Notes under the pieces: generated by a model
Database searches by the model: none
The model's input: the letters and a program-made list of their open reading frames with translations, nothing else
What the model was told of the DNA's origin: nothing
Shown here: in pieces, positions 1-64,000 of the stretch
Numbering within the stretch: position 1 is the first letter of the stretch
Layout of the letters: the number at the start of each line of letters is the position of its first letter
Translations under genes and position numbers: made by a program
Assembly (NCBI GenBank): GCA_036000105.1
Contig: DASYGE010000007.1
Span: forward strand, 100,793-164,792
Length of the DNA: 64,000 nt
From: Gammaproteobacteria bacterium
Lineage (GTDB): Bacteria; Pseudomonadota; Gammaproteobacteria; Natronospirales; REEB76
Direction of reading: 5' to 3'

Positions 1-105
1 CAGTCATTGCATGAGGGCACCGGTGGCTGAGACAAGATATCCGATCATATTTTTCCGGCCAATTCTGAGCAAGCGCAAATGTGGGCTGCACGTTAGAATA
101 AGCCT

Positions 106-720
106 GTGAAAACCCTGCAGCCTCATCTCATCACTCGGCTATTCGCGTTCTGCGGCCTTGTGCTATTGCTCGTGGGTTGCGTCTCCCGGGATGTGAATCA
201 GTACGTGGGGAAAGATCCCCATATCGTCTTCCCCGCGGCCCAGTTGGTAGACCAGTCTCTCATCCAGGTTGACTCGGCCCATCCCAACGCCGATTGGGGT
301 TTTTCCCTGGTGTGGGAGGGAGATCACTATCTCCTCACTGCCGATCAAAACATCACCCCGGGTGGGACGACCCAATCCTGGCGGGTGCAGGCGGTGCAGC
401 GCATCCCATTGCTCTTGTACGATCAGATGCTGGTGATGGGAATCTGCAAGGAGGGCGGCGGGCTCATGTCCCGGGTGGTGGCGGTGGTCAACTACGATCA
501 CACAAAGGAATGGTTCGATAATATCCAGGCCGCCTGGGCTTACGATGCTGCCCATAACACCTTCGTGGAATACCCGACCCAGGGCATGCGCTGCCTGAAC
601 CGGCTCTACGGCACCGACCTCACGCCACCCGCACCCGTGTTCCTGGCGCCGGTATCGACCACCGTGCCGGCCGCGGTCACCGCCCAGCCCCCGGCAGCGG
701 CCAAGCCTCCATCCCCTTGA
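106..720 (+). CDS. Hypothetical lipoprotein with Pro/Ala-rich C-terminal tail
   Basis: GTG-start ORF; hydrophobic N-terminus ending in lipobox LLVGC; no family recognised. Confidence 0.65.
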   Translation: MKTLQPHLITRLFAFCGLVLLLVGCVSRDVNQYVGKDPHIVFPAAQLVDQSLIQVDSAHPNADWGFSLVWEGDHYLLTADQNITPGGTTQSWRVQAVQRIPLLLYDQMLVMGICKEGGGLMSRVVAVVNYDHTKEWFDNIQAAWAYDAAHNTFVEYPTQGMRCLNRLYGTDLTPPAPVFLAPVSTTVPAAVTAQPPAAAKPPSP

Positions 721-736
721 AGTGCGAAGGATAGGC

Positions 737-985
737 ATGCTCGAGATGCGACCCAACTGTGAGTGCTGCGACCGGGACCTGCCGCCGGATTCCTCTGCGG
801 CCATGATCTGCAGCTTTGAATGTACTTTTTGTGAGGACTGCGCGCGCGCGCGTCTGGCCGGCGTCTGCCCCAACTGCGGCGGCGAGCTGACACGCCGCCC
901 GACCCGCACCGGCGCAGCGCTCCAGAGACACCCTGCTTCCGTGAAGCGGGTGCATAACCCTAAGTGCGCAGGTGAGCCTGCTTGA
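737..985 (+). CDS. DUF1272 family small Cys-rich protein
   Basis: MLEMRPNCECCDRDLP...ICSFECTFC...CPNCGGEL signature; ATG at 737 preferred over GTG 722. Confidence 0.85.
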   Translation: MLEMRPNCECCDRDLPPDSSAAMICSFECTFCEDCARARLAGVCPNCGGELTRRPTRTGAALQRHPASVKRVHNPKCAGEPA

Positions 986-1719
986 GCAAGGTCACTGTCA
1001 GCTTGCTTTGTATGGCGTTGCTCGCGGCTTGTGCCGAGGCCCCGCAATCCACTGGACCGGCAGTCATCTCCGGCGCTTTGCAGGGCAGCATCGCCGCGGG
1101 CACATTCCACGATAGACGCGACTGGTTCTCGGTCGGCATCCCGTTCCGGCGGGCGACCGGCGGGTATCGCTACACGCAGTTGCAGGAGTCCTATCCGCCC
1201 AACATCTCCTTCGTGGCTTTCATGTCACCCATCAGCCCCGGCGAGTACTACCGGGCTTACACCGAAGATTTTTTCGCCTCCAATCACAAGGTGCCGGATC
1301 TGGACCAGGTGGCCGACTCGGTGCTGCAGGTATATGGCCGGCAACTGGTGGCGGCGCGGACAGCTCCCATGGAATTGCAACAGGAGAAACCCTGGCAGTT
1401 GGGCGGGACCCGGGGTTTATTGCGACTCTATACCCAGAAGGTTCCCACCGAACTCCTATCCCTGGATATCATGCGGGGTCCGGGGCTGGCGGAGGACTAC
1501 ATCGCCTATATACTCATGTACGTCACGGTGAAGAACGGCAAGGTGGCCATGCTGTGGGCGGAATGGCCGCAGGATTGCGCGGTATGCGTGCCGATACCGA
1601 CGGGAGCCGTTCCCACGGCCGGAGCAGATGCCATAGACAGGGCACTGGCCACGGATGCCCGCGCAGGTGCTTTCCTGGACTCTTTCAGTTACGCCGCTGG
1701 TGCCGCGGCCTACCAATGA
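982..1719 (+). CDS. Hypothetical lipoprotein
   Basis: TTG start overlaps upstream TGA; lipobox LLAAC; family not recognised. Confidence 0.6.
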   Translation: MSKVTVSLLCMALLAACAEAPQSTGPAVISGALQGSIAAGTFHDRRDWFSVGIPFRRATGGYRYTQLQESYPPNISFVAFMSPISPGEYYRAYTEDFFASNHKVPDLDQVADSVLQVYGRQLVAARTAPMELQQEKPWQLGGTRGLLRLYTQKVPTELLSLDIMRGPGLAEDYIAYILMYVTVKNGKVAMLWAEWPQDCAVCVPIPTGAVPTAGADAIDRALATDARAGAFLDSFSYAAGAAAYQ

Positions 1720-1747
1720 GCTACGCGACCGCCGCACGGGGATAAAC

Positions 1748-2398
1748 ATGCAAAAGCTCCCGGAACTCTTCTCCAACAATCGCGCCTGGGCCGAGGGCAT
1801 CAACAAGCAGCAACCCGGTTTCTTCAAGCGCCTGGCCGAGCAGCAATCGCCGCGCTATCTGTGGATAGGCTGCGCCGACAGCCGCGTACCGGCCAACGAG
1901 ATCGTCGGCCTCATGCCCGGCGAAGTGTTCGTGCACCGCAACGTGGCCAACGTGGTGGTGCATACCGACCTCAACTGTCTGTCGGTGCTGCAATACGCCG
2001 TGGATGTGCTCAAGGTGGAGCATGTCATCGTCTGCGGACATTATGGCTGCGGCGGCGTGCAGGCCGCCTGGCGAGGTGCTTCCCTCGGCCTCATAGACAA
2101 TTGGCTCCGGCACGTGAAGGACGTGGCGGAGAAATACTCTGAGGATATTGCCGCGCGCCCCGACGATGACACCCGGATGGACCGCCTGTGCGAACTCAAT
2201 GTGATAGAGCAGGTGTTGCACGTGGCCCGCACCACCATCGTGCTGGACGCCTGGCAGCGCGGGCAGCCCCTCACCCTGCATGGCTGGGTCTATCGTCTGC
2301 AGAGCGGCCTCCTGAAGGAGATCAGCATCTGCTTGAGCAGCGAGAAGGAACTCATGGATTTCATCTCCCAAAAGGTGATGCCCGGCGGGCTTTTCTGA
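1748..2398 (+). CDS. can: Beta-class carbonic anhydrase
   Basis: WIGCADSRVPAN, HRNVAN and HYGCGG zinc-ligand motifs; ATG at 1748. Confidence 0.95.
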   Translation: MQKLPELFSNNRAWAEGINKQQPGFFKRLAEQQSPRYLWIGCADSRVPANEIVGLMPGEVFVHRNVANVVVHTDLNCLSVLQYAVDVLKVEHVIVCGHYGCGGVQAAWRGASLGLIDNWLRHVKDVAEKYSEDIAARPDDDTRMDRLCELNVIEQVLHVARTTIVLDAWQRGQPLTLHGWVYRLQSGLLKEISICLSSEKELMDFISQKVMPGGLF

Positions 2399-2445
2399 TT
2401 CTGATTACGGGCTGGATATCCGCCTGAGAGGAATGGCCGAGAAAT

Positions 2446-2472
2446 AAAAAGCCGGCTCGAAAGCCGGCTTTC
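2446..2472. terminator. Bidirectional intrinsic terminator between can and rhlE
   Basis: AAAAAGCCGGCT-CGAA-AGCCGGCTTT hairpin with A/T tracts on both sides, between convergent genes. Confidence 0.8.
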
Positions 2473-2499
2473 TACATCTTGAGATTTCAGGCCCTGGAC

Positions 2500-3792
2500 T
2501 TAGCGATTCCCGCTACCGCTGCTGCGCTGCCGCCCGTTGCCGCGGCCCTGGCTGCGGGAACCCGAACGGTTATGCCAATGGTTGCCGCCGCCCTGGCTGC
2601 GCCGGGGAGCATGTCCATGAGCTTGGCGCGGTTCCGCTTCCGGTGCGGGACCCGAGCCCGGCTCGAAGCCCGGCACGATGGTCTGCGGTATCTCCTGGCG
2701 GAGCAGGCGTTCGATGTCTCGGAGCAGGCTGCGTTCGCTGCCGGCCACGAGGGAGACCGCTTCACCTGAGCTGCCGGCGCGGCCGGTGCGGCCGATGCGG
2801 TGCACGTAATCTTCCGGCACGTTCGGCAGCTCGTAGTTCACCACATGGGGCAACTGGTCGATGTCCAGGCCGCGCGCGGCGATGTCCGTCGCCACCAACA
2901 CACGTACACGGTTGTCTTTGAAATCCGCCAATGCGCGGGTGCGGGCACCCTGGCTCTTGTTGCCATGGATGGCAGCCGACTGGATGCCTTCCTTTGAGAG
3001 CTGTTCGCAGAGGCGGTTGGCGCCGTGCTTGGTGCGGGTGAAGACCAGTACCTGCTTCCAGTCGCCTTCCTTGATGAGCTGTGCCAGCAGCGCGCGTTTG
3101 CGATGCTGATCCACGGGGTACACGCGCTGGCTGACGCGTTCGGCGGTGGAGTTGCGCGGCGCCACGTCGATGGTGGCCGGATCCCGCAAGATGCCGCCCG
3201 CGAGCTTGCGGATGTCATCGGAGAAGGTGGCGGAGAACATCAGGTTCTGCCGGCCCGAGGGCAGGAGCGTGAGGATGCGGCGGATGTCGCGGATGAAGCC
3301 CATGTCCAGCATGCGATCGGCCTCGTCCAGTACCAGGATCTCGACCCTGGAGAGGTCGATGGTGCGCTGTTCCACGTGGTCCAAGAGGCGACCGGGGGTG
3401 GCGATGACGATGTCCACGCCGCGGCGCAGCTTGTCTATCTGCGGGTTGATGTTCACCCCGCCGAAGATGGTCACGCACTGGAAGCGCAGATACTTGCCGT
3501 AGGTCTGCACGCTCTCGCCCACCTGGGCGGCGAGTTCGCGGGTGGGGGTGAGGATCAGTACGCGTACCGGGCGCTTATGCGCCTGGGGGACGGGGGCGGC
3601 CTGCAAGCGCTGCAACAGCGGCAGGGTGAAGCCGGCGGTCTTGCCGGTGCCCGTCTGGGCGGCGGCTTGCAGATCGCGACCGGTGAGGATCACGGGGATG
3701 GCTTGCGTCTGCACGGGGGTGGGCTCGGTATAGCCCTGTTCGGTGACAGCACGCAGCAATTCGGCCGAAAGGCCGAGGGACGAAAATGACAT
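2500..3792 (-). CDS. rhlE: ATP-dependent DEAD-box RNA helicase RhlE
   Basis: Q motif, [29 protein letters not shown]; Gly/Arg-rich tail. Confidence 0.93.
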
Positions 3793-3799
3793 GTTTACT

Positions 3800-3976
3800 C
3801 CTGGATCCGCCTGCTCGCGCTCACACTCAGTGAGCGTCGTGCCGGTCCAGGCAGTGATTTTTTTCTAAGGGGAATCGGGAAGTACGAGGTACGCCGAGAC
3901 AGGTTTGCGGGACTTGAGACCGGGTCGCGTCGCGTCAAACTGGGGCGCATTATAACGAGTCTGGGGGGATTTGCCA
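3800..3976 (-). promoter_or_regulatory. rhlE sigma70-like promoter and structured 5' leader
   Basis: Minus-strand TATAAT at 3954-3949 with weak -35 TGGCAA; CCTGGA/TCCAGG stem (3800-3851) overlaps the AGGAG Shine-Dalgarno; inner CGCTCAC/GTGAGCG hairpin. Confidence 0.45.
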
Positions 3977-4138
3977 GTGAAATCAGCGCCCAAGCCATCC
4001 AAGGCGGTAATAATCCTGCCCAAACCAGGGTCTTTGAGGTATCGGGATGGGCTGTTCAGTGCGCCTCTGGATCGGCTCATTTCGAGTACCCTGATAGGTG
4101 AATCCCGCGGTTTTCAAACCCTTTTGGAGGATAGGTTC

Positions 4139-4414
4139 ATGGATAAAGACATCAAATTCGCCATCGGCGCCGCCATCGCCGCCACCCTGATCACCGCATC
4201 TGCCCTGGCGGCCGACAAGCCCACCGCCCAAGAGAAGTGCTACGGGGTCTCCGCGGCCGGCAAGAACGACTGCCAGACTGCCAGCAATTCCTGCGCCGGC
4301 ACCTCCGAGAAAGATCGTCAGCCGGATGCCTTCGTCAACCTGCCCAAGGGCCTGTGCAGCAAGATCGCCGGCAGCTCCCTGACCGCGGGCGCTCCTGCGA
4401 AGAAGAAGGGCTGA
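4139..4414 (+). CDS. bufA1: BufA1/DUF2282-type bufferin RiPP precursor (Sec signal, 4 Cys)
   Basis: Signal peptide then EKCYGVSAAGKNDC...SCAGTS...LPKGLCSKIAG; GGAGG RBS; precedes DUF692. Confidence 0.88.
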   Translation: MDKDIKFAIGAAIAATLITASALAADKPTAQEKCYGVSAAGKNDCQTASNSCAGTSEKDRQPDAFVNLPKGLCSKIAGSSLTAGAPAKKKG

Positions 4415-4433
4415 GTAACGCATTTCTGTTCCC

Positions 4434-4466
4434 AGCCGGTCCCTGCGCCTGCGGGGACCGGCTTTC
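4434..4466 (+). terminator. Hairpin after bufA1 (weak terminator or mRNA stabiliser)
   Basis: AGCCGGTCCC / GGGACCGGCT inverted repeat followed by a short T run. Confidence 0.55.
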
Positions 4467-4587
4467 GGGATCCATTGGTAATAAACCCGCCTGTATCCTG
4501 GTCTCTGCTGGAGCTTCGCGGCCTCGAAGACTGCCTGGCCACACCCTGCGCAAACAGCCCGCTGCGAACAGCTAGACTTTAGGTCTT

Positions 4588-5451
4588 ATGGATACGACCC
4601 CACACGCGACACAGCTTGCTCCCGCCCGCGCGGGGATAGGTCTTCGTGCACCGCATGTACAGGCGCTCTTGGACAGCCGCCCGCCGATGGCCTGGCTCGA
4701 GGTGCATAGCGAGAACTATTTCGCCGAAGGCGGCCGCGCCGTGACCGAACTCGATCAGGTGCGCCAGGATTATCCCTTGAGCCTGCACGGTGTGGGCCTC
4801 TCCCTGGGTTCGACGGATCCGCTCAACCGCGAGCATCTCGCGAAGCTCAAGGCCGCGGTGGAACGCTTCTCACCCATGCTGGTCTCCGAGCATCTCTGCT
4901 GGGTGTCCGCAGGCAACAGCTATTTCCACGATCTCTTGCCCTTGCCCTATACCGACGAAGCTCTGGAACATGTGGTGGCGCGCATCGCCGAAGTGCAGGA
5001 TCATCTCGGCCGGCAGATTCTCATCGAGAACGTATCCAGCTATCTCGAATTCGAGCACTCGGCCATCCCCGAATGGGAATTCCTGCGGGAGACGGCGGCG
5101 CGCTCTGGCTGTGGCATCCTCCTGGATGTGAACAACATCCATGTGAACGCAGTGAACCATGGCTTCGATGCGCGTCATTACATAGATTCCATCCCAGCCC
5201 GGGAGGTGCAGGAGATCCACCTGGCCGGGCACGCAGAGAAACGGGTGGAGGGAGTGGAACTCCTCATAGACACCCATGACCGGCCGGTGAAGGATGCCGT
5301 CTGGGAGCTATATGCTCACGCGCTGCAGGCCCTCGGTCCCAAGCCCACCCTCATCGAATGGGACAGTGAGCTTCCGGAGCTTCCGGTGCTGCTGGCGGAA
5401 GCCATCAAGGCGGATAGATTGTTGGTGCATAGTCATGCTGCCGCTTCCTGA
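4588..5451 (+). CDS. bufB1: DUF692 multinuclear non-heme iron oxidative enzyme (MNIO), BufB1-like
   Basis: EVHSENY, HGVGLSLG, SEHLCW, ENVSSY, LDVNN, EIHLAGH, DTH, EWD motifs. Confidence 0.92.
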   Translation: MDTTPHATQLAPARAGIGLRAPHVQALLDSRPPMAWLEVHSENYFAEGGRAVTELDQVRQDYPLSLHGVGLSLGSTDPLNREHLAKLKAAVERFSPMLVSEHLCWVSAGNSYFHDLLPLPYTDEALEHVVARIAEVQDHLGRQILIENVSSYLEFEHSAIPEWEFLRETAARSGCGILLDVNNIHVNAVNHGFDARHYIDSIPAREVQEIHLAGHAEKRVEGVELLIDTHDRPVKDAVWELYAHALQALGPKPTLIEWDSELPELPVLLAEAIKADRLLVHSHAAAS

Positions 5452-6196
5452 GCTGGAAAGCCGTTTCGGCCAGGCCTTATCCGGCAACCCTGTAGGTGAG
5501 TTGTCTATATGCAGCAACGGACTCACCGGCGCCCAGCGCTTGCAGGTGTATCGCAATAACATGCAGAGCGCGCTCATGGGCGCCCTCAGGAGTGTCTATC
5601 CCACCACGGAACGGCTAGTGGGAGAGGAGTTCTTCGCCGCCACCGCCCATGCCTATGCGAAAGCCAATCCGTCCCATTCCGGGAACATCCAGGATTACGG
5701 CGGCACATTCCCCCGGTTCATCCACAGCTTTGAGCCGGCCGCAGCCCTGCCTTATCTGGCTGAGGTGGCGGCAGTGGAATGGCTCCGCCTGGAGACCGCG
5801 CAGGCGCCCGGTCACACACCCATGGATCTCGCGGCTCTCGCTGCCGTGCCCCGGGAGTCGCAGCCGGGGCTGCATTTCCGGCGACAGCCGGCGGTGCGCA
5901 TCTTCTCCTCCCGCTTCCCGGTGCTCACCATCTGGGAGTATTGCCAGTCCGTGGCACCGAAGACGCAGCTCGATATAGACTTACCCGGGGAATGCGTGCT
6001 GTTCGCGCGGCCCGCGCTGGATGTCTATATGCGTCGCCTGACAGCGGGGGAATATACGCTCCTGCATCGGCTGGCTCAGGATAAGACCTTCGAAGCGGCT
6101 TGCCTTGAGGCGCTCGAGGTGGAGCCTGGGTTCGACGTGGAGCAGACGTTCGCCGCACTCGTGCGGGAAGAGATACTCACCGGTTTCGATCATTAA
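5435..6196 (+). CDS. DUF2063 MNIO partner protein, BufC/HvfC-like
   Basis: RLQVYRNN...LRSVYP...LVGEEFF...YG..FPRFI...AEVAAVEW; overlaps the DUF692 stop. Confidence 0.85.
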   Translation: MLPLPELESRFGQALSGNPVGELSICSNGLTGAQRLQVYRNNMQSALMGALRSVYPTTERLVGEEFFAATAHAYAKANPSHSGNIQDYGGTFPRFIHSFEPAAALPYLAEVAAVEWLRLETAQAPGHTPMDLAALAAVPRESQPGLHFRRQPAVRIFSSRFPVLTIWEYCQSVAPKTQLDIDLPGECVLFARPALDVYMRRLTAGEYTLLHRLAQDKTFEAACLEALEVEPGFDVEQTFAALVREEILTGFDH

Positions 6197-6217
6197 GACC
6201 TACACGGGGAGAATGCG

Positions 6218-6709
6218 ATGAACATGTTCACCAAGATCCAGGGTCTGTACGGCAAGCTCGTCGGCTGGCTGGACTACGGCAAGCCGGTGGTGGATCTCGG
6301 CCTGCGCCTCTGGGTCGCGGACGCTTTCTTCCGCTCAGGCCTGGTCAAGATCTCCAACATGGATTCCACCATCGATCTCTTCACCAACACCTACCATGTG
6401 CAGTTCCTGCCCCCGGTGTTCGCTGCTTACCTCGGTACCGGGGTGGAACTCGTGGTGCCGGTGCTCCTGGCTTTCGGCATCTTCGGGCGCCTGACCGCCG
6501 GGTTCATGTTCGTCTATAACCTCATCTGCGTCATATCTTTCCCCGACCTGTGGCCGGATGGCTTCTGGACCGGCTTGTTCGGCACCGCTTTCAAGGATCA
6601 CAAGATATGGGGGCTGATGCTGCTGGTCACCTTCATCTATGGCCCCGGTAAGCTCTCAGTGGATTACCTGGTCATGAAGTTCTTTCCGCGCCTGAAACCC
6701 TCGGCCTGA
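6218..6709 (+). CDS. DoxX family membrane protein, BufD-like
   Basis: LGLRLWVADAFFRSGLVKI, GTGVEL, GPGKLSVD motifs; four hydrophobic segments. Confidence 0.85.
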   Translation: MNMFTKIQGLYGKLVGWLDYGKPVVDLGLRLWVADAFFRSGLVKISNMDSTIDLFTNTYHVQFLPPVFAAYLGTGVELVVPVLLAFGIFGRLTAGFMFVYNLICVISFPDLWPDGFWTGLFGTAFKDHKIWGLMLLVTFIYGPGKLSVDYLVMKFFPRLKPSA

Positions 6710-6718
6710 ACCCGGATG

Positions 6719-6757
6719 AAAAAAACGGCAGGGCTCTTGAAGAGCCCTGCCGTCTCT
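6719..6757. terminator. Bidirectional terminator between the two convergent MNIO operons
   Basis: A7-ACGGCAGGGCTCT-TGA-AGAGCCCTGCCGT-CTCT perfect 13-bp stem. Confidence 0.8.
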
Positions 6758-6770
6758 ATGGCCTATCCTG

Positions 6771-7679
6771 TTATTGAGTGTCGGGGGCCGTGATGGCCTT
6801 GCGGATGGCCGCATCCGGCGCGCTGTCGTCGTACACCACTTTGCCGTTCACCAAGGCGACTCCGAGCTTCTTCCAGAGGGCCGGCAGGTTCGGGTCCACC
6901 GGCTTGTCCTTCATCCCGGCGTAGAGATCTTCTAGCACGGTCACACCCACCGCCTTGTCTGCCACAGCCAGGGCCTTGGTGAGCGGCCAGGCGCTGTTGA
7001 TGTTGCCTCCGGCGGCCAGGATGCCCCGCAGGGCGTCCTGCAGGCCGTAGCGGTTGCGGGTCCGCTCGCGTATCTGCACATCCGCCAGCAGGCAGAACAT
7101 GGCACCGCCCCAATAAGTGCGACCCCAGGTGGCGGTGTTATCCAGCCCCTGATCGCCCACATCCGGCAGACCCTTCGGCATGCCTTTGATAGTCTCCTGC
7201 CAGAGATAATCCACGCTGAGATCGCCTATCTCGGCCCTCGCCACGGGTTCCACGTAGGTAGCGATGCCTTCCTCTATCCAGTGTTGGTTCTCCGCCACCC
7301 GCGGGAAAGCGAGATGCACCATCTCGTGGGTCATGACCCAGTCCGCTTGCATCTCGTCGTTGGTCACGGCGCCGCCTATGCCCATGCGGATGAACGCGCC
7401 ATCTTCGCTGCCATAAGTGGTGCCGGAGGCATTGCCGCGCCGGCCGGGACGTGCGTCCACCCGGATCTTCACCATCGGCACCGGATAGCGACCGTAGTAA
7501 TGCGTCACGGCCTTCTGGGCGGTATGTATCCATTGCAAGACCTGAGCATGGCTCACGCTGAGGTCGCCGGGTGAGAAGGCCACCTGCACGGGGTCTGGTG
7601 CGGCAACCGGTGTATCCGCCAAAACAGTGGATGCCATGGTGGGGAGCAGGAAGAGCAAGGCAGCAGAATATGGCTTCAC
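6771..7679 (-). CDS. Secreted gluzincin-like zinc metallopeptidase (M1/M61-like), function unknown
   Basis: Signal peptide; WVMTHEMVHLAFP...WIEEGIATY and YWGGA motifs; GTG start overlaps the upstream TGA (GTGA). Confidence 0.65.
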   Translation of the reverse strand: MKPYSAALLFLLPTMASTVLADTPVAAPDPVQVAFSPGDLSVSHAQVLQWIHTAQKAVTHYYGRYPVPMVKIRVDARPGRRGNASGTTYGSEDGAFIRMGIGGAVTNDEMQADWVMTHEMVHLAFPRVAENQHWIEEGIATYVEPVARAEIGDLSVDYLWQETIKGMPKGLPDVGDQGLDNTATWGRTYWGGAMFCLLADVQIRERTRNRYGLQDALRGILAAGGNINSAWPLTKALAVADKAVGVTVLEDLYAGMKDKPVDPNLPALWKKLGVALVNGKVVYDDSAPDAAIRKAITAPDTQ

Positions 7680-8455
7680 TCTGTATGTACCTCGGTGATG
7701 AGCCCATCTATGAGCCAGCGCTTCAGGAAACTAGCGGCCTGCATGGCCACGTCCGAGGCTTCATGCCACTGGCAGAGGCCTTCGCAGAGTTCGCCGAAGT
7801 TCCGATCGTCAGCCGCGGCACTGAGGGCCCAGGCTTCGTCTTCATTGAGAGAGCGCCAGTGGGTAAGAAGTTCCGCACGCCATAGGAGCCAGGAGGAGGG
7901 TGCCTCGCCCTTCAACAGTTCCGGGGTCTCACCTGCTTCTAGGGTCTGCCACACCTGGGGTACGTTCCAACCGAGAGTGAGCCGTTGCACGGCAGCGTGC
8001 AGGTTGAAGTGGAGCCCGGCCCAGGCTTCCGGCGGTACCGTGGCCAAGGCTTCGAGGCCGGCGATGGGTTCGTCCGCCGCGTCAAACACCAAGCCTTGAG
8101 CCCATTCAAAAGCAGCCATCTCCGCGAGATAGGGATGCTCGACGTAAGGTTCGGTGCGGCGCAGGAAATCTTCCAGGTGGCGGCTGAACCAGCGCACCGA
8201 GGGATGGGTGGAAGGATGGGCATCTATGTAAGCGCGGCCCAGGCGATCGAATTCCTCATCCCCCAGGAGACCGTGCAGGCCCGTGTAGTTGTCCTGCAAC
8301 ACTTCCAGCAGCCGCAGCCGGTAAGCCTCCACATAGATGCGTACCCGTTCGGCCGCGCTTGCCTGGGGGGTGCTCACCACCTGGCCCTGCATGTCCAGGT
8401 CGTTCTTGAGCATGCAGTGCTGGAAGTCCTGTTCCAGTCCGCTGAGCGCGCTCAT
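7676..8455 (-). CDS. Second DUF2063 MNIO partner protein
   Basis: [17 protein letters not shown]...[11 protein letters not shown]...MAAFEWA; ATG overlaps the DUF692 stop (ATGA). Confidence 0.85.
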
Positions 8456-9306
8456 GCGGCTCGCTCTTTCAGTATCGGGTTCGCGATGGCCCGTGCCTGA
8501 TTCAGTTCCGCCAGCACCTCTGCCAGCGGTGGGATGTTGGCGTCCCGTTCGATCATGGTGGACACCGGACCGAAGTGCCGTACTGCCTCGGCGTAGAGGT
8601 CCCATACGTCGCGGATGATGGGCTGATCGTGGGTATCCACGATGATATTGCCGTTGTAGGTGTGGCCGGCCAAGTGGAATTGACGCACCCTCGCCGCCGG
8701 CACGCCCCGCAGGTATTCCCGCGGATCGAACTCGTGGTTATGGCTGCTCACATAGATGTTGTTGATGTCGAGCAGGATGTGGCAGTCTGCCGCCTCGCAG
8801 ATGGCACTCAGGAACTCCCACTCGCTCATGGCCGACTGGGTGTAGGTGACATAGCTGGAGACGTTCTCCAACAGGATCTGCCTGCCCAGATAGTCCTGCA
8901 CCTGCCGCACGCGTGTCGCCACGTGCTGCACCGCTTCCTCGGTATAGGGCAGGGGCATGAGGTCGTGCAGGTTCTTGCCCGCGATGCCGGTCCAGCACAG
9001 GTGATCGGATATCCAGCGGGGTTCCACTCGTGCCGCCAGCGCCTTGAGGCGCTTCAGGTAATTCATGTCCAGCGGATCGCCGCCGCCGATGGAGAGCGAC
9101 ACGCCGTGCATCACCAGCGGATAGAGGGCGCGGAAGCGCTCCAGGTAGTGGAGCGGCTTGCCGCCGTCCACCATGTAGTTCTCCGAGAGGATCTCGAGCC
9201 AGTCCACCGCCGGCTTCTCCGCGAGGATGGCTTCATAGTGTTCGGTGCGCAGGCCGAGGCCGAAACCGAGATAGGGCCGCGCGGTGTCGGATGTCTTGTT
9301 GCTCAC
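8452..9306 (-). CDS. bufB2: Second DUF692 MNIO, BufB2/HvfB-like
   Basis: [51 protein letters not shown] motifs. Confidence 0.92.
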
Positions 9307-9345
9307 GGTCGAATTCTACTCGTGTGTGTATCGCAGCAGACCGCA

Positions 9346-9388
9346 CAAAAGGAAAGACCCGGCCACCTGTTAGGGCGACCGGGTCTTT
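9346..9388 (-). terminator. Intrinsic terminator/attenuator between bufA2 and bufB2
   Basis: AAAGACCCGG / CCGGGTCTTT 10-bp stem followed on the minus strand by TTTCCTTTT. Confidence 0.7.
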
Positions 9389-9413
9389 CTCTCAAGCCAA
9401 TGACGTAAGGCTA

Positions 9414-9674
9414 TTAGGCCTTGCCGCCTTCGAACTTGCCGCCGGCCTTGTCGCAGTCAGCCTTCGTGGTCACCACGAAGCCCTTGCCCTTGCAGGAGTT
9501 CTGGCCTTTGCAGCCATGGTCGAAACTCTTGCAGGAGCTCTGGCCCTTGCAGGAGTTGCCACCCAGACACTTGCCCGTGGCAGCGCTGTCAGCAGCAGTG
9601 GCGAGGGGAGCCAGCACGAACAGGCTGGCGGCGATGGCGGCGATGGCGATACCGGAAACTTTAGTCGTATTCAT
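9414..9674 (-). CDS. bufA2: BufA2-type bufferin RiPP precursor (Sec signal, 6 Cys, CKG repeats)
   Basis: Signal peptide then KCLGGNSCKGQSSCKSFDHGCKGQNSCKGKG...DC; GAGGA RBS; first gene of the DUF692-DUF2063 operon. Confidence 0.85.
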   Translation of the reverse strand: MNTTKVSGIAIAAIAASLFVLAPLATAADSAATGKCLGGNSCKGQSSCKSFDHGCKGQNSCKGKGFVVTTKADCDKAGGKFEGGKA

Positions 9675-10034
9675 GATAGACGTCCTCTAATAGAGTTGGT
9701 TGTTAACACCCGAAACAACATGTTGATACGGATCACTCCACGGTCCGCCAGGGGATCCGGAATCCCCTGGGGGCCCGGTTCACCGTGCGGGGTCACCCGC
9801 ATCTCAGATTGAACCCATATCGTCCAGGTTCATCCTAAGATACGGACTGTCGGGACTCCGGGATGCGGCCTTTGACCCGCAACCTAGTGCATCCACAGGT
9901 ATATGGAAGACCCGGCAGGGCAGTATTTATTACACAATTGTTAGTCTGGCGCCAACATGACATTAACGCCCTGCTATGTTGGCCGCTATTATGTAAGTGG
10001 GGTGGCGGCAAGGAGTTGCCACATGGGTACTTAA

Positions 10035-10053
10035 CCTGAGTAATTAACTCAGG
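10035..10053. promoter_or_regulatory. Perfect inverted repeat, candidate operator
   Basis: CCTGAGT-AATTA-ACTCAGG, 25 bp upstream of the dsbA-like ATG, in the divergent bufA2/dsbA spacer. Confidence 0.4.
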
Positions 10054-10078
10054 ATTTGCCAGCCGGGGAGTCACCACC

Positions 10079-10825
10079 ATGCAAAAGCCAGCCGACGAGG
10101 CCCCTGACCGCTCACGTTATTGGCTGTATGGGGGCATCGCGCTCCTCATCATAGCCATCGTCTATACCGGTATCCTGCTCATCCGCGCCCGGGCCGGCGC
10201 GGCGGATCAGAGCGCCGCGGTGGAAGCCGCCGCCGCCAACGCGCCCCAGGTACAGTTCGTGCCATCCGAGGATGCGGTGGGCGTGAGCATGGGCCAGGCA
10301 GACGCGCCCGTGGTGGTGCGCGAGTTCGCTGATTACCAGTGTCCCGCCTGCGGCACCTTCGAGCCCGCGCTGGAGAAGATGCGCAAGGAATACGTGGACA
10401 CCGGCATGGTGCGGTTCGTGTTCTTCGATTACCCGCTGGATATCCACAAGAACGCCATGTTCGCTTCCCTTGCAGCGCGCTGCGCCGGCTCCCAGGGGCA
10501 TTTCTGGCCCATGCACGATCTGCTCTATGCACGGCAGCAAGACTGGGCCGAGGCGGCGGAGCCCATCGCCAAGTTCCAGTCTTACGCCCAGGAACTCGGT
10601 CTGGATCCCGGCGCGCTGCTCGGTTGCATACGCTCAGGCACTACCCGCCAGGACGTGATGCGCAGCCAGGCCTATGGCGATGCGCTGGGGATCAATGCCA
10701 CGCCGAGTTACGGCGTGAACGGCGCCGGTCGGGCGGGTGCCATGCCCTACGATGAACTCAAGGAGCTCATCGAGCAGCAGTACGCCCTGGCGCACGGCCC
10801 CAAGCCCATCACCCAGAAACCCTGA
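10079..10825 (+). CDS. Membrane-anchored DsbA-family thiol-disulfide oxidoreductase
   Basis: N-terminal TM helix; EFADYQCPAC active site; VRFVFFDYPL; GINATP cis-Pro loop. Confidence 0.85.
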   Translation: MQKPADEAPDRSRYWLYGGIALLIIAIVYTGILLIRARAGAADQSAAVEAAAANAPQVQFVPSEDAVGVSMGQADAPVVVREFADYQCPACGTFEPALEKMRKEYVDTGMVRFVFFDYPLDIHKNAMFASLAARCAGSQGHFWPMHDLLYARQQDWAEAAEPIAKFQSYAQELGLDPGALLGCIRSGTTRQDVMRSQAYGDALGINATPSYGVNGAGRAGAMPYDELKELIEQQYALAHGPKPITQKP

Positions 10826-10833
10826 GGCCGGTC

Positions 10834-11136
10834 ATGGCGGAATACCGTATGCAAGGGAGCGATCTCTACGATCGTAACCGGAACCGCCTGGGATATCTCC
10901 GGGACAGCACCGTGTTCGATGCGGTCAACAGCCGCATGGGTTACGTACGCAACAACGACATCTACGATTCCCTCAACCGGCGTATGGCCTTCGTGCGGGA
11001 CACGGATGTCTATAGCGCCAGCAACAACCGCATGGACAGCCTGGAAAACTTCCGCAAGCGCATCCAGGGCGCGCCGGAGGGACCCATGGCGGTGGCGCTT
11101 TTGATGTTGCTGGTGAGGACCCCGGGCGGGGAATAG
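10834..11136 (+). CDS. Small protein with four 16-aa tandem repeats (beta-flower-like)
   Basis: DLYDRNRNRLGYLRDS / TVFDAVNSRMGYVRNN / DIYDSLNRRMAFVRDT / DVYSASNNRMD, then a hydrophobic C-terminal helix. Confidence 0.6.
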   Translation: MAEYRMQGSDLYDRNRNRLGYLRDSTVFDAVNSRMGYVRNNDIYDSLNRRMAFVRDTDVYSASNNRMDSLENFRKRIQGAPEGPMAVALLMLLVRTPGGE

Positions 11137-11142
11137 TTTCAG

Positions 11143-11571
11143 CTAGCGCGCGCGCGCCTTGATGCAGGCGAGATAGGCCTGTTCGTCAGGAAGGCGATTC
11201 TCCCGTTGCGCACGCCACAGGGCTTCTCCCAGGCATTCCAGCATCGTGTGTTCCGCAGCGTGGGCATCGCCGGTGTGGATCAGCAGTGCACTGTGGGCCG
11301 CCTTGATGCCGGCCGGCCGGTCTATGGAGAGTTGCTCGCGGATGGCGATGTGCATGCCCATATGCAGGAAGGGATTGGTCTCGCCGCCTTCCGGCAGCCA
11401 ATCCTTGTCCAGGGTCTCGCCGCCGTCTTCCAGCAGCGGATGGTATTCCGGATGCAGGCGGATCACCTCGGCGATGATGGTCTCCAGCGCCGTCATGGGC
11501 AGACCGTCCTGCATCTTCTTCCAGGCGTCGAAGAACGGTTGGCGCGTGTCGCTGCGGTTAGTGGAGTACAT
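11143..11571 (-). CDS. DUF1841 family protein
   Basis: R.FFDAWKK...LE...HPEYH...NPFLHMGMHIAIREQLSIDRP...H...ECL. Confidence 0.85.
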   Translation of the reverse strand: MYSTNRSDTRQPFFDAWKKMQDGLPMTALETIIAEVIRLHPEYHPLLEDGGETLDKDWLPEGGETNPFLHMGMHIAIREQLSIDRPAGIKAAHSALLIHTGDAHAAEHTMLECLGEALWRAQRENRLPDEQAYLACIKARAR

Positions 11572-11582
11572 GGAAGAAGATT

Positions 11583-12275
11583 CTAACGCTTGCGCGCTTC
11601 GACGGGTTTCTTCTTCCCCAGGTTCAGGGGCACTTTCGGTTCCGGCTTGGTCTTCTGCCGGTACTCACATAGGTCGGCGATGATGCAGCGAGGGCATTCG
11701 GGCTTGCGGGCTTTACATACATAGCGCCCGTGCAGGATCAGCCAGTGATGGGCGTCCTGCTTGTACTCATCCGGCGTGAACTTCACCAGACGGTCTTCCA
11801 CTTCCCGTTCATCCTTACCCGGCGCGAGTCCCGTGCGGTTACCTACCCGGAAGATATGGGTGTCCACGGCGATGGTGGGTTCGCCGAAGGCGGTGTTCAG
11901 TACCACGTTGGCGGTCTTGCGACCGACTCCCGGCAATGCTTCCAGGGCCACCCGGTCCCGGGGCACTTCACCGCCGTGCTGCTCCAGCAGCATCTGGGCC
12001 GCGGCGATGATGTTCTTGGCCTTGGTGTTATAGAGGCCGATAGTCTTGATATAAGGTTTGAGTCCGGCTTCACCAAGCTTGAGCATGGCAGCGGGGGTAT
12101 TGGCCACGGGATAGAGCTTCAGCGTGGCTGCATTCACGCTCTTGTCCGTGGCCTGGGCTGAGAGGGTCACGGATACCAGGAGTTCGTAAGGCGTCTGGTA
12201 TTCCAGTTCCGTGGTGGGTTTGGGGTTCGCCGCTTTGAGCCGGCGATAGATCTCCGCGCGTTTCCCGGGGTTCAT
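11583..12275 (-). CDS. nth: Endonuclease III
   Basis: LSAQATD, HhH LPGVGRKTANVV, AVDTH, C-terminal CKARKPECPRCIIADLC Fe-S motif. Confidence 0.95.
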   Translation of the reverse strand: MNPGKRAEIYRRLKAANPKPTTELEYQTPYELLVSVTLSAQATDKSVNAATLKLYPVANTPAAMLKLGEAGLKPYIKTIGLYNTKAKNIIAAAQMLLEQHGGEVPRDRVALEALPGVGRKTANVVLNTAFGEPTIAVDTHIFRVGNRTGLAPGKDEREVEDRLVKFTPDEYKQDAHHWLILHGRYVCKARKPECPRCIIADLCEYRQKTKPEPKVPLNLGKKKPVEARKR

Positions 12276-12276
12276 A

Positions 12277-12909
12277 TCAATGTTTCCCCGGTGCAGATTG
12301 CGCACGTTTTGCCCTGACTCGGGCCACCGCTGCCGCGATCTCTGCTTTTCGGTCTGCCACGGCGCTGCGTTGTGCCGCCCGCTCGCGACGCGCTTCCCGT
12401 TCCATGCTTAGCCGTTCGCCATGCTGGTGATAGCGTCCACGTAATGCATCGGCGCGATCGGGTCCACCCTGGGGGAACTGCCAGCCTTCATAGCCTTCGG
12501 TCACACCCTGGACAGGGGTGAGGCGTATGCAATCCACGGGGCAGGGGGGCAGGCAGAGTTCGCAACCCGTGCAGAGGGCCTCCACCACCGTGTGCATGAG
12601 TTTGGGCCCGCCCAAGATGGCATCTACCGGGCAGGCACTGATGCATTTGGTGCAGCCTAAGCAGAGGGGTTCGTCGATGAAGGCCACGGTGCCGCTGATG
12701 AAGACGCCCACTTCCGGATCCAGTTCGCGGACCGTGCGCCGCAGCAAAGCTGAGAGCGCCTGCAGGGTCTCATGTCCGCCCGGCGGGCAGCGGTCTATAG
12801 CGGTCTGATCAGCGGCTATGGCTTCTGCATAAGCACGGCAATCGGGGTAGCCGCAGCGGGTGCATTGGGTCTGCGGAAGCAGGGCGTCGATTTCGTCTAC
12901 CGTGGCCAC
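12277..12909 (-). CDS. rsxB: Standalone RsxB/RnfB-like ferredoxin
   Basis: [14 protein letters not shown]...CPPGG plus two 4Fe-4S motifs; no other rnf genes in the window. Confidence 0.85.
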
Positions 12910-12921
12910 GGCAGGGGAAGC

Positions 12922-14976
12922 TTACTTGACCTTCATCCCGGGTTGCGCGCCGGCGTGGGGTTCGAGTATCCAGAGGTCCTTGCCGCCCGGCCCCGCCGCC
13001 AACACCATGCCTTCGGACATGCCGAACTTCATCTTGCGCGGCGCCAGGTTCGCCACCATCACTGTGAGCTTGCCTTCCAGTTGCTCCGGCGCATAGGCAC
13101 TCTTGATGCCGGCGAACACGTTGCGCGTGCCGTCGCCGAGGTCCAGCGTCAGTCGCAGGAGCTTGTCGGCCCCCTCCACGTGTTCCGCCTTGGCGATGCG
13201 CGCGATGCGCAGATCGATCTTGGCGAAATCCTCGTAGCTGATCTCGGCGGTGATGGGATCCATGTTCGATGCCTTCTGGGTGGTTTTCGCCAAGTCTTCC
13301 TTTGAAGCTTCGACCATAATTTGAATTGCTTTAGGGTCAACTCGAATCATTAATGGTTCGTATGGGCGTATTTTCTCAGATGGATATTCATTTAAATGCG
13401 CAAAATCTAGCTTGCCTTCTAGATTTAAGAACCGCGCGACATTATCGGCAAATTTCGGCATCACTGGCTTTAGATAGATAGTCAAAATGCGAAATGCATT
13501 GATTGCAAGACTGCAAATTTCATGCAATGCCTCTTTGGCATCCGGACGTTTCGCAAGTTCCCAGGGCTTATGTTTATCTATTGTCTGATTAATGTAGTCA
13601 GCAAGCCGCATCACCTCACGAATTACGACAGCGTATTCACGGTCCTCATAAGCACGAGATATTTCTTCTTCAGCAACTAGCAAGACTCCTGCAATTACAT
13701 CGATACTCACATCTGATTTTCCAACGTCATCTTTTGGCTTGGCCAACTTCCCATCAAAGTTTTTAGTTATGAAGCCCGCGCAGCGGCTCGCGATGTTCAC
13801 CAGCTTGCCCACCAGGTCCGAGTTAACCCGCTGCAAGAAATCTTCCAGGTTGAGATCGATGTCGTCTATGCCCGGGCCGAACTTGGCGGCGAAGTAATAG
13901 CGCAGGTATTCGGGCTCGAGGCCAGCATCCAGATAGGTCCGGCCCTTGATGAAGGTGCCCCGGGACTTGGACATCTTCTGTCCGTTCACCGTCAGGAAGC
14001 CGTGGGCGTATACCGCAGTAGGCGTGCGGAACCCTGCGCCCTCCAGCATGGCCGGCCAGAACAACGAATGGAAATAGATGATGTCCTTGCCGATGAAGTG
14101 GTACACCTCTTTGGTGCTGCCCTTCTTCCAGTAGGAATCGAAGTCCAGGTCCTTGCGCCGGGCGCAGAGGTTCTTGAAACTCGCCATGTAGCCGATGGGC
14201 GCATCCAGCCACACATAGAAATACTTGCCCGGCGCATCGGGTATCTCGAAGCCGAAGTAGGGCGCGTCGCGGGAGATGTCCCAGTCCTGCAGGCCGGCGG
14301 CGAACCACTCATCCAGCTTGCGCGTCACCGCCTCGTGCAGGTGCCCAGCACGGGTCCATTCGTGCAGCATCTTGTCGAAGTCGCCCAGCTTGAAGAAGTA
14401 ATGCTCGGATTCCCGTTCCACCGGACGGGTGCCGGAGATCACCGACACCGGGTTCTTGAGGTCCGCGGGGCTATAGGTGGCGCCGCAGTTCTCGCAGGAA
14501 TCGCCGTACTGGTCCGGCGTGGCGCAGCGCGGGCAGGTGCCCTTGATGAAACGGTCCGGCAGGAACATCTTCGCCTGCTCGTCATAGAACTGGCGGATGG
14601 TACGCACCGCGATGTGGCTCGGCTTCGCGTCCCGCAGGTTCTTGTATATCAGCGTCGCCAGCTCCCGGTTCTCCGGGGTGTGGGTGCTGTGGTAGTTATC
14701 GAAACTGATCAGGAAATCCTTGAAGTCCCGCTCGTGCTCCACCTTGACCCCGGCGATCAGTTCCTCCGGGGTGATGCCGAGTTCCCGCGCCTTCAGCATG
14801 ATGGGTGTGCCATGGGCATCGTCGGCGCACACATAGATGCAGTCCCGCCCGGCCATCTTCTGGTAGCGCACCCAGATGTCCGTGGAGATATAGCCCACCA
14901 GATGGCCCAGATGGATGGAGCCGTTGGCGTAGGGCAGGGCGTAGGTGACTAGGATGTCGCGGTCTTTCTGCGGCAT
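12922..14976 (-). CDS. metG: Methionyl-tRNA synthetase with C-terminal tRNA-binding domain
   Basis: [13 protein letters not shown], zinc knuckle, KMSKS, C-terminal Trbp111-like domain. Confidence 0.97.
13295..13770 (-). other. AT-rich in-frame patch within metG (anticodon-binding domain)
   Basis: Hand counts 23/60, 24/60, 24/60 GC (lines 13321, 13381, 13681) versus 41/60 and 37/60 in flanks (13141, 13861); A/T-ending codons dominate. Confidence 0.85.
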
Positions 14977-15110
14977 GGGCGGGTTCGATCTGCTTCTTAT
15001 GCTGCCGGTAGGCGGGCGTGGAATTATGCCATAGCCCCGCTGCCGGTCCTTGGGGTCGGAGCCGGGATGCTAGAATGCGCCGCCATCCCATCCGAACCCG
15101 CGACCATCGC

Positions 15111-16199
15111 ATGACAGCTGTTTCCCGGGACCGCGTCGAGGCGGCCCTCAAAGCCTGGACCGAACCCCACCTGGGCACGGATCTCGTGACCGCGGGGGCG
15201 GTGCGTGGCATCGAAGTGGACGGCGGCAAGGTCAGCGTCGATGTGGATCCAGGTTTCCCCCTGGGGGCCTACCGCGAAGCCTTGGCGACCGAGCTGCGCA
15301 AGCTGCTGCAGGCCGTGCCCGGTGTCGAGCGGGCCGAAGTGCGGGTCGGCAACGCCATCCTGTCCCACGCGGTGCAGCGCAACCTCACGCCGCTCCCCGG
15401 CATCAAGAACGTCATCGCCGTGGCTTCCGGCAAGGGCGGCGTGGGTAAGTCCACCGTCGCCGTGAACTTGGCGCTCGCTCTCGCCACCGATGGCGCCACT
15501 GTCGGTATCTTGGATGCAGACATCTACGGCCCGAGCCAGCCGCGCATGCTGGGACTCACAGGCCGGCCCAACAGCAAGGACGGCAAGCACATCGAGCCCA
15601 TGCAGGCTTACGGCGTGAAATGCATGTCCATCGGCTTCCTCATCGATGCCGAGACGCCCATGGTCTGGCGCGGTCCCATGGTCACCCAGGCCTTGGTGCA
15701 GCTCATCCGCGAGACCCTCTGGGGTGATCTCGATTACCTCATCGTGGACATGCCGCCGGGCACCGGCGACATCCAACTCACGCTCTCCCAGCAGGTGCCG
15801 GTCTCCGGCGCCGTGATCGTCACCACGCCCCAGGAGATCGCACTGCTGGATGCCCGCAAGGGCCTCAAGATGTTCCAGAAGGTGGAAGTGAACGTCCTCG
15901 GGGTGGTGGAGAACATGAGTACCCATGTGTGCAGCCACTGCGGCCACGAGGAACACATCTTCGGTACCGGCGGCGGCCAGAGCCTCGCCGCCCAATACCA
16001 GGTGCCCTTCCTCGGCAGCCTGCCTCTCGAACTCAGGATCCGTGAGCAGACCGATGCCGGTCGCCCCACGGTGGTATCGGAACCCGAGAGCAGCGTCGCG
16101 GCGCGCTACCGGGACATCGCACGGCGCGCCACGGCGCGCTTGGCGCTCGCCGGCAAGGATTACGCGGGGGCATTCCCCAAGATCGTCATAGAAGATTGA
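15111..16199 (+). CDS. apbC: Fe-S cluster carrier ApbC/Mrp
   Basis: ASGKGGVGKST, DADIYGPS, WRGPM, DMPPGTGD, CSHC; divergent from metG. Confidence 0.95.
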   Translation: MTAVSRDRVEAALKAWTEPHLGTDLVTAGAVRGIEVDGGKVSVDVDPGFPLGAYREALATELRKLLQAVPGVERAEVRVGNAILSHAVQRNLTPLPGIKNVIAVASGKGGVGKSTVAVNLALALATDGATVGILDADIYGPSQPRMLGLTGRPNSKDGKHIEPMQAYGVKCMSIGFLIDAETPMVWRGPMVTQALVQLIRETLWGDLDYLIVDMPPGTGDIQLTLSQQVPVSGAVIVTTPQEIALLDARKGLKMFQKVEVNVLGVVENMSTHVCSHCGHEEHIFGTGGGQSLAAQYQVPFLGSLPLELRIREQTDAGRPTVVSEPESSVAARYRDIARRATARLALAGKDYAGAFPKIVIED

Positions 16200-16346
16200 A
16201 GGCACCTCTAAAAATGGATCTTTTGTCCCCCCCGGCTGCGTTAAAAATGTCCTCGGAGTCCTCATGTACTGGCATGTACACTCCGGCTCCTCGGACATTT
16301 TTGCCTTGCCGTAGGAGCAAAATCTCCGATTTTTAGAGGCACCTTC
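16198..16346. repeat. Nested-palindromic MITE-like element, copy 1
   Basis: Terminal IR GAAGG..CCTCTAAAAAT / ATTTTTAGAGG..CCTTC; inner AAAAATGTCC/GGACATTTTT arms; starts inside the apbC TGA. Confidence 0.7.
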
Positions 16347-16405
16347 CAATCGTTTAGTGCGGATTGCCTGGAATTCACGACAGCCATTAAACAAGAGAAG
16401 CATCC

Positions 16406-16972
16406 ATGAGCATCAAAGCAGACAAGTGGATCCGGCGTATGGCCGAGAAGCACGGGATGATCGAGCCTTTCGAGCCCGGCCAGGTGCGGCAGAACGCCGG
16501 CGGCAAGATCGTATCCTACGGCACCTCGAGCTACGGCTACGACGTACGCTGCGCCGATGAGTTCAAGATCTTCACCAACATCAACAGCACCATCGTGGAT
16601 CCCAAGAAGTTCGACGAGCGCAGCTTCGTGGATTTCAAGGGCGATTGCTGCGTGATCCCACCCAACTCCTTCGCCCTGGCGCGTACCGTGGAGTTCTTCC
16701 GCATCCCGCGCAGCGTGCTCACGGTGTGCCTGGGCAAATCCACCTATGCCCGCTGCGGCATCATCGTGAACGTGACCCCGCTGGAACCGGAGTGGGAAGG
16801 TCATGTGACGCTGGAGTTCTCCAACACCACGCCGCTGCCCGCCAAGATCTACGCCAACGAAGGCGTGGCCCAGATGCTGTTCCTGGAGTCCGACGAGATC
16901 TGCGAGACGTCTTATAAGGACAGGGGCGGCAAGTACCAGGGCCAGAAAGGCGTCACGCTACCAAAGACGTGA
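16406..16972 (+). CDS. dcd: dCTP deaminase
   Basis: [32 protein letters not shown] motifs. Confidence 0.96.
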
Positions 16973-16978
16973 CGACCG

Positions 16979-17734
16979 TCATTTCTTTGTCGTGGCGGCT
17001 GCCGGTGCAGGGCTGCCGAAGGCGATGTCGTCCAGCGACAGGGTGATGGTGGCCTTGCCCGGTTCTGTCTGCTGTATCTGCAGCAGCAGGTAATGGAACG
17101 TCGGCGCGAGCCACACGGTGATAGTCCGTCCCTTCGTCGGCTCTTTCAGTTCCAGCACCGTGGCATCCACCTGTACCTTGCCCACCTTCATCTTCTGGTC
17201 CGGCAGTTTGTGCGGCGTGTAGCTGGTGATGGAGCCATGATCCAGGAGCTTGTAGCCATCCGCCAGCTTCCCGGAGGCGACATCCGCCGCCAGGATCAGC
17301 TGGATCAGGAACACGTCGCTCACCTCGGGAGTGAGCGGGTTCTTGCGCTTATGGCCGTCATCCTCGCCCTGAGCGACGGGCTTGCTCCAATCGAACTGGA
17401 TGGAATCGGATTTCTTGTCTTTGCCGGTCTGGACGTAGCTGTATCCCAGCGAGCGCGGCCGCCCGTCCTTGAGTTCGAACTGGCTTCTCTGTGTGACCGT
17501 GACGTCGCCGGCGAACAGCGCAGCGAGGCCGGTAGTCTCGGAGTTGGAGGTGTAGGTATAGCGGCCCCCACCATCCTGCACCAGGCTAAAGTGGGATACA
17601 CCCAGGGTCAGGCTGTTGCGCGCCAGGGTGTAATCGGCGTGATAGGGCGCGAGCACGTCGCTGCCTGCCCGCGCGTCCACCGCGAGCAATAGTCCGCAGG
17701 CCAGAGCGATCGTCCCTGCTTTCAGGTTCTTCAT
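16979..17734 (-). CDS. DUF3108 domain-containing exported protein
   Basis: Signal peptide; beta-rich LolA/LolB-like pattern, ITVWLAP..HYLLLQI; usual position after purN. Confidence 0.7.
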   Translation of the reverse strand: MKNLKAGTIALACGLLLAVDARAGSDVLAPYHADYTLARNSLTLGVSHFSLVQDGGGRYTYTSNSETTGLAALFAGDVTVTQRSQFELKDGRPRSLGYSYVQTGKDKKSDSIQFDWSKPVAQGEDDGHKRKNPLTPEVSDVFLIQLILAADVASGKLADGYKLLDHGSITSYTPHKLPDQKMKVGKVQVDATVLELKEPTKGRTITVWLAPTFHYLLLQIQQTEPGKATITLSLDDIAFGSPAPAAATTKK

Positions 17735-18399
17735 GCTGAGTCCCTTTCTTTCCATGGAAATATTCTTGGCATGGTGAGGGGTGCGCCGTCAAACATGACA
17801 TGCCCGCCCTCGAATCCCAGGCGGCCTTCTGCGTACCAGCCGATCACCCGGGGGTAGAGTTCGTGTTCGCGCCGCTGCACCCGGGTCCGGAGCGCGGCCT
17901 CGTCGTCACCGTCCAGCACCGGTACCTCCGCCTGGGCGATCACCGCGCCACTGTCCAGTTCTTCGGTGACGAAGTGCACGCTGCAACCGTGCAGCCTGTC
18001 GCCCGCTTCCAGCGCGCGGCGGTGGGTGTGCAGGCCGCGGTATTTCGGCAGCAGCGAGGGATGGATGTTGAGCATATGTCCCAGGTGACGGCGCACGAAG
18101 CCGGGACCGAGGATGCGCATGAATCCGGCCAACGCCACGAGCTCCGGCGCATGCCGATCCACGGCACGGATGAGGGCCGTATCGTAAGCATCCTTGTCAG
18201 GGAATTCCGCCGGCGTCACGATCTCTATTGGCACATCTGCTTTACGGGCCCGCTTCAGAGCTTCCGCTTCAGGCCGGTCGCTCACCACGGCGCGCACCTG
18301 CACGGGCAGGGTGCCCGCAGCGGCATGCTCGAGTATCGCCTGGAGATTGCTGCCGAACCCCGAGACCAGCACCACCACCGGTGCCTTGGCGGCTGACAT
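17731..18399 (-). CDS. purN: Phosphoribosylglycinamide formyltransferase
   Basis: VSGFGSNLQ, LAGFMRIL, NIHPSLLP, GCSVHFV. Confidence 0.95.
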   Translation of the reverse strand: MSAAKAPVVVLVSGFGSNLQAILEHAAAGTLPVQVRAVVSDRPEAEALKRARKADVPIEIVTPAEFPDKDAYDTALIRAVDRHAPELVALAGFMRILGPGFVRRHLGHMLNIHPSLLPKYRGLHTHRRALEAGDRLHGCSVHFVTEELDSGAVIAQAEVPVLDGDDEAALRTRVQRREHELYPRVIGWYAEGRLGFEGGHVMFDGAPLTMPRIFPWKERDSA

Positions 18400-19427
18400 C
18401 AGCGGATGACGACGCCGTTGACGCCGCTCTCCACCCGACCCACGCGCCAGGCCTGTTCGCCAGAGGCCTTGAGCAGTTCCAACACGCGCGGAGCATCCGC
18501 CTCGGCAACGCAGGCCACCATGCCTATGCCCATATTGAAGGTGCGGTACATCTCCGCTTCCGGGATGCTGCCTTCCTGCATCAGCCACTGGAATATCGCC
18601 GGTCGTGGCCAGGATTTCGCATCCAGCGTGACACCTAGGTCTTCCGGCACCACCCGCGGGATATTCTCCGTGAGACCGCCGCCTGTGATGTGGGCGAAGG
18701 CGTGTACCGGCACCTGCTCCAGGAGTTTTAGCAGGGACTTCACGTAGATGCGCGTGGGCTCCATGAGCTGCTCGATGAGCGCGCGCCCATCGAGTCGCTG
18801 CTCGAACTGTGCACCGGAGACCGCCAGCACCTTGCGGATCAGCGAGTAACCGTTGGAATGGGGACCGGAGGAAGCGAGGCCGATGATCACGTCACCTGCC
18901 TTGACCTTGCTGCCGTCGATGATCTTGTCTTTCTCCACCACGCCGACGGAGAAGCCGGCGAGGTCGTAATCCTGGCCCTGGTACATGCCCGGCAGTTCGG
19001 CGGTCTCGCCACCCACCAGCGCACAGCCGGCGAGTTCGCAACCGCGGGCGATGCCCTCGATGACTTCGGCAGCCATGTCCACGTCCAGCTTGCCGGTGGC
19101 GTAGTAGTCCAGGAAGAACAGGGGCTCGGCGCCTTGCACCACCACGTCGTTGACGCACATGGCCACGAGGTCGGTGCCGATGCCGCCGTGGCGGCCGCTC
19201 TCGATGGCGAGCTTGAGCTTGGTGCCCACGCCGTCGGTGCCGGAGACCAGCACCGGATGACGGTAGCGTGACGGCAACTCCACCAGCGCGCCGAAGCCGC
19301 CGAGTCCGCCCAGCACCTCGGGACGCAGCGTGCGCTTCGCGGCCGGCTTGATGCGCTCCACGAGCGCATCACCCGCGTCGATATCCACGCCGGCATCGCG
19401 GTAAGTGAGGGGTTTTTTGGCGGTCAT
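18399..19427 (-). CDS. purM: Phosphoribosylformylglycinamidine cyclo-ligase
   Basis: [41 protein letters not shown]. Confidence 0.97.
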
Positions 19428-19535
19428 TTAGGGATGTTTCCCAGGCAAGCAGGCCTTGAAACCGCTCGCCGGGCGGCGGTTTGAGACTGTATATTCTACA
19501 CGACGCCTGATTTCCGCCGCTGGATGCGGGAGAAT

Positions 19536-20660
19536 ATGCCTGTGAAGACACCCCATCACCCATTCATATGCTTGCTGGCCGCCATCTTCTGGATGGTCGC
19601 CGCCGTGCCTGCACGTGCCGCCACGGTCACGGGACTCTATGAGGCGCGTGTACCGGTGGTGGACCAGTCCTCCAGCGCCCGCACTGCGGCGCTGCAACAG
19701 GCGCTCGCGGTAGTGCTGGTGAAGGTCACGGGCGCGCGTTCGGTGCCCGGTCCCTTGAGTGCCGCTTTGGGTGATGCCGCCCACTACATGCAGCAATACC
19801 GTTACGAACAGGCACCGCCCGATCCCAACGCCCAGTCCGGCGCCGCGCCCGCGCTGCTCCTGTGGGCGCGCTTCGATCCCCGGGTGGTGAACGAGGCCGT
19901 CAGCGCCGCTCACGCCCCCCTATGGGGTGCCGAGCGTCCCCGCACTCTCGTGTGGCTCGCCCTGCAGGACAGCACCGGTGCGCGGATCTTGCCCGCCACC
20001 GATAGTTCCTTCCTGATGCAGGCCCTGACCGCCGCCGCCGATCAACGTGGCATCGTGCTCCTGTTCCCCCAGATGGACCCGGTGGACCGGGCCGCTATCG
20101 GCGTGCCGGACGTGGCGGGCTTCTCCGCCGATCGCATCCGCCAGGCGTCCCAGCGTTACAAACCGGATGCCGTGTTGATGGGCAGCATCACGCCTTTTGG
20201 CGCCGGCCAGTACGCGGCCCATTGGCAGCTCATCACCGGAACCCAGCAGGAGACGTGGGTGACGCCGCCCGGGGATGAAGTGGTGACGGTGGTGGACGGC
20301 GTGCAGGTCTCGGCCGATCGCTATGCCGCGCGCTATGCCATCGCTACCGATGCGGGCGATATCGCCGGTGTTTCCCTGGTGGTGCAGGGCGTCACCAGTC
20401 TCGATATCTATGCCAAGGTCTTGAGCTATCTCAGCGGCCTCACGCCGGTGCGCGCGGTGCATGTGCAACGCATGGCAGAGGGCAGCGCGTATTTCAGCGT
20501 TGATGCCCACGGCAGCCTGGATAACCTGCAAGCCGCACTGACCTTGGGCGGCTTGCTGGCGCCGGCGGATACCGCCATCGCGACTGCGACCAGCGCTCCT
20601 GCCGGCACCACCTCGATCCCGGCGCAGACTTTGCTCTATCGCTACGTGCCTGGCCCATGA
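19536..20660 (+). CDS. DUF2066 domain-containing exported protein
   Basis: LYEARVPV...AL..VLVKVTG, LWGAERPRTLVWL; conserved position divergent from purM. Confidence 0.8.
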   Translation: MPVKTPHHPFICLLAAIFWMVAAVPARAATVTGLYEARVPVVDQSSSARTAALQQALAVVLVKVTGARSVPGPLSAALGDAAHYMQQYRYEQAPPDPNAQSGAAPALLLWARFDPRVVNEAVSAAHAPLWGAERPRTLVWLALQDSTGARILPATDSSFLMQALTAAADQRGIVLLFPQMDPVDRAAIGVPDVAGFSADRIRQASQRYKPDAVLMGSITPFGAGQYAAHWQLITGTQQETWVTPPGDEVVTVVDGVQVSADRYAARYAIATDAGDIAGVSLVVQGVTSLDIYAKVLSYLSGLTPVRAVHVQRMAEGSAYFSVDAHGSLDNLQAALTLGGLLAPADTAIATATSAPAGTTSIPAQTLLYRYVPGP

Positions 20661-21718
20661 GCCGCGAGACCAAGATCTGGTTGATCGCAGGCGGGCTCGG
20701 CATCTGTGCGCTGCTGTATCTCCTCGGCCCCATCCTCACCCCGTTCCTCATCAGTGCGCTCTTGGCCTGGTTGGGCGATCCCATGGCCGATCGGCTGGAA
20801 GCCTGGAAGTTCCCCCGCAGCCTCGCCGTGGTCGTGGTGTTCATCGGCACTTTCTTGGTCCTGGGGATGCTGCTGCTGCTCATCGTGCCCATGGTGGGGC
20901 GCGAGTTTGCCGCCCTGTCGGCTCGCACGCCCGAGGCGACAACCTGGTTCCAGAACATCGCCGCACCCTGGCTCGCAGAGCATCTGCATCTGGACGCTTC
21001 GCGCCTGAAGATAGAGAACCTCTCGGGTTTCCTGACCGAGAACATCCAGAGCGCCAGCCAGCTCGCCGGTAACACGCTCGCTACCGTCACCCATTCCGGC
21101 CGCATGGTGTTCGTGATCCTCATGAACCTGCTGTTGGTGCCGGTAGTCACCTTCTACTGGCTGCGGGACTGGGATATCTTCAAGGCACGTGTCGCGGAGT
21201 TGTTGCCCCGTGATCAGGCTGGCTATATTGAGCGGCTGGTGCGGGAGTGCGAAGGGGTGCTGGCAGCATTCTTCCGCGGACAGCTGCTCGTCATGATCTG
21301 CCTCTCGGCCATCTACTCCGTGGGTCTCGCCATCGTGGGCCTGGAGAACGCCGTGGCCATCGGCGTGATCGCCGGCCTGCTGGGCTTCGTGCCCTATCTC
21401 GGTATCACCACTGGCGTGATCCTGGCACTCCTGTCCGCCGTGCTGCAGGGCGGGGACTGGTTGCCGCTGTGGGTACTGGTGGTATTCGCCGTGGGCATGG
21501 GCCTAGAGGGCATGGTGCTCACCCCGCGCTTGGTGGGCGGGCGTATCGGCCTGCACCCGGTCATGGTCATCTTCGCCATCCTGGCCGGTGGGCGGCTGTT
21601 CGGTTTCGTGGGTGTACTCATGGCGTTGCCGGTGGCCGCGGCCTGCATGGTGTTCGCACGCCATCTGCGTGACCGTTATCTCGAGAGCGAGTTCTATCGC
21701 GGCGACGGTGCTCCATGA
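20657..21718 (+). CDS. AI-2E family transporter
   Basis: Multi-TM protein; ILTPF...P, VPYLG, LTPRLVGGRIGLHPV, ALPVAA. Confidence 0.9.
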   Translation: MSRETKIWLIAGGLGICALLYLLGPILTPFLISALLAWLGDPMADRLEAWKFPRSLAVVVVFIGTFLVLGMLLLLIVPMVGREFAALSARTPEATTWFQNIAAPWLAEHLHLDASRLKIENLSGFLTENIQSASQLAGNTLATVTHSGRMVFVILMNLLLVPVVTFYWLRDWDIFKARVAELLPRDQAGYIERLVRECEGVLAAFFRGQLLVMICLSAIYSVGLAIVGLENAVAIGVIAGLLGFVPYLGITTGVILALLSAVLQGGDWLPLWVLVVFAVGMGLEGMVLTPRLVGGRIGLHPVMVIFAILAGGRLFGFVGVLMALPVAAACMVFARHLRDRYLESEFYRGDGAP

Positions 21719-22424
21719 GTGCCGAGCGCGTGCTCGAGGGACAGTTACCCCTGCCCATCACCCTCGACGAAGGCGCCACCTTCGATAGCTTCCACGCCGG
21801 GCCGAATGCCGCGGCGGTGGATGCGCTGCAGACCCTGGCGAAACAGGGCGGCACGTCGGTGATGTTCTTGCACGGCGCCGATGGCACCGGCAAGTCCCAT
21901 CTCCTGCAAGCCGCCTGTCGCGCGGCCACCGCTGTCGAACGGCGTGCCATGTATCTGCCCATGAGCCAGGCGGTGCTGCTGGACCCGTCCGCGGTGGAGA
22001 ATTTCGACCGCTACGCCCTCGTGTGCCTGGACGACGTGCAGCGGGTGGCGGGCACCGAGCCCTGGCAGCGGGCACTGCTGACCCTCATCGATTCCTTGAA
22101 GCAGAACGGCGGCGGTTTCGTGGCCAGCGCCCGCGGCGCGCCTGGCAGCATCAAGCGCCTCCTGCCGGATCTGGTGTCGCGTCTGTCCTGGGGGCCGGTG
22201 TTCCAGCTCGAAGTGATGGGCGACACGGACAAGATCGCTGCTATGCAGCAGCGGGCCCATCGTCGCGGTTTCGAACTCCCCGATGACACTGCCAAGTTCC
22301 TGCTCAACCGCCTGCAGCGGGACATGAGTACGCTCTGCGCCACCCTGGATACGTTGGACACGGCTTCACTAGTGGCCCAGCGCAAGCTCACGGTGCCGTT
22401 TGTCAAATCGGTAATCGAGAAGCG

Positions 22425-22428
<4 letters not shown>
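21715..22428 (+). CDS. hda: DnaA regulatory inactivator Hda
   Basis: QLPL clamp motif, ATFDSF, GTGKSHLL, DLVSRLSWG. Confidence 0.92.
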
Positions 22429-23712
<1,284 letters not shown>

Positions 23713-23827
23713 ACGTGGGCACGCATGCCGGCAAACCCGGACGAGGTCATCACTATAGCGCAGCCGGCTCGCTTGACGGCCATCGGCGGGCGCTGCTAGC
23801 GTGGCCCCCGGTTAAGGCCTACGCATC

Positions 23828-24169
23828 ATGGTGTTTCCCCTGGATACAGTTCCACATATCGCGGCCCGCGCCTTGCGTCTGCTTGCGGTAGCAAGCGCCG
23901 CCGTCGTGCTATTCGCCTGTGCCGGTGCCCCGGTGCAGGAGATGAGCAACGCGCGCCAGAGCCTGGCCGCGGCCCAACAGGCCCAGGCCGACAAGAGCGC
24001 GCCTGTGGATATGGAAAGCGCACGACATTATCTGGATGCCGCCCAGGCAGCCCTGGATGCGGGGGACTATTCCACCGCCCGGGAAGACGCGCTGAAGGCC
24101 CAACAGGCTGCGTTGAAAGCCCTCGGGATCAGTCAGAGACAAGACGTATCCGGCCACTCTCCGCCGTAA
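23828..24169 (+). CDS. DUF4398 family lipoprotein
   Basis: Lipobox LFAC; APVQEMSNARQSLAAA helical motif. Confidence 0.75.
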   Translation: MVFPLDTVPHIAARALRLLAVASAAVVLFACAGAPVQEMSNARQSLAAAQQAQADKSAPVDMESARHYLDAAQAALDAGDYSTAREDALKAQQAALKALGISQRQDVSGHSPP

Positions 24170-24208
24170 AACTCCCGTATTTTCCTTATGTTAAGGCTCA
24201 CTGCTTCC

Positions 24209-24238
24209 TTGACACCGGAGTTGCTGGAGGGCTAACCT
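24209..24238 (+). promoter_or_regulatory. Candidate sigma70 promoter of the LysM lipoprotein gene
   Basis: TTGACA-N18-TAACCT. Confidence 0.45.
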
Positions 24239-24329
24239 TGCCGCTCAATAATGAATCGATGGGGCCTCGTCTGGCGTGGTCCCCATTCCCTTCCTGCAGA
24301 AAAAACAATTTGAGGTTGGAGACATAACC

Positions 24330-25079
24330 ATGAAGAATTTACTCAAGCAGTCCGCAGTGCTGTTGCTCGCCGCCGGCCTCATGGCCGGTTGCGCCACCAA
24401 GCCGGCGCCTGCTCCGGCCGCTGCTGCTCCGCAGCCTGCGGCAGCTGCCACCACCCAGGCCATCAGTGATGCGCAGGCCGTGGTCGCGAGCGCCCAGGCG
24501 CCCTGCACCGACACCGGCAATGCCGCTGACCTGATCTCCCAGGCCCAGGCTGCCGCCACGGCCGGCGACAACGCCAAGGCCCAACAGCTCGCCGCCCAGG
24601 CGAAGCAGGTGGCGACCGATGCGATCAATGCTTGCTACTGCGCCAAGGTGAAGGATCTCCTCGCCCAGGCCCAGGGTTACCACGGCCTCACCGCCGACCA
24701 GCAGGCCCGCCTGACCCAGGCCCAGACGGATGAGACCAACGGCAACTGCAAGGCTGCCTACGACACCCTCTCGGCCTTGGTCGCCGAACTGCAGGCCGCC
24801 AAGATGACCTACAGCGTGGTCAAGGGCGACAGCCTGTGGCGCATCGCTGGCAAGTCTGACGTCTATGGCAACCCCTACGAGTGGCCGCTGATCTACAAGA
24901 ACAACACCGACAAGATCAAGCACGCCGACCTCATCTATCCGAAGCAGGATCTGGACGTGGTCCGGAACCCGCTGCAGGCTGATGCGGACGCGGCGACCGC
25001 CTATGCCAAGCATCGCGGTGCCTGGCGCGGTCACAAGGCCGACAGGAAGGATAAGAAGTACGCCGCCGGCGGAAACTGA
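24330..25079 (+). CDS. LysM peptidoglycan-binding lipoprotein
   Basis: Lipobox MAGC; Ala-rich helical region; YSVVKGDSLWRIA...YGNPYEWPLIY...N...I..ADLIYP LysM. Confidence 0.88.
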   Translation: MKNLLKQSAVLLLAAGLMAGCATKPAPAPAAAAPQPAAAATTQAISDAQAVVASAQAPCTDTGNAADLISQAQAAATAGDNAKAQQLAAQAKQVATDAINACYCAKVKDLLAQAQGYHGLTADQQARLTQAQTDETNGNCKAAYDTLSALVAELQAAKMTYSVVKGDSLWRIAGKSDVYGNPYEWPLIYKNNTDKIKHADLIYPKQDLDVVRNPLQADADAATAYAKHRGAWRGHKADRKDKKYAAGGN

Positions 25080-25103
25080 TCGCCTAAATAGAAGGTCGAT
25101 ACC

Positions 25104-25136
25104 AGAGAGGGCTTCGCAAGGAGCCCTCTCTTTTTG
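25104..25136 (+). terminator. Intrinsic terminator after the LysM gene
   Basis: AGAGAGGGCT / AGCCCTCTCT stem followed by a T run. Confidence 0.8.
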
Positions 25137-25155
25137 TCTCCGCTACAATCACGCT

Positions 25156-25428
25156 ATGCTGATCTGCAAGCGTTGTCTGGTCTCCGGTCGGGTGCAGGGC
25201 GTGTTCTACCGTGCCAGCACCGCTGAACGCGCCAAGGCGCTCGGCGTCACCGGTCATGCGAAGAACCTGCTGGATGGGCGGGTCGAGGTGCTGGCCTGCG
25301 GCGAGGAGGTAGCAGTGCAGGAGCTATGCAATTGGCTCTGGGAAGGACCGCCGGCGGCGCGAGTGGAACGGGTGGATATCAGTGAGGCGGATACCGACGA
25401 GCCACCCGCTGACTTCAAGACCCGTTAG
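25156..25428 (+). CDS. acyP: Acylphosphatase
   Basis: VSGRVQGVFYR...KNLLDGRVEV...GPPAARV. Confidence 0.92.
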   Translation: MLICKRCLVSGRVQGVFYRASTAERAKALGVTGHAKNLLDGRVEVLACGEEVAVQELCNWLWEGPPAARVERVDISEADTDEPPADFKTR

Positions 25429-25446
25429 GGTCCACGGCTTCCGCTT

Positions 25447-26022
25447 TCAGTTCCAGGCCCATTTCCTGCTCAAGGCCTTGAGCACGCTGTCGGAATAATC
25501 GATGCCTACCGTGGCGCCGTTGTAGCGTTGCAGCGCCTCGCGGATGTCGCCGTGGGATTTCCCCAGGTAGTACTTCAGGATGGTGCAACCCATGCGCAGG
25601 TTGGTCTTGGCGTGCACTAGGCTGTCGTCGGCCCGCCCGATGAGCTTCAGCCAGAAGGGCATGATCTGCATGAGCCCCACGGCCCCGGAATGGGAGACTG
25701 CGTAGGGATCGAACTTGCTCTCCACCTGGATGAGGGCCAGCACCAGCTGCGGCGGCAGTTGGGCGCGGTTCGCCTCTGAGTGGATCATCTTGAGGAGCTT
25801 GAGGCGTTCGTCCGGGTCCGGCACGATGTCCGCGAGGCGCAGGGACATGTCCGTGAGCCACACTTGCTGAGTGTATTTGTCCGCGAAATCGCTCTTGTCG
25901 TCTTCCGCCTGCTGCACCAGGGCGATGAGTTCGGGATCAGGCTTGGTGAACTTCTGGGCGTGGGCCGGGCCGGCGGTTATCAGGCCCACCGCCAGGAGAC
26001 CCCAGCCCAGGGCGCCACGCAT
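25447..26022 (-). CDS. SLT-domain lytic transglycosylase
   Basis: ALIQVESKF...AVGLMQIMP...ALQRYNG. Confidence 0.88.
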   Translation of the reverse strand: MRGALGWGLLAVGLITAGPAHAQKFTKPDPELIALVQQAEDDKSDFADKYTQQVWLTDMSLRLADIVPDPDERLKLLKMIHSEANRAQLPPQLVLALIQVESKFDPYAVSHSGAVGLMQIMPFWLKLIGRADDSLVHAKTNLRMGCTILKYYLGKSHGDIREALQRYNGATVGIDYSDSVLKALSRKWAWN

Positions 26023-27740
26023 CAGGTGCCGGCCGCCATCCGCTGTTTCAGGAAGCCCATGATCTCGCCTGCGGGGATGTTCTGGTTCTCCGCATCGCGC
26101 CGGCCCTTGTATTCCACGGTGCCGGCATCGAGCCCACGCTCTGACAGCACCAGGCGATGGGGGATGCCGATGAGTTCCGCATCGGCGAACATGGGGCCGG
26201 GCCGGAGGTCCCGGTCGTCCAGGAGCACGTCGTAGCCTGCCTCCTGTAACTCCTTGTAGAGCTTCTCGGCCGCGGTCTTGAGCTTCTCGGACTTCGCCAT
26301 GTTGAGGGGTAGGAGCGCGATGTCGAAGGGGGCGAGGGGTGCCGGCCAGATGATGCCGCGCTCATCGTGGTTCTGCTCGATGGCGGCTGCCACCACCCGG
26401 CTCACGCCGAGGCCGTAGCAGCCCATCTGCAGGGCCACGGCCTTGCCCTGGTGATCAAGCACCGTGGCCTTCATGGCGTCCGCGTACTTGGTGCCGAGCG
26501 AGAACACATGGCCCACTTCGATACCCCGTGCGATGCTTAAATGTCCCTTGCCGTCGGGAGAAGGATCGCCTTCCTTCACCTTGCGCAGGTCTTCTACGCG
26601 GGTGATGTGCGCATCCCGTTCCCAGTTGGCGCCGCGATAATGTTTGCCCGCCTCGTTGGCGCCGCAGACGAAGTCCGCGAGGGCCGCTGCCGCCCTATCC
26701 ACGATGATCGGCAGGTCCTTGGGCAGATGCACTGGGCCGATGAAGCCGGGTTTGCACTTGATGGCCTTCCAGATCTCGCCCTCATCCGCCAGCACCGATT
26801 CACCGGGCAGTTCCGGGAGTTTCGCTGCCTTGGCTTCGTTGATCTCATGGTCACCCCGCAGGCAGAGGGCCACCAGGCCCTTCTCGCCGCGCACGATGAT
26901 GGTCTTGACGCATTGTTTCGGATCCACCTTCAAGAAGGCCGTCAGGTCTTCGATGGTCTTCTGGCTGGGGGTGTTCACCGCTTCCAGGGACGCGGCAGGT
27001 GCAGGGCGCGAGCCGGCGGGCGCGAGGGCTTCCGCCAACTCTACGTTCGCCGCGTAGTCGGATCCGGAGGAGAAGACGATGGCGTCCTCGCCGGAATCGG
27101 CGAGCACGTGGAACTCATGGGAGGCGTTACCGCCGATGGCGCCGGTATCGGCTTTCACGGCGCGGAACTTGAGCCCCAGGCGCGTGAAGATGCGCGCATA
27201 GGTGTCGTACATGTTCTGGTATTCCCGCGCGAGGCCTTCCGGGCTCACGTCGAAGGAGTAGGCATCCTTCATGATGAATTCCCGGGCACGCATCACCCCG
27301 AAGCGCGGGCGAATCTCGTCGCGGAACTTGGTCTGGATCTGGTACACGTTGAGCGGCAACTGTTTGTAGCTCTTCAGTTCCGCCCGCGCCCAATCCGTCA
27401 CCACTTCCTCGTGGGTGGGGCCGTAGCAGTATTCCTGCTCTTTGCGATCCTTGATCTTGAGTAACTGCCCGCCGAACTTCTCCCAGCGACCGGTCTCTTC
27501 CCACAGTTCCCTCGGTTGCACCGAGGGCATGAGCATCTCCAGGGCGCCGGCGCGGTTCATCTCCTCCCGCACGATGCCCTCGACTTTAGCCAGCACCCGC
27601 AGGCCCAGCGGCGTCCAGGTATAGATACCGGCGGCGAGCTTGCGCAGCATGCCGGAGCGCAGCATGAGCTTGTGGCTCATGGTCTCCGCATCAGCGGGGG
27701 TTTCCTTGACGGTGTTGAGCGGGAAGCGGGAGGCGCGCAT
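26022..27740 (-). CDS. proS: Prolyl-tRNA synthetase with editing insertion
   Basis: [33 protein letters not shown] anticodon domain. Confidence 0.97.
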
Positions 27741-27820
27741 GGGTGTACTTATAGGTTTTGGAGCGGAAAGACCGTATTCTAACGGCCTGTGCTCCCCGGA
27801 GCCTAGCGGCAGCGGACCCC

Positions 27821-28810
27821 ATGCGGCTTTTTTATGATGTGGATACCGATCCGGCTCTGATCCGCGGCCGTCGCGTGGCGGTGCTGGGCTTCGGCGCGCA
27901 GGGCCGGGCCCAGGCAGCGAACCTCAAAGATTCGGCGGTCAAGGTCAGTGTTGGCTTGCGGGCGGCATCGGCCTCACGCGCCGCAGCGGTTGCCGCCGGC
28001 CTCCCGGTGGCGGAACCGGCAGAGGCTGTGGCTGCTGCCGATGTGGTGGTGATGCTCGTGCCGGACGAAGTCCAGTCCCAGGTCTATCGGGAGGTGGTGG
28101 AACCCCGTCTCCGCAAGGGCGGCGCGCTGGTCTTCGCCCATGGCTACAACATCCATTACGGCCGCATCAAACCCCGGGCCGATCTCGACGTCATCATGGT
28201 GGCGCCCAACGGCATAGGCGAGCAGGTGCGCGCCCAGTATGCCGCCGGCCACGGCGTGCCGGGCATTATCGCGGTGCACCAGGACGCTTCCGGCCAGGCC
28301 CGCGCGCTCACGCTCTCCTATGCCTGGGCCCAGGGCCATGGGCGGGCCGGCATCATCGAATCCAGTTTCGCGGAGGAGACCGAGACGGATCTCTTCGCCG
28401 AGCAGGCGGTGCTCTGCGGCGGGCTCACCCATCTCATCAGCGCCGGCTTCGAGACCCTGGTGGAAGCGGGTTATGCGCCGGAGATCGCCTACTTCTGCTG
28501 CCTGCACGAGATAAAGCTCATCGCCGACATGGTCTATGCTCGCGGCATCGCCGGCATGCGCGAGTCCATCTCCGCCACCGCGGAGTTTGGCGATTACACC
28601 CGCGGGCCGCGGGTCATCGGTGCCGAGACCCGCGCCGCCATGCGCGCGCTCCTGGGCGAGATCAGGAGCGGCGCTTTCGCCGCGGAACTGGATAGCGAGA
28701 TGCAGGCCGGCAAACCCGTCATCCAGGCGGGCCGCGCGAAGGCCCGCGCGGCGCTCATCGAGCGCATCGGCGGGGAATTGCGCGCGCATATGGGGGCGGC
28801 TAAACGCTGA
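27821..28810 (+). CDS. ilvC: Class I ketol-acid reductoisomerase homolog with substituted active-site residues
   Basis: [38 protein letters not shown]; APNGIG and YFCCLHE deviate from consensus APKGPG and YFECLHE. Confidence 0.85.
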
Positions 28811-28891
28811 GCTGGGTGCCGAACCGCGGCGCAGACAGCGCCGGCCGTTCATGGCATCATGTTGCCATCATCGGATCGAGGCCTTGAGGGC

Positions 28892-29725
28892 ATGCAGAAG
28901 ATAGTCATCCCCGACGAGGATGTGGAGACCGAAGTCGGCCTCGACGAAGAGGAACCGGGCTCGGCCGCCGTCGATGCGGAAGGTCCGCGCCGCCGCGGCA
29001 TCTATCTCCTGCCCAACCTGTTCACCACCGCAGGCTTGTTCGCGGGGTTCTACGCCATCGTCGCCGCCATGGCCGGCAAGTTCGAGCCGGCCGCCATCGC
29101 CATATTCGTGGCCATGGTCTTCGACAGCCTGGACGGACGGGTGGCGCGCTGGACTCACACCGAGAGCGCTTTCGGCAAGGAATACGACAGCCTCGCGGAC
29201 ATGGTGTCTTTCGGTCTCGCGCCTGCCCTCGTCATGTACGAGTGGTCTCTGCATTCCCTGGTGGATTACGGCAACGTCCTCGGAAAGCTAGGCTGGATGG
29301 GCGCCTTCACCTATGCAGCCTGCGCCGCCATGCGTCTCGCCCGCTTCAATGTAAACGCTGGAGTGATAGACAAGCGTTACTTCCAGGGGCTGCCGAGTCC
29401 TGCCGCTGCCGGCATCTTGGCTGGCGCCGTCTGGTGCGCCGATAGTTTCGACGTGCCCGGCTCCGCCCTCATCATCCCGGCCTTCATCCTTACCGTGGGC
29501 GCGGGCTCGCTCATGGTGAGCAGTATCGGTTTCTACAGTTTCAAGGACCTGAAGCTCCAGGGCCGCGTGCCTTTCGCCGCGCTCCTCCTGGTGCCGGTGC
29601 TCATCGTGGTCATCGTGCTGTCGCCGCCCAACATCCTGTTCCTGAGCTTCCTGCTCTACGCTTGTTCAGGTCTGAGTATGGCCTTCTGGCGTCTGCACAA
29701 GCGCCTGAACAAGAAGGCTGCCTGA
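28892..29725 (+). CDS. pssA: CDP-diacylglycerol--serine O-phosphatidyltransferase
   Basis: [15 protein letters not shown]...[28 protein letters not shown]. Confidence 0.93.
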
Positions 29726-29736
29726 GACCGCTTCCC

Positions 29737-30465
29737 ATGGATGCGAAGCGCCTCGGCCGGCTCCACGACCTCGGCATCACGCCCTGGGTCACTAAGCGCG
29801 CTGCGCCCGCCCAGCCCCTGAGATCCGCCAGATCCGCTCCGCCTCCCGCAGCATCCGTGAGCGTGCAACTCAGCGTCGCACCCGATGAGCGGGCCGCCGC
29901 CATCGCCGCCATGGACTGGACCACCCTCAAGACTGCCGTCCGGGAATGCACTGCCTGCGGACTGCGGGCCGGCTGCACCCAGACCGTGTTCGGCGTGGGC
30001 GACGAGAGCGCCCGCTGGCTCGTCATCGGCGAGGCACCGGGTGCCGACGAAGACAAGCAGGGTGAACCCTTCGTGGGTCGCGCCGGCCAGCTCCTGAATT
30101 CCATGCTCATGGCCATCGGACTGAAGCGCGAGCAGGTGTACATCGCCAACGTGCTTAAATGCCGGCCCCCCGGCAACCGCGATCCGAAGCCGGAGGAAGC
30201 GGAACTCTGTCGTCCCTTCCTGGAGCGGCAGATCGCCCTCATCCAGCCCAGCATCATCCTGGCGGTGGGGCGCATCGCGGCCCAGAACCTGCTGCACACC
30301 GACACCACCATCGGCCGCCTGCGAGGCACCGTGCACCGGCTGGGAAGCATACCTGTGGTGGTCACCTATCATCCGGCGTATCTCCTGCGTTCGCCCACCG
30401 AGAAGCGCAAGTCCTGGACCGACCTCCAGCTGGCGGTGCAGACCCTCAAGGAGTCGGCGCCATGA
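29737..30465 (+). CDS. Family 4 uracil-DNA glycosylase
   Basis: C..C.L Fe-[34 protein letters not shown]. Confidence 0.92.
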
Positions 30466-30935
30466 GCGCGGTGGTCAAGCACGAACTGCCGGTCTGCCGT
30501 CCCATGCATGAGGGCGACGTGCGCGTGGTCATGGAGATCGAGCGCCGCGCTTACCGTTTCCACTGGACCGACGGCATCTTCCGGGACTGCCTGCGGGTGG
30601 GCTACTGCTGCTGGGTGCTGGAACTCTCAGGCCAGGTGGCCGGCTATGGCGTCATGTCCCTGGTGGTGGGCGAAGCCCACCTGCTCAACATCTGCGTCTC
30701 GCCGGACTGGCAGCGCCAGGGCTATGGCCGGCTGCTGCTGGACCATTTCATGGAGCTGGCCCAGGAGCGGGGCGCGGGCCAGATGTTCCTGGAAGTGCGC
30801 CTGTCCAACGACGCGGCCATCGCCCTGTACCGGCGGCAGGGCTTCAACGAAGTGGGCATGCGCAAGAACTACTACCCCGGCGAGAAGGGCCGGGAAGATG
30901 CCCTGATCCTCGCCAAGGATCTCTCCATAAGCTGA
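30462..30935 (+). CDS. rimI: Ribosomal protein S18-alanine N-acetyltransferase
   Basis: GNAT: HLLNICV, QRQGYG, LEVRLSN, RKNYY, EDALI. Confidence 0.92.
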   Translation: MSAVVKHELPVCRPMHEGDVRVVMEIERRAYRFHWTDGIFRDCLRVGYCCWVLELSGQVAGYGVMSLVVGEAHLLNICVSPDWQRQGYGRLLLDHFMELAQERGAGQMFLEVRLSNDAAIALYRRQGFNEVGMRKNYYPGEKGREDALILAKDLSIS

Positions 30936-30987
30936 GCCTTGGTATCAGGTAAAATAGTCGGCTTTGGCTGCACCCAGAGCGCAAGGC

Positions 30988-32586
30988 ATGTTGGACCAGG
31001 AAATCCGTCGGCGGCGAACCTTCGCCATCATCTCCCATCCGGACGCCGGCAAGACCACCTTGACGGAGAAGCTCCTGTTGTTCGGCGGCGCCATCCAGAT
31101 GGCCGGCGCCGTGAAGGGCCGCAAGGCCGCGCGCCATGCCACCTCCGATTGGATGAAGCTGGAGCAGCAGCGCGGCATCTCCGTGACTTCCTCGGTCATG
31201 CAGTTCCCTTATCGCGACTGCATCGTGAATCTCTTGGACACCCCCGGCCACGAGGATTTCTCCGAAGATACCTACCGTACCCTGACGGCGGTGGATTCGG
31301 CGCTCATGGTCATAGACTGTGCCAAAGGCGTGGAAGAACGCACCATCAAGCTCATGGAAGTGTGCCGCTTGCGGGACACGCCCATCATGACCTTCATCAA
31401 CAAGCTGGACCGGGACGCACGGGACCCCATGATCTTGTTGGACGAAGTGGAATCGGTGCTCAAGATCCGCTGCGCGCCGGTCACTTGGCCCATCGGCATG
31501 GGTCGGGCGCTCAAGGGCATCTACCATCTCGCCACAGACCGCATCCATATCTATGAAGGCGAGAAGAGCGGACGCCTGGGTGAGACCCGGGTCATCCAGG
31601 GGCTCATGAGCGAGGCAGCCAGCGAGCTCCTGGGTTACGACGCCGATGCCTATCGGGCGGAGGTGGAGCTGGTGCGTGGCGCCTCCCACGGTTTCGATCT
31701 CGCGGAATACCTGGCCGGGCGCCTGACGCCGGTGTTCTTTGGCTCGGCCATCAACAACTTCGGTGTGCGTGAGCTCCTGGACGAGTTCGTGGCCCACGCC
31801 CCCGCACCGCGCCCGCGTGCCACGTCCAGCCGTGAAGTACAGCCTGATGAAGAGAAGCTCACGGGTTTCGTGTTCAAGATCCAGGCCAACATGGACCCGC
31901 AGCACCACGACCGCATCGCCTTCGTGCGTCTGTGCTCCGGGCGCTATGTGCCCGGCATACGCGTCAAGCACGTACGCATCGGCCGCGAGGTTAAGATCGC
32001 GGATGCCATGACGTTCATGGCGGCGGATCGCGAGCGGGTGGAAGAGGCGTTCGCCGGCGACATCATCGGCGTGCATAACCACGGCACCGTAGCCATCGGC
32101 GATACCTTCACTCAGGGTGAGATCCTGACTTTCACCGGCATCCCCAATTTCGCGCCGGAGATCTTCCGCCGTGCCATCCTCAAGGATCCCCTGAAGGCCA
32201 AGGCGCTCAACAAGGGCCTGGCCCAGCTCTGCGAGGAGGGTGCCACCCAGTTGTTCAAGCCCCTGCGCAGCAACGAGTTGATCCTGGGTGCTGTTGGCTT
32301 GTTGCAGTTCGACGTGGTGGCCTTCCGCCTGAAGGAGGAGTACGGCGTGGAATGCATCTTCGAAGGCATCTCTGTGGCCACAGCCCGCTGGGTGGAGTGC
32401 GATGACACCAAGCGCCTGGAAGAGTTCAGGGACAAGGCTTTCGACAATCTGGCCCTGGACCACGCGGGTAGCCTGGTCTATGTGGCGCCCACCCAGGTGA
32501 ACCTGCAGCTCACCCAGGAACGCTGGCCGGACGTGCGCTTCCGCAAAACTCGTGAGCACGGTATAGAAACCGCATTAGCGGCATAG
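30988..32586 (+). CDS. prfC: Peptide chain release factor 3
   Basis: [33 protein letters not shown]. Confidence 0.97.
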
Positions 32587-32631
32587 ACCTCGTGCTAGGC
32601 TAATCCCCACAGTGAAGCCGGGGATAGCCAG

Positions 32632-33891
32632 ATGCTGAAACTGAGCCGCAAGGTGAAGGGTTGGGCCCTCTATTACTGGGGCAACCACGCGTTCACTACC
32701 GCCATCATCACGGTCTTCTTCCCTATCTTCTTCAAGGATTATTGGAACCACGGGGTCGATCCCAGCGTCAGCACCTTCCGCTTGGGCCTCGCCAACTCCG
32801 GCGCCAGCCTGATCGTGGCCCTGTCAGCGCCCATCCTGGGTGCCATCGCCGACAAGGGCGGCCATAAGAAACGCTTCCTCGTGGGTTCCGCTTTCCTCGG
32901 CGCCGTGATGGTGTTCGCCCTGCACTTCGTGGATATCGGTCAGTGGCAGTGGGCCATGTTCTTCTTCATGGCCGCGTCCATCGGCTACTGGTGGGGCAAC
33001 GTGTTCGGCGATTCCATGCTGGTGAGCGTGGCGGAACCCGGCAAGTTCGACATGACTTCCGCCATCGGCTATTTCTCGGGTTACCTGGGGGGCGGGCTGT
33101 TCCTGGTGCTCGGCCTCGCCATGAGCCAGAAACCCCAGTGGTTCGGGCTCACGGACGCGGTCTCGGCGGTGAAAGTCATCCTCATGCTCACCGCCGTCTG
33201 GTGGCTCTTGTTCTCCATCCCCCTGTGGTTCTGGGTACCCGAACCCACGGCGCCGGTGAAAGGCCAAAGCCTCGGTAACGCGATCATGCAGGGCTTGCGC
33301 CAGCTGAGCGACACCTTCCGCCACGTGCGCTCTTACAAGCCCGTGTTCATGTTCCTCATCGCCTATTGGGTCTATATAGACGGAGTCAACACCATCATCC
33401 AGATGGCGGTGGACTACGGCAAAGCCATCGGTTTCGGCACCAGCGACCTCATCGCCGCAGTGGTGCTGGTGCAGTTCGTGGGGATCCCGGCGGCTCTGAT
33501 ATTCGGCCGCATAGGCGAGCGCATCGGGCCGAAGCGCGGCATCTTCATCGGCCTCTCGGTGTACGTGTTCGTCTCGGTGTTCGCCTCGTTCATGCACGCC
33601 GCCTGGCAGTTCTACCTGCTGGCGGCCATGATCGGTCTGGTGCAGGGCGGGGTACAGCTCTTGAGTCGTTCCTATTACGCGCGCCTGGTACCGGCGGAGC
33701 GCGCTGGGGAGTTCTTCGGCTTCTACAACATGCTGGGGGAGTTCGCCGCCATCATCGGCCCGGTGCTCATCGGCACTGTGAGCCTCATGACCGGCAGCCC
33801 GCGGATGTCGATCCTCTCGGTGATCGTACTGTTCGCAGTGGGTGCGTTCCTGCTTGCGCGAGTGGACGGCGGCAAACGTTCAGCGGGCTGA
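32632..33891 (+). CDS. MFS transporter (UMF1/Atg22-like)
   Basis: About 12 TM segments; GAIAD, DGVNTII, LSRSYYARLVP, FFGFY. Confidence 0.88.
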   Translation: MLKLSRKVKGWALYYWGNHAFTTAIITVFFPIFFKDYWNHGVDPSVSTFRLGLANSGASLIVALSAPILGAIADKGGHKKRFLVGSAFLGAVMVFALHFVDIGQWQWAMFFFMAASIGYWWGNVFGDSMLVSVAEPGKFDMTSAIGYFSGYLGGGLFLVLGLAMSQKPQWFGLTDAVSAVKVILMLTAVWWLLFSIPLWFWVPEPTAPVKGQSLGNAIMQGLRQLSDTFRHVRSYKPVFMFLIAYWVYIDGVNTIIQMAVDYGKAIGFGTSDLIAAVVLVQFVGIPAALIFGRIGERIGPKRGIFIGLSVYVFVSVFASFMHAAWQFYLLAAMIGLVQGGVQLLSRSYYARLVPAERAGEFFGFYNMLGEFAAIIGPVLIGTVSLMTGSPRMSILSVIVLFAVGAFLLARVDGGKRSAG

Positions 33892-35859
33892 TCTAGCCGG
33901 TTCGAAACCCCGCACCAGCTTGCTGAAGTGTCGGCGATCGCCTTCGTCCAGATAGCGTAGTTCGATGTAGCGGTCGGTGATGTCCAGCACCTGGCGTTCC
34001 AGGTCCGGACGCACCCGCGCTACCCGCATCCCGTAGTCCAACGGCCCCTCATGGGCATGCCGCCTGAAGCCGATGCGCGCCAGGCGCGCGCAGAAACGTG
34101 CGTAGTCCCGCACCACCGGAGCGGCGCCAGGCTGGCGCCGCTCCCACAGGAGATAGAGCCAGAAGAAGCCGAGGGTGAGGACGATGCAGAGCCCCAGCAC
34201 CAGGGCGAGCTGCAGCCAGTCGCCGTAGTCGAGGCCCACCTTCTTGTAGAACTTCTCCTGCAGTTCCGGCCCGTAGGCCAACACCCATTCGTTCCATCCG
34301 GTGTTGACCGCGTCCCAGCTGTTGCGCACGTCGCCGAACCAGGGGTGGGCGATATAGAACGAATCCGCCACCTCGTCATCCGGCAGCGAAGCCTCGAGAC
34401 CCTTCTCCACCCGCGCCGGATCCACCGCCCCGGTGGGGTCCACACGGGTCCAGCCCTTGCCTGGCAGCCAGACCTCGGCCCAGGCATGAGCTTCCTGCTG
34501 GCGCACCACGTAATAACCATCCACCGGGTTCAGTTCGCCGCCCTGATAGCCGATGACCACGTGGGCCGGGATGCCGGCAGCCCGCATCAGGTACACGAAG
34601 GCACCCGCGTAATGCTCGCAGAAGCCGCGCCGCGTATCGAACAGGAACTGATCCACCCGATCGTCGCCGCTGAGCACGCCGGGCTGCAGCGTATAGGAGA
34701 ACTTCTCCTGGTGGAACATGGTGAGCGCGTCCTGCACCACCTGCTCCGGCGATTGGGCGGTGCTCTGCCATTGCGCCGCCAGAGCATGGGCGCGTGGATC
34801 GTCCCGCGGCAGCTGCAGGTCGCGCCGCAGCATCCAGTTGGGCATGTTCGCGCCGTAGCTGTAATCGGTGTAGGAGGTGGCGCTGTAGAGCTTGCGCTCG
34901 GTGACGGGCGTGTGGGTGGTGATCTCGTAACTGGCGGAGAGTCCCGTGTCCTCCGGTATCTTCGAAGGCAGGTCGAGGGCGTAGAGGATGGACAGGTTGG
35001 TGGGTTCCAGGGTCACCTGGTAGTTCACTGCCTGGCCATGGGTGCTGAGTTCCAGTTGCCGGCGCCAGGGCAGGTTACCGCTGCTCCAGGTCTTGCCATC
35101 GTAGTCGTGCAGCACTATGGCCCGCCAATAGAGCGCGCTCTGGGGCGGTGGCGTGCCATCGAACTTCACCCGGAACGCCACCTCATCCGACTGGGCGAGT
35201 TCGCTTAAGTCCCCTGGTGTCATGCTGGAGGAGAGCCCCGTGACTCCCGCATGCTTCTGGGAGGCGAAGCCCCACAGGGGACCCGAGATGCGCGGGAACA
35301 GCAGGAACAGCACCGCTGCCAGGGGCAGGGCCGGTAGCAGCAGGCGCCCGGTGGCGCGCACAGAGACCCTGAGACTGCGTTCGCTGTCCGGGTGGCCCAC
35401 GTTCAGGAGCGCCACGGTGGTGATCCACACTGCGGGGATCATGTAGAGGGCCAGCGGCACCGTCTGGTCGTAGAGGAAGTTGGCGAGGCCGATGAAATAG
35501 GCCGTGATCATCACTAGGAAGTAATCCCGCAGTCCCTTGGATTCCATGAGCTTGAGGGTGGCGAGCAGCAGCAGCAGGGCTGCACCCGGCTCAGGGCCAT
35601 TGATGGTACGGTAGGTGAGCAGCACGCATACGAGTTCACCGATGGCCAGTGCCATGAGGAGCTTGCGGGAGGGTAGCGCCCAGCCCCGCCAGGTGCAGGC
35701 CACGCGCCAGAGGGCGAGCAGCACGGCCACTGCCGTGATCCAGGGCGCGATGTTGAACACGTGCGGTGCTGCCATGGCGGTGAGTGCCAAGAGCGTCCAA
35801 CCGAGCCGTTGGCGATCCATGCGTCGTGCGTAGTCCAGGGGCTGTAGTTCCGGCGTCAC
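33880..35859 (-). CDS. TgpA-like DUF3488 plus transglutaminase-domain membrane protein
   Basis: LFLLFPR, RGFCEHYA, GYQGGE, AHAWAEVW, DPT catalytic motifs. Confidence 0.92.
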   Translation of the reverse strand: MTPELQPLDYARRMDRQRLGWTLLALTAMAAPHVFNIAPWITAVAVLLALWRVACTWRGWALPSRKLLMALAIGELVCVLLTYRTINGPEPGAALLLLLATLKLMESKGLRDYFLVMITAYFIGLANFLYDQTVPLALYMIPAVWITTVALLNVGHPDSERSLRVSVRATGRLLLPALPLAAVLFLLFPRISGPLWGFASQKHAGVTGLSSSMTPGDLSELAQSDEVAFRVKFDGTPPPQSALYWRAIVLHDYDGKTWSSGNLPWRRQLELSTHGQAVNYQVTLEPTNLSILYALDLPSKIPEDTGLSASYEITTHTPVTERKLYSATSYTDYSYGANMPNWMLRRDLQLPRDDPRAHALAAQWQSTAQSPEQVVQDALTMFHQEKFSYTLQPGVLSGDDRVDQFLFDTRRGFCEHYAGAFVYLMRAAGIPAHVVIGYQGGELNPVDGYYVVRQQEAHAWAEVWLPGKGWTRVDPTGAVDPARVEKGLEASLPDDEVADSFYIAHPWFGDVRNSWDAVNTGWNEWVLAYGPELQEKFYKKVGLDYGDWLQLALVLGLCIVLTLGFFWLYLLWERRQPGAAPVVRDYARFCARLARIGFRRHAHEGPLDYGMRVARVRPDLERQVLDITDRYIELRYLDEGDRRHFSKLVRGFEPARSAR

Positions 35860-36845
35860 GCGGCTGCTTCCATCGCTGTATCCACACCGTGTAACGCCAG
35901 GGCTTTGAGGCAGCGATCCCGCTGTTCTTCGCCAGCAGCGGGTGCGATCAGCATGCTGGGTAACCTGAGGCCATAGGCCAGGTCTTCAGCGTGGGCTTCC
36001 AGCACCCAGCGGCACAGGATCGAGAGGCGCGCTTCGTCGCCCAGACTCGGCAACTGGGTCCAATCGAACCAGCGGGCTTCCTCGCCGGTGCCGGAGAAGC
36101 GTTTGGTGAGCAGTTCACGTTCCTTGGCCGAGGCTTTCCAGGCGATGCGGCGCGGTGAATCGCCGGGCTGATAATTCCGCAGGCCGCTGAAGTCATCTTC
36201 GCCCTGGTCGTTGGGTCGGCCCAATCCGCGACCGCCCAAGGGCTCGGGCATGGGTGGCGCCTGTTCTGCTGGCGCCGGATACACCAGCACCCGCCAATCC
36301 ATGTATGCCCAGCTCCAGGCATGGAACAGCGCCAAGGGGTAGGTGGTCTCCACCGACAACCTGCCGATGGGTTGCCAGCCGCGCCGCGTGGTGACGAGCG
36401 GTACCGGGGCGAGGCTGTCCGCCGCCGCCGGGATGTCGTTGGTGATGGTGCGCTCATCCGATTCCGCGCTGAGCGTCACGCCGGTGCGCGGCTGCCGCCC
36501 GGCGTTGGAGACCTTCACATGGAAGCGCGCCGTCTCGCCGGCGAACACCGGCGCCACGCTCACGGCATCGATCTGCAGTCCCAGCAGGTTCGCATGGGTG
36601 GCGTTCATGGCCACCATGCCGAGGGACGCCAGCAGGAACACCAGCATGAAACCCATGCTGTTGGCGTAGTTCATGGAGGCCAGCATCATCACGAACACCG
36701 AGACGCCGTAGAGCAGTCCCTGGCCGGTGGGCAGGATGTAGAGACGGCGTTGCACGATGCTCACGCGTCGGCCGTCGGGACCCTGGCGGCTGCGGGCCCA
36801 TTCCCGGATGCGGCGCCGGAACCGTGCGCGCAGGGCGGTGAACAT
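35856..36845 (-). CDS. DUF58 domain protein
   Basis: YILPT, YPLALFHAW, DFSGLRNYQPGD...IAWK. Confidence 0.9.
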   Translation of the reverse strand: MFTALRARFRRRIREWARSRQGPDGRRVSIVQRRLYILPTGQGLLYGVSVFVMMLASMNYANSMGFMLVFLLASLGMVAMNATHANLLGLQIDAVSVAPVFAGETARFHVKVSNAGRQPRTGVTLSAESDERTITNDIPAAADSLAPVPLVTTRRGWQPIGRLSVETTYPLALFHAWSWAYMDWRVLVYPAPAEQAPPMPEPLGGRGLGRPNDQGEDDFSGLRNYQPGDSPRRIAWKASAKERELLTKRFSGTGEEARWFDWTQLPSLGDEARLSILCRWVLEAHAEDLAYGLRLPSMLIAPAAGEEQRDRCLKALALHGVDTAMEAAA

Positions 36846-36848
36846 GTT

Positions 36849-37793
36849 CTAGGGGATCGGGACGGCTTCGAGCAGCTGGCGGGCGAGCTGGGCTGCGGGC
36901 GGCGCGTCCTGGCCGCCGCGCGGGCGCAGACGGTGGCCCACCACGCCTGACAATACCGCCTGCAGGTCTTCCGGCAATACGCCGGGCCGGCCGGCGAGCA
37001 GTGCCCAAGCCTGGGCGGCGTGCTTCAGGCCTAAGGCCGCACGCGGAGACAGGCCGTTCTCGTACGCCGCGCTGTCGCGGGTATGGCGTACCAGGGATTG
37101 CAGGTAATCCAGCAGTGCGCCCGACACGTGGATCTTCGCGGCTGCTTCCCGCAAAGCGGCCAGGTCGCGCATATCCATTGCCGGTTGCAGGGCCGCGAGG
37201 ATCTCCCGGCGGTCACGGCCCTGTAGCAGCTCGCGTTCCGCATCCTGCCCCGGATAGCCGAGTTCGATGCGCATCAGGAAGCGGTCCAATTGAGATTCCG
37301 GCAGCGGGAAGGTGCCCACCTGATGCAGGGGGTTCTGGGTGGCGATCACGAAGAAGGGTTGCGGCAGGGGGCGGGTCTCGCCGTCCACCGTCACCTGCCG
37401 CTCCTCCATGGCTTCCAGGAGCGCGCTCTGGGTCTTGGGGGTGGCGCGGTTCACTTCGTCCGCCAGGATGAGCTGCGCGAAGATGGGGCCCGGATGGAAA
37501 CGGAAGGTCTCGGTCTGGCGCTCGAAGATGGACGCGCCGATGATATCCGCCGGCAGGAGGTCGCTGGTGAACTGGATGCGCTGATAGGAGAGGCCCAGCA
37601 CCCGCGCGAGGGTGTGGGCGAGGGTGGTCTTGCCCACGCCGGGGATGTCTTCGATGAGCAGGTGGCCGCCCGCCAGGAGGCAGGCGAGGCAGAGACGTAT
37701 CTGCGCGTCCTTGCCGAGCACCACGCGGTTGGCTTCCGCGAGGGCCTGCTCGAGTTTCCTCATATGGGGATGGACCAGGCTCTCCTGAGCCAT
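36849..37793 (-). CDS. moxR: MoxR family AAA+ ATPase
   Basis: EDIPGVGKT, RIQFTSDLLPAD, DEVNRA, ATQNP, GTFPLPESQLDRF. Confidence 0.93.
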   Translation of the reverse strand: MAQESLVHPHMRKLEQALAEANRVVLGKDAQIRLCLACLLAGGHLLIEDIPGVGKTTLAHTLARVLGLSYQRIQFTSDLLPADIIGASIFERQTETFRFHPGPIFAQLILADEVNRATPKTQSALLEAMEERQVTVDGETRPLPQPFFVIATQNPLHQVGTFPLPESQLDRFLMRIELGYPGQDAERELLQGRDRREILAALQPAMDMRDLAALREAAAKIHVSGALLDYLQSLVRHTRDSAAYENGLSPRAALGLKHAAQAWALLAGRPGVLPEDLQAVLSGVVGHRLRPRGGQDAPPAAQLARQLLEAVPIP

Positions 37794-37888
37794 AGCCCGT
37801 TTATCCGCGACCATGTATACCTCCGCGGTTCACCTTATGCCAAGGACCACACACCGTCCACGCGCGGCTCGAGAGCCGTTGCGTACGG

Positions 37889-39037
37889 TCACTTATCCGC
37901 GGGTTTGCGGCGGCCTGCGGAGCGTACGAAGGGTTCGATGCCGGCGGCGCGCAACAGTTCCCTGTGGATGCGCGAGACGCGCTCCACCTGGCCCTTGGCC
38001 GGGAAGCGTTCGTAGAAACCTTCCGCCCGGAACTGCCGCTTCTGCTCGCCCCAGGGCGCGAGGCGCTTGGCCCAGCGCTCCGGCCGACCGTTCTCCGGGG
38101 TGGCATCCTGGGGGGCCAGATCCGCACAGACGCGGATCAAGGCCTTCAGGGTCACCGAGGTGGTGATCATGTAGGAGTTGTGGTTCCAGGTCTCGCCCCA
38201 GACGCCTTCGGCGGCCTTGAGGAAGTCACGCACGATCCGGTAGAAGCGATCCACTTCCTTCTCGTCGGCGCCGCGCCGCTCGATGGCCTTCCAGTCGTTG
38301 CTGATCCAGCGGTTGAGTTCGTTGAACAGCTCTGCCTGAAGGATCCATTTCTGGCGCTGGGCACGGCCGCCCAGGCGGTTGATGCGGTAGCGGAGCGGGC
38401 TGTCGCCCTGGGAATAGAGTTTCTCCACCACATGGGCCGCGAACTTCTTCTCCGGCGCCGCCCAGGAGACCTTCTCATACAGGTCGATCAGGTGGCTCTT
38501 GTTGATGCGGGTGGGGGTGGAGTTGATGATGACGAACATCTCCGTGGCGAAGTCTTCGCTCCGCCCATCGAAGATGATGCAGGGCACGTTGATGGTGCGG
38601 GCCTCGCCCGGCCGGTCCTTGCTATAGAAATTGAGGGCCGCGAGCCGGTGCTGGCCGTCGATGATGAGGTACTTACCCTTGGGCTCCTGCAGGTGACCCA
38701 CGCTCTCGAAACCCTGCATGGGTTCGAAGTTCAGGCGCTCGTTGGTGAAGAGCAGCACCGTGCCGGGGATGGGCGGCTGGCTGGCGGCGGTCTCATAGAA
38801 GTTCTTCAAGGCCGCCACCTTGGCGCGGCCCAGCTGGCGCTGGAAGGCCTTGTCGGAGTGCTCGATATGGCCGATGAAATCGGCGATCTCGTCACCCTCG
38901 GCAGGCTTCTCCGGGGCGATCTGCTCACCCTCGCCATAGAAGCGGCTGATGAACCTGACCTTGGCCAGCAGGTCCTCCACGGGGTAGGCCGCGAAGTAGA
39001 ACACGCCGTCTTTCTGTCTGACCTGGGTGGCAAGCAT
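37889..39037 (-). CDS. DGQHR domain-containing protein (DndB/ParB-like fold)
   Basis: FQRQL, IIDGQHRLAAL, FVIINSTPTRIN...DL motifs. Confidence 0.85.
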   Translation of the reverse strand: MLATQVRQKDGVFYFAAYPVEDLLAKVRFISRFYGEGEQIAPEKPAEGDEIADFIGHIEHSDKAFQRQLGRAKVAALKNFYETAASQPPIPGTVLLFTNERLNFEPMQGFESVGHLQEPKGKYLIIDGQHRLAALNFYSKDRPGEARTINVPCIIFDGRSEDFATEMFVIINSTPTRINKSHLIDLYEKVSWAAPEKKFAAHVVEKLYSQGDSPLRYRINRLGGRAQRQKWILQAELFNELNRWISNDWKAIERRGADEKEVDRFYRIVRDFLKAAEGVWGETWNHNSYMITTSVTLKALIRVCADLAPQDATPENGRPERWAKRLAPWGEQKRQFRAEGFYERFPAKGQVERVSRIHRELLRAAGIEPFVRSAGRRKPADK

Positions 39038-39073
39038 GGGTGGCTCCCTAAAGGGGTGGTAATCATAAACTGC

Positions 39074-39102
39074 GGCGCCCGCCGGGTACACCGGGCGGGC
39101 GC
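39074..39102. terminator. GC-rich hairpin between valS and the DGQHR gene
   Basis: GCGCCCGCC / GGCGGGCGC inverted repeat; weak U tract. Confidence 0.4.
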
Positions 39103-39122
39103 TGGGGCTTTATTATCGATTC

Positions 39123-41918
39123 TTACAGCGCTGCGAGGCGGGTGGATTGCTCGCGCAGGCCCTGCAGGGTGGTCTCGAACTCCTTCACCCGCTGACGTTC
39201 CTTGTCCACCACCGCGGCCGGTGCGTTCTGCACGAAGTCCGGCTTGTCGAGCTTGGCCCCGGCCCGGGTGATCTCGCCTTCGATGCGGGCGATCTCCTTC
39301 GCGAGCCTCTCTCTCTCTGCGGCCATATCTATCAGTCCGGCCATGGGGATGAGCAGGCGGGCCTGATCCAGCACTGCGGCCGCCGAGGGGGGCGGTTGCT
39401 CGCTGGGGGCGAGGATACGGATGGACTCCAGCCGCGCCAGGAACTTGAGGTAAGGCTCGGTGCCGGTGAGAGGGATCTTGTGTCCGGCGGGCAGCTCGAT
39501 CAGGAGCGGCACGGCCCGGGAGGGGGCGACCCCCATCTGGCTGCGGATGCTGCGGATCTGCAGCACCGCCTGGCACAGCCATTCCACCTCAGCGTTGCGG
39601 CTGCGATCCGGCTGGATCAGGTCCTTGGACTGGGGGTAGGTCTGACGGGACACACTCTCGCCCTTCACCCCCAGTTTAGGTGCCACCTGCTGCCACAGCT
39701 CTTCGGTGATGAAGGGGATGATGGGGTGCAGGGCCCGGAGCAGGGCCGCCAGGGTATAGAGGAGGGTGTGGCGAGTAGAATCGGCTGCCGTCTGATCTTC
39801 GCCGTTCAGCGCCGGCTTCGAGAGTTCCACGAACCAATCGCAGAAATCGTTCCAGGTGAACTCGTAGAGGGCTTGGGCCGCGAGATCGAAGCGGTAATCC
39901 CGGTAGTGCCGGTCCAGTTCGTCACTGAGGTCGTAGAGCTTGGAGACTATCCAGTGCTCCACTGGTGTCTTGAGCGGCGGGCGCACCGTCGTGGGTTTGA
40001 AGTCCTCGCAGTTCATCAATACGAAGCGCGTGGCGTTCCACAGCTTGTTGCAGAAGTTGCGGTAACCCTCGCAGCGTTTCAGGTCGAAGTTGATGGTGCG
40101 ACTGTGGGTGGCGAGCGCTGCGAAGGTGAAGCGCAGGGCATCGGCGCCCACCGCCGGGATGCCTTCCGGGTAATCCCGGCGCACCCGTTTCTCCACCTTC
40201 TCCTTGTCTTTCGGCAGCAGCAGGGAAGCCACCGATTTCTGCACCAGAGGTTCCAGCTCGATGCCGTCGATGAGGTCCAGGGGATCGATGGTGTTGCCCT
40301 TGGACTTGGACATCTTCTGGCCTTCCGCGTCCCGCACGATGGCGTTGATGTACACCTCTTTGAAGGGTACCCGCTTGGTGAAGTACTGGGTCGCCATGAC
40401 CATGCGCGCCACCCAGAAGAAGATGATGTCGAAACCCGTGATCAACACCGAGGAGGGCAGGAAGGCGTTGAAGTCCTGCCACTCTTTTGCACGCTCTGGC
40501 GTATCGCCGGGCCAGCCCAGGGTGGAGAAGGGCCAGAGAGCCGAGCTGAACCAGGTGTCCAGCACGTCCTCGTCCTGGCGCAGCTTGCCCACGGGCGGGG
40601 TCTTGGCGTGCTTCAAGGCATCCGCCTCGTCCTCACCTACGAAGATGTTGCCCGCCTCGTCGAACCAGGCGGGTATCTGGTGGCCCCACCAGAGCTGGCG
40701 GCTCACGCACCAGTCCTGGATGTTCTCCAGCCACTGTATATAGGTGGTGTTCCAGTTCTCCGGCACGAACTTGATCTTGCCGGAACGGACTGCATCCAGT
40801 GCGGGCTCCGTGATGGCCTTGCGGCCCTTGTCGCTGGTGAGATCCAGGAACCACTGGTCCGTGAGCATGGGTTCGATGACCGCGTTCGAACGCTGGCTGA
40901 TGGGCACCATGAGCTTGTGCTTCTTGGTCTCCACGAGGAGACCGGCAGCCTCCAGGTCCGCGATCACTTTCTTGCGGGCGGCGAAACGGTCCAGGCCGCG
41001 GTAAGCGGCCGGCGCGTTCTCGTTCACCTTGGCGTCCAGGGTGAAGATGTTGATGACGGGTAGGTTGTGGCGCTTACTCAGCACCTGATCGTTGAAATCA
41101 TGGGCCGGGGTGATCTTCACCGCACCGGTGCCGAATTCCTTGTCCACGTACTCGTCGGCGATGACCGGGATCTCCCGGTCCGAGAGAGGTAATTTCAGTT
41201 TCTTGCCGACGATCTTCCGGTAGCGCTCATCCTCTGGATGCACCACCACCGCCACGTCGCCCAGCATGGTCTCGGGCCGGGTGGTGGCTACCGTGAGGCC
41301 TTCACCGCCATCGGCGGCGGGATAGCGGATCAGCCAGAGGCTGCCGTCCCGCTCTTCGTTATCCACCTCGAGATCGGAGACCGCCGTCTGCAGCACCGGG
41401 TCCCAATGCACCAGGCGCTTGCCGCGGTAGAGCAGGCCGTCGCGGTACCACTGCACGAACACACGCTTGACCGCCGCCGACAGGCCCGGGTCCATGGTGA
41501 AGCGTTCCCGCGACCAGTCCACAGAAGCGCCCAGGCGGCGCATCTGGCGGGTGATGGTGGAACCGGATTCCTCCTTCCATTCCCACACCCGTTCCACGAA
41601 CTTCTGCCGGCCGAGGTCGTGACGCGTCTTGCCGGCAGCCGCCAGCTGGTTCTCCACGATCTTCTGGGTGGCGATCCCGGCGTGGTCCGTGCCGCCTTGC
41701 CACAGCACGCGCTCGCCGCGCATGCGGTGGTAGCGGCTCAAGGTATCCATCAGGGTCTGCTGGAAGGCATGCCCCATGTGCAGGGTGCCGGTGACGTTGG
41801 GAGGCGGCAGCAGGATGCAGTAGGGCGTGCCCGTGCCTTCGGGCTTGAACCAGCCGCGGCTTTCCCAAGTCTCGTACCAGCGGTTCTCTATGCCGCGGGG
41901 TTCGTAGGCTTTCTCCAT
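39123..41918 (-). CDS. valS: Valyl-tRNA synthetase
   Basis: PPPNVTGTLHMGH, KMSKS, C-terminal coiled coil. Confidence 0.97.
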   Translation of the reverse strand: MEKAYEPRGIENRWYETWESRGWFKPEGTGTPYCILLPPPNVTGTLHMGHAFQQTLMDTLSRYHRMRGERVLWQGGTDHAGIATQKIVENQLAAAGKTRHDLGRQKFVERVWEWKEESGSTITRQMRRLGASVDWSRERFTMDPGLSAAVKRVFVQWYRDGLLYRGKRLVHWDPVLQTAVSDLEVDNEERDGSLWLIRYPAADGGEGLTVATTRPETMLGDVAVVVHPEDERYRKIVGKKLKLPLSDREIPVIADEYVDKEFGTGAVKITPAHDFNDQVLSKRHNLPVINIFTLDAKVNENAPAAYRGLDRFAARKKVIADLEAAGLLVETKKHKLMVPISQRSNAVIEPMLTDQWFLDLTSDKGRKAITEPALDAVRSGKIKFVPENWNTTYIQWLENIQDWCVSRQLWWGHQIPAWFDEAGNIFVGEDEADALKHAKTPPVGKLRQDEDVLDTWFSSALWPFSTLGWPGDTPERAKEWQDFNAFLPSSVLITGFDIIFFWVARMVMATQYFTKRVPFKEVYINAIVRDAEGQKMSKSKGNTIDPLDLIDGIELEPLVQKSVASLLLPKDKEKVEKRVRRDYPEGIPAVGADALRFTFAALATHSRTINFDLKRCEGYRNFCNKLWNATRFVLMNCEDFKPTTVRPPLKTPVEHWIVSKLYDLSDELDRHYRDYRFDLAAQALYEFTWNDFCDWFVELSKPALNGEDQTAADSTRHTLLYTLAALLRALHPIIPFITEELWQQVAPKLGVKGESVSRQTYPQSKDLIQPDRSRNAEVEWLCQAVLQIRSIRSQMGVAPSRAVPLLIELPAGHKIPLTGTEPYLKFLARLESIRILAPSEQPPPSAAAVLDQARLLIPMAGLIDMAAERERLAKEIARIEGEITRAGAKLDKPDFVQNAPAAVVDKERQRVKEFETTLQGLREQSTRLAAL

Positions 41919-42011
41919 GATTCCAGCAGGATTTTCGCTTGCGCCGGCGTCGCGCGGCGGAGGAATTATATCAGCCGGGGTGTCCCGATAAGGACGGCGG
42001 GAGGGAAACGG

Positions 42012-42341
42012 TCAATCTTTGCCGTTTTCCTTGAGTGCTGCTTCGACGATGGCGGGGATCTCTTCCCGGAGCTTCTCCCACACCTTGTTCACCAGGGTGG
42101 CGTGGATCTCGGCCGAGGCATCCCTGAGCAGACGGTCCGTGAGCGCGGCGATGCGTTCCGTGAGCATCTCCGAGAGCAGGTCCTGGGGGATGGTGATGAT
42201 CTGGGGTTGGGGTGCCGCAGCCTGTTCCATCGGCCGGGTCACCGGCGAGGTCACCTCCTCATGCTCTTCCACTACCTCCGTGAGCAGGGGGATGTCGAAG
42301 CTGGGCGCAATGCGTCCCGGGGGTTTGTGGGTCGGGCTCAT
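42012..42341 (-). CDS. Small acidic/Pro-rich hypothetical protein (DUF2486-like position)
   Basis: ATG overlaps the holC TGA; DIPLLTEVV motif, disordered middle, helical C-terminus. Confidence 0.65.
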   Translation of the reverse strand: MSPTHKPPGRIAPSFDIPLLTEVVEEHEEVTSPVTRPMEQAAAPQPQIITIPQDLLSEMLTERIAALTDRLLRDASAEIHATLVNKVWEKLREEIPAIVEAALKENGKD

Positions 42342-42757
42342 AGCTTGTGGGTCTCTAAGGGATAGCCCCGGTCTTTGTAGAAACGGAAGCGCTCCCTGCC
42401 CCGGGCCTTCTGGTTCTCGTCTCCATCCACCACTTCCGCCACCCGCTCGAAGCGGCTGAAGAAGTTCGGCACCTCGGCCCCCAGATTGACCAGCAGGTGG
42501 AAGCCCTCCGCAGGCTCGATACCGTAGCCGATATGCACCGGTGCATCCTCGCCGTCCCCGGCGAGGCAGTGTGGCAGGAAGCTCCCATCCCGGAATGTCC
42601 ACATGAGGTCATCCAGTTCCCGGGCTGCGCCCTCGGAGCCTGCGTGCAGATACACCCGGTGGCCCAGGCTGAAGGCTTTCTCTGTCAGCCGGCAGGCGAA
42701 CAACGCGCGGCTGCGGGGTGCTTTCTCATCCAGAATGTAAAAATCGACCTGGGTCAT
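42338..42757 (-). CDS. holC: DNA polymerase III subunit chi
   Basis: VDFYIL, LDDLMW...SFLPH, LVNL, RERFRFY..RGY. Confidence 0.93.
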   Translation of the reverse strand: MTQVDFYILDEKAPRSRALFACRLTEKAFSLGHRVYLHAGSEGAARELDDLMWTFRDGSFLPHCLAGDGEDAPVHIGYGIEPAEGFHLLVNLGAEVPNFFSRFERVAEVVDGDENQKARGRERFRFYKDRGYPLETHKL

Positions 42758-42765
42758 GGCATTAC

Positions 42766-42891
42766 CGAAAAATGCGTCTTTTGTTCCCTGGCGGCGTTGA
42801 AAACCGGCTCGCAATGCTCATTGACCGAAAAGTCAACTGCGCTTGCTCGCTGATTTTTGCCTTGCCAGTGAACAAAATCCACTATTTTTCG
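42766..42891. repeat. Nested-palindromic MITE-like element, copy between pepA and holC
   Basis: CGAAAAAT/ATTTTTCG ends; TCTTTTG, GCGTT.AAAA, CTCG..GCTCATTGAC-N6-GTCAA, ATTTTTGCCTTGCC, CAAAATC blocks colinear with 16198-16346. Confidence 0.7.
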
Positions 42892-42918
42892 TCACTCCGT
42901 CTTTCCAAAAATCTATTT

Positions 42919-44406
42919 TCAGACCTGATCAAGAAGGTACTGCACCAGGAGCGGCACCGGCCGGCCCGTGGCGCCTTTCTCACCGCCGCCTTTCCAGGCG
43001 GTGCCGGCGATATCCAGATGCGCCCACTGCATGTTCTTGGTGAAGCGGGCCAGGAAGCAGGCCGCGGTGATGGTGCCGCCTTCGCGCCCCGCGATGTTGG
43101 CGAAGTCCGCGAAGTTGCTCTTCAAGCCTTCCTGGTATTCGTCGTAGAGCGGCAGCTGCCAGGCGCGATCGTCGGCTTTCTCGCCTGCCTGCTTCAGGGA
43201 TTGCACCAGACGGTCGTTGTTGCCGAGGAGACCCGACACCACGTTGCCGAGCGCGATCACGCAGGCGCCCGTTAGGGTCGCCATATCGACGATGGTCTCG
43301 GGCTTGAAGCGTTCCGCGTAGGTGAGGGCATCGCACAGGATCAGGCGGCCCTCCGCGTCGGTGTTGAGTATCTCCACCGTCTGGCCCGACATGGTGGTGA
43401 CGATGTCGCCGGGGCGGCTGGCATCGCCACCGGGCATGTTCTCGCAGGTGGGCACCACGCCCACCACGTTCATCTTGAGGCCGAGAGCCATCACCGCCTT
43501 GAGGGTGCCGAACACGCTGGCGGCGCCGCACATATCGAACTTCATCTCGTCCATGGCTGCCGCCGGCTTGATGGAGATGCCGCCGGTGTCGAAGGTGATG
43601 CCTTTGCCGACGAATACCCGGGGCTTCTGGCCTTTGGGGCCGCCGTGATATTCCATCACGATGAGTTTCGGGGGCTGACGGCTGCCGCGCGCGACGGCGA
43701 GCAGGGCACCCATGCCGAGCTTCTTCATCTGTGCCTGTTCCAGCACCGTGACTTTCAGCTTGCTGCCCTTGGCGAGCTTGCGGGCTTCATCCGCGAGATA
43801 GCTCGGGGTGCAGATGTTGGGCGGCAAGTTGCCCAGGGTGCGGGCCAGGGAGACGCCGCCGGCGATGGCCGCGCCAACCCGCAGGCCTTCTTCCGCCTGC
43901 TTGCCCTGTTCGCGGCTGCTGGTCAGCAGCGCGAGCTTCTGCAGCGTCGCCTTGTTCTTGTCTTTGCCGGTGCCCTTGCACTGGTCGAAGCGATAGGAGA
44001 CTTCCTCAGCGGCTTCTACCGCGTGGCGCGCGAGCCAGAAGGGGTCCGCGCCCTTGATGGTGAGCAGGGTGAGGGTACTCACGGCTTCCTTCACGCCCGC
44101 CTCGTTCAGCGCGCGCACCGCTTTCTGCATCGCCTTGCGGTAGCCGCGCAGGCTGAGGTCGCCCTCGGCACCGAGACCCACCAGCAGCACGCGCTCCGCC
44201 TGGAGTTTGGGCACATCGAACAGCAGCAGGGTTTGGCCGGCGCGCCCCTCGATGGCGCCGCTCTTGGCCAGCTTGCTGAGATAGCCGTGGCTCGCCTGGT
44301 CCAGCGCATGGGACGCAGCGGGCAGCTTGCCGCCTTCGAACAGCCCCACGATCAGGCAGGGCGTAGCCAGGGATTCGGCGGCGGCGGTCTTCACGGAAAA
44401 TTGCAT
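42919..44406 (-). CDS. pepA: Leucyl aminopeptidase
   Basis: GKGITFDTGG, MKFDMCG, NTDAEGRL, HLDIAG. Confidence 0.96.
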   Translation of the reverse strand: MQFSVKTAAAESLATPCLIVGLFEGGKLPAASHALDQASHGYLSKLAKSGAIEGRAGQTLLLFDVPKLQAERVLLVGLGAEGDLSLRGYRKAMQKAVRALNEAGVKEAVSTLTLLTIKGADPFWLARHAVEAAEEVSYRFDQCKGTGKDKNKATLQKLALLTSSREQGKQAEEGLRVGAAIAGGVSLARTLGNLPPNICTPSYLADEARKLAKGSKLKVTVLEQAQMKKLGMGALLAVARGSRQPPKLIVMEYHGGPKGQKPRVFVGKGITFDTGGISIKPAAAMDEMKFDMCGAASVFGTLKAVMALGLKMNVVGVVPTCENMPGGDASRPGDIVTTMSGQTVEILNTDAEGRLILCDALTYAERFKPETIVDMATLTGACVIALGNVVSGLLGNNDRLVQSLKQAGEKADDRAWQLPLYDEYQEGLKSNFADFANIAGREGGTITAACFLARFTKNMQWAHLDIAGTAWKGGGEKGATGRPVPLLVQYLLDQV

Positions 44407-44546
44407 GCAGGTCTCCCGGTGGAGTATGTCGGTAACCCGCCCGGCCATGGCGTATCATGCCTGCGGGATGCGCCCCTCCTTAAGCGGAGGTGGCCGCCCG
44501 GCATTCTAACCCATCGCTATACCGGTACCGAAGCGGGGTCCCTTGC

Positions 44547-45650
44547 TTGATACGCATCGTGGATCGCTATATCGCCAAGGAAGCGGCCCTCACCGTGGGC
44601 GCCGTCACCGGCGTGCTCATGCTCATCCTGCTCAGCAACCGCTTCGCGGTGCTGCTGGGTGATGCCGCCGCCGGCCGCCTGCCGCGCGACACCGTGTTCA
44701 CCCTGCTCGGCCTCGCGTCCATCAACTACTTCATCGTGGTGCTGCCGGTGGCCTTGTTCCTGGCTGTGATGCTGGCCTTGGGCAGGCTCTATCGGGACAG
44801 TGAGATGACCACCCTCATGGCCTGCGGTGTCGGCCCGGCTCAGATATATCGCCCGCTCATGGCCATCGCCCTGGTGCTGGCAGCCGGTCTCGCGGTGCTC
44901 TCGCTGCAGGTGGCGCCCTGGGCCCAGCGCATGAGCCACATCATTAACAACGCCGCCCAGCACAACGCCCAGGTGGGCAGTTTCGAATCCGGCAGCTTCA
45001 AAGTGGATGAGGACGGCAAGGGCGCGCTGTATGCCCAGAAAGTAAGTCAGGACGGTCGCACCTTGCAGGACGTGTTCATGCAGGGCCCCAGCGACACCCG
45101 CATGGCGGTGGTCACCGCCGCCACCGGCGAGCGCCAGGGCACCGAGCAGGATCCGGGCGGCGGCATGCTCATCCTGCATGACGGCTGGCGTTACGAAGGT
45201 GTCCCCGGCAAGGCGGATTACCGCATCGTGCGCTTTGCCGTGCATGGCATCGTCATCCAGCCCGCCAAGGCCACCTCCAGCGCGGATTACTTCGACGAAT
45301 ACCCCACCCGCGATCTCATGGCTGTGGGTGACCTGCGTGCCGTCTCGGAATTCCAGTGGCGCCTGTCGGTGCCTTTATCGGCGCTCGTGCTGGTGCTGCT
45401 GGCGGTGCCTCTCGCGCGCACCTCGCCGCGCCAGGGGCGTTACGGCAAGCTGCTCGCCGCCATCCTGGTCTATGTCATCTATTACAACCTGGGCGTGTTG
45501 GCTCGTGCCTGGTTGGAGAAAGGTGTTGCGCCCACGCAGGTCGGCATCTGGTGGGTGGATGTGGTGTTCGTGGTGGCTGTGGTGGTGTTGCTGGTGCAGC
45601 AGTATGGCTTCGAAGGCCTGTTCGGCGCGCGGATGGTGCGGCGCACATGA
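44547..45650 (+). CDS. lptF: LPS export ABC permease LptF
   Basis: DRYIAKE, GRLYRDSEM, EFQWRLS, PRQGRY; TTG start inferred. Confidence 0.92.
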   Translation: MIRIVDRYIAKEAALTVGAVTGVLMLILLSNRFAVLLGDAAAGRLPRDTVFTLLGLASINYFIVVLPVALFLAVMLALGRLYRDSEMTTLMACGVGPAQIYRPLMAIALVLAAGLAVLSLQVAPWAQRMSHIINNAAQHNAQVGSFESGSFKVDEDGKGALYAQKVSQDGRTLQDVFMQGPSDTRMAVVTAATGERQGTEQDPGGGMLILHDGWRYEGVPGKADYRIVRFAVHGIVIQPAKATSSADYFDEYPTRDLMAVGDLRAVSEFQWRLSVPLSALVLVLLAVPLARTSPRQGRYGKLLAAILVYVIYYNLGVLARAWLEKGVAPTQVGIWWVDVVFVVAVVVLLVQQYGFEGLFGARMVRRT

Positions 45651-46720
45651 AGCGCATGGACCTCTATCTCGCGCGTACCGTGGTGGTCAACGTCCTCCTG
45701 GTGTTGCTGGTACTCACCATGCTGGCCGCCATCATCAACTTCGTGAGCGAGATACACACCACTTATAACCATGAGCATTACACCCTCTGGGATGCGGCGC
45801 TCTATACCCTGATGAAGATACCGGGGGGCATCTACGAGATGTTCACCGTGGCGGTGCTCCTGGGCGCGCTCTTAGGGTTAGGCGAACTCGCAAGCCACAA
45901 TGAGCTCACGGTGCTGCGGGCGGCGGGCGTGTCTGCCGCGCGGCTCGGTGGTGCGGCGCTCTGCGGCGGCCTCTTGTTAGCCGTCGCCTGCGTGCTCATC
46001 GGCGAGTTCGTGGTGCCGGTCTCCGAGCAGCGCGCCGAAGACCGACGCGCGGAGCTGGTGGAAGCGCGGGCCAACCCCCTGGGTGCGGGGGGTGTATGGG
46101 CCAAGGACGGGAGCACCTATATCAACGTGCATTCCATGACGGCACGGGATACGGTGCATGGCGTCTATATATATGATGTGAACCCCCAGCGTGAACTGAC
46201 CATGGCCACCTTCGCCGGCATGGGCAAGTTCGACATGAAGGGCTCGCATCTCAACAACGTGCACGGCACGTCCTTGCAGCCGGATGCCCAGGGGGCGTCG
46301 GTGTTCAACCAGCGACAGATACCCTGGAACACGCTCCTGAGCCCCGAGCTGATCAGCCTGTTCGCAGTGGACACCGATAGTCTCTCTGCCCGTGGGCTCT
46401 ACCGCTACATCGATTACACCCACGCCAACCACCTGGATGATCACCGCTATGTGGCGGCATTCTGGGCACGCTTCGCCAAGCCCGTGGCCTTGCTCGCCAT
46501 GCTGCTACTGGCCATGCCTTTCGTGTTCGGACCCCTGCGTTCCTCCAGCGCCGGTCAGCGCCTGCTCATCGGCATGCTGATAGGTATAGGTTTCTACGTG
46601 TTCAACAGCATCTTCATGCAGGCGGGGATAGTCTTTGGCCTCAATCCGCTCATCAGCGCCTGGCTGCCGACACTATTGTTGGTCGCTACGGGCATCATCG
46701 CGGTACGCAGGATCAAGTAA
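45647..46720 (+). CDS. lptG: LPS export ABC permease LptG
   Basis: LGELASHNELTVLRAAG, GVWAKDG, FVFGPLRS. Confidence 0.92.
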   Translation: MKRMDLYLARTVVVNVLLVLLVLTMLAAIINFVSEIHTTYNHEHYTLWDAALYTLMKIPGGIYEMFTVAVLLGALLGLGELASHNELTVLRAAGVSAARLGGAALCGGLLLAVACVLIGEFVVPVSEQRAEDRRAELVEARANPLGAGGVWAKDGSTYINVHSMTARDTVHGVYIYDVNPQRELTMATFAGMGKFDMKGSHLNNVHGTSLQPDAQGASVFNQRQIPWNTLLSPELISLFAVDTDSLSARGLYRYIDYTHANHLDDHRYVAAFWARFAKPVALLAMLLLAMPFVFGPLRSSSAGQRLLIGMLIGIGFYVFNSIFMQAGIVFGLNPLISAWLPTLLLVATGIIAVRRIK

Positions 46721-46857
46721 GCCATCTCAAAAGCTGCTGCGCTTGGCATGACTTTGTTGCGGTCCGGCTCGCACTCCTCACGTACGTAAGAGTACGCTCC
46801 GGGTGCTCGCCTCCCGCGCCTCGTCCTGCCTTCGCTCGCGACGCTTTTGAGGTAGTT
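46721..46857. repeat. Nested-palindromic MITE-like element next to the low-GC gene
   Basis: CTCAAAAGC/GCTTTTGAG ends; core CTCG-CACTCCTCACGTAC-N6-GTACGCTCCGG...CTCG...GCCTCG matches the core of 16198-16346; starts right after the lptG TAA. Confidence 0.65.
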
Positions 46858-46920
46858 CTTCATTTTTTAAGACTGCTTTAATCGGATTGAACATGAGCTA
46901 TTCCAGGAAGGAGCAACTCA

Positions 46921-48126
46921 ATGATGCACGACATTTTTACATTGGATGAATTGAAAACACCTAACTTAGAACATTTGATTCCTGCTGCTCTTGGTGGACG
47001 CAAATCAAGTAAAAAATTGATAAATAAAATTACTAATAATCAATTAGGTTCAGCCATTGATGCTCAAATCACTGACGCTTTTATAATGGTAATTAATGGA
47101 CTAGGTATTGAGAGCCGAAGAGGCAAGAAAGCGGGTTATGCCATCAAACCAAAAGATGGCAGCAAATATAACTTGGGCTCTGGTTTCAAACCTGAATTGC
47201 GCAAACCTGGGTTCCGTGACGAAATTCAAAATGAGAAGAGAACTCTTTCAATTGAAGCCAGAACGCCTGATGAGGCAAAAAGATTATTGGAAGCGGCAAG
47301 AGTCAAATACAAAGGAATGCTCGATGAAAAAACCCTTAGTATTCAAGAGAAACAAGAGTTTATAAAAGATGCGTTTCCCATTTCTTTATCTCTTGGTGGC
47401 GCTCTACAACTCCGCGCTGTTGGGAAAATTCTTTTTGAAATGTCGGCTCTAGCGCTCGGTAATGAGATTGCTTGTTCATCTGCTTTTGATCAGATTCGAA
47501 ATTGGATTCTAGAAGGGGTTACTTATAGGGATGAGTTTGTATCTGGTGCTCGCAAAGATTTAAACCCGATGGCAAACCATGATTATAGAGTATCAGTATG
47601 GGAGGGGTTACCTGTTTTAGAGAAAGCTCCATTTCAACACCGTGTTTTTGTGTTCGGTGGAAAATCACTTGGTGGCGCTTGGGGCTGCATTGAGTTTTTT
47701 GGACATATACGATTTTCGTCACTATTAAGTACCGATAGTTCGTTAATCGATTATTCTTATTGCTATCTTGTTGATTCTCTATCAGATAATAAATTAGAAC
47801 GCTCCGATTTAATTACCGCAGTAACTACTCGGCACGTTATGCAGCATGCAGTGTCTTTAAGTGATGGAAGGAAAGCGTTAGGTAATTTAATGAATGAAAT
47901 GTATAAGAAGCATATGAGTGATCTTCATAGCCAAATGATAGATTCAGCTATGCGAGATTGCATGCCCAAGTCAGGTGAGATAATTACGCAGGAGCACGTT
48001 GATAAATTTTCACGTCACTTAGCGGGGGACTTTGTAAAGCATCGTTTTCAGATTAACACTGAAAAAACCCTAACTACTGCTGATCTCGAAGCAATGATCA
48101 AGAAGCAAGATAAAGATAAATCTTAA
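46921..48126 (+). CDS. Low-GC HNH-endonuclease-like protein lacking the zinc-binding cysteines
   Basis: N-terminal EHLIPAALGG...NN.LG..ID pattern; GC 21/60 in line 47041; AGGAG RBS. Confidence 0.65.
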   Translation: MMHDIFTLDELKTPNLEHLIPAALGGRKSSKKLINKITNNQLGSAIDAQITDAFIMVINGLGIESRRGKKAGYAIKPKDGSKYNLGSGFKPELRKPGFRDEIQNEKRTLSIEARTPDEAKRLLEAARVKYKGMLDEKTLSIQEKQEFIKDAFPISLSLGGALQLRAVGKILFEMSALALGNEIACSSAFDQIRNWILEGVTYRDEFVSGARKDLNPMANHDYRVSVWEGLPVLEKAPFQHRVFVFGGKSLGGAWGCIEFFGHIRFSSLLSTDSSLIDYSYCYLVDSLSDNKLERSDLITAVTTRHVMQHAVSLSDGRKALGNLMNEMYKKHMSDLHSQMIDSAMRDCMPKSGEIITQEHVDKFSRHLAGDFVKHRFQINTEKTLTTADLEAMIKKQDKDKS

Positions 48127-48137
48127 GTTTTTGAAAA

Positions 48138-48602
48138 CTAAGAAAGGGGTTTCGCAAGTTGGAGTTCTGTGCCCGACAGCCGATCATGCCAGGTCTTGTG
48201 CTCTGCATCGAATAGCGACCACCAGAATCCCGCCCCCAAGGCTGCCCAGGAGAGGATCGCCGCGAGATAGCGGATGAGCGCCTGCTTCCAGGTCACGCTC
48301 CGGCTGTTTCCCGATTGCACGAGCTTCACCCGCCAGGCGAGCATGCCTAAGGTCTGACCGTCCCGCATCCAGAAGCCGGCGAAGAAAGCGTAACCGATGG
48401 CGAGGAGATACAGGCGGTAGAGGAGTTCGGCGAAAGGGTGATCCGGCGAGACTGCCGCGTGACTCAAGGGCATCACGAGCGCAGTGCTGATGAACCACAG
48501 AGCCAGCACGATGAGACCGTCGTAGAGCGCGGCCGCCAGCCGGCGCCACAAGTTCACGCCCGGAAGGGGATCGGAACGCTCAGGATGGTGCACGCTCTGC
48601 AT
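48138..48602 (-). CDS. RDD family membrane protein
   Basis: WRRLAAALYD, GQTLGMLAWRVKL, WHDRLSGT; alternative TTG start at 48620. Confidence 0.88.
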   Translation of the reverse strand: MQSVHHPERSDPLPGVNLWRRLAAALYDGLIVLALWFISTALVMPLSHAAVSPDHPFAELLYRLYLLAIGYAFFAGFWMRDGQTLGMLAWRVKLVQSGNSRSVTWKQALIRYLAAILSWAALGAGFWWSLFDAEHKTWHDRLSGTELQLAKPLS

Positions 48603-48622
48603 CTCGGCGGCAGGCTTCAAAA

Positions 48623-48698
48623 TGGCGCTCCCTGCGGGATTCGAACCCGCGTTTAAGCCTTGAGAGGGCTCCGTCCTAGGCCTCTAGACGAAGGGAGC
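48623..48698 (-). tRNA. tRNA-Glu (anticodon CUC)
   Basis: 76 nt GCTCCCT...GGGAGCG-CCA; anticodon arm GAGCC-CTCTCAA-GGCTT; T loop GGTTCGAATCC. Confidence 0.95.
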
Positions 48699-48715
48699 GA
48701 GGGCAAGGGGGTGGT

Positions 48716-48743
48716 ATTATACGGACGCGCCGGATTTGCTCAA
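48716..48743 (-). promoter_or_regulatory. Stable-RNA-type sigma70 promoter of tRNA-Glu
   Basis: TTGAGC-N16-TATAAT followed by a GC-rich discriminator. Confidence 0.6.
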
Positions 48744-48780
48744 GTTTGGCGCCAGGAAGCCCTCCGGGAAGCGATAAAAC

Positions 48781-50115
48781 GTGAGCACACAGGAACCGGC
48801 CCTTATTCAACCCGTCACCATCCCCCGCGCCGAACATAATATTTCGCGGGCTAACATCTCCGAAAACGCCCTCAAGGTGCTCTACCGGCTGAAGAACGCC
48901 GGCTACGAGGCATACCTCGTGGGCGGCGGGGTGCGCGACCTGCTCCTGGGCCGTGAACCCAAGGATTTCGACGTGGCCACCAGCGCCCGCCCTGAGCAGG
49001 TGGAAGAGCAGTTCCGCAACTGCCGGCTCATAGGCCGGCGTTTCCGCCTCGCCCATGTGCGTTTCGGCGACGAGATCATCGAGGTGGCCACTTTCCGCGC
49101 CAGTGGCGCCCCGGACAACTCCGAGGAAGCGCTGCTCGCTCACGGCGAGACCGGCCGCATCCTGCGCGACAACATCTACGGCAGCGTGGCGGAAGACGCG
49201 GAGCGCCGCGACTTCAGCGTCAACGCACTGTATTACGACATCCGCGACTTCTCGGTGCAGGACTTCGTGGGCGGCCTGCCGGACCTCAAGGACGGCGTGT
49301 TGCGGCTCATCGGCGATCCCAAACTCCGCTACCGCGAGGACCCGGTGCGCATGCTGCGCGCGGTGCGCTTCGCCGTGAAGCTCGGCTTCAAGCTGCACCC
49401 GGCCACCGAGGCGCCCATCGTCCGGCTCGGACCGCTCTTGGCGGATATACCGCCGGCGCGCATGTTCGAGGAGATACTCAAGCTATTCATGTATGGCTTC
49501 GGCGAGCAGGCTTTCGAAGCCTTGCGTCATCATGGTCTCTTCGCCCAGCTCTTCCCGCGCACCGAAGCGGCGTTGGCCGTCGAGGAACAGGGCTTCCCCC
49601 AGACTTTCATCGCCAAGGCGCTCGCCAACACCGACAGCCGTGTGCAGCAGGACCTGCCGGTGACCCCGGCATTCCTCTTCGCCGCATTGCTCTGGGAGCC
49701 GGTGCGCAGGATGGCTCGTGAACTGGAAGCTCAGGGCGTGCACCCCAGCGATGCTCTGCGTCGCGCCTCCGACGAGATCGTGAGCGAGCAAGTGCAGCGT
49801 GTCGCCTTGCCGCGCCGCTTCTCCACGCCCATGACCGAGATCTTCCAGATGCAGCCGCGCTTCGGCCAACGCAACGGCAAGCGCCCGCAGCGCCTGCTTA
49901 CCCATCCGCGTTTCCGTGCGGCTTACGATTTCCTGGTGCTGCGCGCCCAGGCGGGTGAAGCTGAGCAGGAGCTGGCGGACTGGTGGACGGAGTTGCAGGC
50001 CGGCAATCCCGACGCGCCCCAACCGAGTTCGAGCGCACCGAGACGCCGCCGCCGGCGTCGGCGCGGCGGGGGCGGGGGCGGGGGCGGTTCCGGAGCGGGG
50101 CAGGAGCCCGCCTGA
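48781..50115 (+). CDS. pcnB: Poly(A) polymerase I
   Basis: LVGGGVRDLL...PKDFDVAT, LIGRRFRLAHV, RRDFSVNAL, HPRFRAAYDF, basic tail. Confidence 0.95.
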   Translation: MSTQEPALIQPVTIPRAEHNISRANISENALKVLYRLKNAGYEAYLVGGGVRDLLLGREPKDFDVATSARPEQVEEQFRNCRLIGRRFRLAHVRFGDEIIEVATFRASGAPDNSEEALLAHGETGRILRDNIYGSVAEDAERRDFSVNALYYDIRDFSVQDFVGGLPDLKDGVLRLIGDPKLRYREDPVRMLRAVRFAVKLGFKLHPATEAPIVRLGPLLADIPPARMFEEILKLFMYGFGEQAFEALRHHGLFAQLFPRTEAALAVEEQGFPQTFIAKALANTDSRVQQDLPVTPAFLFAALLWEPVRRMARELEAQGVHPSDALRRASDEIVSEQVQRVALPRRFSTPMTEIFQMQPRFGQRNGKRPQRLLTHPRFRAAYDFLVLRAQAGEAEQELADWWTELQAGNPDAPQPSSSAPRRRRRRRRGGGGGGGGSGAGQEPA

Positions 50116-50116
50116 A

Positions 50117-50623
50117 GTGCCGCAGCCGGTCACGACCTATGTGGGTCTCGGCTCCAACCTGGACGGACCTGCCGCACAGGTCACCCGCGCTTTCGACGAA
50201 CTCGCCGCGTTGCCGGATACGCGTCTCATGGCACGCTCACCTCTATATATGAGTCCGCCCATGGGTCCGCAGGACCAGCCGGATTTCGTCAACGCGGTGG
50301 CCGCTCTCGAGACCGGTCTCGCACCTCAAGTCTTGTTGCAGATGCTCCTCGCCATCGAAGTGCGCCATGGCCGCCACCGTGATGGCAGCCATTGGGGGCC
50401 GCGCAGCCTGGATCTCGACATCCTTTTATATGGTGACCTGTTACTGGACACCCCGGCCCTGAAGCTGCCCCATCCCGGCCTGCACGAGCGCGCCTTCGTC
50501 CTGTATCCTCTCGCGGATATAGCGCCCGAGCTCAGCGTGCCCGGTCTCGGTCCGGTGCATGCCTTGCTCGCAGCTTGCGTTGATGCGCGCATCCGGCGCC
50601 TGGAGGTTGAAGCCCGTGAGTGA
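50117..50623 (+). CDS. folK: 2-amino-4-hydroxy-6-hydroxymethyldihydropteridine diphosphokinase
   Basis: YVGLGSNL, QPDFVNAV, WGPRSLDLDILL, HERAFVL. Confidence 0.94.
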   Translation: MPQPVTTYVGLGSNLDGPAAQVTRAFDELAALPDTRLMARSPLYMSPPMGPQDQPDFVNAVAALETGLAPQVLLQMLLAIEVRHGRHRDGSHWGPRSLDLDILLYGDLLLDTPALKLPHPGLHERAFVLYPLADIAPELSVPGLGPVHALLAACVDARIRRLEVEARE

Positions 50624-51269
50624 ATCAGCGTCACGCTACCTCGTGGTCGAGGGGCCCATAGGCGTGGGCAAGACCAGTCTCGCCGTGCGGCTCGCCAAGA
50701 CCTTCGGCGCTGAGCTCATGCTGGAGCGCGCCGAGGACAATCCGTTCCTGGAGCGTTTCTACCGGGACCCGAAGAATGCGGCCTTGCCCACCCAGCTGTC
50801 CTTCCTCTTCCAGCGCGCGCGCCAGTTGCAGCAGCTGCGCCAGGGCGACATCTTCCAGCCCATGCGGGTGGCGGATTTCCTCCTGGAGAAAGACCCGCTG
50901 TTCGCGCGCCTCAACCTGGACGACGAGGAGCTCAAGCTCTACGAGCAGGTCTATCAGCACCTGACCCTGGATGCGCCGCGACCGGATCTGGTGATCTACC
51001 TGCAGGCACCGGTGGACGTGCTCGCGCGGCGCATCGTGAGCCGCGGCATCGGTTATGAGCGGCTCATCCAGCAGGATTATCTGGAGAAGGTCACCGACGC
51101 CTACTCGCGGTTCTTCCACAATTATGGTTCCTCGCCCTTGCTCATCGTCAACGCCACGGACATCAACCCGGTAGAGAACGAAGAGGATTACGCGCTCCTG
51201 GTGCGGGAGGTCCAGCGCGTAAAGAGCGGCCGGCATTACTTCAATCCGACCCCGGCGTCTCTGCGTTAG
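50616..51269 (+). CDS. Deoxynucleoside kinase family protein
   Basis: VEGPIGVGKTSL, FLERFY, PDLVIYLQA. Confidence 0.9.
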   Translation: MSESASRYLVVEGPIGVGKTSLAVRLAKTFGAELMLERAEDNPFLERFYRDPKNAALPTQLSFLFQRARQLQQLRQGDIFQPMRVADFLLEKDPLFARLNLDDEELKLYEQVYQHLTLDAPRPDLVIYLQAPVDVLARRIVSRGIGYERLIQQDYLEKVTDAYSRFFHNYGSSPLLIVNATDINPVENEEDYALLVREVQRVKSGRHYFNPTPASLR

Positions 51270-51300
51270 ACTATAGCCCCGGGTCCTGCAGGCGGTCTTG

Positions 51301-52128
51301 ATGTACACCCAGCCCAAGAACACGTCGGAGACGAAACCGGTCACCCTCGCCACCCTCGCCAAGATGAAGGCGGAGGGGAAGAGGATCGCGAGCCTCACCG
51401 CCTATGACGCGAGCTTCGCCGCGCTCCTGGATGAAGCGGGCGTGGATTTCGTGCTGGTGGGGGATTCTCTCGGCAACGTCGTCCAGGGGCATGCCACTAC
51501 CGTGCCCGTCACGGTGGATGACATCATCTATCACACCCAGAACGTCGCCCGCGGCCTGAAGCGCGCCTTCCTCATGGCCGACATGCCGTTCATGAGCTAT
51601 CCCACGCCGGAGGAGGCGCTCTTCAACGCTGCGCGCCTCATGCAGGAGGGCGGCGCCAAGATGGTGAAACTGGAAGGCAGCGGACGCCAGGAAGACATCG
51701 TCCGCTATCTCACCGACAATGGCATTCCGGTGTGCGCCCATCTGGGGCTGCGTCCCCAGTTCGTGCACAAGCTGGGTGGTTTCATGGTGCAGGGCCGCTC
51801 AGCCTCCGACGCGAAGCAGATGATCAAGGACGCACAACTCCTGGAGAAGGCCGGCGCCGACATGATTCTCCTCGAACTCGTGCCCAGCAGCCTGGCGGCC
51901 AAGATCACCGCCAAAGTGCATGTGCCGGTCATCGGCATAGGCGCCGGGCCGAAAGTGGACGGCCAGATCCTCGTGCTCTACGACATGCTGGATATCACCC
52001 CGGGTCGCCGGCCGAAGTTCTCTCGCAACTTCATGGCCGATGGAGGCAGTCCCGCCAAAGCGGTGGCCGCCTTCGTGGAAGCGGTGCGCGACGGTAGCTA
52101 TCCCGCGGCCGAACACAGCTTCGACTGA
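51301..52128 (+). CDS. panB: 3-methyl-2-oxobutanoate hydroxymethyltransferase
   Basis: LTAYD, LVGDSLG, KLEG, HLGLRPQ, GIGAG. Confidence 0.96.
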   Translation: MYTQPKNTSETKPVTLATLAKMKAEGKRIASLTAYDASFAALLDEAGVDFVLVGDSLGNVVQGHATTVPVTVDDIIYHTQNVARGLKRAFLMADMPFMSYPTPEEALFNAARLMQEGGAKMVKLEGSGRQEDIVRYLTDNGIPVCAHLGLRPQFVHKLGGFMVQGRSASDAKQMIKDAQLLEKAGADMILLELVPSSLAAKITAKVHVPVIGIGAGPKVDGQILVLYDMLDITPGRRPKFSRNFMADGGSPAKAVAAFVEAVRDGSYPAAEHSFD

Positions 52129-52133
52129 TCGTC

Positions 52134-53033
52134 ATGCTTACGGAACACAGCATCGCGGAACTCCGCCTGCGCATACAGCGCTGGCGCAACATCCGTCAGC
52201 GGGTGGCGCTGGTGCCCACCATGGGCAACCTGCACGCCGGGCATCTCGCGCTGGTCAAACGCGCCCGCGAACTGGCGGACCGGGTGGTGGTCAGCATCTT
52301 CGTGAACCCCATGCAGTTCGGGCCGAAGGAGGATTTCGGCGCCTACCCCCGCACCCCGGATGCAGATCGCCTGCAGCTCGCCGTGAACGGCGTGGACCTG
52401 CTGTTCGCACCTGAAGTGGACGAGGTGTATCCCGGCGGCATGGAGGGTGTCACCAAGGTGGAAGTACCGTCTCTCTCCGGCATCCTGGACGGCGCTTCGC
52501 GTCCCGGGCATTTCACCGGCGTCGCCACCGTGGTGGCGAAGCTCTTCAACATGGTGCAGCCGGATGTGGCGCTGTTCGGCGAGAAGGACTACCAGCAGCT
52601 CCTGGTGATCCGCCGCATGGCCGCCGACCTCTGCCTGCCGGTGGAGATCGTGGGTCACGCCACGGTGCGCGAGCCGGACGGGCTCGCCATGAGTTCACGC
52701 AACCAGTACCTCACCAAATCCGAACGCGCCCAGGCACCGCTGTTGCAACGGGTGCTGCGCGAGACCGTCTTCGCCCTGCGGGAAGGCGCGCGGGATTTCC
52801 TCGCCTTGCAGCAGCAGGCCATGCAGCAGCTGAATGAAGCCGGATTCCGCCCTGATTATGTCGAAGTGCGCCAGGCGGACACGCTGGCCACGCCCGGGGC
52901 TGCGGACCTGCGTTTCGTGGTGCTGGGTGCCGCCTGGCTCGGCAAGGCGCGGCTCATAGACAATATGACCCTGGACCTCAACATCCCGGCGGACCGTACC
53001 GTCGTCTTGAGCCGGGCCGAGAGCGTCGGGTAA
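52134..53033 (+). CDS. panC: Pantoate--beta-alanine ligase
   Basis: VPTMGNLHAGH, FGEKDYQQ, GLAMSSRN, RLIDN. Confidence 0.96.
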   Translation: MLTEHSIAELRLRIQRWRNIRQRVALVPTMGNLHAGHLALVKRARELADRVVVSIFVNPMQFGPKEDFGAYPRTPDADRLQLAVNGVDLLFAPEVDEVYPGGMEGVTKVEVPSLSGILDGASRPGHFTGVATVVAKLFNMVQPDVALFGEKDYQQLLVIRRMAADLCLPVEIVGHATVREPDGLAMSSRNQYLTKSERAQAPLLQRVLRETVFALREGARDFLALQQQAMQQLNEAGFRPDYVEVRQADTLATPGAADLRFVVLGAAWLGKARLIDNMTLDLNIPADRTVVLSRAESVG

Positions 53034-53074
53034 AATAAGCCCTTCGCGTTCGAACCAATCCCCCGGATATCCCC

Positions 53075-53455
53075 ATGCAGGTAACCTTGCTCAAGGCCAA
53101 ACTCCATCGTGCCCGCGTGACCCACGCGGAGCTGGACTATGAGGGCTCCTGCGCCATAGACGGCCGCCTGCTGGATGTCGCCGGCATGCACGACTATGAG
53201 CAGATCCAGATCTACAACGTCACCAACGGCGAGCGCTTCACCACCTACGCCATGCGCGCCGAGGCCGGTTCCGGCATCATCTCCATCAACGGTGCCGCCG
53301 CCCATCGCGCCAAGCCGGGGGACCGCATCATCATCTGCGCCTACTGCCAGATGAGTTCTGCCGAGGCGGCCCACCACAAGCCCCGGCTCATCTATCTCGA
53401 CGAACACAACCAGATCACCCGCACGTCCAACGCCATCCCCGTCCAAGCCGCCTGA
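53075..53455 (+). CDS. panD: Aspartate 1-decarboxylase
   Basis: [29 protein letters not shown]. Confidence 0.96.
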
Positions 53456-53698
53456 AAACGGATCTTTTGGTCGATAACGGCGGCGCGGCTCTCGGGCATC
53501 CTGCCCTCCGCGGCATAAGGTCGTCCTGACCAAATGCGGCATGCCCTCGGTGCTCATCATCGGATGAGTACCTCGCTACGCATCCTGCTCCGCTAGTCAG
53601 CCAGGGTGGACATCCTGTCCACCCGCTCGCCGCATGCGGCGAGCCCGCGCCTCGGGCAGCACCGCGCCTTGTTCTCGGCCAAAATCTCTCGTTTTCAG
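53452..53698. repeat. Long composite member of the MITE-like family with internal REP-like hairpins
   Basis: Ends CTGAAAACGGATCTTTTGG / CCAAAATCTCTCGTTTTCAG and GCCTTG as in the other copies; internal hairpins at 53494-53506, 53550-53571, 53604-53624, 53626-53643. Confidence 0.65.
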
Positions 53699-53750
53699 TC
53701 CTTAATGTATCTCCGGTGACAAATAGCATCACCGCGGGTTAAGTTAAGGC

Positions 53751-55334
53751 ATGTCATCCATCACCCAGTCCGCCGCCTGGAAGGCACTCGTTGCCCATCA
53801 GGCCGGTTTCGACCGTGCCCGCTTCAGGCAGGGGTTTACGGAAGATACCCGGCGGCTGGAAGACTTCGCCATCAGCGTGGGCGGTCTGCATGCGGATTAT
53901 TCTCGCAGCCTCGCCAGCCGGGAGACACTCGCTCTGCTCCTGAAGCTCGCCGAAGCCGCCCAAGTACCGGATCTGCGCCGTCAGTTGTTCGATGGCGCCC
54001 TCGTGAACAATACCGAACGCCGTGCCGCCCTGCATACCCTGCTGCGCACCGATCCCAAGGATGTGCCCCGGGAACTTTCCAATCAGGCCGGCCAGATAGC
54101 CGAGACCTTCGCGCGCATGCGCGCCTACACAGAAGCGGTGCACGGCGATTCGCGTTTCACCGACGTCGTGGCCATCGGCATCGGCGGTTCGCACCTGGGT
54201 CCCGAACTCGTGGTGGAAGCGCTCACGCCCCTCAAAGGCCCGAGGTTACGCACTCATTTCATCTCCAACGTGGATCCCATGCATGCGGCTCGCGTGCTGG
54301 GCTCCCTGGATCCAGCCCACACCCTGGTGGTGGTCATCTCCAAGACTTTCACCACCCAGGAAACCCTGGCCAACGCCCAGACGGCCCGTGCCTGGCTCGT
54401 GGCTGCATTAGGAGAGAGTGCGGTCGCGGAGCATTTCGCCGCCGTGTCTGCTGCACCGCGCAAGGCCGCCGAGTTCGGCATCTCAAGTGAACGGGTGTTC
54501 GGTTTCTGGGATTGGGTGGGCGGTCGTTATTCCTTGTGGTCCGCCGTGGGCCTGCCTATCACCCTCGCACACGGCTACGACTGTTTCGGTTCCCTGCTCA
54601 GGGGTGCCGCGTCCATGGATCGGCATTTCGAGGCGGCGCCGCTCGAGCGCAACCTGCCGGTGATGCTGGGGCTGCTCGGTATCTGGTACGCGAACTTCTG
54701 GCGGGCCCATACCCGTGCCGTCATCCCTTACCGCCAGGACCTGCACCTGCTGGTGCCCTATCTGCAACAGCTGGAGATGGAGAGCGATGGCAAGCGCGTG
54801 CGCCGTGACGGCACGCCGGTGGATTACGCCACCGCACCCGTGACCTGGGGCGACGTGGGCACCAACGGCCAGCATGCGTTTTTCCAGTTGCTGCACCAGG
54901 GTACGGAACTCGTGCCGGTGGATTTCATCGCCGTGCTGGCGGACGAGAGCGGTAACCCGCACCAGCGGAACATGCTGCTCGCCAACTGTTACGCTCAGGC
55001 GGAGGCGCTGTTCCAGGGCCGCAGCCAGGAGGAGGCGCGCAAGGCCTCAGACAAGGCACTCGCGCCCCACAAGACCTTCGCCGGCGGCCGGCCGAGCAGC
55101 CTCATCACCCTGGAACGCCTGGATGCAGAGAGCCTTGGCATGTTGCTGGCCCTCTACGAGCACCGCACCTTCGTACAGGCCTGCATCTGGGATATCAACC
55201 CCTTCGACCAGATGGGTGTCGAACTCGGCAAACAGGTCGCGGAAGGCGTGTTGCACGCTTTGGAATCAGGCGATGTGGATGGCCTGAAGGATCCCGCCAC
55301 ACGCGACGCTGTGCAGCGTTCTCTCGGAAAATGA
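53751..55334 (+). CDS. pgi: Glucose-6-phosphate isomerase
   Basis: GIGGSHLGP, SKTFTT, WVGGRYSLWS, QLEMESDGK, GTNGQH, FDQMGVELGK. Confidence 0.95.
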   Translation: MSSITQSAAWKALVAHQAGFDRARFRQGFTEDTRRLEDFAISVGGLHADYSRSLASRETLALLLKLAEAAQVPDLRRQLFDGALVNNTERRAALHTLLRTDPKDVPRELSNQAGQIAETFARMRAYTEAVHGDSRFTDVVAIGIGGSHLGPELVVEALTPLKGPRLRTHFISNVDPMHAARVLGSLDPAHTLVVVISKTFTTQETLANAQTARAWLVAALGESAVAEHFAAVSAAPRKAAEFGISSERVFGFWDWVGGRYSLWSAVGLPITLAHGYDCFGSLLRGAASMDRHFEAAPLERNLPVMLGLLGIWYANFWRAHTRAVIPYRQDLHLLVPYLQQLEMESDGKRVRRDGTPVDYATAPVTWGDVGTNGQHAFFQLLHQGTELVPVDFIAVLADESGNPHQRNMLLANCYAQAEALFQGRSQEEARKASDKALAPHKTFAGGRPSSLITLERLDAESLGMLLALYEHRTFVQACIWDINPFDQMGVELGKQVAEGVLHALESGDVDGLKDPATRDAVQRSLGK

Positions 55335-55338
55335 CCGG

Positions 55339-56043
55339 ATGAGCGGGATCGCAGACCAATTCAGACAGAGCGGTTATACGCTGTTGCGCCAGGTGGTGAG
55401 CCCCCAGAGCGCGCAACTCATGACCACCTATGCGCTCATGCAGCAGCAATGGGCCGGCTATTACCAGCCGGAGGACATGTTCCGCGCCGCCATGGGCCGT
55501 TACGCCGACGCCATGAGCGAGACCCTGTTATTGGAGCTGACGCCTTCCATGGAGCAGGCCACAGGCCTGAGACTCCTGCCCTGTTATTCCTATCTGCGCA
55601 TCTACGGTCCCGGCGCGGTGCTGCCGAAGCATCTGGATCGTCCGTCCTGCGAGATCAGCGCCTCCCTGGCCTTGGGTTTCCGCGCAGCGTCCCTCTGGCC
55701 TTTGTGCGTGCATGCCGATGGACAAGACAAGGCCCTGGGACTCGCGCCCGGCGACATGCTGGTGTATCGCGGCGCCGATGTGCCGCATTGGCGGGAACCC
55801 TTCACCGGTGACTGGTGCGTGCAGACTTTCCTGCATTACGTGGCCGCCGACGGCCAATACACGGATTTCAAGTTCGACGGTCGCGAGCGCATCGGTCCCT
55901 TCGACAAGACCACCATGCAGCGCCGCTTCCAGCGAGAGGCGAGTTATGGGCGTGAAGACAAGTTCGCGGCCCCGCCGCCGGACGCGCCTTGTCCCTGCGG
56001 CAGCGGCGTGCTATTCAAGAATTGCCATGGTTCCAAAACCTGA
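55339..56043 (+). CDS. 2OG-Fe(II) oxygenase-like protein with C-terminal SEC-C motif
   Basis: YSYLRIY...LPKHLDRPSCEISA...PGDMLVYRG...HWRE...FLHY; C-terminal PCPCGSGVLFKNCHG. Confidence 0.75.
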   Translation: MSGIADQFRQSGYTLLRQVVSPQSAQLMTTYALMQQQWAGYYQPEDMFRAAMGRYADAMSETLLLELTPSMEQATGLRLLPCYSYLRIYGPGAVLPKHLDRPSCEISASLALGFRAASLWPLCVHADGQDKALGLAPGDMLVYRGADVPHWREPFTGDWCVQTFLHYVAADGQYTDFKFDGRERIGPFDKTTMQRRFQREASYGREDKFAAPPPDAPCPCGSGVLFKNCHGSKT

Positions 56044-56063
56044 GCCCATCTGAAGGTGTGACT

Positions 56064-56552
56064 ATGTTGCTCGAAGGTTCCTGCCACTGCGGCGCCGTCA
56101 CGTTCAGCGTGGAATCCCAGACACCCTATCCCTACATGCGTTGCTATTGCAGCATCTGTCGCAAGACCGCCGGCGGCGGCGGTTACGCCATCAACATCAT
56201 GGGTGATGCCCCGACCCTGAAGATCGTGGGTGAGAAGCACATCAAGGTCTATCGCGCGATCATGCCGGACGAGGAGGGCGTGGAGAAGCCCAGCGAAGCA
56301 CAACGTAACTTCTGCAAGGAATGCGGCTCGGCCTTGTGGCTCTTCGATCCGCGTTGGGCTGAGTGGGTCTATCCCTTCGCTTCAGCGATAGACACGCCGC
56401 TACCCAAGCCGCCGGAGACCGTGAACATCATGCTGGATTTCTCGGCGCCCTGGGTCGGGGTGCCCCGTGGTCCCCGTGACACCCATTATCCGGGGTACCC
56501 CGAGGAAGCCATCCTGGATTGGCATAATCGCCACACCCTGCTGGGATCCTGA
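56064..56552 (+). CDS. GFA/CENP-V family protein
   Basis: GSCHCGAV...CYCSICRK...RNFCKECGS zinc motifs. Confidence 0.88.
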   Translation: MLLEGSCHCGAVTFSVESQTPYPYMRCYCSICRKTAGGGGYAINIMGDAPTLKIVGEKHIKVYRAIMPDEEGVEKPSEAQRNFCKECGSALWLFDPRWAEWVYPFASAIDTPLPKPPETVNIMLDFSAPWVGVPRGPRDTHYPGYPEEAILDWHNRHTLLGS

Positions 56553-56648
56553 AGCGTGGTTCATGGTGCGCCGGGCGCTGTCACATCACTGCAATGACTG
56601 CATTCAATACTGCAGCTACTTCTCGGACTGCCAACAGAGGATAGCTGC

Positions 56649-57002
56649 ATGCCCGCCACCAATCTGTTCATCAATGAGACCGATCCGAAGCATTTCAAGG
56701 CTGGAGAGCGGATCTTCAACGAAGGTGAGGCAGGCGACTTCATGTACGGGGTTATCGAAGGTGAAGTGGAGATCCGCAAGAACGGCAAGGTGGTGGATAC
56801 CGTCAGTCCGGGCGGGATCTTCGGTGAGATGGCTCTCATAGATCACACAGCGCGCAGCGCCACGGCGGTGGCCAAGACCGACTGCAAGGCCGCGCAGATC
56901 AGTGAGAAGCGTTTCTATTTCCTGGTGCAGCAGACCCCGAATTTCGCTCTGCACCTGATGCGGGTGCTGACGGACCGGGTCAGGCACCAGACTAACGCTT
57001 AG
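56649..57002 (+). CDS. Standalone cyclic nucleotide-binding domain protein
   Basis: IFNEGEAGDFMY...G.V...FGEMALID...RSATA; no HTH domain; stop overlaps the queG stop region. Confidence 0.85.
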   Translation: MPATNLFINETDPKHFKAGERIFNEGEAGDFMYGVIEGEVEIRKNGKVVDTVSPGGIFGEMALIDHTARSATAVAKTDCKAAQISEKRFYFLVQQTPNFALHLMRVLTDRVRHQTNA

Positions 57003-58078
57003 GTCTGTACCGCTGGAACACGGTGCTGGGTCAGGGCCCACTGCACATGCTCCCGCACCAGCGCGGAAGGGTGCGACTCCTGTTTCTTGAGAGCGCCGAC
57101 CACCTCATCTGAAGTCGCCGCATTGCCGAGGCCCACGGCGATGTTCCGCAACCATGACTCGTAGCCCACTCGTCTGAGCGCGCTGCCCTCGGTGCGTTTC
57201 AGGAATTCTTCCTCGCTCCAGCCGAAGAGCGCCGCGAGTTTCGGCCCATCCAGTCCCTGGCGCGGTGCGAAATCCTTCTCCGCCGCCACCACGGCGAACT
57301 TGTTCCAGGGGCAGAAGAGCTGGCAGTCGTCGCAGCCGAACACCCGGTTGCCCATGGGTTTGCGGAACTCCTCCGGGATCGAGCCTTTGTATTCGATGGT
57401 GAGATAGGCGATGCAGCGGCGCGCGTCCAGCTGATAGGGGGCGACGATGGCGGCCGTGGGGCACACGTCCATGCAGGCGCTGCAACTGCCGCAATGATCC
57501 GCAGCGGGCGCATCTTTCGGCAGCGGCAGATCGGTGAACAGTTCCCCCAGGAAGAACCAGGAACCGGCGTCCTTGTTGATGAGGTTGGTGTGCTTGCCGA
57601 TCCAGCCCAAGCCCGCGTCCCGGGCGAGGGGTTTCTCCAGCACCGGCGCGCTGTCGGTGAAGGCCCGGTAACCGAAGGGGCCGGTCTCCTCCTGGATGCG
57701 GTCCGCGAGCTTCTGGAGTTTGCCGCGCAATACCTTGTGGTAATCGCGGCCTAAGGCGTAGCGGGCGAGATAGGCCCGGTCCGATTCCTCCAGCAGCTGC
57801 TTCGTCGTGTCTGTTTCCCCCTGCCAGTAATCCATGCGTGCCGAGATCACCCGCAAGGTGCCAGGCAGGAGTTCGTCTGGCCGGCTGCGGCGGGTGCCGT
57901 GGCGCTGCATGTAGTCCATCTCGCCGTGGTGGCCGGCTTCCAGCCAGGCCAGGAGTCGCAGTTCATCTTCCGGCAATTCCACCCCGGCGATGCCCACCTG
58001 CTGGAAGCCGAGTTCGTTCCCCCAGCGTTTTATGCGGGCGGCGAGGGCATCGAAATCAGCTATGGCAGGGGGCGGCAT
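56999..58078 (-). CDS. queG: Epoxyqueuosine reductase
   Basis: YALGRDYH, DSAPVLEK, GWIGK, two Fe-S Cys clusters, WLRNIAV. Confidence 0.95.
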   Translation of the reverse strand: MPPPAIADFDALAARIKRWGNELGFQQVGIAGVELPEDELRLLAWLEAGHHGEMDYMQRHGTRRSRPDELLPGTLRVISARMDYWQGETDTTKQLLEESDRAYLARYALGRDYHKVLRGKLQKLADRIQEETGPFGYRAFTDSAPVLEKPLARDAGLGWIGKHTNLINKDAGSWFFLGELFTDLPLPKDAPAADHCGSCSACMDVCPTAAIVAPYQLDARRCIAYLTIEYKGSIPEEFRKPMGNRVFGCDDCQLFCPWNKFAVVAAEKDFAPRQGLDGPKLAALFGWSEEEFLKRTEGSALRRVGYESWLRNIAVGLGNAATSDEVVGALKKQESHPSALVREHVQWALTQHRVPAVQT

Positions 58079-58099
58079 AAGGCTATATATAATGCCTGT

Positions 58100-59578
58100 A
58101 TGCCTGCGTTACCCGAAACACTTTTCACCGCCGCACAAGTGCGCGAGCTGGATCTGCGCGCCATGGAGAAGGGCGGCATCCCGGCCCAGGACCTCATGCA
58201 ACAGGCTGGCGTAGCCGCTTGGCAGCTCCTTAGCCTGCAATGGCCCGCTGCCACGCGCATCCTGGTGCTCTGCGGCGCCGGCAACAACGCCGGCGATGGT
58301 TATGTGGTGGCGGAGCAGGCCCTCAGCCAAGGGCGGGCCGTCAGGCTCGTGACTCTGGGAGATAGCGATCATCTGCCTGCAACCGCTGCCGGGATGCGCG
58401 GCCGCTATCTGAAGGCGGGCGGCAAAGAAGAGAAGTTCGCCGGCAGCTTGCCGGAAGCGGACGTGGTGGTGGACGCCTTGCTCGGCACCGGACTCGATCG
58501 ACCCTTGAGCGGCGATTGGCTGAAGGCGGTGCAGATGCTGAATGCTTCAGGCCGGCCGGTGCTGTCTCTGGATATCCCCAGCGGCCTCAATGCCGACACC
58601 GGCGCGGAGCTGGGTGTGGCCGTGCGTGCCCAGGTGACCCTCACCTTCATCGCCCTCAAAGCCGGTATGTTCACCGGCGCGGGCCCCGAATGCTGCGGGC
58701 TTCTGCGCTTCGACGATCTCAAGGTGCCGGAGACACTGTCTGCCGATATGGCGCCGCGGGCTTTGCGCCTGCGCAGCAGCGGCATGCGCGGAGCGAAATT
58801 ACCCCGCCGTCCGCGGGATTCCCACAAGGGGGATTTCGGTCACGTGCTCGTGGTAGGCGGCGATCACGGCATGGGCGGGGCCGTGCGTCTCACGGCGGAA
58901 GCCGCCTTGCGTTGCGGAGCCGGTCTCGTGAGCGTCGCCACCCGTGCTGCCCATGTGGATGCGCTGCTGGCCGGCCTGCCGGAAGCCATGGTGCGGGGTG
59001 TAGAGAGACCGGAAGATCTGAGCCCCATGCTGGCGCGCGCCGGCATCGTCGCCATCGGCCCGGGTCTGGGTCAGGACGTATGGGGCCAGAGCCTGTTGAA
59101 ACAGGTACTGACCAGCTCTTTACCCTTGGTAGTGGACGCCGATGCGCTCAATCTTCTCGCCCAAGCGCCCCAGAAGCGCGGCAACTGGATACTCACACCC
59201 CATCCCGGTGAAGCCGGGCGTCTCTGGGGCACCGATACCGCTGCGGTGCAGCACGACCGCTACGCTGCCGCGGAAAACCTGGCGCGGCGTTTCGGCGCCG
59301 TCACGGTATTGAAGGGCGCCGGCAGCCTGATCGCCGTCGCCGGCGAGACTACCGCCGTCTGCACCGCGGGCAATCCCGGCATGGCGGCGCCGGGCATGGG
59401 CGATGTGCTGACGGGTGTCATCGCCGCCCTCGCGGCCCAGGGTCTTTCGCTCGCGGATGCCGCGCGCATGGGTGTCTATGTACACGCCTCTGCCGGAGAC
59501 CTCGCGGCGCGCCAGGGCGAACGCGGGCTCATGGCCCGGGATCTCATGGAGCCCCTGAAGCGCCTGGTGAACGTCTGA
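58100..59578 (+). CDS. nnr: Bifunctional NAD(P)H-hydrate epimerase/dehydratase
   Basis: CGAGNNAGDG, DALLGTG, DIPSG, HKGDFG, DADAL, TPHPGE, GMGDVL. Confidence 0.94.
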   Translation: MPALPETLFTAAQVRELDLRAMEKGGIPAQDLMQQAGVAAWQLLSLQWPAATRILVLCGAGNNAGDGYVVAEQALSQGRAVRLVTLGDSDHLPATAAGMRGRYLKAGGKEEKFAGSLPEADVVVDALLGTGLDRPLSGDWLKAVQMLNASGRPVLSLDIPSGLNADTGAELGVAVRAQVTLTFIALKAGMFTGAGPECCGLLRFDDLKVPETLSADMAPRALRLRSSGMRGAKLPRRPRDSHKGDFGHVLVVGGDHGMGGAVRLTAEAALRCGAGLVSVATRAAHVDALLAGLPEAMVRGVERPEDLSPMLARAGIVAIGPGLGQDVWGQSLLKQVLTSSLPLVVDADALNLLAQAPQKRGNWILTPHPGEAGRLWGTDTAAVQHDRYAAAENLARRFGAVTVLKGAGSLIAVAGETTAVCTAGNPGMAAPGMGDVLTGVIAALAAQGLSLADAARMGVYVHASAGDLAARQGERGLMARDLMEPLKRLVNV

Positions 59579-60042
59579 TGCGGCTCGCCCTGGCGGACAG
59601 TATCGCCACGGAAGCGGCGGGTGCGCACTTGGGCCCCTTGCTGCCTGCGGGCGAGATGGTGATCTATCTGCAAGGCGATCTGGGTGCCGGCAAGACCACC
59701 CTGGTGCGAGGTCTGTTGCAGGCCCTGGGTCACGTGGGGCGGGTGCCCAGCCCCACCTATACTCTGGTGGAGCCTTATAGCCTCGGCAAGCTCGAACTCA
59801 AACACCTGGACCTCTACCGCATCGCCGATCCGGAGGAGCTGGCATACCTTGGTATCCGTGACATGGGCGGCATCCTGCTCGTCGAATGGCCGGAGAAGGG
59901 TGTGCACTTCCTGCCGCCGCCAGACCTGGTCTGCCGGCTGGATACCGCCCCCCCAGGGCGGGTGCTGGAAGCCGAGGGTAAGACCGAAGCGGGGAGGGCC
60001 TTGTGTCGGGCCTGGGGTTCCGCGGCAGGCCTGAAATCATGA
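59578..60042 (+). CDS. tsaE: t6A biosynthesis ATPase TsaE
   Basis: GDLGAGKTT, SPTYTL, HLDLYR, VEWP. Confidence 0.94.
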   Translation: MRLALADSIATEAAGAHLGPLLPAGEMVIYLQGDLGAGKTTLVRGLLQALGHVGRVPSPTYTLVEPYSLGKLELKHLDLYRIADPEELAYLGIRDMGGILLVEWPEKGVHFLPPPDLVCRLDTAPPGRVLEAEGKTEAGRALCRAWGSAAGLKS

Positions 60043-60093
60043 GGTCTGACTCTAAGATAAGCATGTATCTCTTTAAATCTAATAATAAAAACA

Positions 60094-60122
60094 GTTGAAA
60101 ACCTTCTTGGATGGTGTATAAC
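60094..60122 (+). promoter_or_regulatory. Sigma70 promoter of amidase-mutL-miaA with AT-rich upstream element
   Basis: TTGAAA-N17-TATAAC preceded by an AT-rich tract. Confidence 0.6.
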
Positions 60123-60148
60123 TTATAAACACCGGCGGTTCCGGGAGG

Positions 60149-61405
60149 GTGTTCTGCGTGCGGGGATCGAAACTCTTGATGGCAGCTCTGCTGCTAGCCC
60201 CCCCTTTCGCTCTGGGCGCTTCGGCTCCCGTGGAGCTTGATGCCCTGCGGCTGGACGCGACTCCTGCCCGTACCGAACTCGTCCTGTCTCTCTCCGCGGT
60301 CACCGAACACAGCCTCTTCACCTTGGTCCACCCGGACCGCATCGTCATAGACGTGGATAACGCCGCTCTCAAAGCTGCTTTGCCTGCGGGGCAAGGCATC
60401 GTGAGTGCGCTGCGCAGCGGCATGCACGACAACAATTTGCGCCTGGTGCTGGATCTCAGCGGCCACGCCACGCCCCGCAGCATCCTGCGTCAGGGTGCCA
60501 GCGGACCGGAACTGGTCATCGATCTCTATCCCGCCGGGGCGCCGGTGCTTGAGCCAGTCACGCTCGCCGCCGCTGCCCCCGCCGCCGATACCGCGAGCCT
60601 CACGCCCCCGCCGCCGGCCCACAGCCGCGACATCGTGGTGGCCATCGATGCCGGCCACGGCGGCAAGGATCCGGGTGCCCACGGTCCCCACGGCGCTATG
60701 GAGAAGAACGTCACGCTCGCGGTGGCCCGCCGGCTCGCGGAGCTGGTGGATCAGCAACCGGGTATGAAGGCCGTGCTGACCCGTGACAGCGATGTATACG
60801 TGGACCTCAAGGAACGTTTCATGCGGGCCCGTCGCGCCAATGCGGACCTCTTTGTGTCCATCCATTGCGACGCCTCCCGCGACCATAGCGCCGACGGGGC
60901 CACCGTGTACGTGGTCTCCGAGCATGGCGCCACCACCGAACATGCCAAGTTCCTCGAGCGTCAGGAGAACGACGCCCTGGTGGGCGGAGTGGATCTCAAA
61001 GGCCTTCCACCCGAGGTGAAATCCGTGGTGGTGGACATGTCCCAATCGGCGGTCATGGGCATGAGTTTCGAGGTAGGTGATAGCGTGGCGAAGCAGCTCG
61101 CCGCCATCGGCGCCATGCACCGCAACAGCGTGCAACAGGCGGGCTTCTTGGTGCTGAAAGCCCCGGACGTGCCCTCCATGCTCATCGAGACCAACTACAT
61201 CACCAATCCCCGCACCGCCAAGCTGCTCCAGTCGCCGGATTATCAGCAGCAGCTGGCCAAGGCCATCCTCACCGGCGTGGCCGCGTACTTCGACCGTTAT
61301 CCGCCGCCCGGTACCGCGCTTGCTCTGCAGAAACAGCGGGCCGGTCAGCCCCAGGATACGGCGGTGGACCGTATCGGCTACGCGGCGGACTCCGGCCGCA
61401 GATGA
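60149..61405 (+). CDS. amiC: N-acetylmuramoyl-L-alanine amidase (AMIN + Amidase_3)
   Basis: AIDAGHGGKDPGA, EK, SIHCD, LIET; start uncertain (60149, 60158 or 60179); amiB versus amiC naming uncertain. Confidence 0.85.
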   Translation: MFCVRGSKLLMAALLLAPPFALGASAPVELDALRLDATPARTELVLSLSAVTEHSLFTLVHPDRIVIDVDNAALKAALPAGQGIVSALRSGMHDNNLRLVLDLSGHATPRSILRQGASGPELVIDLYPAGAPVLEPVTLAAAAPAADTASLTPPPPAHSRDIVVAIDAGHGGKDPGAHGPHGAMEKNVTLAVARRLAELVDQQPGMKAVLTRDSDVYVDLKERFMRARRANADLFVSIHCDASRDHSADGATVYVVSEHGATTEHAKFLERQENDALVGGVDLKGLPPEVKSVVVDMSQSAVMGMSFEVGDSVAKQLAAIGAMHRNSVQQAGFLVLKAPDVPSMLIETNYITNPRTAKLLQSPDYQQQLAKAILTGVAAYFDRYPPPGTALALQKQRAGQPQDTAVDRIGYAADSGRR

Positions 61406-61523
61406 TCCAGTGCGGGTTTCCCGCGCCCGTCTGCTTGGTTGATCCGCGCTTGAAATAGCGGACCTAAGGCCCAAACTCCCATGTTGTAAGCTAGGCCTCT
61501 TTTTTAAGGCCTGCCGGACCTGC

Positions 61524-63308
61524 ATGCCCATCCGCGAACTCCCGCCCCAGCTCGTGAACCAGATCGCCGCCGGCGAAGTGGTGGAGCGGCCCGCATCCGT
61601 CATGAAGGAACTGCTGGAGAACGCCCTGGACGCCGGTGCCACCCGTGTGGAGCTGGACGTGGAGGCGGGGGGCGTGAAACTCATCCGCGTGCGCGACAAC
61701 GGTGGCGGCATCCCCCAGGATGACCTGCCCCTCGCGGTGGCGCGCCATGCCACCAGCAAGATCGGCAGCCTCGAGGACCTGGAGCGGGTCGCGACCCTGG
61801 GGTTCCGCGGTGAGGCTCTGCCCAGCATCGGTTCCGTGGCGCGCTTACAACTCACCTCCCGTACGGCGGCATCCGAACACGGCTGGCGCATCGAAGGGGA
61901 CGGCCACGGGAACTATGCGGCACCGGCGCCCGCCGCCCATGCCCCCGGCACCAGCGTGGAAGTGCGGGATCTGTTCTTCAACACCCCTGCGCGGCGCAAA
62001 TTCTTGAAGAGCGAACAGACCGAGTTCGGTCATCTGGATACGGTGGTGCGGCGCATCGCCCTCGCACGTCATGGCCTGGATCTTGAGCTGCGCCATAATG
62101 GCCGGCCCATGCTGGCGCTGCGGGGTTCCGCGGACGAGGCGGGCATCGCCCGGCGGCTGCAGGAATTAGTGGGTCCGGAATTCATCGAACACGCATTCCA
62201 TATACGCCAGATATCCGCGGGTCTAAGCCTCTCCGGCTGGCTCGCGCGCCCCACCTTCTCCCGCAGCCAGGCGGATCTCCAGTATTTCTACGTCAACGGT
62301 AGGGTGGTACGGGACAAGCTCCTGGCTCATGCCGTGCGCTTAGGCTTCCACGACGTGTTGTTCCACGGCCGGCATCCTGCTTACGTGCTGTATCTCGAAC
62401 TCGATCCGGCGCGAGTCGATGTGAACGCTCACCCGGCGAAACACGAAGTGCGATTCCGGGACAGCCGCCTGGTGCACGACTTCGTGTTCCGCACAGTGGA
62501 GGAAGCGCTGGCCGGCACCACGCCTCAGGTCGCGGGCGGCGCCATGCCCACGGTCGGACCTACCTCACAGTCTGCTCACCAGCATCCCTATAGTGATGGC
62601 CAGCGTCAGGGTTCCATGCAAGTGGGCGACATGCTCGCCGCCTACGGCGCGCTACATGGATCAGCTACCGAGATATCTCCTCCTGGATTTTCCGCGCCTA
62701 ACCTAGTGTCACCCGAATCCGGTGTACCGCCTTTAGGTTATGCCTTGGCGCAGCTGCACGGCATCTACATCCTGGCGGCCTCGCCAGAGGGTCTCGTGCT
62801 GGTGGACATGCACGCGGCCCATGAGCGCATCACCTATGAACGCATGAAAGCCGCCTTGCATCAGGGCAGCGTGGTGACCCAGCCCTTGCTCGTGCCGACA
62901 CCGGTACCTGTGAGCCGCCGTGAGGCGGATCTGGCGGAAGCCGAGGGCGAAGCGCTCGCCGCCAACGGTTTCGTGGTGGAGCGGCGCGGACCGGAGTCCC
63001 TCGCCATCCGCGAAGTGCCCGCGCTCCTGGTACGGGAAGACACGGTCAAGCTCCTGCGTGATCTCCTGGCGGACCTCGCGGAACACGGCGAGAGCCGGCG
63101 GGTGGGCGAATCCCTGGAGCGGGTGCTCGCCACCTCCGCCTGCCATACTTCCGTACGCGCACACCGGGAACTGACCCTCGCCGAGATGAACGCCTTGCTG
63201 CGCGACATGGAGCGCACGCCCCGGGCGGATCAGTGCAACCACGGCCGCCCCACCTGGACACGACTCAGTCTTCCCGAACTCGATCGGCTGTTCCTACGCG
63301 GCCGCTGA
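61524..63308 (+). CDS. mutL: DNA mismatch repair protein MutL
   Basis: [45 protein letters not shown]. Confidence 0.97.
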
Positions 63309-63310
63309 CT

Positions 63311-64000
63311 TTGAAGAAGCCAGTAGCGATACTGTTGATGGGTCCGACCGCGTCGGGCAAGACCGCTCTCGCGGTGGAACTCGTGAGACATCTCGGCTGC
63401 GAGATCGTGAGCGTGGATTCCGCCATGGTCTATCGCGGCATGGACGTGGGCACCGCCAAGCCTGGGCCGGAGACCTTGGCCGTAGCGCCGCACCGGCTCA
63501 TCGACATCCTTGACCCCACCGAAAGTTATTCCGCCGCGCACTTCCGCGCCGATGCGCTCGCCGCCATGGGCGAGATCAGCGCCGCGGGGCGCATACCGCT
63601 GCTCGTCGGCGGCACCATGCTGTATTTCGACGCTTTGCAACACGGCCTGTCGGAGCTGCCTTCGGCCGATCCGCAGATCCGCGCCGCGCTGGACGCACGC
63701 GCCGCAGGCGAAGGCTGGCCGGCGTTGCACGCCGAGCTCGCGCATCTCGATCCCGTGGCTGCTGCGCGCATCCATCCCAACGATCCACAGCGCATCCAGC
63801 GTGCGCTCGAAGTTTGTTACATTTCAGGGCGTCCACTTTCGGAACTCCAGGGCCGTAGTGCGGTCGAATCGGGCGAGTACCGGTACGTCAAACTAGCGCT
63901 CGCACCAGTTGAACGTGTGGTGTTGCACGGAATAATCGAGCAGCGCTTCGGGTCCATGATGACCAAGGGGTTCCTCGAAGAAGTCGTGCACCTCAGGGGG
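63311..64000 (+). CDS. miaA: tRNA dimethylallyltransferase (partial, runs off the window)
   Basis: Hand translation from TTG 63311: [11 protein letters not shown]...[18 protein letters not shown]; VGGTMLY. Confidence 0.93.

Follow-up and report, generated by a model that had tools for sequence, protein, structure and literature searches.

Neighbouring Buf1 and Buf2 bufferin operons with a common putative ECF-type promoter motif in a lineage of uncultured soil Gammaproteobacteria

The window analyzed here, a stretch of 64,000 nucleotides from a gammaproteobacterium, carries two clusters with a total of eight genes, all confirmed in the window sequence. The plus strand holds, in order, the precursor gene bufA1 (DUF2282, four Cys), an MNIO gene, the gene of a DUF2063 partner and doxX, and the minus strand holds bufA2 (six Cys), an MNIO gene, the gene of a DUF2063 partner and that of a secreted HExxH protein. 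The two operons are convergent, lie 61 nt apart, and meet at one hairpin. The host of this operon pair is one lineage of uncultured soil Gammaproteobacteria.

4139-4414, plus strand: bufA1, Buf1 precursor of 91 aa (Pfam DUF2282/BufA1 PF10048, 6e-22, 77.8 bits against a gathering score of 22.4)
4430-4470, plus strand: strong hairpin after bufA1, attenuator or terminator (-34.1 kcal/mol, z-score -4.8)
4588-5451, plus strand: bufB1, Buf1-type MNIO (NCBIfam MNIO_BufB equivalog, 400.4 bits against 310; Pfam PF05114, 1.6e-110)
5435-6196, plus strand: bufC1, DUF2063 partner protein (Pfam DUF2063, 6.4e-22, 78.1 bits against 27.2)
6218-6709, plus strand: bufD1 (doxX), DoxX membrane protein (Pfam DoxX, 1.5e-14, 54.8 bits against 23.6)
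6725-6753: convergent hairpin between the operons, with a 14-bp perfect inverted repeat as stem
6771-7679, minus strand: secreted HExxH protein of 302 aa, fourth gene of the Buf2 operon (4-nt overlap with bufC2)
7676-8455, minus strand: bufC2, DUF2063 partner protein (Pfam DUF2063, 1.3e-18, 67.5 bits)
8452-9306, minus strand: bufB2, Buf2-type MNIO (MNIO_BufB, 391.6 bits against 310)
9352-9389, minus strand: hairpin with a U-rich tail after bufA2, attenuator or terminator (16-pair stem, then CTTTTGTG; -35.3 kcal/mol, z-score -5.9)
9414-9674, minus strand: bufA2, Buf2 precursor of 86 aa (NCBIfam Cu_RiPP_BufA2 equivalog, 80.6 bits against 60)
9675-9900, minus strand: long conserved 5′ leader of bufA2, about 230 nt

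A preliminary description of this DNA had claimed two complete, convergent clusters of different bufferin types, with precursors from different families, and had proposed an HMM search. In that search, the DUF692-type MNIOs, DUF2063, DUF2282, and BufA2 all scored above curated cut-offs, which bears out the two types, and the precursors fall into DUF2282 and Cu_RiPP_BufA2, respectively. Both operons are ordinary members of the already described Buf1 and Buf2 families, and the functions named here are putative, all of them assigned by homology. BufA1 has a Sec-type signal peptide ending in ASALA, as read by eye from the sequence, and four Cys (Cys34/45/51/72). BufA2 has a Sec signal peptide and Cys36/42/48/55/61/74, all six invariant across 24 homologues, with a Lys directly after each of the four central ones. 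No EGKCG repeat was found in either precursor upon sequence inspection, and both MNIOs scored below the HvfB equivalog cut-off (258 and 291 bits against 360), so membership in the oxazolin/HvfABC group was rejected; the HvfC equivalog was likewise below cut-off for the Buf1 DUF2063 partner (51.7 against 142). Methanobactin (MbnABC) was rejected as well, given 62 and 79 bits against 325 for the MbnB-type model TIGR04159. The clusters resemble the EGKCG "Lys-Cys" captophorins oxazolin/HvfA, fontiphorin, and gonophorin in their probable MNIO and DUF2063 chemistry, with 5-thiooxazoles on Cys and copper association (PMC13097082, PMC11252979), but differ from them in that the precursors lack such repeats and the MNIOs score above the BufB and below the HvfB cut-off.

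The motif difference previously described between the two MNIOs is present, with SEH/EIH/EWDS in BufB1 and SDH/QFH/ERDA in BufB2, and it is class-specific across 69 Buf2-type and 9 Buf1-type enzymes, SDH/QxH/ERD being common to the 69. BufB1 and BufB2 are 47% identical, and BufC1 and BufC2 are 26% identical. Among these 78 enzymes, the columns examined near the presumed iron ligands are conserved as well; the H/H/E/D/N/H/D/H/E positions are presumably iron-binding, by comparison with the MbnB ligands. The low identity of the BufC proteins, along with the class signature that each MNIO has of its own, favors cognate B/C pairs over the cross-modification of precursors that had been suggested.

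The junction had been described as a bidirectional terminator. One hairpin is indeed shared by both operons, but a U7 tail is present on the minus strand only (-31.6 kcal/mol there) and CUCUAUGG follows on the plus strand (-27.3 kcal/mol), so only in one direction does the hairpin qualify as a canonical intrinsic terminator.

A fused two-metallophore island had also been proposed, in which DoxX, DsbA, and peptidase would be pooled, with cross-modification or a division of labor between metals. The operons abut with one hairpin in common in the window and in two relatives (L001 and L002), they are neighbors in every close relative seen, and a promoter motif is common to both. Elsewhere, a Buf1 operon faces an orphan bufA2 tail to tail (L030), and this bufA2 lacks its own bufB2C2, so some BufA2 peptides may depend on a non-adjacent enzyme. 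However, 2, 3, or 6 unrelated genes lie between the HExxH gene and doxX in sister genomes with the same flanks, and the number of intervening genes within the same flanking genes ranges from 0 to 6 across L001-L004, L087, and L088. The junction is thus variable, direct abutment being one of its forms, and the locus represents conserved synteny on the chromosome and not a mobile island. A Buf1 operon was found within 10 kb of only 2 of the 46 fully flanked Buf2 loci elsewhere, our sample of 80 Buf2 loci being skewed toward BufA2 proteins resembling the window's own.

The proposed sharing fares no better. The Buf2 operon here has the HExxH gene after bufC2 and lacks DoxX, no DoxX was found after bufC2 in 61 Buf2 loci examined, Caulobacter bufA2BC lacks DoxX, and Caulobacter Buf1 can be modified and can function without DoxX (PMC11626156), so there is no need for sharing. 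The HExxH gene appears to be Buf2's alone, as it overlaps bufC2 and its homologues stand beside bufC2 in taxa without a nearby Buf1 operon. The DsbA-like gene is divergent from bufA2:

10079-10825, plus strand: membrane-anchored DsbA-like thioredoxin with CPAC (Pfam Thioredoxin_4, 1.9e-33; DSBA, 2.3e-12)

It adjoins bufA2 in the window's lineage only, where it is kept together with housekeeping synteny (metG, nth, and a DEAD helicase); it is a doubtful member of the bufferin system, as a link to the bufferins cannot be told apart from plain synteny. Together with the class-specific MNIO signatures and the distant DUF2063 partners, these observations leave an integrated island very improbable, and we favor two separate operons that are chromosomal neighbors. 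The two operons appear to have a stress promoter in common but not enzymes. That promoter would be represented by the pattern GTAAYAA-N12-16-GGTCT, which matches three times in the window, where 0.00 matches are expected, and precedes bufA1, bufB1, and bufA2:

4007-4033, plus strand: putative ECF-type promoter motif upstream of bufA1 (GTAATAA-N-GGGTCT), by pattern match
4478-4504, plus strand: second copy of the putative ECF-type motif, 84 nt upstream of bufB1, by pattern match
9908-9933, minus strand: putative ECF-type promoter motif upstream of bufA2, by pattern match, containing the block TGTAATAAATA

The block upstream of bufA2 is invariant in eight relatives, and the motif upstream of bufA1 is also found in L001, L002, L087, and L088. 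The three copies suggest one regulon for both operons. It is unlikely, in our estimate, that the element instead serves a repressor or activator as its operator, or is a duplication remnant. The 4478-4504 copy came with a duplicated bufA1 gene, so the repetition partly reflects common descent, and a phmmer search of the 64-kb window with one E. coli RpoE sequence as the sole query gave no ECF sigma gene. Against this, the bufA2 copy has unrelated flanks and is not paralogous to the bufA1 copies, and the motif recurs before bufA2 in four Steroidobacteraceae loci (L023, L061, L075, and L078). It consists of two conserved blocks around a variable spacer of 16-17 nt, as when written GTAAYA-N16-17-GTCT, with a -35 half that resembles the sigma-F GTAACC (PMC3511200). 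The two sigma-70-like sites in the region are no more than shuffles give, and neither precedes a buf gene on its own strand. A promoter read by an ECF sigma factor thus remains the preferred reading of the element. Its -10 half, GGTCT, differs from the Caulobacter CGAA, and a relaxed Caulobacter-like search (GTAAC-N16-18-CGAA) of the window matched once, as chance alone would give, at position 40062, which is distant from the buf genes. Membership in the Caulobacter sigma-F regulon was rejected, as the promoter form GTAACC-N16-CGAA with adjacent sigF/nrsF was not found.

The second motif copy has a history of its own. Relatives L001 and L002, which also keep the hairpin after bufA1, have two bufA1 genes, the second driven by a motif copy matching 4478-4504; this gene is absent from the window, where it was lost and its promoter left behind. 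The bufA2 leader, 223-235 nt long in the window and the eight related loci measured, is confined to the window's lineage. When 10 sequences were aligned, the fraction of cells that pair was 89%, whereas slid controls reached 35-57%, and compensatory changes are present at nine pairs, so this is a lineage-specific leader with a predicted structure. The shared ECF-type motif, the lost second bufA1, the putatively structured leader, and the HExxH family are what is new here.

The closest known arrangement is that of Caulobacter vibrioides buf1ABCD and buf2ABC (PMC11626156), with DUF2282 4-Cys and BUF_6/12Cys 6-Cys precursors, Sec signal peptides on both, MNIO and DUF2063 pairs, and DoxX in Buf1 only. 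Both Caulobacter operons are transcribed from sigma-F promoters, GTAACC-N16-CGAA (PMC3511200, PMC11626156), the operons here are likewise probably under one ECF sigma factor, and the two Caulobacter bufferins are redundant for copper (PMC11626156). In contrast to Caulobacter, where the loci are separate, the operons here are convergent neighbors, no sigF/nrsF adjoins Buf1, the promoter -10 half differs, bufA2 has its long leader, and Buf2 has a fourth gene encoding a secreted HExxH gluzincin. Buf1 and Buf2 also occur together in multi-cluster genomes, Legionella pneumophila subsp. fraseri being one example (PMC12452194), and tandem precursor genes are seen in some of the clusters, comparable to the two bufA1 genes of L001 and L002; that study counts genes per genome, and its searchable text and supplements mention neither adjacent Buf1/Buf2 operons nor a peptidase gene.

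The sequences themselves show which genes these are, along with their class signatures, the promoter motif, and the comparative linkage; from homology with Caulobacter buf1 and buf2, we infer the chemistry and its modifications, the metal and its binding as copper, the regulator and regulation, and the peptidase substrate. Under stress, an ECF sigma factor whose gene lies outside the window would become active and fire the three promoters, and the strong hairpin after each precursor gene would leave more precursor mRNA than enzyme mRNA. In the cytoplasm, each MNIO/DUF2063 pair would act on its own precursor and turn the central Cys, two for BufA1 and four for BufA2, into 5-thiooxazoles. The peptides would then be exported by the Sec pathway, the first and last Cys would form a disulfide, possibly via the neighboring DsbA-like protein, and the small folded peptides would buffer periplasmic copper. 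The HExxH protein would be exported too, most likely for trimming or turnover of Buf2. To this full reading, two separate canonical bufferin operons as chromosomal neighbors along with the mechanism, we assign a probability of somewhat under 80%.

The one fresh lead at this locus is the uncharacterized gene of a secreted, zinc-peptidase-like protein, found repeatedly in Buf2 operons. Its earlier label of peptidase holds in part: the protein carries HExxH followed by a candidate third zinc ligand (E136 or E137), H118, E119, H122, E136, and E137 do not vary among 50 homologues, and its fold resembles peptidases, but no Pfam, NCBIfam, or PDB sequence match was obtained at threshold. The AlphaFold2 model (mean pLDDT 92) gave Foldseek matches of which the top 32 are all M61, M1, or LTA4H (E 2.7e-6 to 5e-3, query TM 0.46-0.58), and sub-threshold M61 or M1 sequence matches were found in only 2 of the 50 homologues (E 0.012-0.07). 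The protein is thus like M1/M61 gluzincin aminopeptidases (PDB 6a8z, 7xyo, 8j9c, PepN, and ERAP1) in its HExxH with downstream Glu and in a modeled fold resembling their catalytic domain (Foldseek E 3e-6, TM about 0.5). It differs from them in being a single domain of about 280 aa plus signal peptide, with 12-17% sequence identity, neither the Pfam M1 nor the M61 model matching at threshold, and no recognizable GxMEN motif; at the sequence level, GTTYG and not GxMEN stands about 30 residues before HExxH. We predict a single-domain M1/M61-like gluzincin.

With 3343 representatives at 50% identity, the family is large; it has no Pfam model and is not dedicated to bufferins, since homologues that are 53-59% identical have no buf genes nearby (L005, L089, and L090). 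No protease is described in the bufferin and captophorin studies PMC12452194, PMC13097082, and PMC12538549. It is therefore possible, although we doubt it, that this protein acts as a peptidase of the periplasm in general, or as a zinc protein without proteolytic activity, placed downstream of bufC2 by an accident of synteny and without a bufferin role. A role in the Buf2 operon is favored by the 4-nt overlaps that couple bufB2, bufC2, and the HExxH gene, the start/stop overlap of the latter two being kept in relatives. Of the 61 Buf2 loci, 12 have a homologue no more than 1.5 kb from bufC2, in three separate clades that span Gamma- and Alphaproteobacteria, including Bradyrhizobium, and in a census of the genes after bufC2, the HExxH family was the only one present in more than one taxonomic group.

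Bufferins, a class of copper-buffering peptides described only recently, are very widespread. Open reading frame mapping and family scans bore out the gene list of the preliminary description, which had placed two complete clusters of different bufferin types tail to tail. Buf1 (bufA1-bufB1-bufC1-doxX) lies on the plus strand and Buf2 (bufA2-bufB2-bufC2 and a gene for a secreted HExxH protein) on the minus strand.

Genes of the two operons, and a nearby beta-flower gene (positions in the window)
4139-4414, plus strand: bufA1, 91 aa, Pfam DUF2282/BufA1 at 77.8 bits, Sec-type signal peptide, Cys 34, 45, 51 and 72
4588-5451, plus strand: bufB1, NCBIfam MNIO_BufB at 400 bits (cut-off 310)
5435-6196, plus strand: bufC1, DUF2063
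6218-6709, plus strand: doxX, DoxX, last gene of Buf1
6771-7679, minus strand: HExxH gene, 302 aa
7676-8455, minus strand: bufC2, DUF2063
8452-9306, minus strand: bufB2, MNIO_BufB at 392 bits
9414-9674, minus strand: bufA2, 86 aa, NCBIfam BufA2 at 80.6 bits (cut-off 60)
10834-11136, plus strand: beta-flower protein, 100 aa, Pfam Bflower_2 at 36 bits (just under the cut-off of 38) and Bflower at 25.3 bits (over the cut-off of 25)

Each cluster is an ordinary representative of a different known family. BufA2 has six cysteines, every one invariant among 24 homologues, with a lysine following each of the four central ones; the bufC2 stop overlaps the start of the HExxH gene by 4 nt, and bufB2 and bufC2 overlap in the same way. 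Since neither BufB1 nor BufB2 reaches the cut-off for HvfB (oxazolin), MbnB, ApyH or ChrH, both MNIOs are bufferin enzymes. We infer the bufferin chemistry, the metal and the regulation of this locus from homology, and to the core chemistry the locus adds nothing.

The two operons had been read as a fused two-metallophore island. We fetched the contexts of HExxH protein homologues and scanned GTDB at species level with a BufA2 alignment, which gave 80 loci (a sample leaning toward BufA2 proteins that resemble the one in the window) that were annotated with phmmer. The lineage of the window consists of uncultured soil Gammaproteobacteria, with HExxH protein identity of at least 65%, and shares one gene order: metG, a ferredoxin-like gene, nth, DUF1841, the beta-flower protein, a DsbA-like gene and bufA2-B2-C2-HExxH on one side, and doxX-C1-B1-A1, a DEAD-box helicase and carbonic anhydrase on the other. 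The junction between them holds no genes in the window and in the related loci L001 and L002, two in L087, three in L088, and six in L003 and L004. GC content is flat across the region, conserved housekeeping genes flank it, and its borders carry no integrase, other mobility gene or tRNA, on which grounds a mobile island was rejected; the 5.5-kb region also had no match in the plasmid collection. Instead of a fused island, we see a conserved chromosomal gene order whose central gap varies, and Buf1 and Buf2 are neighbours through this lineage-specific synteny.

Beyond this lineage, bufA2 seldom has a second MNIO operon within 10 kb; among the 46 loci whose flanks were both complete, 2 had one: L050 from Thiodiazotropha (same strand, 3.7-kb gap) and L030, where an orphan bufA2 converges with a Buf1 operon. 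The presence of both types in one genome is already known from Caulobacter and from Legionella, which has up to eight precursor genes (PMC11626156, PMC12452194), and we found no account of adjacent Buf1 and Buf2 operons in the searchable literature texts and supplements. The relatives form a natural series that varies in bufA1 copy number and in inter-operon content and is thereby open to testing. Locus L009 (JBLNDO010000078.1) has the same gammaproteobacterial synteny and a BufA2 identity of 77%, yet the contig is labeled as a 'Bacillota bacterium' MAG and was probably binned wrongly.

It had also been suggested that the operons may share parts and may modify each other's precursors, and here the evidence argues against the proposal. 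Caulobacter Buf2 is bufA2BC without DoxX, and Caulobacter DoxX is dispensable for Buf1 modification and copper protection (PMC11626156); among 61 Buf2 loci with bufB2C2, DoxX was detectable after bufC2 in none, so Buf2 operons lack DoxX as a rule and need none to borrow. BufB1 and BufB2 are 47% identical, and the DUF2063 partners BufC1 and BufC2 only 26%. The motif differences that had been noticed between the two MNIOs are real and mark two classes in an alignment of 69 Buf2-type and nine Buf1-type enzymes from the fetched loci: the former have S-D-H in all, Q-x-H in nearly all and E-R-D followed by Asp or Ala in most, and the latter S-E-H and E-I-H in all and E-W-D-S in nearly all. Both classes conserve the alignment columns that surround the expected metal-binding residues. 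Such class-marking motifs argue for cognate enzyme-substrate pairs. In Cys-Lys MNIOs, the residue after the catalytic Asp has been described as a determinant of which substrate is used (PMC13097082), and we found no correlation between the Asp/Ala variant at this position of BufB2 and the presence of the HExxH gene. In L030 (9911-12846), the orphan bufA2 lies tail to tail with doxX-bufC1-bufB1-bufA1, has no bufB2C2 within 10 kb, and stands beside an MNIO with a mixed ERD motif, making this locus a natural candidate system for the cross-modification question.

The product of the fourth Buf2 gene, the HExxH protein, had no match to Pfam, NCBIfam or PDB sequence models; it has a signal peptide, and H118, E119, H122, E136 and E137 do not vary among 50 homologues. 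AlphaFold2 modelled it with confidence (mean pLDDT 92), and each of the 32 PDB entries that best match the model is an M61, M1 or LTA4H catalytic domain (E as low as 2.7e-6, TM about 0.5, 12-17% identity). Because of these fold matches, the HExxH motif and the signal peptide, we predict a minimal secreted gluzincin-like protein. The family is large, with 3343 representatives at 50% identity that fall into two size classes, and is called 'hypothetical' wherever any source names it.

A homologue lies within 1.5 kb of the bufC2 end in 12 of 61 Buf2 loci, and a rough tree places the buf-linked homologues in three clades: the lineage of the window, an alphaproteobacterial clade including Bradyrhizobium, and Steroidobacteraceae. 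Three other contigs, two of them from Rhodanobacteraceae, carry 53-59%-identical homologues with no buf genes nearby. In a census of the gene after bufC2, the HExxH family alone was found in more than one taxonomic group; a universal fourth Buf2 gene was rejected, the other recurrent fourth genes being lineage-specific. Some alphaproteobacterial Buf2 loci (L042 at about 11980-12760, L066 and L082) have two tandem bufA2 genes and, between bufC2 and the HExxH gene, a gene of the creatininase family (PF02633, 157 bits).

The literature describes extra conserved genes as very rare in bufferin clusters, or no protease as encoded nearby (PMC12452194, PMC12538549), and one paper asks whether these peptides undergo protease processing at all (PMC13097082). 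Set against these statements, we regard the recurrent linkage as a modest new lead, and a Buf2 operon with a coupled gluzincin gene as a variant whose description we did not find in the literature. The gluzincin could be a dedicated Buf2 accessory enzyme that trims the exported bufferin or recycles the copper-loaded peptide, a tentative reading to which we give a probability of roughly 0.3. In that case it would be the first protease linked to the bufferin/captophorin pathway and would define a Buf2 subtype in Gamma- and Alphaproteobacteria, alongside the creatininase-family gene in some of the latter, and a peptidase acting on Buf2 would change the view that signal peptidase alone suffices. 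The recurrent secreted zinc-peptidase-like gene of Buf2 operons is in any case a testable handle.

A second handle is a promoter motif that, in Gammaproteobacteria, a Buf1 operon has in common with a Buf2 operon; it surfaced when the upstream regions of bufA2 and of bufA1 from relatives were aligned. GTAAYAA-N12-16-GGTCT has three sites in the 64-kb window against 0.00 expected.

Promoter-motif sites (positions in the window)
4007-4033, plus strand: 106 nt before bufA1
4478-4504, plus strand: 84 nt before bufB1
9908-9933, minus strand: 234 nt before bufA2

The motif consists of two conserved blocks with a 16-17-nt spacer. Relatives have it ahead of bufA2 and of every bufA1 copy, and some Steroidobacteraceae loci have it ahead of bufA2. 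In L001 (13103-13490) and L002, a second bufA1 (97 aa, 4 Cys) stands behind a motif copy of its own; the window lacks this gene yet retains the promoter copy (4478-4587 region), which now faces bufB1. In Caulobacter, the sigma-F regulon includes both buf operons (PMC11626156), and 5' RACE placed the sigma-F promoter, GTAACC-N16-CGAA, ahead of two genes that depend on this factor (PMC3511200). Our motif resembles it in the -35 half but differs in the -10 half, and the relaxed Caulobacter form (GTAAC-N16-18-CGAA) had a single, chance-level match in the window, at 40062. The two operons probably belong to one regulon, and from the shared motif we infer that one ECF sigma factor would co-regulate both; it would be encoded elsewhere, as no ECF sigma gene was found among all window ORFs with an E. 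coli RpoE query. Near bufA1, the stretch 3793-3977 contains the untranslated leader of the DEAD-box helicase gene (2500-3792, minus strand), which is ~150 nt long and strongly conserved, and a good sigma-70-like promoter, CTGGCA-17-TATAAT, at 3949-3977.

Both precursor genes are followed by a very stable hairpin, bufA1 by one of -34.1 kcal/mol and bufA2 by one of -35.3 kcal/mol with a U-rich tail, the usual arrangement where precursor mRNA exceeds enzyme mRNA. The operons meet at a 14-bp hairpin (6725-6753) that had been called a bidirectional terminator; a single hairpin does lie at the convergence, but it is canonical in one direction only because its U7 tail is on the minus strand alone. 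An Rfam match to Xoo2 over this hairpin (E 0.25) was dismissed as a weak chance match, and no gathering-level Rfam match occurs in the region, bufA2 leader included. This 5' leader (9675-9900, minus strand) measures 223-235 nt in the window and eight relatives and has compensatory changes in three helices, with 89% of cells pairing against 35-57% in slid controls (10-sequence alignment). A covariance model of it, R1, matched its nine training loci alone among 88 sources searched (L002 not among them), so a widespread RNA element was rejected in favour of a lineage-specific leader. A 43-codon uORF in the leader (9671-9802, its stop overlapping the bufA2 start) was discarded because neither frame nor peptide is conserved in relatives.

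The DsbA-like protein is anchored in the membrane by its N terminus and has a CPAC motif; it is encoded divergently from bufA2 in every lineage member and in none of the other Buf2 loci. It may plausibly form the CysI-CysVI disulfide, a role inseparable here from plain synteny. A perfect inverted repeat, CCTGAGTAATTAACTCAGG (10035-10053), a possible operator or leader hairpin, lies 26 nt 5' of the start of its gene and is partly kept in relatives. The beta-flower gene follows the DsbA-like gene by 8 nt, and the pair is kept beside bufA2 throughout the lineage.

Follow-up and report, generated by a model that had tools for sequence, protein, structure and literature searches.

The aminoacyl-tRNA synthetases (aaRSs) are textbook examples of conserved core genes that are mostly inherited vertically and, to our knowledge, their transfer involves whole genes. 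Second aaRS copies acquired by a genome, such as MetRS2 in Streptococcus pneumoniae and the IleRS2 associated with mupirocin, confer inhibitor resistance as whole extra genes with changes at the catalytic site. Mosaic pbp2x and penA genes of Streptococcus and Neisseria are the product of interspecies recombination, with beta-lactams as the agent, known donor species, and blocks with ~15–25% nucleotide divergence. Foreign DNA is classically recognized by its low GC content within a high-GC genome. For several aaRSs (TyrRS, ThrRS, SerRS, and LeuRS), Andam, Gogarten and co-workers have described homeoalleles (PMC3191353, PMC3436685), divergent forms of the same function that occur within one higher taxon with one form per genome, and which are replaced by homologous recombination in conserved flanks, leaving the gene neighborhood intact (PMC3191353). 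IleRS types are treated in PMC4861432. Full-text literature searches returned no paper on recombination of the anticodon domain of methionyl-tRNA synthetase (MetRS), the subject of this analysis.

The 64-kb stretch of DNA analyzed here (the window), from a GC-rich soil gammaproteobacterium, contains a MetRS gene, metG, with an AT-rich patch in its anticodon-binding domain. As with homeoalleles, the forms of this domain are patchily distributed among close relatives, the window has one metG, the apbC-metG-rnfB-nth neighborhood is kept whichever form is present, and a domain-only exchange can be seen in one pair of lineages (L092/L093). Unlike homeoalleles, which are whole genes with two forms, the MetRS unit is a single domain with ~19 classes, the recombination flanks are conserved motifs of the same protein, and most of the classes are compositionally foreign to the host gene. 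The likeness to pbp2x and penA lies in a sharp-bordered divergent block within an essential gene, near-identical flanks, recurrence, a product that appears functional, and blocks that would derive from homologous recombination with relatives, whereas the MetRS blocks are saturated at synonymous sites, match a structural domain, and are compositionally aberrant. MetRS2 and IleRS2 share with this locus the action of horizontal transfer on an aaRS and a plausible escape from an antagonist, but here a single-copy metG is altered only in its anticodon-binding domain.

Like a genomic island, the patch has low GC in a high-GC genome, comparable to a one-gene island elsewhere in the window (46921–48126), but it lies in frame in a core gene, replaces homologous codons, and adds no genes. 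There were no meaningful flanking repeats and no flanking tRNA or integrase that would mark a mobile island, and the only tRNA in the window is at 48623–48698. The patch was also considered as the target of a diversity-generating retroelement and rejected, as the window holds no second copy of the patch at the DNA or protein level and the classes differ from one another at all bases, not just at adenines, and by indels as well.

A compositional patch within an intact metG

The metG gene (12922–14976, minus strand) is an intact open reading frame in the ORF listing and encodes a methionine--tRNA ligase of 684 amino acids, an E. coli-type MetRS with a zinc knuckle and a C-terminal Trbp111-like tRNA-binding domain. 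MetRS motifs are found at residues 22 (HLGH), 148/161 (CPRC/CENC), 334 (KMSKS), and 470–472 (KPW), with the class I signatures HLGH and KMSKS invariant or almost so in an alignment of 40 sequences. Structures in the PDB that match the protein include 7ulz (E-value, 1.4e-232), 1qqt (E-value, 3e-219), and 6wq6 (across residues 6–683), along with 1pyb and 8vtz for the C-terminal domain (residues 577–683). Precomputed Pfam assignments consist of PF09334 and PF01588, and the domain encoded by the patch matches Anticodon_1 (E-value, 2.6e-7). A gene for an apbC/mrp-type Fe-S carrier (15018–16199, plus strand; ORF listing) is divergently transcribed from metG, and the other neighbors are an rnfB-like gene (12277–12909), nth (11583–12305), and a DUF1841 gene (11143–11571). 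Based on Pfam labels, this gene order is common to the window and L081, L089, L094, and L095, with either type of domain, and the window contains no second copy of the anticodon domain.

The AT-rich patch (13285–13770, minus strand; codons 403–564, with an unambiguous core at 13318–13770) has a GC content of 0.41 and a GC3 of 0.35. In 100-nt windows, GC is 0.36–0.47 across ~13300–13770 versus 0.56–0.71 on either side, and the value for 13290–13769 (0.41) corresponds to a z-score of -4.8 against all 480-nt windows of the 64-kb stretch. GC3 falls from ~0.87 to 0.35 over codons 403–560 (per 20 codons, from 0.75–0.95 to 0.20–0.45 between codons ~403 and 558), accompanied by shifts in GC1 (0.57 vs 0.65) and FYMINK (0.32 vs 0.25). 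The fall in GC inside an intact metG had been reported in an earlier note on this DNA, and both the 100-nt GC and the sliding GC3 confirm it; the coordinates given there (13295–13770) are correct within ~10–25 nt for a composition patch, and all of the quoted strings are present (ATA ACT AAA AAC TTT at 13770–13756, TTA AAT GAA TAT, and a 29-residue peptide). The same note had placed the borders after the RCAGF motif and before a linker, in agreement with a start at codon 403, immediately past RCAGF (398–402), where the switch in composition is razor-sharp just past GGCTTCAT (13771), and with an end within residues 554–564, ahead of a predicted disordered linker (561–590). The sole other equally low-GC region of the window is a separate one-gene island at ~46.6–48.3 kb, containing the AT-rich foreign gene noted above.

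In terms of protein structure, the patch covers the anticodon-binding domain, a helical bundle, except for most of the first helix. It aligns with residues ~400–545 of the E. coli MetRS, and a loop (408–424) holds a class-specific insertion of ~8–10 residues. The native catalytic part (13771–14976, minus strand; GC3 0.75–0.95; 97% amino acid identity to P0002) includes the Rossmann fold, the CP/zinc knuckle, the KMSKS domain, and that first helix of the anticodon domain (with N394 and R398). The domain has been replaced, as previously claimed, but not in its entirety, with most of the first helix being native. At the other end, the native remainder of the C-terminal tRNA-binding (Trbp111/EMAP-like) domain (12925–13139, minus strand; PF01588) has 98% nucleotide identity to the closest strain.

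A mosaic of this type in a metagenome-derived assembly could be produced by an assembler that joined an AT-rich segment of another organism to metG, and the junctions are in conserved motifs where k-mers might be common. To check the junctions, we used Logan contigs that had been built independently from several runs of soil metagenomes. One contig of 2528 nt (X1) covers 13021–15000 with 0 mismatches and an even depth of 14.3 over the whole gene, two contigs from other samples and studies (X2, 13424–14098; X3, 13211–13379) each cross one of the junctions, and the patch is present in five runs at a word share of at least 0.21. The gene retains its reading frame and every functional motif, the same architecture occurs in eight other lineages (including NCBI-assembly contigs of 49 kb and 242 kb), and ValRS sequences from the same kind of data are without such mosaics. 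Separately assembled contigs from several runs that bridge both junctions rule out an assembly chimera, the probability of which we consider negligible for the window; the relatives are all metagenome-derived, and chimerism was checked singly in a minority of them.

The closest relatives of the window do not have the AT-rich segment, and the relationships of the patch and of the flanks are discordant. Neither of the two outcomes that the earlier note had named as refuting its reading (unbridged junctions, or relatives sharing the segment with matching trees) is therefore borne out. Compared to P0002, the nearest full-length relative, amino acid identity is 97% in the N-terminal part, 45% in the patch, and 93% in the C-terminal part (for the patch, 43–46% amino acid and ~50% nucleotide identity across the comparisons made), such that the difference is confined to residues ~403–612 and the remainder is 93–97% identical. 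The DNA of L081 is 85–95% identical in the flanks and ~50% identical over 13318–13773, with breaks at 13771 and 13285–13317, and the homologous segment in L081 has normal GC (GC3, 0.82–0.90). Discordance was assessed using identity matrices, dS contrasts, and triplet site patterns. Between the window and L081, the flanks have a dS of 0.66 while the patch is saturated (pS, 0.87), compared to 0.59 in the flank and 0.66 in the patch for a control pair that both have the standard domain (L081–L001), and the triplet patterns of flank and patch differ (Fisher's exact test, p = 1e-10 to 1e-24).

The closest strain, for which the sequence is a reconstruction from a mismatch table, is 98.6% identical over 13769–13985 and then has a GC-rich standard domain of 444 nt, against 468 nt in the window (an indel of ~24 nt). 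Identity returns to 98% below 13140, so the breaks relative to this strain are at 13769 and ~13140. The full recombinant tract (~13140–13769) is longer than the AT-rich patch and includes a GC-rich part (13140–13317, minus strand), which consists of the end of the stretch at residues 554–564, the linker, and the first strands of the C-terminal domain, and is ~15–18% diverged from the closest strain. In the 917-nt contig of that strain (X9), there are 22 mismatches in 13140–13258, two in 13045–13139, and three in 13769–13985. At four of the four positions in the GC-rich stretch where the proteins of the two strains differ, the reconstructed strain agrees with P0002 and the window deviates, while at the nucleotide level the two strains are about equally identical to L081 over 13140–13300 (83.6% vs 85.5%). 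The polarity of the exchange is read from these four amino acid positions and from the rarity of the domain class in the window.

Domain swapping across the clade

Among 52 MetRS proteins of a soil gammaproteobacterial clade, divided between two backbone groups, there are ~19 divergent classes of the anticodon domain, while the 67 proteins of the outgroup have one. Nine sampled genes have a clearly AT-rich domain and a tenth has a mild dip (L082); AT-rich domains with a GC3 of 0.25–0.55 between flanks of 0.7–0.9 are found in L083, L084, L089, L091, L092, L093, and L095. Of 310 protein pairs with at least 90% identity elsewhere, 34% fall below 60% in the anticodon domain (minimum, 31%), and other 150-aa regions in the same pairs never fall below 82%. 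The breakpoints vary between lineages. The pair L092–L093 has a flank dS of 0.58 and a patch dS of 0.04, with 95–100% nucleotide identity over codons 400–571, and is a recent exchange of the domain only. The pattern is specific to MetRS: for ValRS of this clade, close pairs are always at least 68% identical in the anticodon domain, and valS and proS in the window have flat GC3, which rules out a feature general to the anticodon domains of aaRSs or to metagenome data. The single event described in the earlier note is real, though as one case among the swaps that occur in MetRS across the clade.

The patch is most probably the product of homologous recombination in an essential gene, as one case of a clade-wide shuffling of cassettes. 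Under this explanation, a metG tract of ~630 nt (~13140–13769) would have been replaced by the matching tract of a related soil gammaproteobacterium, with crossovers in the highly conserved sequence on each side of the anticodon-binding domain. On the upstream side, which is 5' in the gene, the crossover would fall in a conserved stretch of 15 residues; the zone delimited by the L081 alignment and the codon alignment (13771–13816, minus strand) is a conserved coding stretch with two of the few mismatches to the closest strain (13803 and 13816), and 13769 is where the contigs break in each of three other strains. Downstream, it would fall in MVEASKE..NMDPI and the start of the C-terminal domain. 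The metG of the donor would have already borne a very divergent, AT-rich class of the domain. In this view, the domain exists as many old cassette classes, mostly AT-rich and highly divergent from one another, which move between genomes that are otherwise close relatives, with vertical inheritance of the remaining gene and its neighborhood. We infer the direction of the window event and its proximate donor from these comparisons.

The recurrence of AT-richness at the same place in many lineages, and searches in which the donor was not found, would also fit accelerated evolution or local hypermutation in place without transfer, or, as a variant, a functional DNA or RNA element of AT-rich sequence that lies within the coding region and is maintained by selection. 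We consider this very improbable. Within classes, dN/dS is 0.08–0.2, which represents purifying selection with no sign of rapid adaptive change, the near-identical patch within the diverged flanks of L092/L093 proves that transfer occurs, and the borders are sharp with an indel of ~24 nt. Checks for an embedded element were negative throughout: the patch has no Rfam family, no excess of promoter or terminator motifs, no repeat, no template copy, and no long open reading frame on the opposite strand.

Donor of the domain and origin of its AT-richness

The best relative of the patch in a protein comparison is P0032, with 73% amino acid identity, and all other searches gave no more than 62%, without an identifiable donor lineage. 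A search with the patch alone of a word-index of 5.8 billion proteins returned three fragments (47–49%) and missed the source protein itself, so that near-full-length queries are apparently needed. A phmmer search of 1.84 billion representatives of 50% clusters reached 45–57% over partial stretches, in a library that cannot show the domain classes because mosaic proteins cluster with the relatives of their backbone; the names of the top representatives (Casimicrobiaceae, Methyloversatilis, and Neisseria fragments) are uninformative. Scans for a donor gave no more than 42% in metagenome contigs and nothing in viral contigs. For the other classes, nothing above 63% was found outside the clade in the local sequence set, a biased set that makes this a weak test. 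As the donor sequence was not found and the best relative is 73% identical, we infer the donor lineage rather than observe it.

The earlier note had proposed recombination from a low-GC donor, and there are points in favor of a direct import, in which an AT-rich metG fragment of an unsampled low-GC organism is taken up and integrated with one end anchored in the conserved 11-residue stretch (554–564) and the other joined by microhomology at GGCTTCAT (homology-facilitated illegitimate recombination). The upstream switch in composition is razor-sharp, GC1 and the amino acid composition are AT-shifted in a manner suggesting long evolution under AT pressure, and the foreign gene of the window island indicates that low-GC DNA does reach this genome. 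Against this, the tract in which the window and the closest strain differ includes ~160 nt of GC-rich sequence (GC3, ~0.85; ~15–18% diverged), the sequences most closely related to the patch are without exception AT-rich domains inside GC-rich metG genes of the same clade, and no closer low-GC relative emerged from the word-index, phmmer, metagenome, or viral searches, whose sensitivity is limited for a donor inside a 50% cluster. A low-GC donor as the proximate event is thus poorly matched by the tract and the searches, and we regard direct import as quite improbable. Because the exchanged tract includes the ~160 nt of GC-rich linker and C-terminal domain sequence, the immediate donor was probably a GC-rich relative that already carried the AT-rich domain and not a low-GC organism. 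Of the earlier interpretation, the domain-scale recombination is retained and the alternative of a chimera dropped, but the low-GC donor is not retained as the probable proximate source, nor is the change in tRNA specificity discussed below.

Homologous recombination with a GC-rich relative leaves one aspect unaccounted for, namely that simple amelioration should have removed the AT-richness of cassettes circulating only among GC-rich hosts. One possible, though on balance unlikely, explanation is that the AT-rich classes are ancient allelic classes endemic to the clade, kept by balancing or frequency-dependent selection, rather than imports. Such classes would be AT-rich because they are too divergent to recombine and so escape GC-biased gene conversion (gBGC) or weak selection on GC3, drifting to an AT-biased mutational equilibrium, and the window would carry, or have lately received, one of them. 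Mutation in bacteria is AT-biased and recombining genes are richer in GC3. Consistent with endemic classes, the nearest relatives of a class are always other classes of the same clade (no more than ~63% outside), comparisons between classes are saturated at synonymous sites against a flank dS of just 0.5–1.0, selection within classes is purifying, the amino acid composition of most non-standard classes is AT-shifted, and the classes grade continuously in GC3 (0.35, 0.4, 0.5, 0.6, 0.76, and 0.87). Further, L083/L089 maintain a GC3 of ~0.4 despite a ratio of patch dN to flank dN (1.7) like that of vertically inherited domains (1.8). However, the GC3 gap that would be needed, ~50 points, is far beyond the reported effects of gBGC, translational codon selection should act on the patch no differently than elsewhere in the gene, and GC-rich sequences are found among the divergent classes (L094, 0.72–0.80; standard class). 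Polarized substitutions between L092 and L093 amount to 13 differences, too few for an AT/GC direction. Endemic classes would explain the origin of the AT-richness and are compatible with the recombination event.

Function of the mosaic enzyme and meaning of the swaps

The incoming domain has the features of a working MetRS anticodon-binding module. An AlphaFold2 model predicts a normal helical bundle, with helices across 425–558 and pLDDT >90. In the E. coli MetRS, the positions that contact the anticodon are N391, R395, N452, D456, and W461. In the alignment to 1qqt, the equivalents of N391 and R395 are N394 and R398 in the native flank, while those of N452, D456, and P460-W461 are inside the patch as the same residues (N463, D467, and P471-W472). 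Across 40 aligned sequences that represent most of the classes, N463, P471, and W472 do not vary, and the conservation of D467 is at least 90%. It had been suggested that a swap limited to this module could change tRNA specificity, which is unlikely because residues at the known anticodon-contact positions are conserved, and a changed tRNA identity was rejected on the same grounds. Given its conserved motifs and the purifying selection within classes, the enzyme has most likely kept the ability to charge tRNA-Met and tRNA-fMet.

A single domain of an essential, single-copy synthetase acts as an exchangeable cassette, with at least one exchange that is demonstrably recent. Repeated swapping of this kind is unusual for a core gene of translation and indicates that the MetRS anticodon-binding domain is functionally modular in nature, a property of use in synthetase engineering. 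It also has a practical consequence, in that metG phylogenies or marker-gene binning in this clade would be misled if the anticodon domain is included. The persistence of AT-rich segments in GC-rich genes, across lineages with flanks far from saturation, is hard to square with simple amelioration and provides a test case for how GC is maintained in bacteria, be it by selection, biased gene conversion, or repeated import.

Something specific to MetRS in these soil bacteria favors diversity at the surface of the anticodon domain, making it a place to seek unknown toxins, phage factors, or inhibitors directed at MetRS; evasion of such a factor, as raised in the earlier note, would be one hypothesis. 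As a speculative and rather unlikely proposal, the anticodon domain may be a long-lived, multi-allelic cassette polymorphism under frequency-dependent selection from an antagonist that docks on the domain (a toxin, bacteriocin, phage protein, or natural product), with cassettes shuffled at the flanking conserved motifs and the rare classes AT-rich as they are cut off from recombination-linked GC enrichment. If true, this would be the first polymorphism resembling that of an immune locus in a core translation enzyme and would offer a natural test of how bacterial genomes stay rich in GC.

An AT-rich segment within the MetRS gene

The window metG (12922–14976, minus strand) is an intact gene of 684 codons that encodes the motifs HLGH (at 22), KMSKS (334), a CPRC/CENC zinc knuckle (148/161) and KPW (470–472). 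GC content in 100-nt windows is 0.36–0.47 within ~13300–13770 and 0.56–0.71 on either side, and GC3 in 20-codon windows falls from 0.75–0.95 to 0.20–0.45 at codons ~403–558 before recovering. The segment at 13290–13769 (hereafter the patch) has a GC content of 0.41, which is 4.8 SD under the mean of all 480-nt windows of the 64 kb, and the sole other comparably low-GC region is an unrelated one-gene island at ~46.6–48.3 kb. The AT-rich in-frame patch described in the earlier note is borne out by these values and by the intact reading frame, and the codon strings and peptide quoted there are found in place in metG. In the patch and in related AT-rich domains of other MetRS genes, GC1 and amino acid composition are shifted towards AT in addition to GC3.

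A single 401-aa ORF at 46921–48126 (plus strand; GC ~0.39 in a 0.63 genome) is flanked by an lptG-like gene (45356–46720) and by an RDD-family gene (48138–48620) followed by tRNA-Glu(CTC) (48623–48698). Its only similarity is an HNH_5 match below the threshold (E 1e-4, residues 15–54), and it belongs to no PADLOC family. It probably represents an orphan nuclease-like gene that was acquired recently. A poly(A) polymerase (pcnB-like) gene at 48781–50115 (plus strand) carries an unusual low-complexity tail, PRRRRRRRRGGGGGGGGSGAGQEPA.

The window MetRS matches solved E. coli-type structures (7ulz, 1qqt, and 6wq6) from end to end, and an alignment to 1qqt places the patch, which matches Pfam Anticodon_1, at approximately E. 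coli residues 400–545, the helical-bundle anticodon-binding domain. In an AlphaFold2 model (mean pLDDT 78.8), the first helix of this domain spans residues 377–407, with the patch beginning at residue 403 in its last turn, followed by a poorly ordered loop (408–424) holding an insertion of ~8–10 residues that is lacking in the standard form (the common GC-rich version of the domain), well-predicted helices up to 558, and a disordered linker (561–590). Based on the alignment to 1qqt, E. coli N391 and R395 correspond to N394 and R398 in the native flank, while N452, D456, and P460-W461 correspond to N463, D467, and P471-W472 within the patch. These E. coli residues have roles in reading the CAU anticodon. 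In a 40-sequence alignment covering most of the domain classes (divergent versions of the domain), N463, P471, and W472 do not vary, and conservation of D467 is ≥90%. Because the residues at these positions are conserved, an altered tRNA identity, raised in the earlier note as a possible outcome of the swap, is unlikely, and the window MetRS presumably retains its function and tRNA identity.

Discordant history of the patch and its flanks

The closest MetRS relatives resemble the window protein everywhere except in the patch. Identities across the N part (1–402), the patch (403–560), and the C part (561–684) are 97%, 45%, and 93% for P0002, 94%, 39%, and 94% for P0003, and 92%, 40%, and 84% for P0007. 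L081, the contig of P0002 in an assembly from forest soil, shares the gene order of the window (apbC, metG, rnfB-like, nth, DUF1841) and is 85–95% identical in DNA across 6 kb, but only ~50% identical at 13318–13773, where its corresponding segment has normal GC content and a GC3 of 0.82–0.90. By the Nei-Gojobori method, the flanks of this pair differ by a dS of 0.66 and a dN of 0.024, and the patch by a saturated pS of 0.87 and a dN of 0.61; for L081 and L001, a control in which both domains are of the standard form, flank dS is 0.59 and domain dS 0.66. In triplets of the window, L081, and a third sequence, the flank and the patch have different site patterns (Fisher p 1e-10 to 1e-24). None of the 80 related species genomes has a comparable GC3 drop in the metG domain region.

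The window stretch is present in many soil metagenome runs, and the patch itself in five (word share ≥0.21). In the per-run Logan assemblies, one 2528-nt contig from run X1 spans 13021–15000 with zero mismatches and even depth, a contig from X2 (13424–14098) spans the upstream junction of the patch, and a contig from X3 (13211–13379) spans the downstream junction. As the three runs derive from differing samples and studies and were assembled independently, these contigs rule out an assembly artefact, the chimera that had been offered as the alternative reading.

Contigs in runs X5, X6, X7, and X9 represent a strain closer to the window than L081. A 917-nt contig from X9, compared in order of descending window plus-strand coordinates, is 98.6% identical at 13769–13985 (3 mismatches in 217 nt), replaces the 468 nt of the window at 13300–13769 with 444 nt of GC-rich sequence unrelated to them, and then has 22 mismatches in 119 nt at 13140–13258 and 2 in 95 nt at 13045–13139. 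The translation of the 444-nt stretch begins with FIETHFEGQLAD, which is the standard form also present in P0003 and P0004. From this mismatch profile, the tract differing between the two strains is ~13140–13769, comprising the AT-rich domain and ~160 nt of GC-rich sequence that encodes the linker and the beginning of the C-terminal domain. In the GC-rich part, the close-strain protein, rebuilt from the mismatch table, has the residues of P0002 (...LDIG) while the window deviates (...LDLG), though in nucleotide identity to L081 the two strains are about equally distant (83.6% and 85.5%).

Together, these data show that the patch lies in a recombinant tract of the essential gene metG, and we consider the following account of its recombination likely. 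On the simplest reading of these sequences, the entire tract would have come to the window lineage from a donor with GC-rich sequence beyond the domain. This direct donor was probably a GC-rich relative within the clade whose metG already held the AT-rich domain, with homologous recombination probably proceeding via the conserved motifs that flank the domain on both sides. The earlier note is thus supported in its observation and only in part in its interpretation: the domain swap stands as a recombinant tract, while the proximate donor, proposed to be low-GC, appears to have been GC-rich. Protein, metagenome-contig, and viral-contig searches, of limited sensitivity, returned no donor sequence and no low-GC genome carrying a related domain. 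Checks of the window gave no indication of a mobile element, RNA family, promoter, repeat, opposite-strand gene, or template repeat tied to the patch.

Recurrent domain exchange in MetRS

The mosaic pattern recurs across the clade and is specific to MetRS, and in one or more cases diverged lineages have recently exchanged the domain alone. The nine proteins with patches most similar to that of the window all have the loop insertion, on backbones only 80–88% identical: P0032 (patch 73%, N part 88%), P0012 (62%, 80%), P0005, P0006, P0017, and P0021 (56–57%, 80–83%), P0019 and P0022 (53–54%, 80–84%), and P0010 (51%, 83%). Among the retrievable genes, GC3 is depressed at the same place in L083, L084, L089, L091, L092, and L093, mildly in L082, and also in L095, where the domain is of quite another class (33% identical to the window patch). 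The metG of L094 (2501–4540; encoding P0011) has a further divergent class, 50% identical to the standard class on a backbone 92–95% identical, with only a slight GC3 dip (0.72–0.80 versus 0.9), so a divergent domain need not be strongly AT-rich.

Discordance confined to the domain is rampant in pairwise comparisons. Identity outside versus inside the domain is 92–95% versus 41–50% for P0009, P0011, and P0032, 95% versus 44% for P0022 and P0023, and 94% versus 36% for P0006 and P0026. Of the 310 MetRS pairs with ≥90% identity in the rest of the protein, 34% have a domain identity <60% (minimum, 31%), while every other 150-residue region stays at or above 82%. Single-linkage clustering resolves ~19 domain classes in 52 clade proteins with two backbone groups, and one shared class in 67 outgroup proteins with 18 backbone groups. 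The opposite pattern is also present: between L092 and L093, dS is 0.58 in the flanks and 0.04 in the patch, and nucleotide identity is 95–100% at codons 400–571 and ~87% outside, direct evidence of a recent exchange confined to the anticodon-binding domain. Upstream switch points vary by lineage (codons ~391–403), indicating independent events, and a dN/dS of 0.08–0.2 within classes indicates that the domains are under purifying selection.

Two other synthetases in the window, ValRS (39123–41918) and ProRS (26022–27740; both minus strand), served as internal controls and have flat GC3 (0.72–0.92). In the same kind of data from 120 relatives, ValRS pairs at least 88% identical elsewhere always have an anticodon-binding domain at least 68% identical. 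These controls identify the swapping as specific to MetRS; neither anticodon domains of synthetases in general nor metagenome assemblies as such account for it. The nearest named relatives are Dokdonella, Rudaea, and Rhodanobacteraceae for ValRS and Ectothiorhodospira, Thiohalophilus, and Thiogranum for MetRS.

Several neighboring genes were also observed. Beside valS, a 400-aa ORF (37889–39091, minus strand) has a DndB-like (DNA-sulfur modification-associated) domain (E 1e-9) and is overlapped on the opposite strand by a 435-aa ORF without a family. In two relatives with AT-rich domains, L083 (2237–2748) and L091 (2051–2562), a Phd/YefM-YoeB toxin-antitoxin pair is inserted immediately between metG and the rnfB-like gene, an insertion that the window lacks. 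Upstream of apbC-metG in L082 (1–1632), the dCTP deaminase (DCD) gene region has PF14890 intein-splicing matches in two called genes that adjoin each other, which suggests that dcd is split or contains an intein. L095 (GCA_049591455.1) has a bufferin-type set (BufA1, MbnB/TglH-like, HvfC_N; 12320–14055) 4–6 kb downstream of metG.

Known systems and the source of AT-richness

The closest concept is that of aminoacyl-tRNA synthetase homeoalleles, which are divergent but functionally equivalent forms that replace one another through recombination in conserved flanking sequence while gene order is preserved (PMC3191353). In mechanism, mosaic pbp/penA genes come closest. The metG case differs in that the exchange unit is one domain within the gene, with many classes rather than two, a composition aberrant for the host gene, and a confinement to MetRS. 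Literature searches yielded no account of MetRS anticodon-domain recombination.

The cassettes are AT-rich, and synonymous sites are saturated between them, although dS between the host genes is only 0.5–1.0. A simple two-rate amelioration calculation of our own, which assumes that cassettes resided in GC-rich genomes throughout, predicts a GC3 >0.7 after a flank dS of ~0.8, compared to the observed 0.35–0.55. A low-GC reservoir may continually supply AT-rich cassettes to the clade, or AT-richness may be kept in place, either through direct selection or because rare, recombination-isolated classes are not reached by GC-biased conversion or by weak selection. For the diversity itself, the obvious candidate for a selective agent is an antagonist that binds the anticodon-domain surface of MetRS.

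Follow-up and report, generated by a model that had tools for sequence, protein, structure and literature searches.

Gene neighbourhood of the KARI-like gene

The window analysed here is a 64-kb stretch of gammaproteobacterial DNA. It contains a class I KARI-like gene that lies between proS and pssA (Table 1). JGI annotation of the 360-kb contig from which the window derives (3300035694, Ga0373489_0000003) begins the gene at the same ATG and calls it identically. The encoded protein consists of an N-terminal Rossmann domain (PF07991, 6e-63) and a knotted C-terminal domain (PF01450, 2.4e-51), and it scores 463 bits against the NCBIfam KARI equivalog NF004017, which has a cut-off of 336. HMMER aligned residues 1-324 with residues 1-324 of P. 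aeruginosa IlvC (1np3) at 57% identity without a gap, so the numbering is common to the window protein and P. aeruginosa KARI. An AF2 model built on 115 relatives (mean pLDDT 93.4) matched 1np3 in Foldseek with a TM of 0.95 at 57% identity. With a KARI_N Rossmann domain, a knotted KARI_C domain and a length of about 330 aa, the protein has the class I KARI fold.

Table 1 Features of the window and of related loci discussed in the text.
Sequence	Feature	Coordinates	Strand	Remarks
Window	proS (prolyl-tRNA synthetase)	26022..27740	-	divergent upstream neighbour
Window	proS / KARI-like divergent intergenic region	27741..27820	.	sequence scan
Window	KARI-like gene, class I, 329 aa	27821..28810	+	translation; domain and structure matches
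Window	codon 29, CGG, Arg for canonical His	27905..27907	+	alignment; R/K in 231/241 clade members
Window	codon 130, AAC, Asn for Lys	28208..28210	+	alignment to characterised KARIs, all Lys
Window	codons 132-134, I-G-E for P-G-H	28214..28222	+	fixed clade differences; N-domain lid helix
Window	D190-L-F-A-E194, both metal-ligand carboxylates kept	28388..28402	+	Gly193 to Ala in 240/241 members
Window	codon 226, TGC, Cys for Glu	28496..28498	+	alignment
Window	codon 230, Glu kept	28508..28510	+	invariant in clade
Window	pssA (CDP-diacylglycerol-serine O-phosphatidyltransferase)	28859..29725	+	conserved downstream neighbour
Window	MoxR-DUF58-TgpA module	33880-37814	-	about 5 kb downstream
Window	panB-panC-panD	51298..53455	+	flanked by pgi and a gene for a deoxynucleoside kinase
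L093	KARI-like-ilvE-panB-panC operon	1942-5860		Micrarchaeota family
L093	KARI-like gene	1942-2922		Micrarchaeota family
L088	TG-TG-KARI-like	4738-7993		K130-less gene
L086	KARI-like-232-aa ORF-MoxR-DUF58-TgpA	8001-13952		K130-less gene
L051	KARI-like gene split by a frameshift	10001-10911		Microflora Danica MAG
L044	variant-type copy	10001-10999		Planctomycetales MAG

The adjacency of ilvC and pssA is usual in beta- and gammaproteobacteria, normally with ilvIH ahead. We take PA4693-PA4696 of P. aeruginosa to be such an ilvIH-ilvC-pssA arrangement, and proS presumably sits where many beta- and gammaproteobacteria carry ilvIH. If this is so, the KARI-like gene occupies the ancestral ilvC slot. 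A reading made from the sequence alone (the sequence-only reading) had described an ilvC that has lost ilvI-ilvH upstream and kept its synteny with pssA. The neighbourhood agrees with that description, as proS starts 80 bp upstream and pssA follows after 48 bp. No ilv or leu gene was found in the 64-kb window outside the KARI-like gene, and the intergenic region towards proS contained no sigma-70 consensus and no detectable Rfam element.

The gene order is constant among the close relatives of the window gene (the clade described below): lytic transglycosylase and proS on the minus strand, then the KARI-like gene on the plus strand, pssA, family-4 UDG, rimI, prfC and MFS. The isolate XN8 and the window have a common gene order over more than 20 kb. 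The MoxR-DUF58-TgpA module downstream is also found clade-wide.

We profiled the flanks of variant and canonical loci for BCAA genes with validated queries. Acetolactate synthase was nearby in 0/52 variant loci versus 22/33 canonical loci, and leuA in 0/52 versus 25/33; the counts refer to the fetched flanks, and because the canonical set belongs to other phyla they are a contrast and no controlled comparison. The association with BCAA genes (ilvBN/ilvIH, leuA) by which a KARI locus can be recognised is missing from the variant loci.

Active-site residues kept and replaced

The sequence-only reading had placed H107, D190, E194, E230 and S249 at canonical positions and had pointed out K130N, E226C and QGRAQ in place of QGHAH. 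The gapless alignment to 1np3 bore out each of these assignments. H107 lies within FAHG, and D190 and E194 lie within ETDLFAEQ. APKAPGH of 1np3 reads APNGIGE, YFECLHE reads YFCCLHE, and the third change corresponds to H29R. P132I, H134E, G193A and V235A are further changes, absent from that reading.

The window protein lacks two hallmarks of a KARI, Lys130 of APKxPG and Glu226 of YFECLHE. It has others: the NADPH 2'-phosphate loop (LRxxSxS), H107, S249 and S251, and the metal carboxylates D190 and E194 together with E230, which are invariant in 115 aligned members of the clade. R47, S50, H107, S249 and S251 are likewise invariant in the clade, and S52 is present in 111 of the 115 aligned members. 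Both K130 and E226 are kept in every solved or characterised KARI that we matched, and none of the solved structures matching the KARI search lacked the Lys130 equivalent.

We take K130 and E226 to be equivalent to K155 and E389 of the E. coli enzyme and to K252 and E492 of the spinach enzyme, among the eight conserved polar active-site residues. Several single substitutions in E. coli KARI reportedly abolish the isomerase and keep the 2-oxoacid reductase activity (abstract of Tyagi et al. 2005). Residue numbers also agree with those of S. aureus KARI; there, helix G131-G143 shuts over the bound ligand, P132 and H134 stack on it, the alkyl pocket is lined by L233, L237 and S249, S251 hydrogen-bonds the ligand and E230 binds Mg2+ (PMC12202844). 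These contacts indicate that K130N/L/S, P132I, H134E and V235A line the site where the substrate binds, and G193A is placed between the two metal ligands.

A conserved clade carries the replacements

The sequence-only reading had treated the gene as a single oddity. This did not hold, as the substitutions characterise an entire lineage. The best 120 matches among 5.8 billion proteins (65-91% identity) all had the same changes, and a second search, seeded with a distant clade member, added 120 more clusters, giving at least 241 distinct 90%-identity clusters. These clusters and 49 species-level genome loci are 58-91% identical and bear the K130/E226 replacement signature. Across 241 clusters, position 130 is Leu (129), Asn (102) or Ser (10). 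Position 226 is Cys (182), Ser (30), Ala (18), Gly (8), Thr (1) or Glu (1), with one member not aligned; 239/241 members have C/S/A/G/T here. Five other positions show fixed differences from canonical KARIs: H29R/K, P132I/V, H134E/D, G193A and V235A.

We compared 80 species-level genome loci, 47 of them relatives with at least 58% identity and 33 below 58%. The set of 49 loci consists of these 47 relatives plus two additional copies of the window gene itself, with L081-L083 set aside. All loci at or above 58% identity read QGR/KAQ, AP[LNS]GIG[ED], DLFAEQ and YF[CSAGT]CLHE (47/47), whereas all loci below it read QGHA, APKGPGH, DLFGEQ and YFECLHE (33/33).

The reading frame is intact in the 241 clusters. 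When the window gene was compared pairwise with 15 orthologues, dN/dS was 0.12-0.38, with omega inflated because dS is near saturation. The gene is under purifying selection and is a conserved KARI derivative. The earlier claim that a KARI derivative without K130 and E226 has been retained stands on clade-wide conservation and on these ratios. At positions 130 and 226 the clade has a changing choice of small or neutral residues, in an active site that otherwise does not vary, a pattern expected if both are unneeded. Selection and the invariant NADPH-loop, metal and substrate residues indicate a folded protein, and the window protein very probably binds cofactor and metal.

The clade hosts are uncultured Gammaproteobacteria from soil, sediment and saline habitats (SMAG, Microflora Danica MAGs, 'Natronospirales' and 'Thioalkalivibrio sp.' MAGs). 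'Thioalkalivibrio sp. XN8' (GCA_011058255.1) is the sole isolate.

A sequencing error or a pseudogene as the source of the replacements was ruled out by clade-wide conservation and dN/dS. Four members of the clade or its type are unusual. P0083, from a 1.5-kb JGI contig, combines N130 with a retained E226 (YFECLHE) and a canonical-like RYSVSD, and may be an intermediate or a recombinant. In the closest genome relative (L051, 89% identity), a frameshift near codon 207 splits the gene; this locus is on a long contig, probably from a long-read assembly, so a sequencing or assembly error is the more likely cause. L011 (JBLNDO010000078.1) is labelled 'Bacillota bacterium MAG97' and has the full gammaproteobacterial synteny with a 79%-identical variant gene; the contig is probably mis-binned or mislabelled. 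The Planctomycetales copy (L044; VGPNGIGP, YFCCLHE) has wholly different neighbours (gdh, ferritin-like, hybrid histidine kinase) that give no functional pointer, and it reflects either horizontal transfer or mis-binning.

Recurrent loss of K130 and E226 in the KARI family

We scanned 1.84 billion cluster representatives without a profile and obtained 150 that belong to the KARI family (P0122-P0271). D190 and E194 are intact in 120 of them; both K130 and E226 are kept in 91 and both are lost in 15. Single losses affect K130 in 12 (9 with E230Q) and E226 in 2. Loss of K130 is coupled to loss of E226 (Fisher p = 4e-10 for the 120 representatives, not corrected for phylogeny). This pairing of Lys130 loss with the neutralisation of one neighbouring Glu suggests that K130 may be charge-coupled to the two Glu. 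K130-less KARI homologues are a recurrent, uncharacterised phenomenon. Homologues that lack K130, keep E226 and have E230Q are P0138, P0167, P0168, P0172, P0190, P0200, P0208, P0210 and P0213.

Phylogenetic analysis of 94 KARI-family sequences recovered the clade (SH-aLRT 95) and did not settle the deep branches, and a careful 42-taxon tree likewise left these without firm order. The free tree placed the clade near other Leu/Met130-Cys226 families. When the clade was forced together with gamma/beta-type canonical IlvC (including 1np3), the likelihood was 24 lnL better than that of the quick free search (AU p = 0.72). An origin of the clade from the resident proteobacterial ilvC is compatible with the trees and favoured by synteny, though this is no demonstration.

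The neighbours of the Leu130/Cys226 family P0191 give no functional pointer. Other K130-less families adjoin transglutaminase-like genes, a MoxR-DUF58-TgpA module or ispG. The loci L088 and L086 hold two unrelated K130-less genes in such settings, each packed closely against transglutaminase-core genes (Table 1). The proximity of KARI-like genes to MoxR-DUF58-TgpA or transglutaminase genes may be coincidence.

A KARI-like gene in a pantothenate operon of Micrarchaeota

One K130/E226-less family has an informative neighbourhood. Downstream of the gene for P0244 (K130S, E226G), and in the same orientation, lie genes for an IlvE-type branched-chain aminotransferase, PanB and PanC (L093 in Table 1). 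The aminotransferase scores 245 bits against NF005146 and 233 bits against TIGR01122. A metagenome scan added three more loci, 56-65% identical to P0244, for a total of four (L093-L096). The order KARI-like, BCAT, panB is kept in 4/4 of these loci, and panC is next where the contig continues. The family comprises 14 clusters (P0244, P0417-P0429) with K130S/H and E226G/C/V/A, and its named members are 'Candidatus Micrarchaeota'. A subgroup is also without H107 (VAGG or LAAG).

DPANN archaea are generally without amino-acid biosynthesis. The operon suggests a route in which BCAT converts valine to 2-oxoisovalerate, PanB makes ketopantoate, the KARI-like protein reduces it to pantoate and PanC forms pantothenate. 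Reduced archaea would in this way feed valine into a pantothenate route of the bacterial type. If the host makes ketoisovalerate from valine, the operon fits a KARI-derived ketopantoate reductase. This context supports a K130/E226-less KARI homologue as a putative ketopantoate reductase.

Pantothenate genes in the window

That IlvC can act as ketopantoate reductase is well established for C. glutamicum, Salmonella and Buchnera; C. glutamicum has no other such enzyme, and the Buchnera gene restores growth of E. coli strain FE8 (ilvC panE) (PMC4306246). The sequence-only reading had relied on this ability and on a panBCD operon without panE, and both points proved correct, with no panE anywhere in the 64-kb window, nor a panG or a canonical ilvC. 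The pathway to which panB, panC and panD belong requires a ketopantoate reductase. These genes lie 22 kb from the KARI-like gene. None of the variant loci examined gave PanB or PanC hits, so one mark of such an enzyme, linkage of its gene to pan genes, is missing in the window's clade and was seen only in the Micrarchaeota family.

Proposed function and alternatives

We propose that the window protein is an NADPH/Mg2+-dependent 2-oxoacid reductase without the isomerase step, most probably the ketopantoate reductase that serves PanC, and we give this combined reading a probability of about 0.5. From the residues kept and lost, it is likely that the protein is reductase-only. The choice of ketopantoate as its substrate is plausible but tentative.

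In this proposal, the protein would bind NADPH and two Mg2+ in the KARI manner. The metals, together with S249 and S251 from the partner subunit, would hold the 2-oxoacid, and hydride would go to its C2. Loss of K130 and E226 would prevent the alkyl shift and abolish acetolactate isomerisation, and hydride transfer would be kept. The remodelled lid (I132, E134) would adapt the pocket to substrates that are reduced without being rearranged. With ketopantoate as the presumed physiological substrate, the enzyme would supply pantoate to PanC.

The sequence-only reading had arrived at an isomerase-dead KARI retained as a 2-ketoacid or ketopantoate reductase. Its first part is favoured by a conserved gene that lacks the two residues and is unlinked to BCAA genes. 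The ketopantoate role gained an independent K130/E226-less family in ilvE-panB-panC operons, but not a link between the clade gene itself and pan genes. The neighbourhood in the clade is inherited and says nothing about function, and the Micrarchaeota analogue shares only about 40% identity and differs in its lid residues. A panE elsewhere in the genome would remove the need for a KARI-derived ketopantoate reductase. In related dehydrogenases the catalytic Lys is the proton donor; if K130 donates a proton in reduction, Leu130 should harm reduction too.

The fixed changes H29R, P132I, H134E and G193A look adaptive, and the substrate to which they are fitted could differ from ketopantoate. In that case the protein would be a neofunctionalised reductase or dehydrogenase without a tie to pantothenate, acting on another 2-oxo or 2-hydroxy acid (2-oxoisovalerate, hydroxypyruvate or glyoxylate, for example) or on an imine such as a pyrroline carboxylate. 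We consider this unlikely, though it is the best placed of the alternatives. Together with V235A, these non-conservative changes resemble the re-tuning of a binding site, and P132 and H134 touch ligands in SaKARI (PMC12202844). KARIs are promiscuous on many 2-oxoacids and even on pyrroline-5-carboxylate (PMC4353338). The K130-less families next to transglutaminase-like genes, MoxR-DUF58-TgpA or ispG also show that such proteins occur in unrelated contexts. Against this, the clade context points to no alternative pathway, and the sole K/E-less family with an informative operon indicates pantothenate.

Somewhat less probable is that the window protein is still a working KARI. Alkyl migration would be carried out by the two Mg2+, E230 and substitutes such as R29 or E134, and ilvIH, ilvD and leuA would be elsewhere in the genome. 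The ancestral position beside pssA, a score well above the equivalog cut-off and the intact metal ligands, H107, E230, S249 and S251 would all suit a KARI. So would the failure of the AU test to reject sisterhood with gamma/beta-type canonical IlvC, and the breadth of a clade that includes free-living soil and saline bacteria, in which BCAA auxotrophy is unusual. However, no solved or characterised KARI that we matched is without K130 or E226, and 91/120 cluster representatives have both. The variability of both positions (mostly Leu/Asn at 130 and Cys/Ser/Ala/Gly at 226) argues against specific chemistry there, none of the 52 variant loci keeps BCAA neighbours, and the same double loss occurs in the pan-operon family of DPANN archaea. 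If a canonical ilvC were absent from the genome, this would argue that the window protein is still a KARI. The more specific version, in which it is the sole KARI of a prototrophic lineage and performs both acetolactate migration and reduction through the dimetal centre, E230 and new residues such as R29 or E134, seems to us improbable. If true, it would overturn the need for the conserved Lys and Glu in KARI chemistry.

A catalytically dead pseudoenzyme, or a decaying ilvC relic kept ahead of pssA for a structural or polar (operon) reason, is very improbable: two catalytic residues are gone, dN/dS is higher than expected of a core enzyme and the L051 relative has a frameshift, but omega is inflated by near-saturated dS, the frameshift is more likely an error, the frame is intact in 241 clusters, and over the whole 58-91% identity range the residues for metal ligation, for substrate binding and of the NADPH loop do not change.

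Implications for annotation and KARI chemistry

The KARI-like protein of L093 scores 355 bits against the equivalog cut-off of 336. Since both K130/E226-less families exceed this cut-off, automatic annotation names them IlvC. In this way, hundreds of genes from soil, sediment and soda-lake Gammaproteobacteria and a DPANN family pass as ilvC, and metabolic reconstructions in which they are counted as such may falsely predict valine, isoleucine and leucine prototrophy. If our reading of a reductase-only enzyme is true, the clade is a natural case of a bifunctional enzyme that has dropped one half-reaction. The same two residues have been lost in two separate lineages, one of them inside a pantothenate operon. 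The clade offers natural variants with which to separate the residues for KARI isomerisation from those for reduction. Where a genome has no panE, a gene of this kind is a candidate to fill the ketopantoate reductase step.

Comparison with known systems

A literature search found no paper on a K130/E226-less KARI subfamily or on a KARI-derived dedicated ketopantoate reductase. The clade is a real and apparently undescribed KARI derivative, probably reductase-only. Its nearest known relatives are class I KARIs. The window protein is 57% identical to P. aeruginosa IlvC (1np3) and 55% to A. vinelandii IlvC (4xiy), has the same length and fold, and has in common with them the NADPH loop, H107, D190, E194, E230, S249, S251 and the adjacency to pssA. 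It differs in the replacement of K130, E226, H29, P132, H134 and G193 and in the lack of ilvIH or leuA neighbours. The E. coli KARI mutants each carry one engineered substitution in a class II enzyme, and the clade would be a putative natural equivalent of them.

PanE/ApbA (PF02558) and PanG perform the reaction proposed here, the NADPH-dependent reduction of 2-dehydropantoate, but they belong to protein families distinct from KARI. The PanE active site uses Lys, Glu and Asn and is metal-free, whereas a KARI-derived enzyme would be Mg2+-dependent.

The Micrarchaeota family resembles the window protein in its KARI fold, the small residues at K130 and E226, the replaced H29 and the kept D190, E194 and E230. 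It is of archaeal type, with an identity of only about 40%, still has P132 and G193, and lies in a pan operon, unlike the window gene. The moonlighting IlvC of C. glutamicum, Salmonella and Buchnera is the closest functional precedent, as a KARI-family protein in the role of panE with panB and panC present (PMC4306246). That enzyme is fully canonical and still takes part in BCAA synthesis, whereas the window protein is without the isomerase residues and would be reduction-only.
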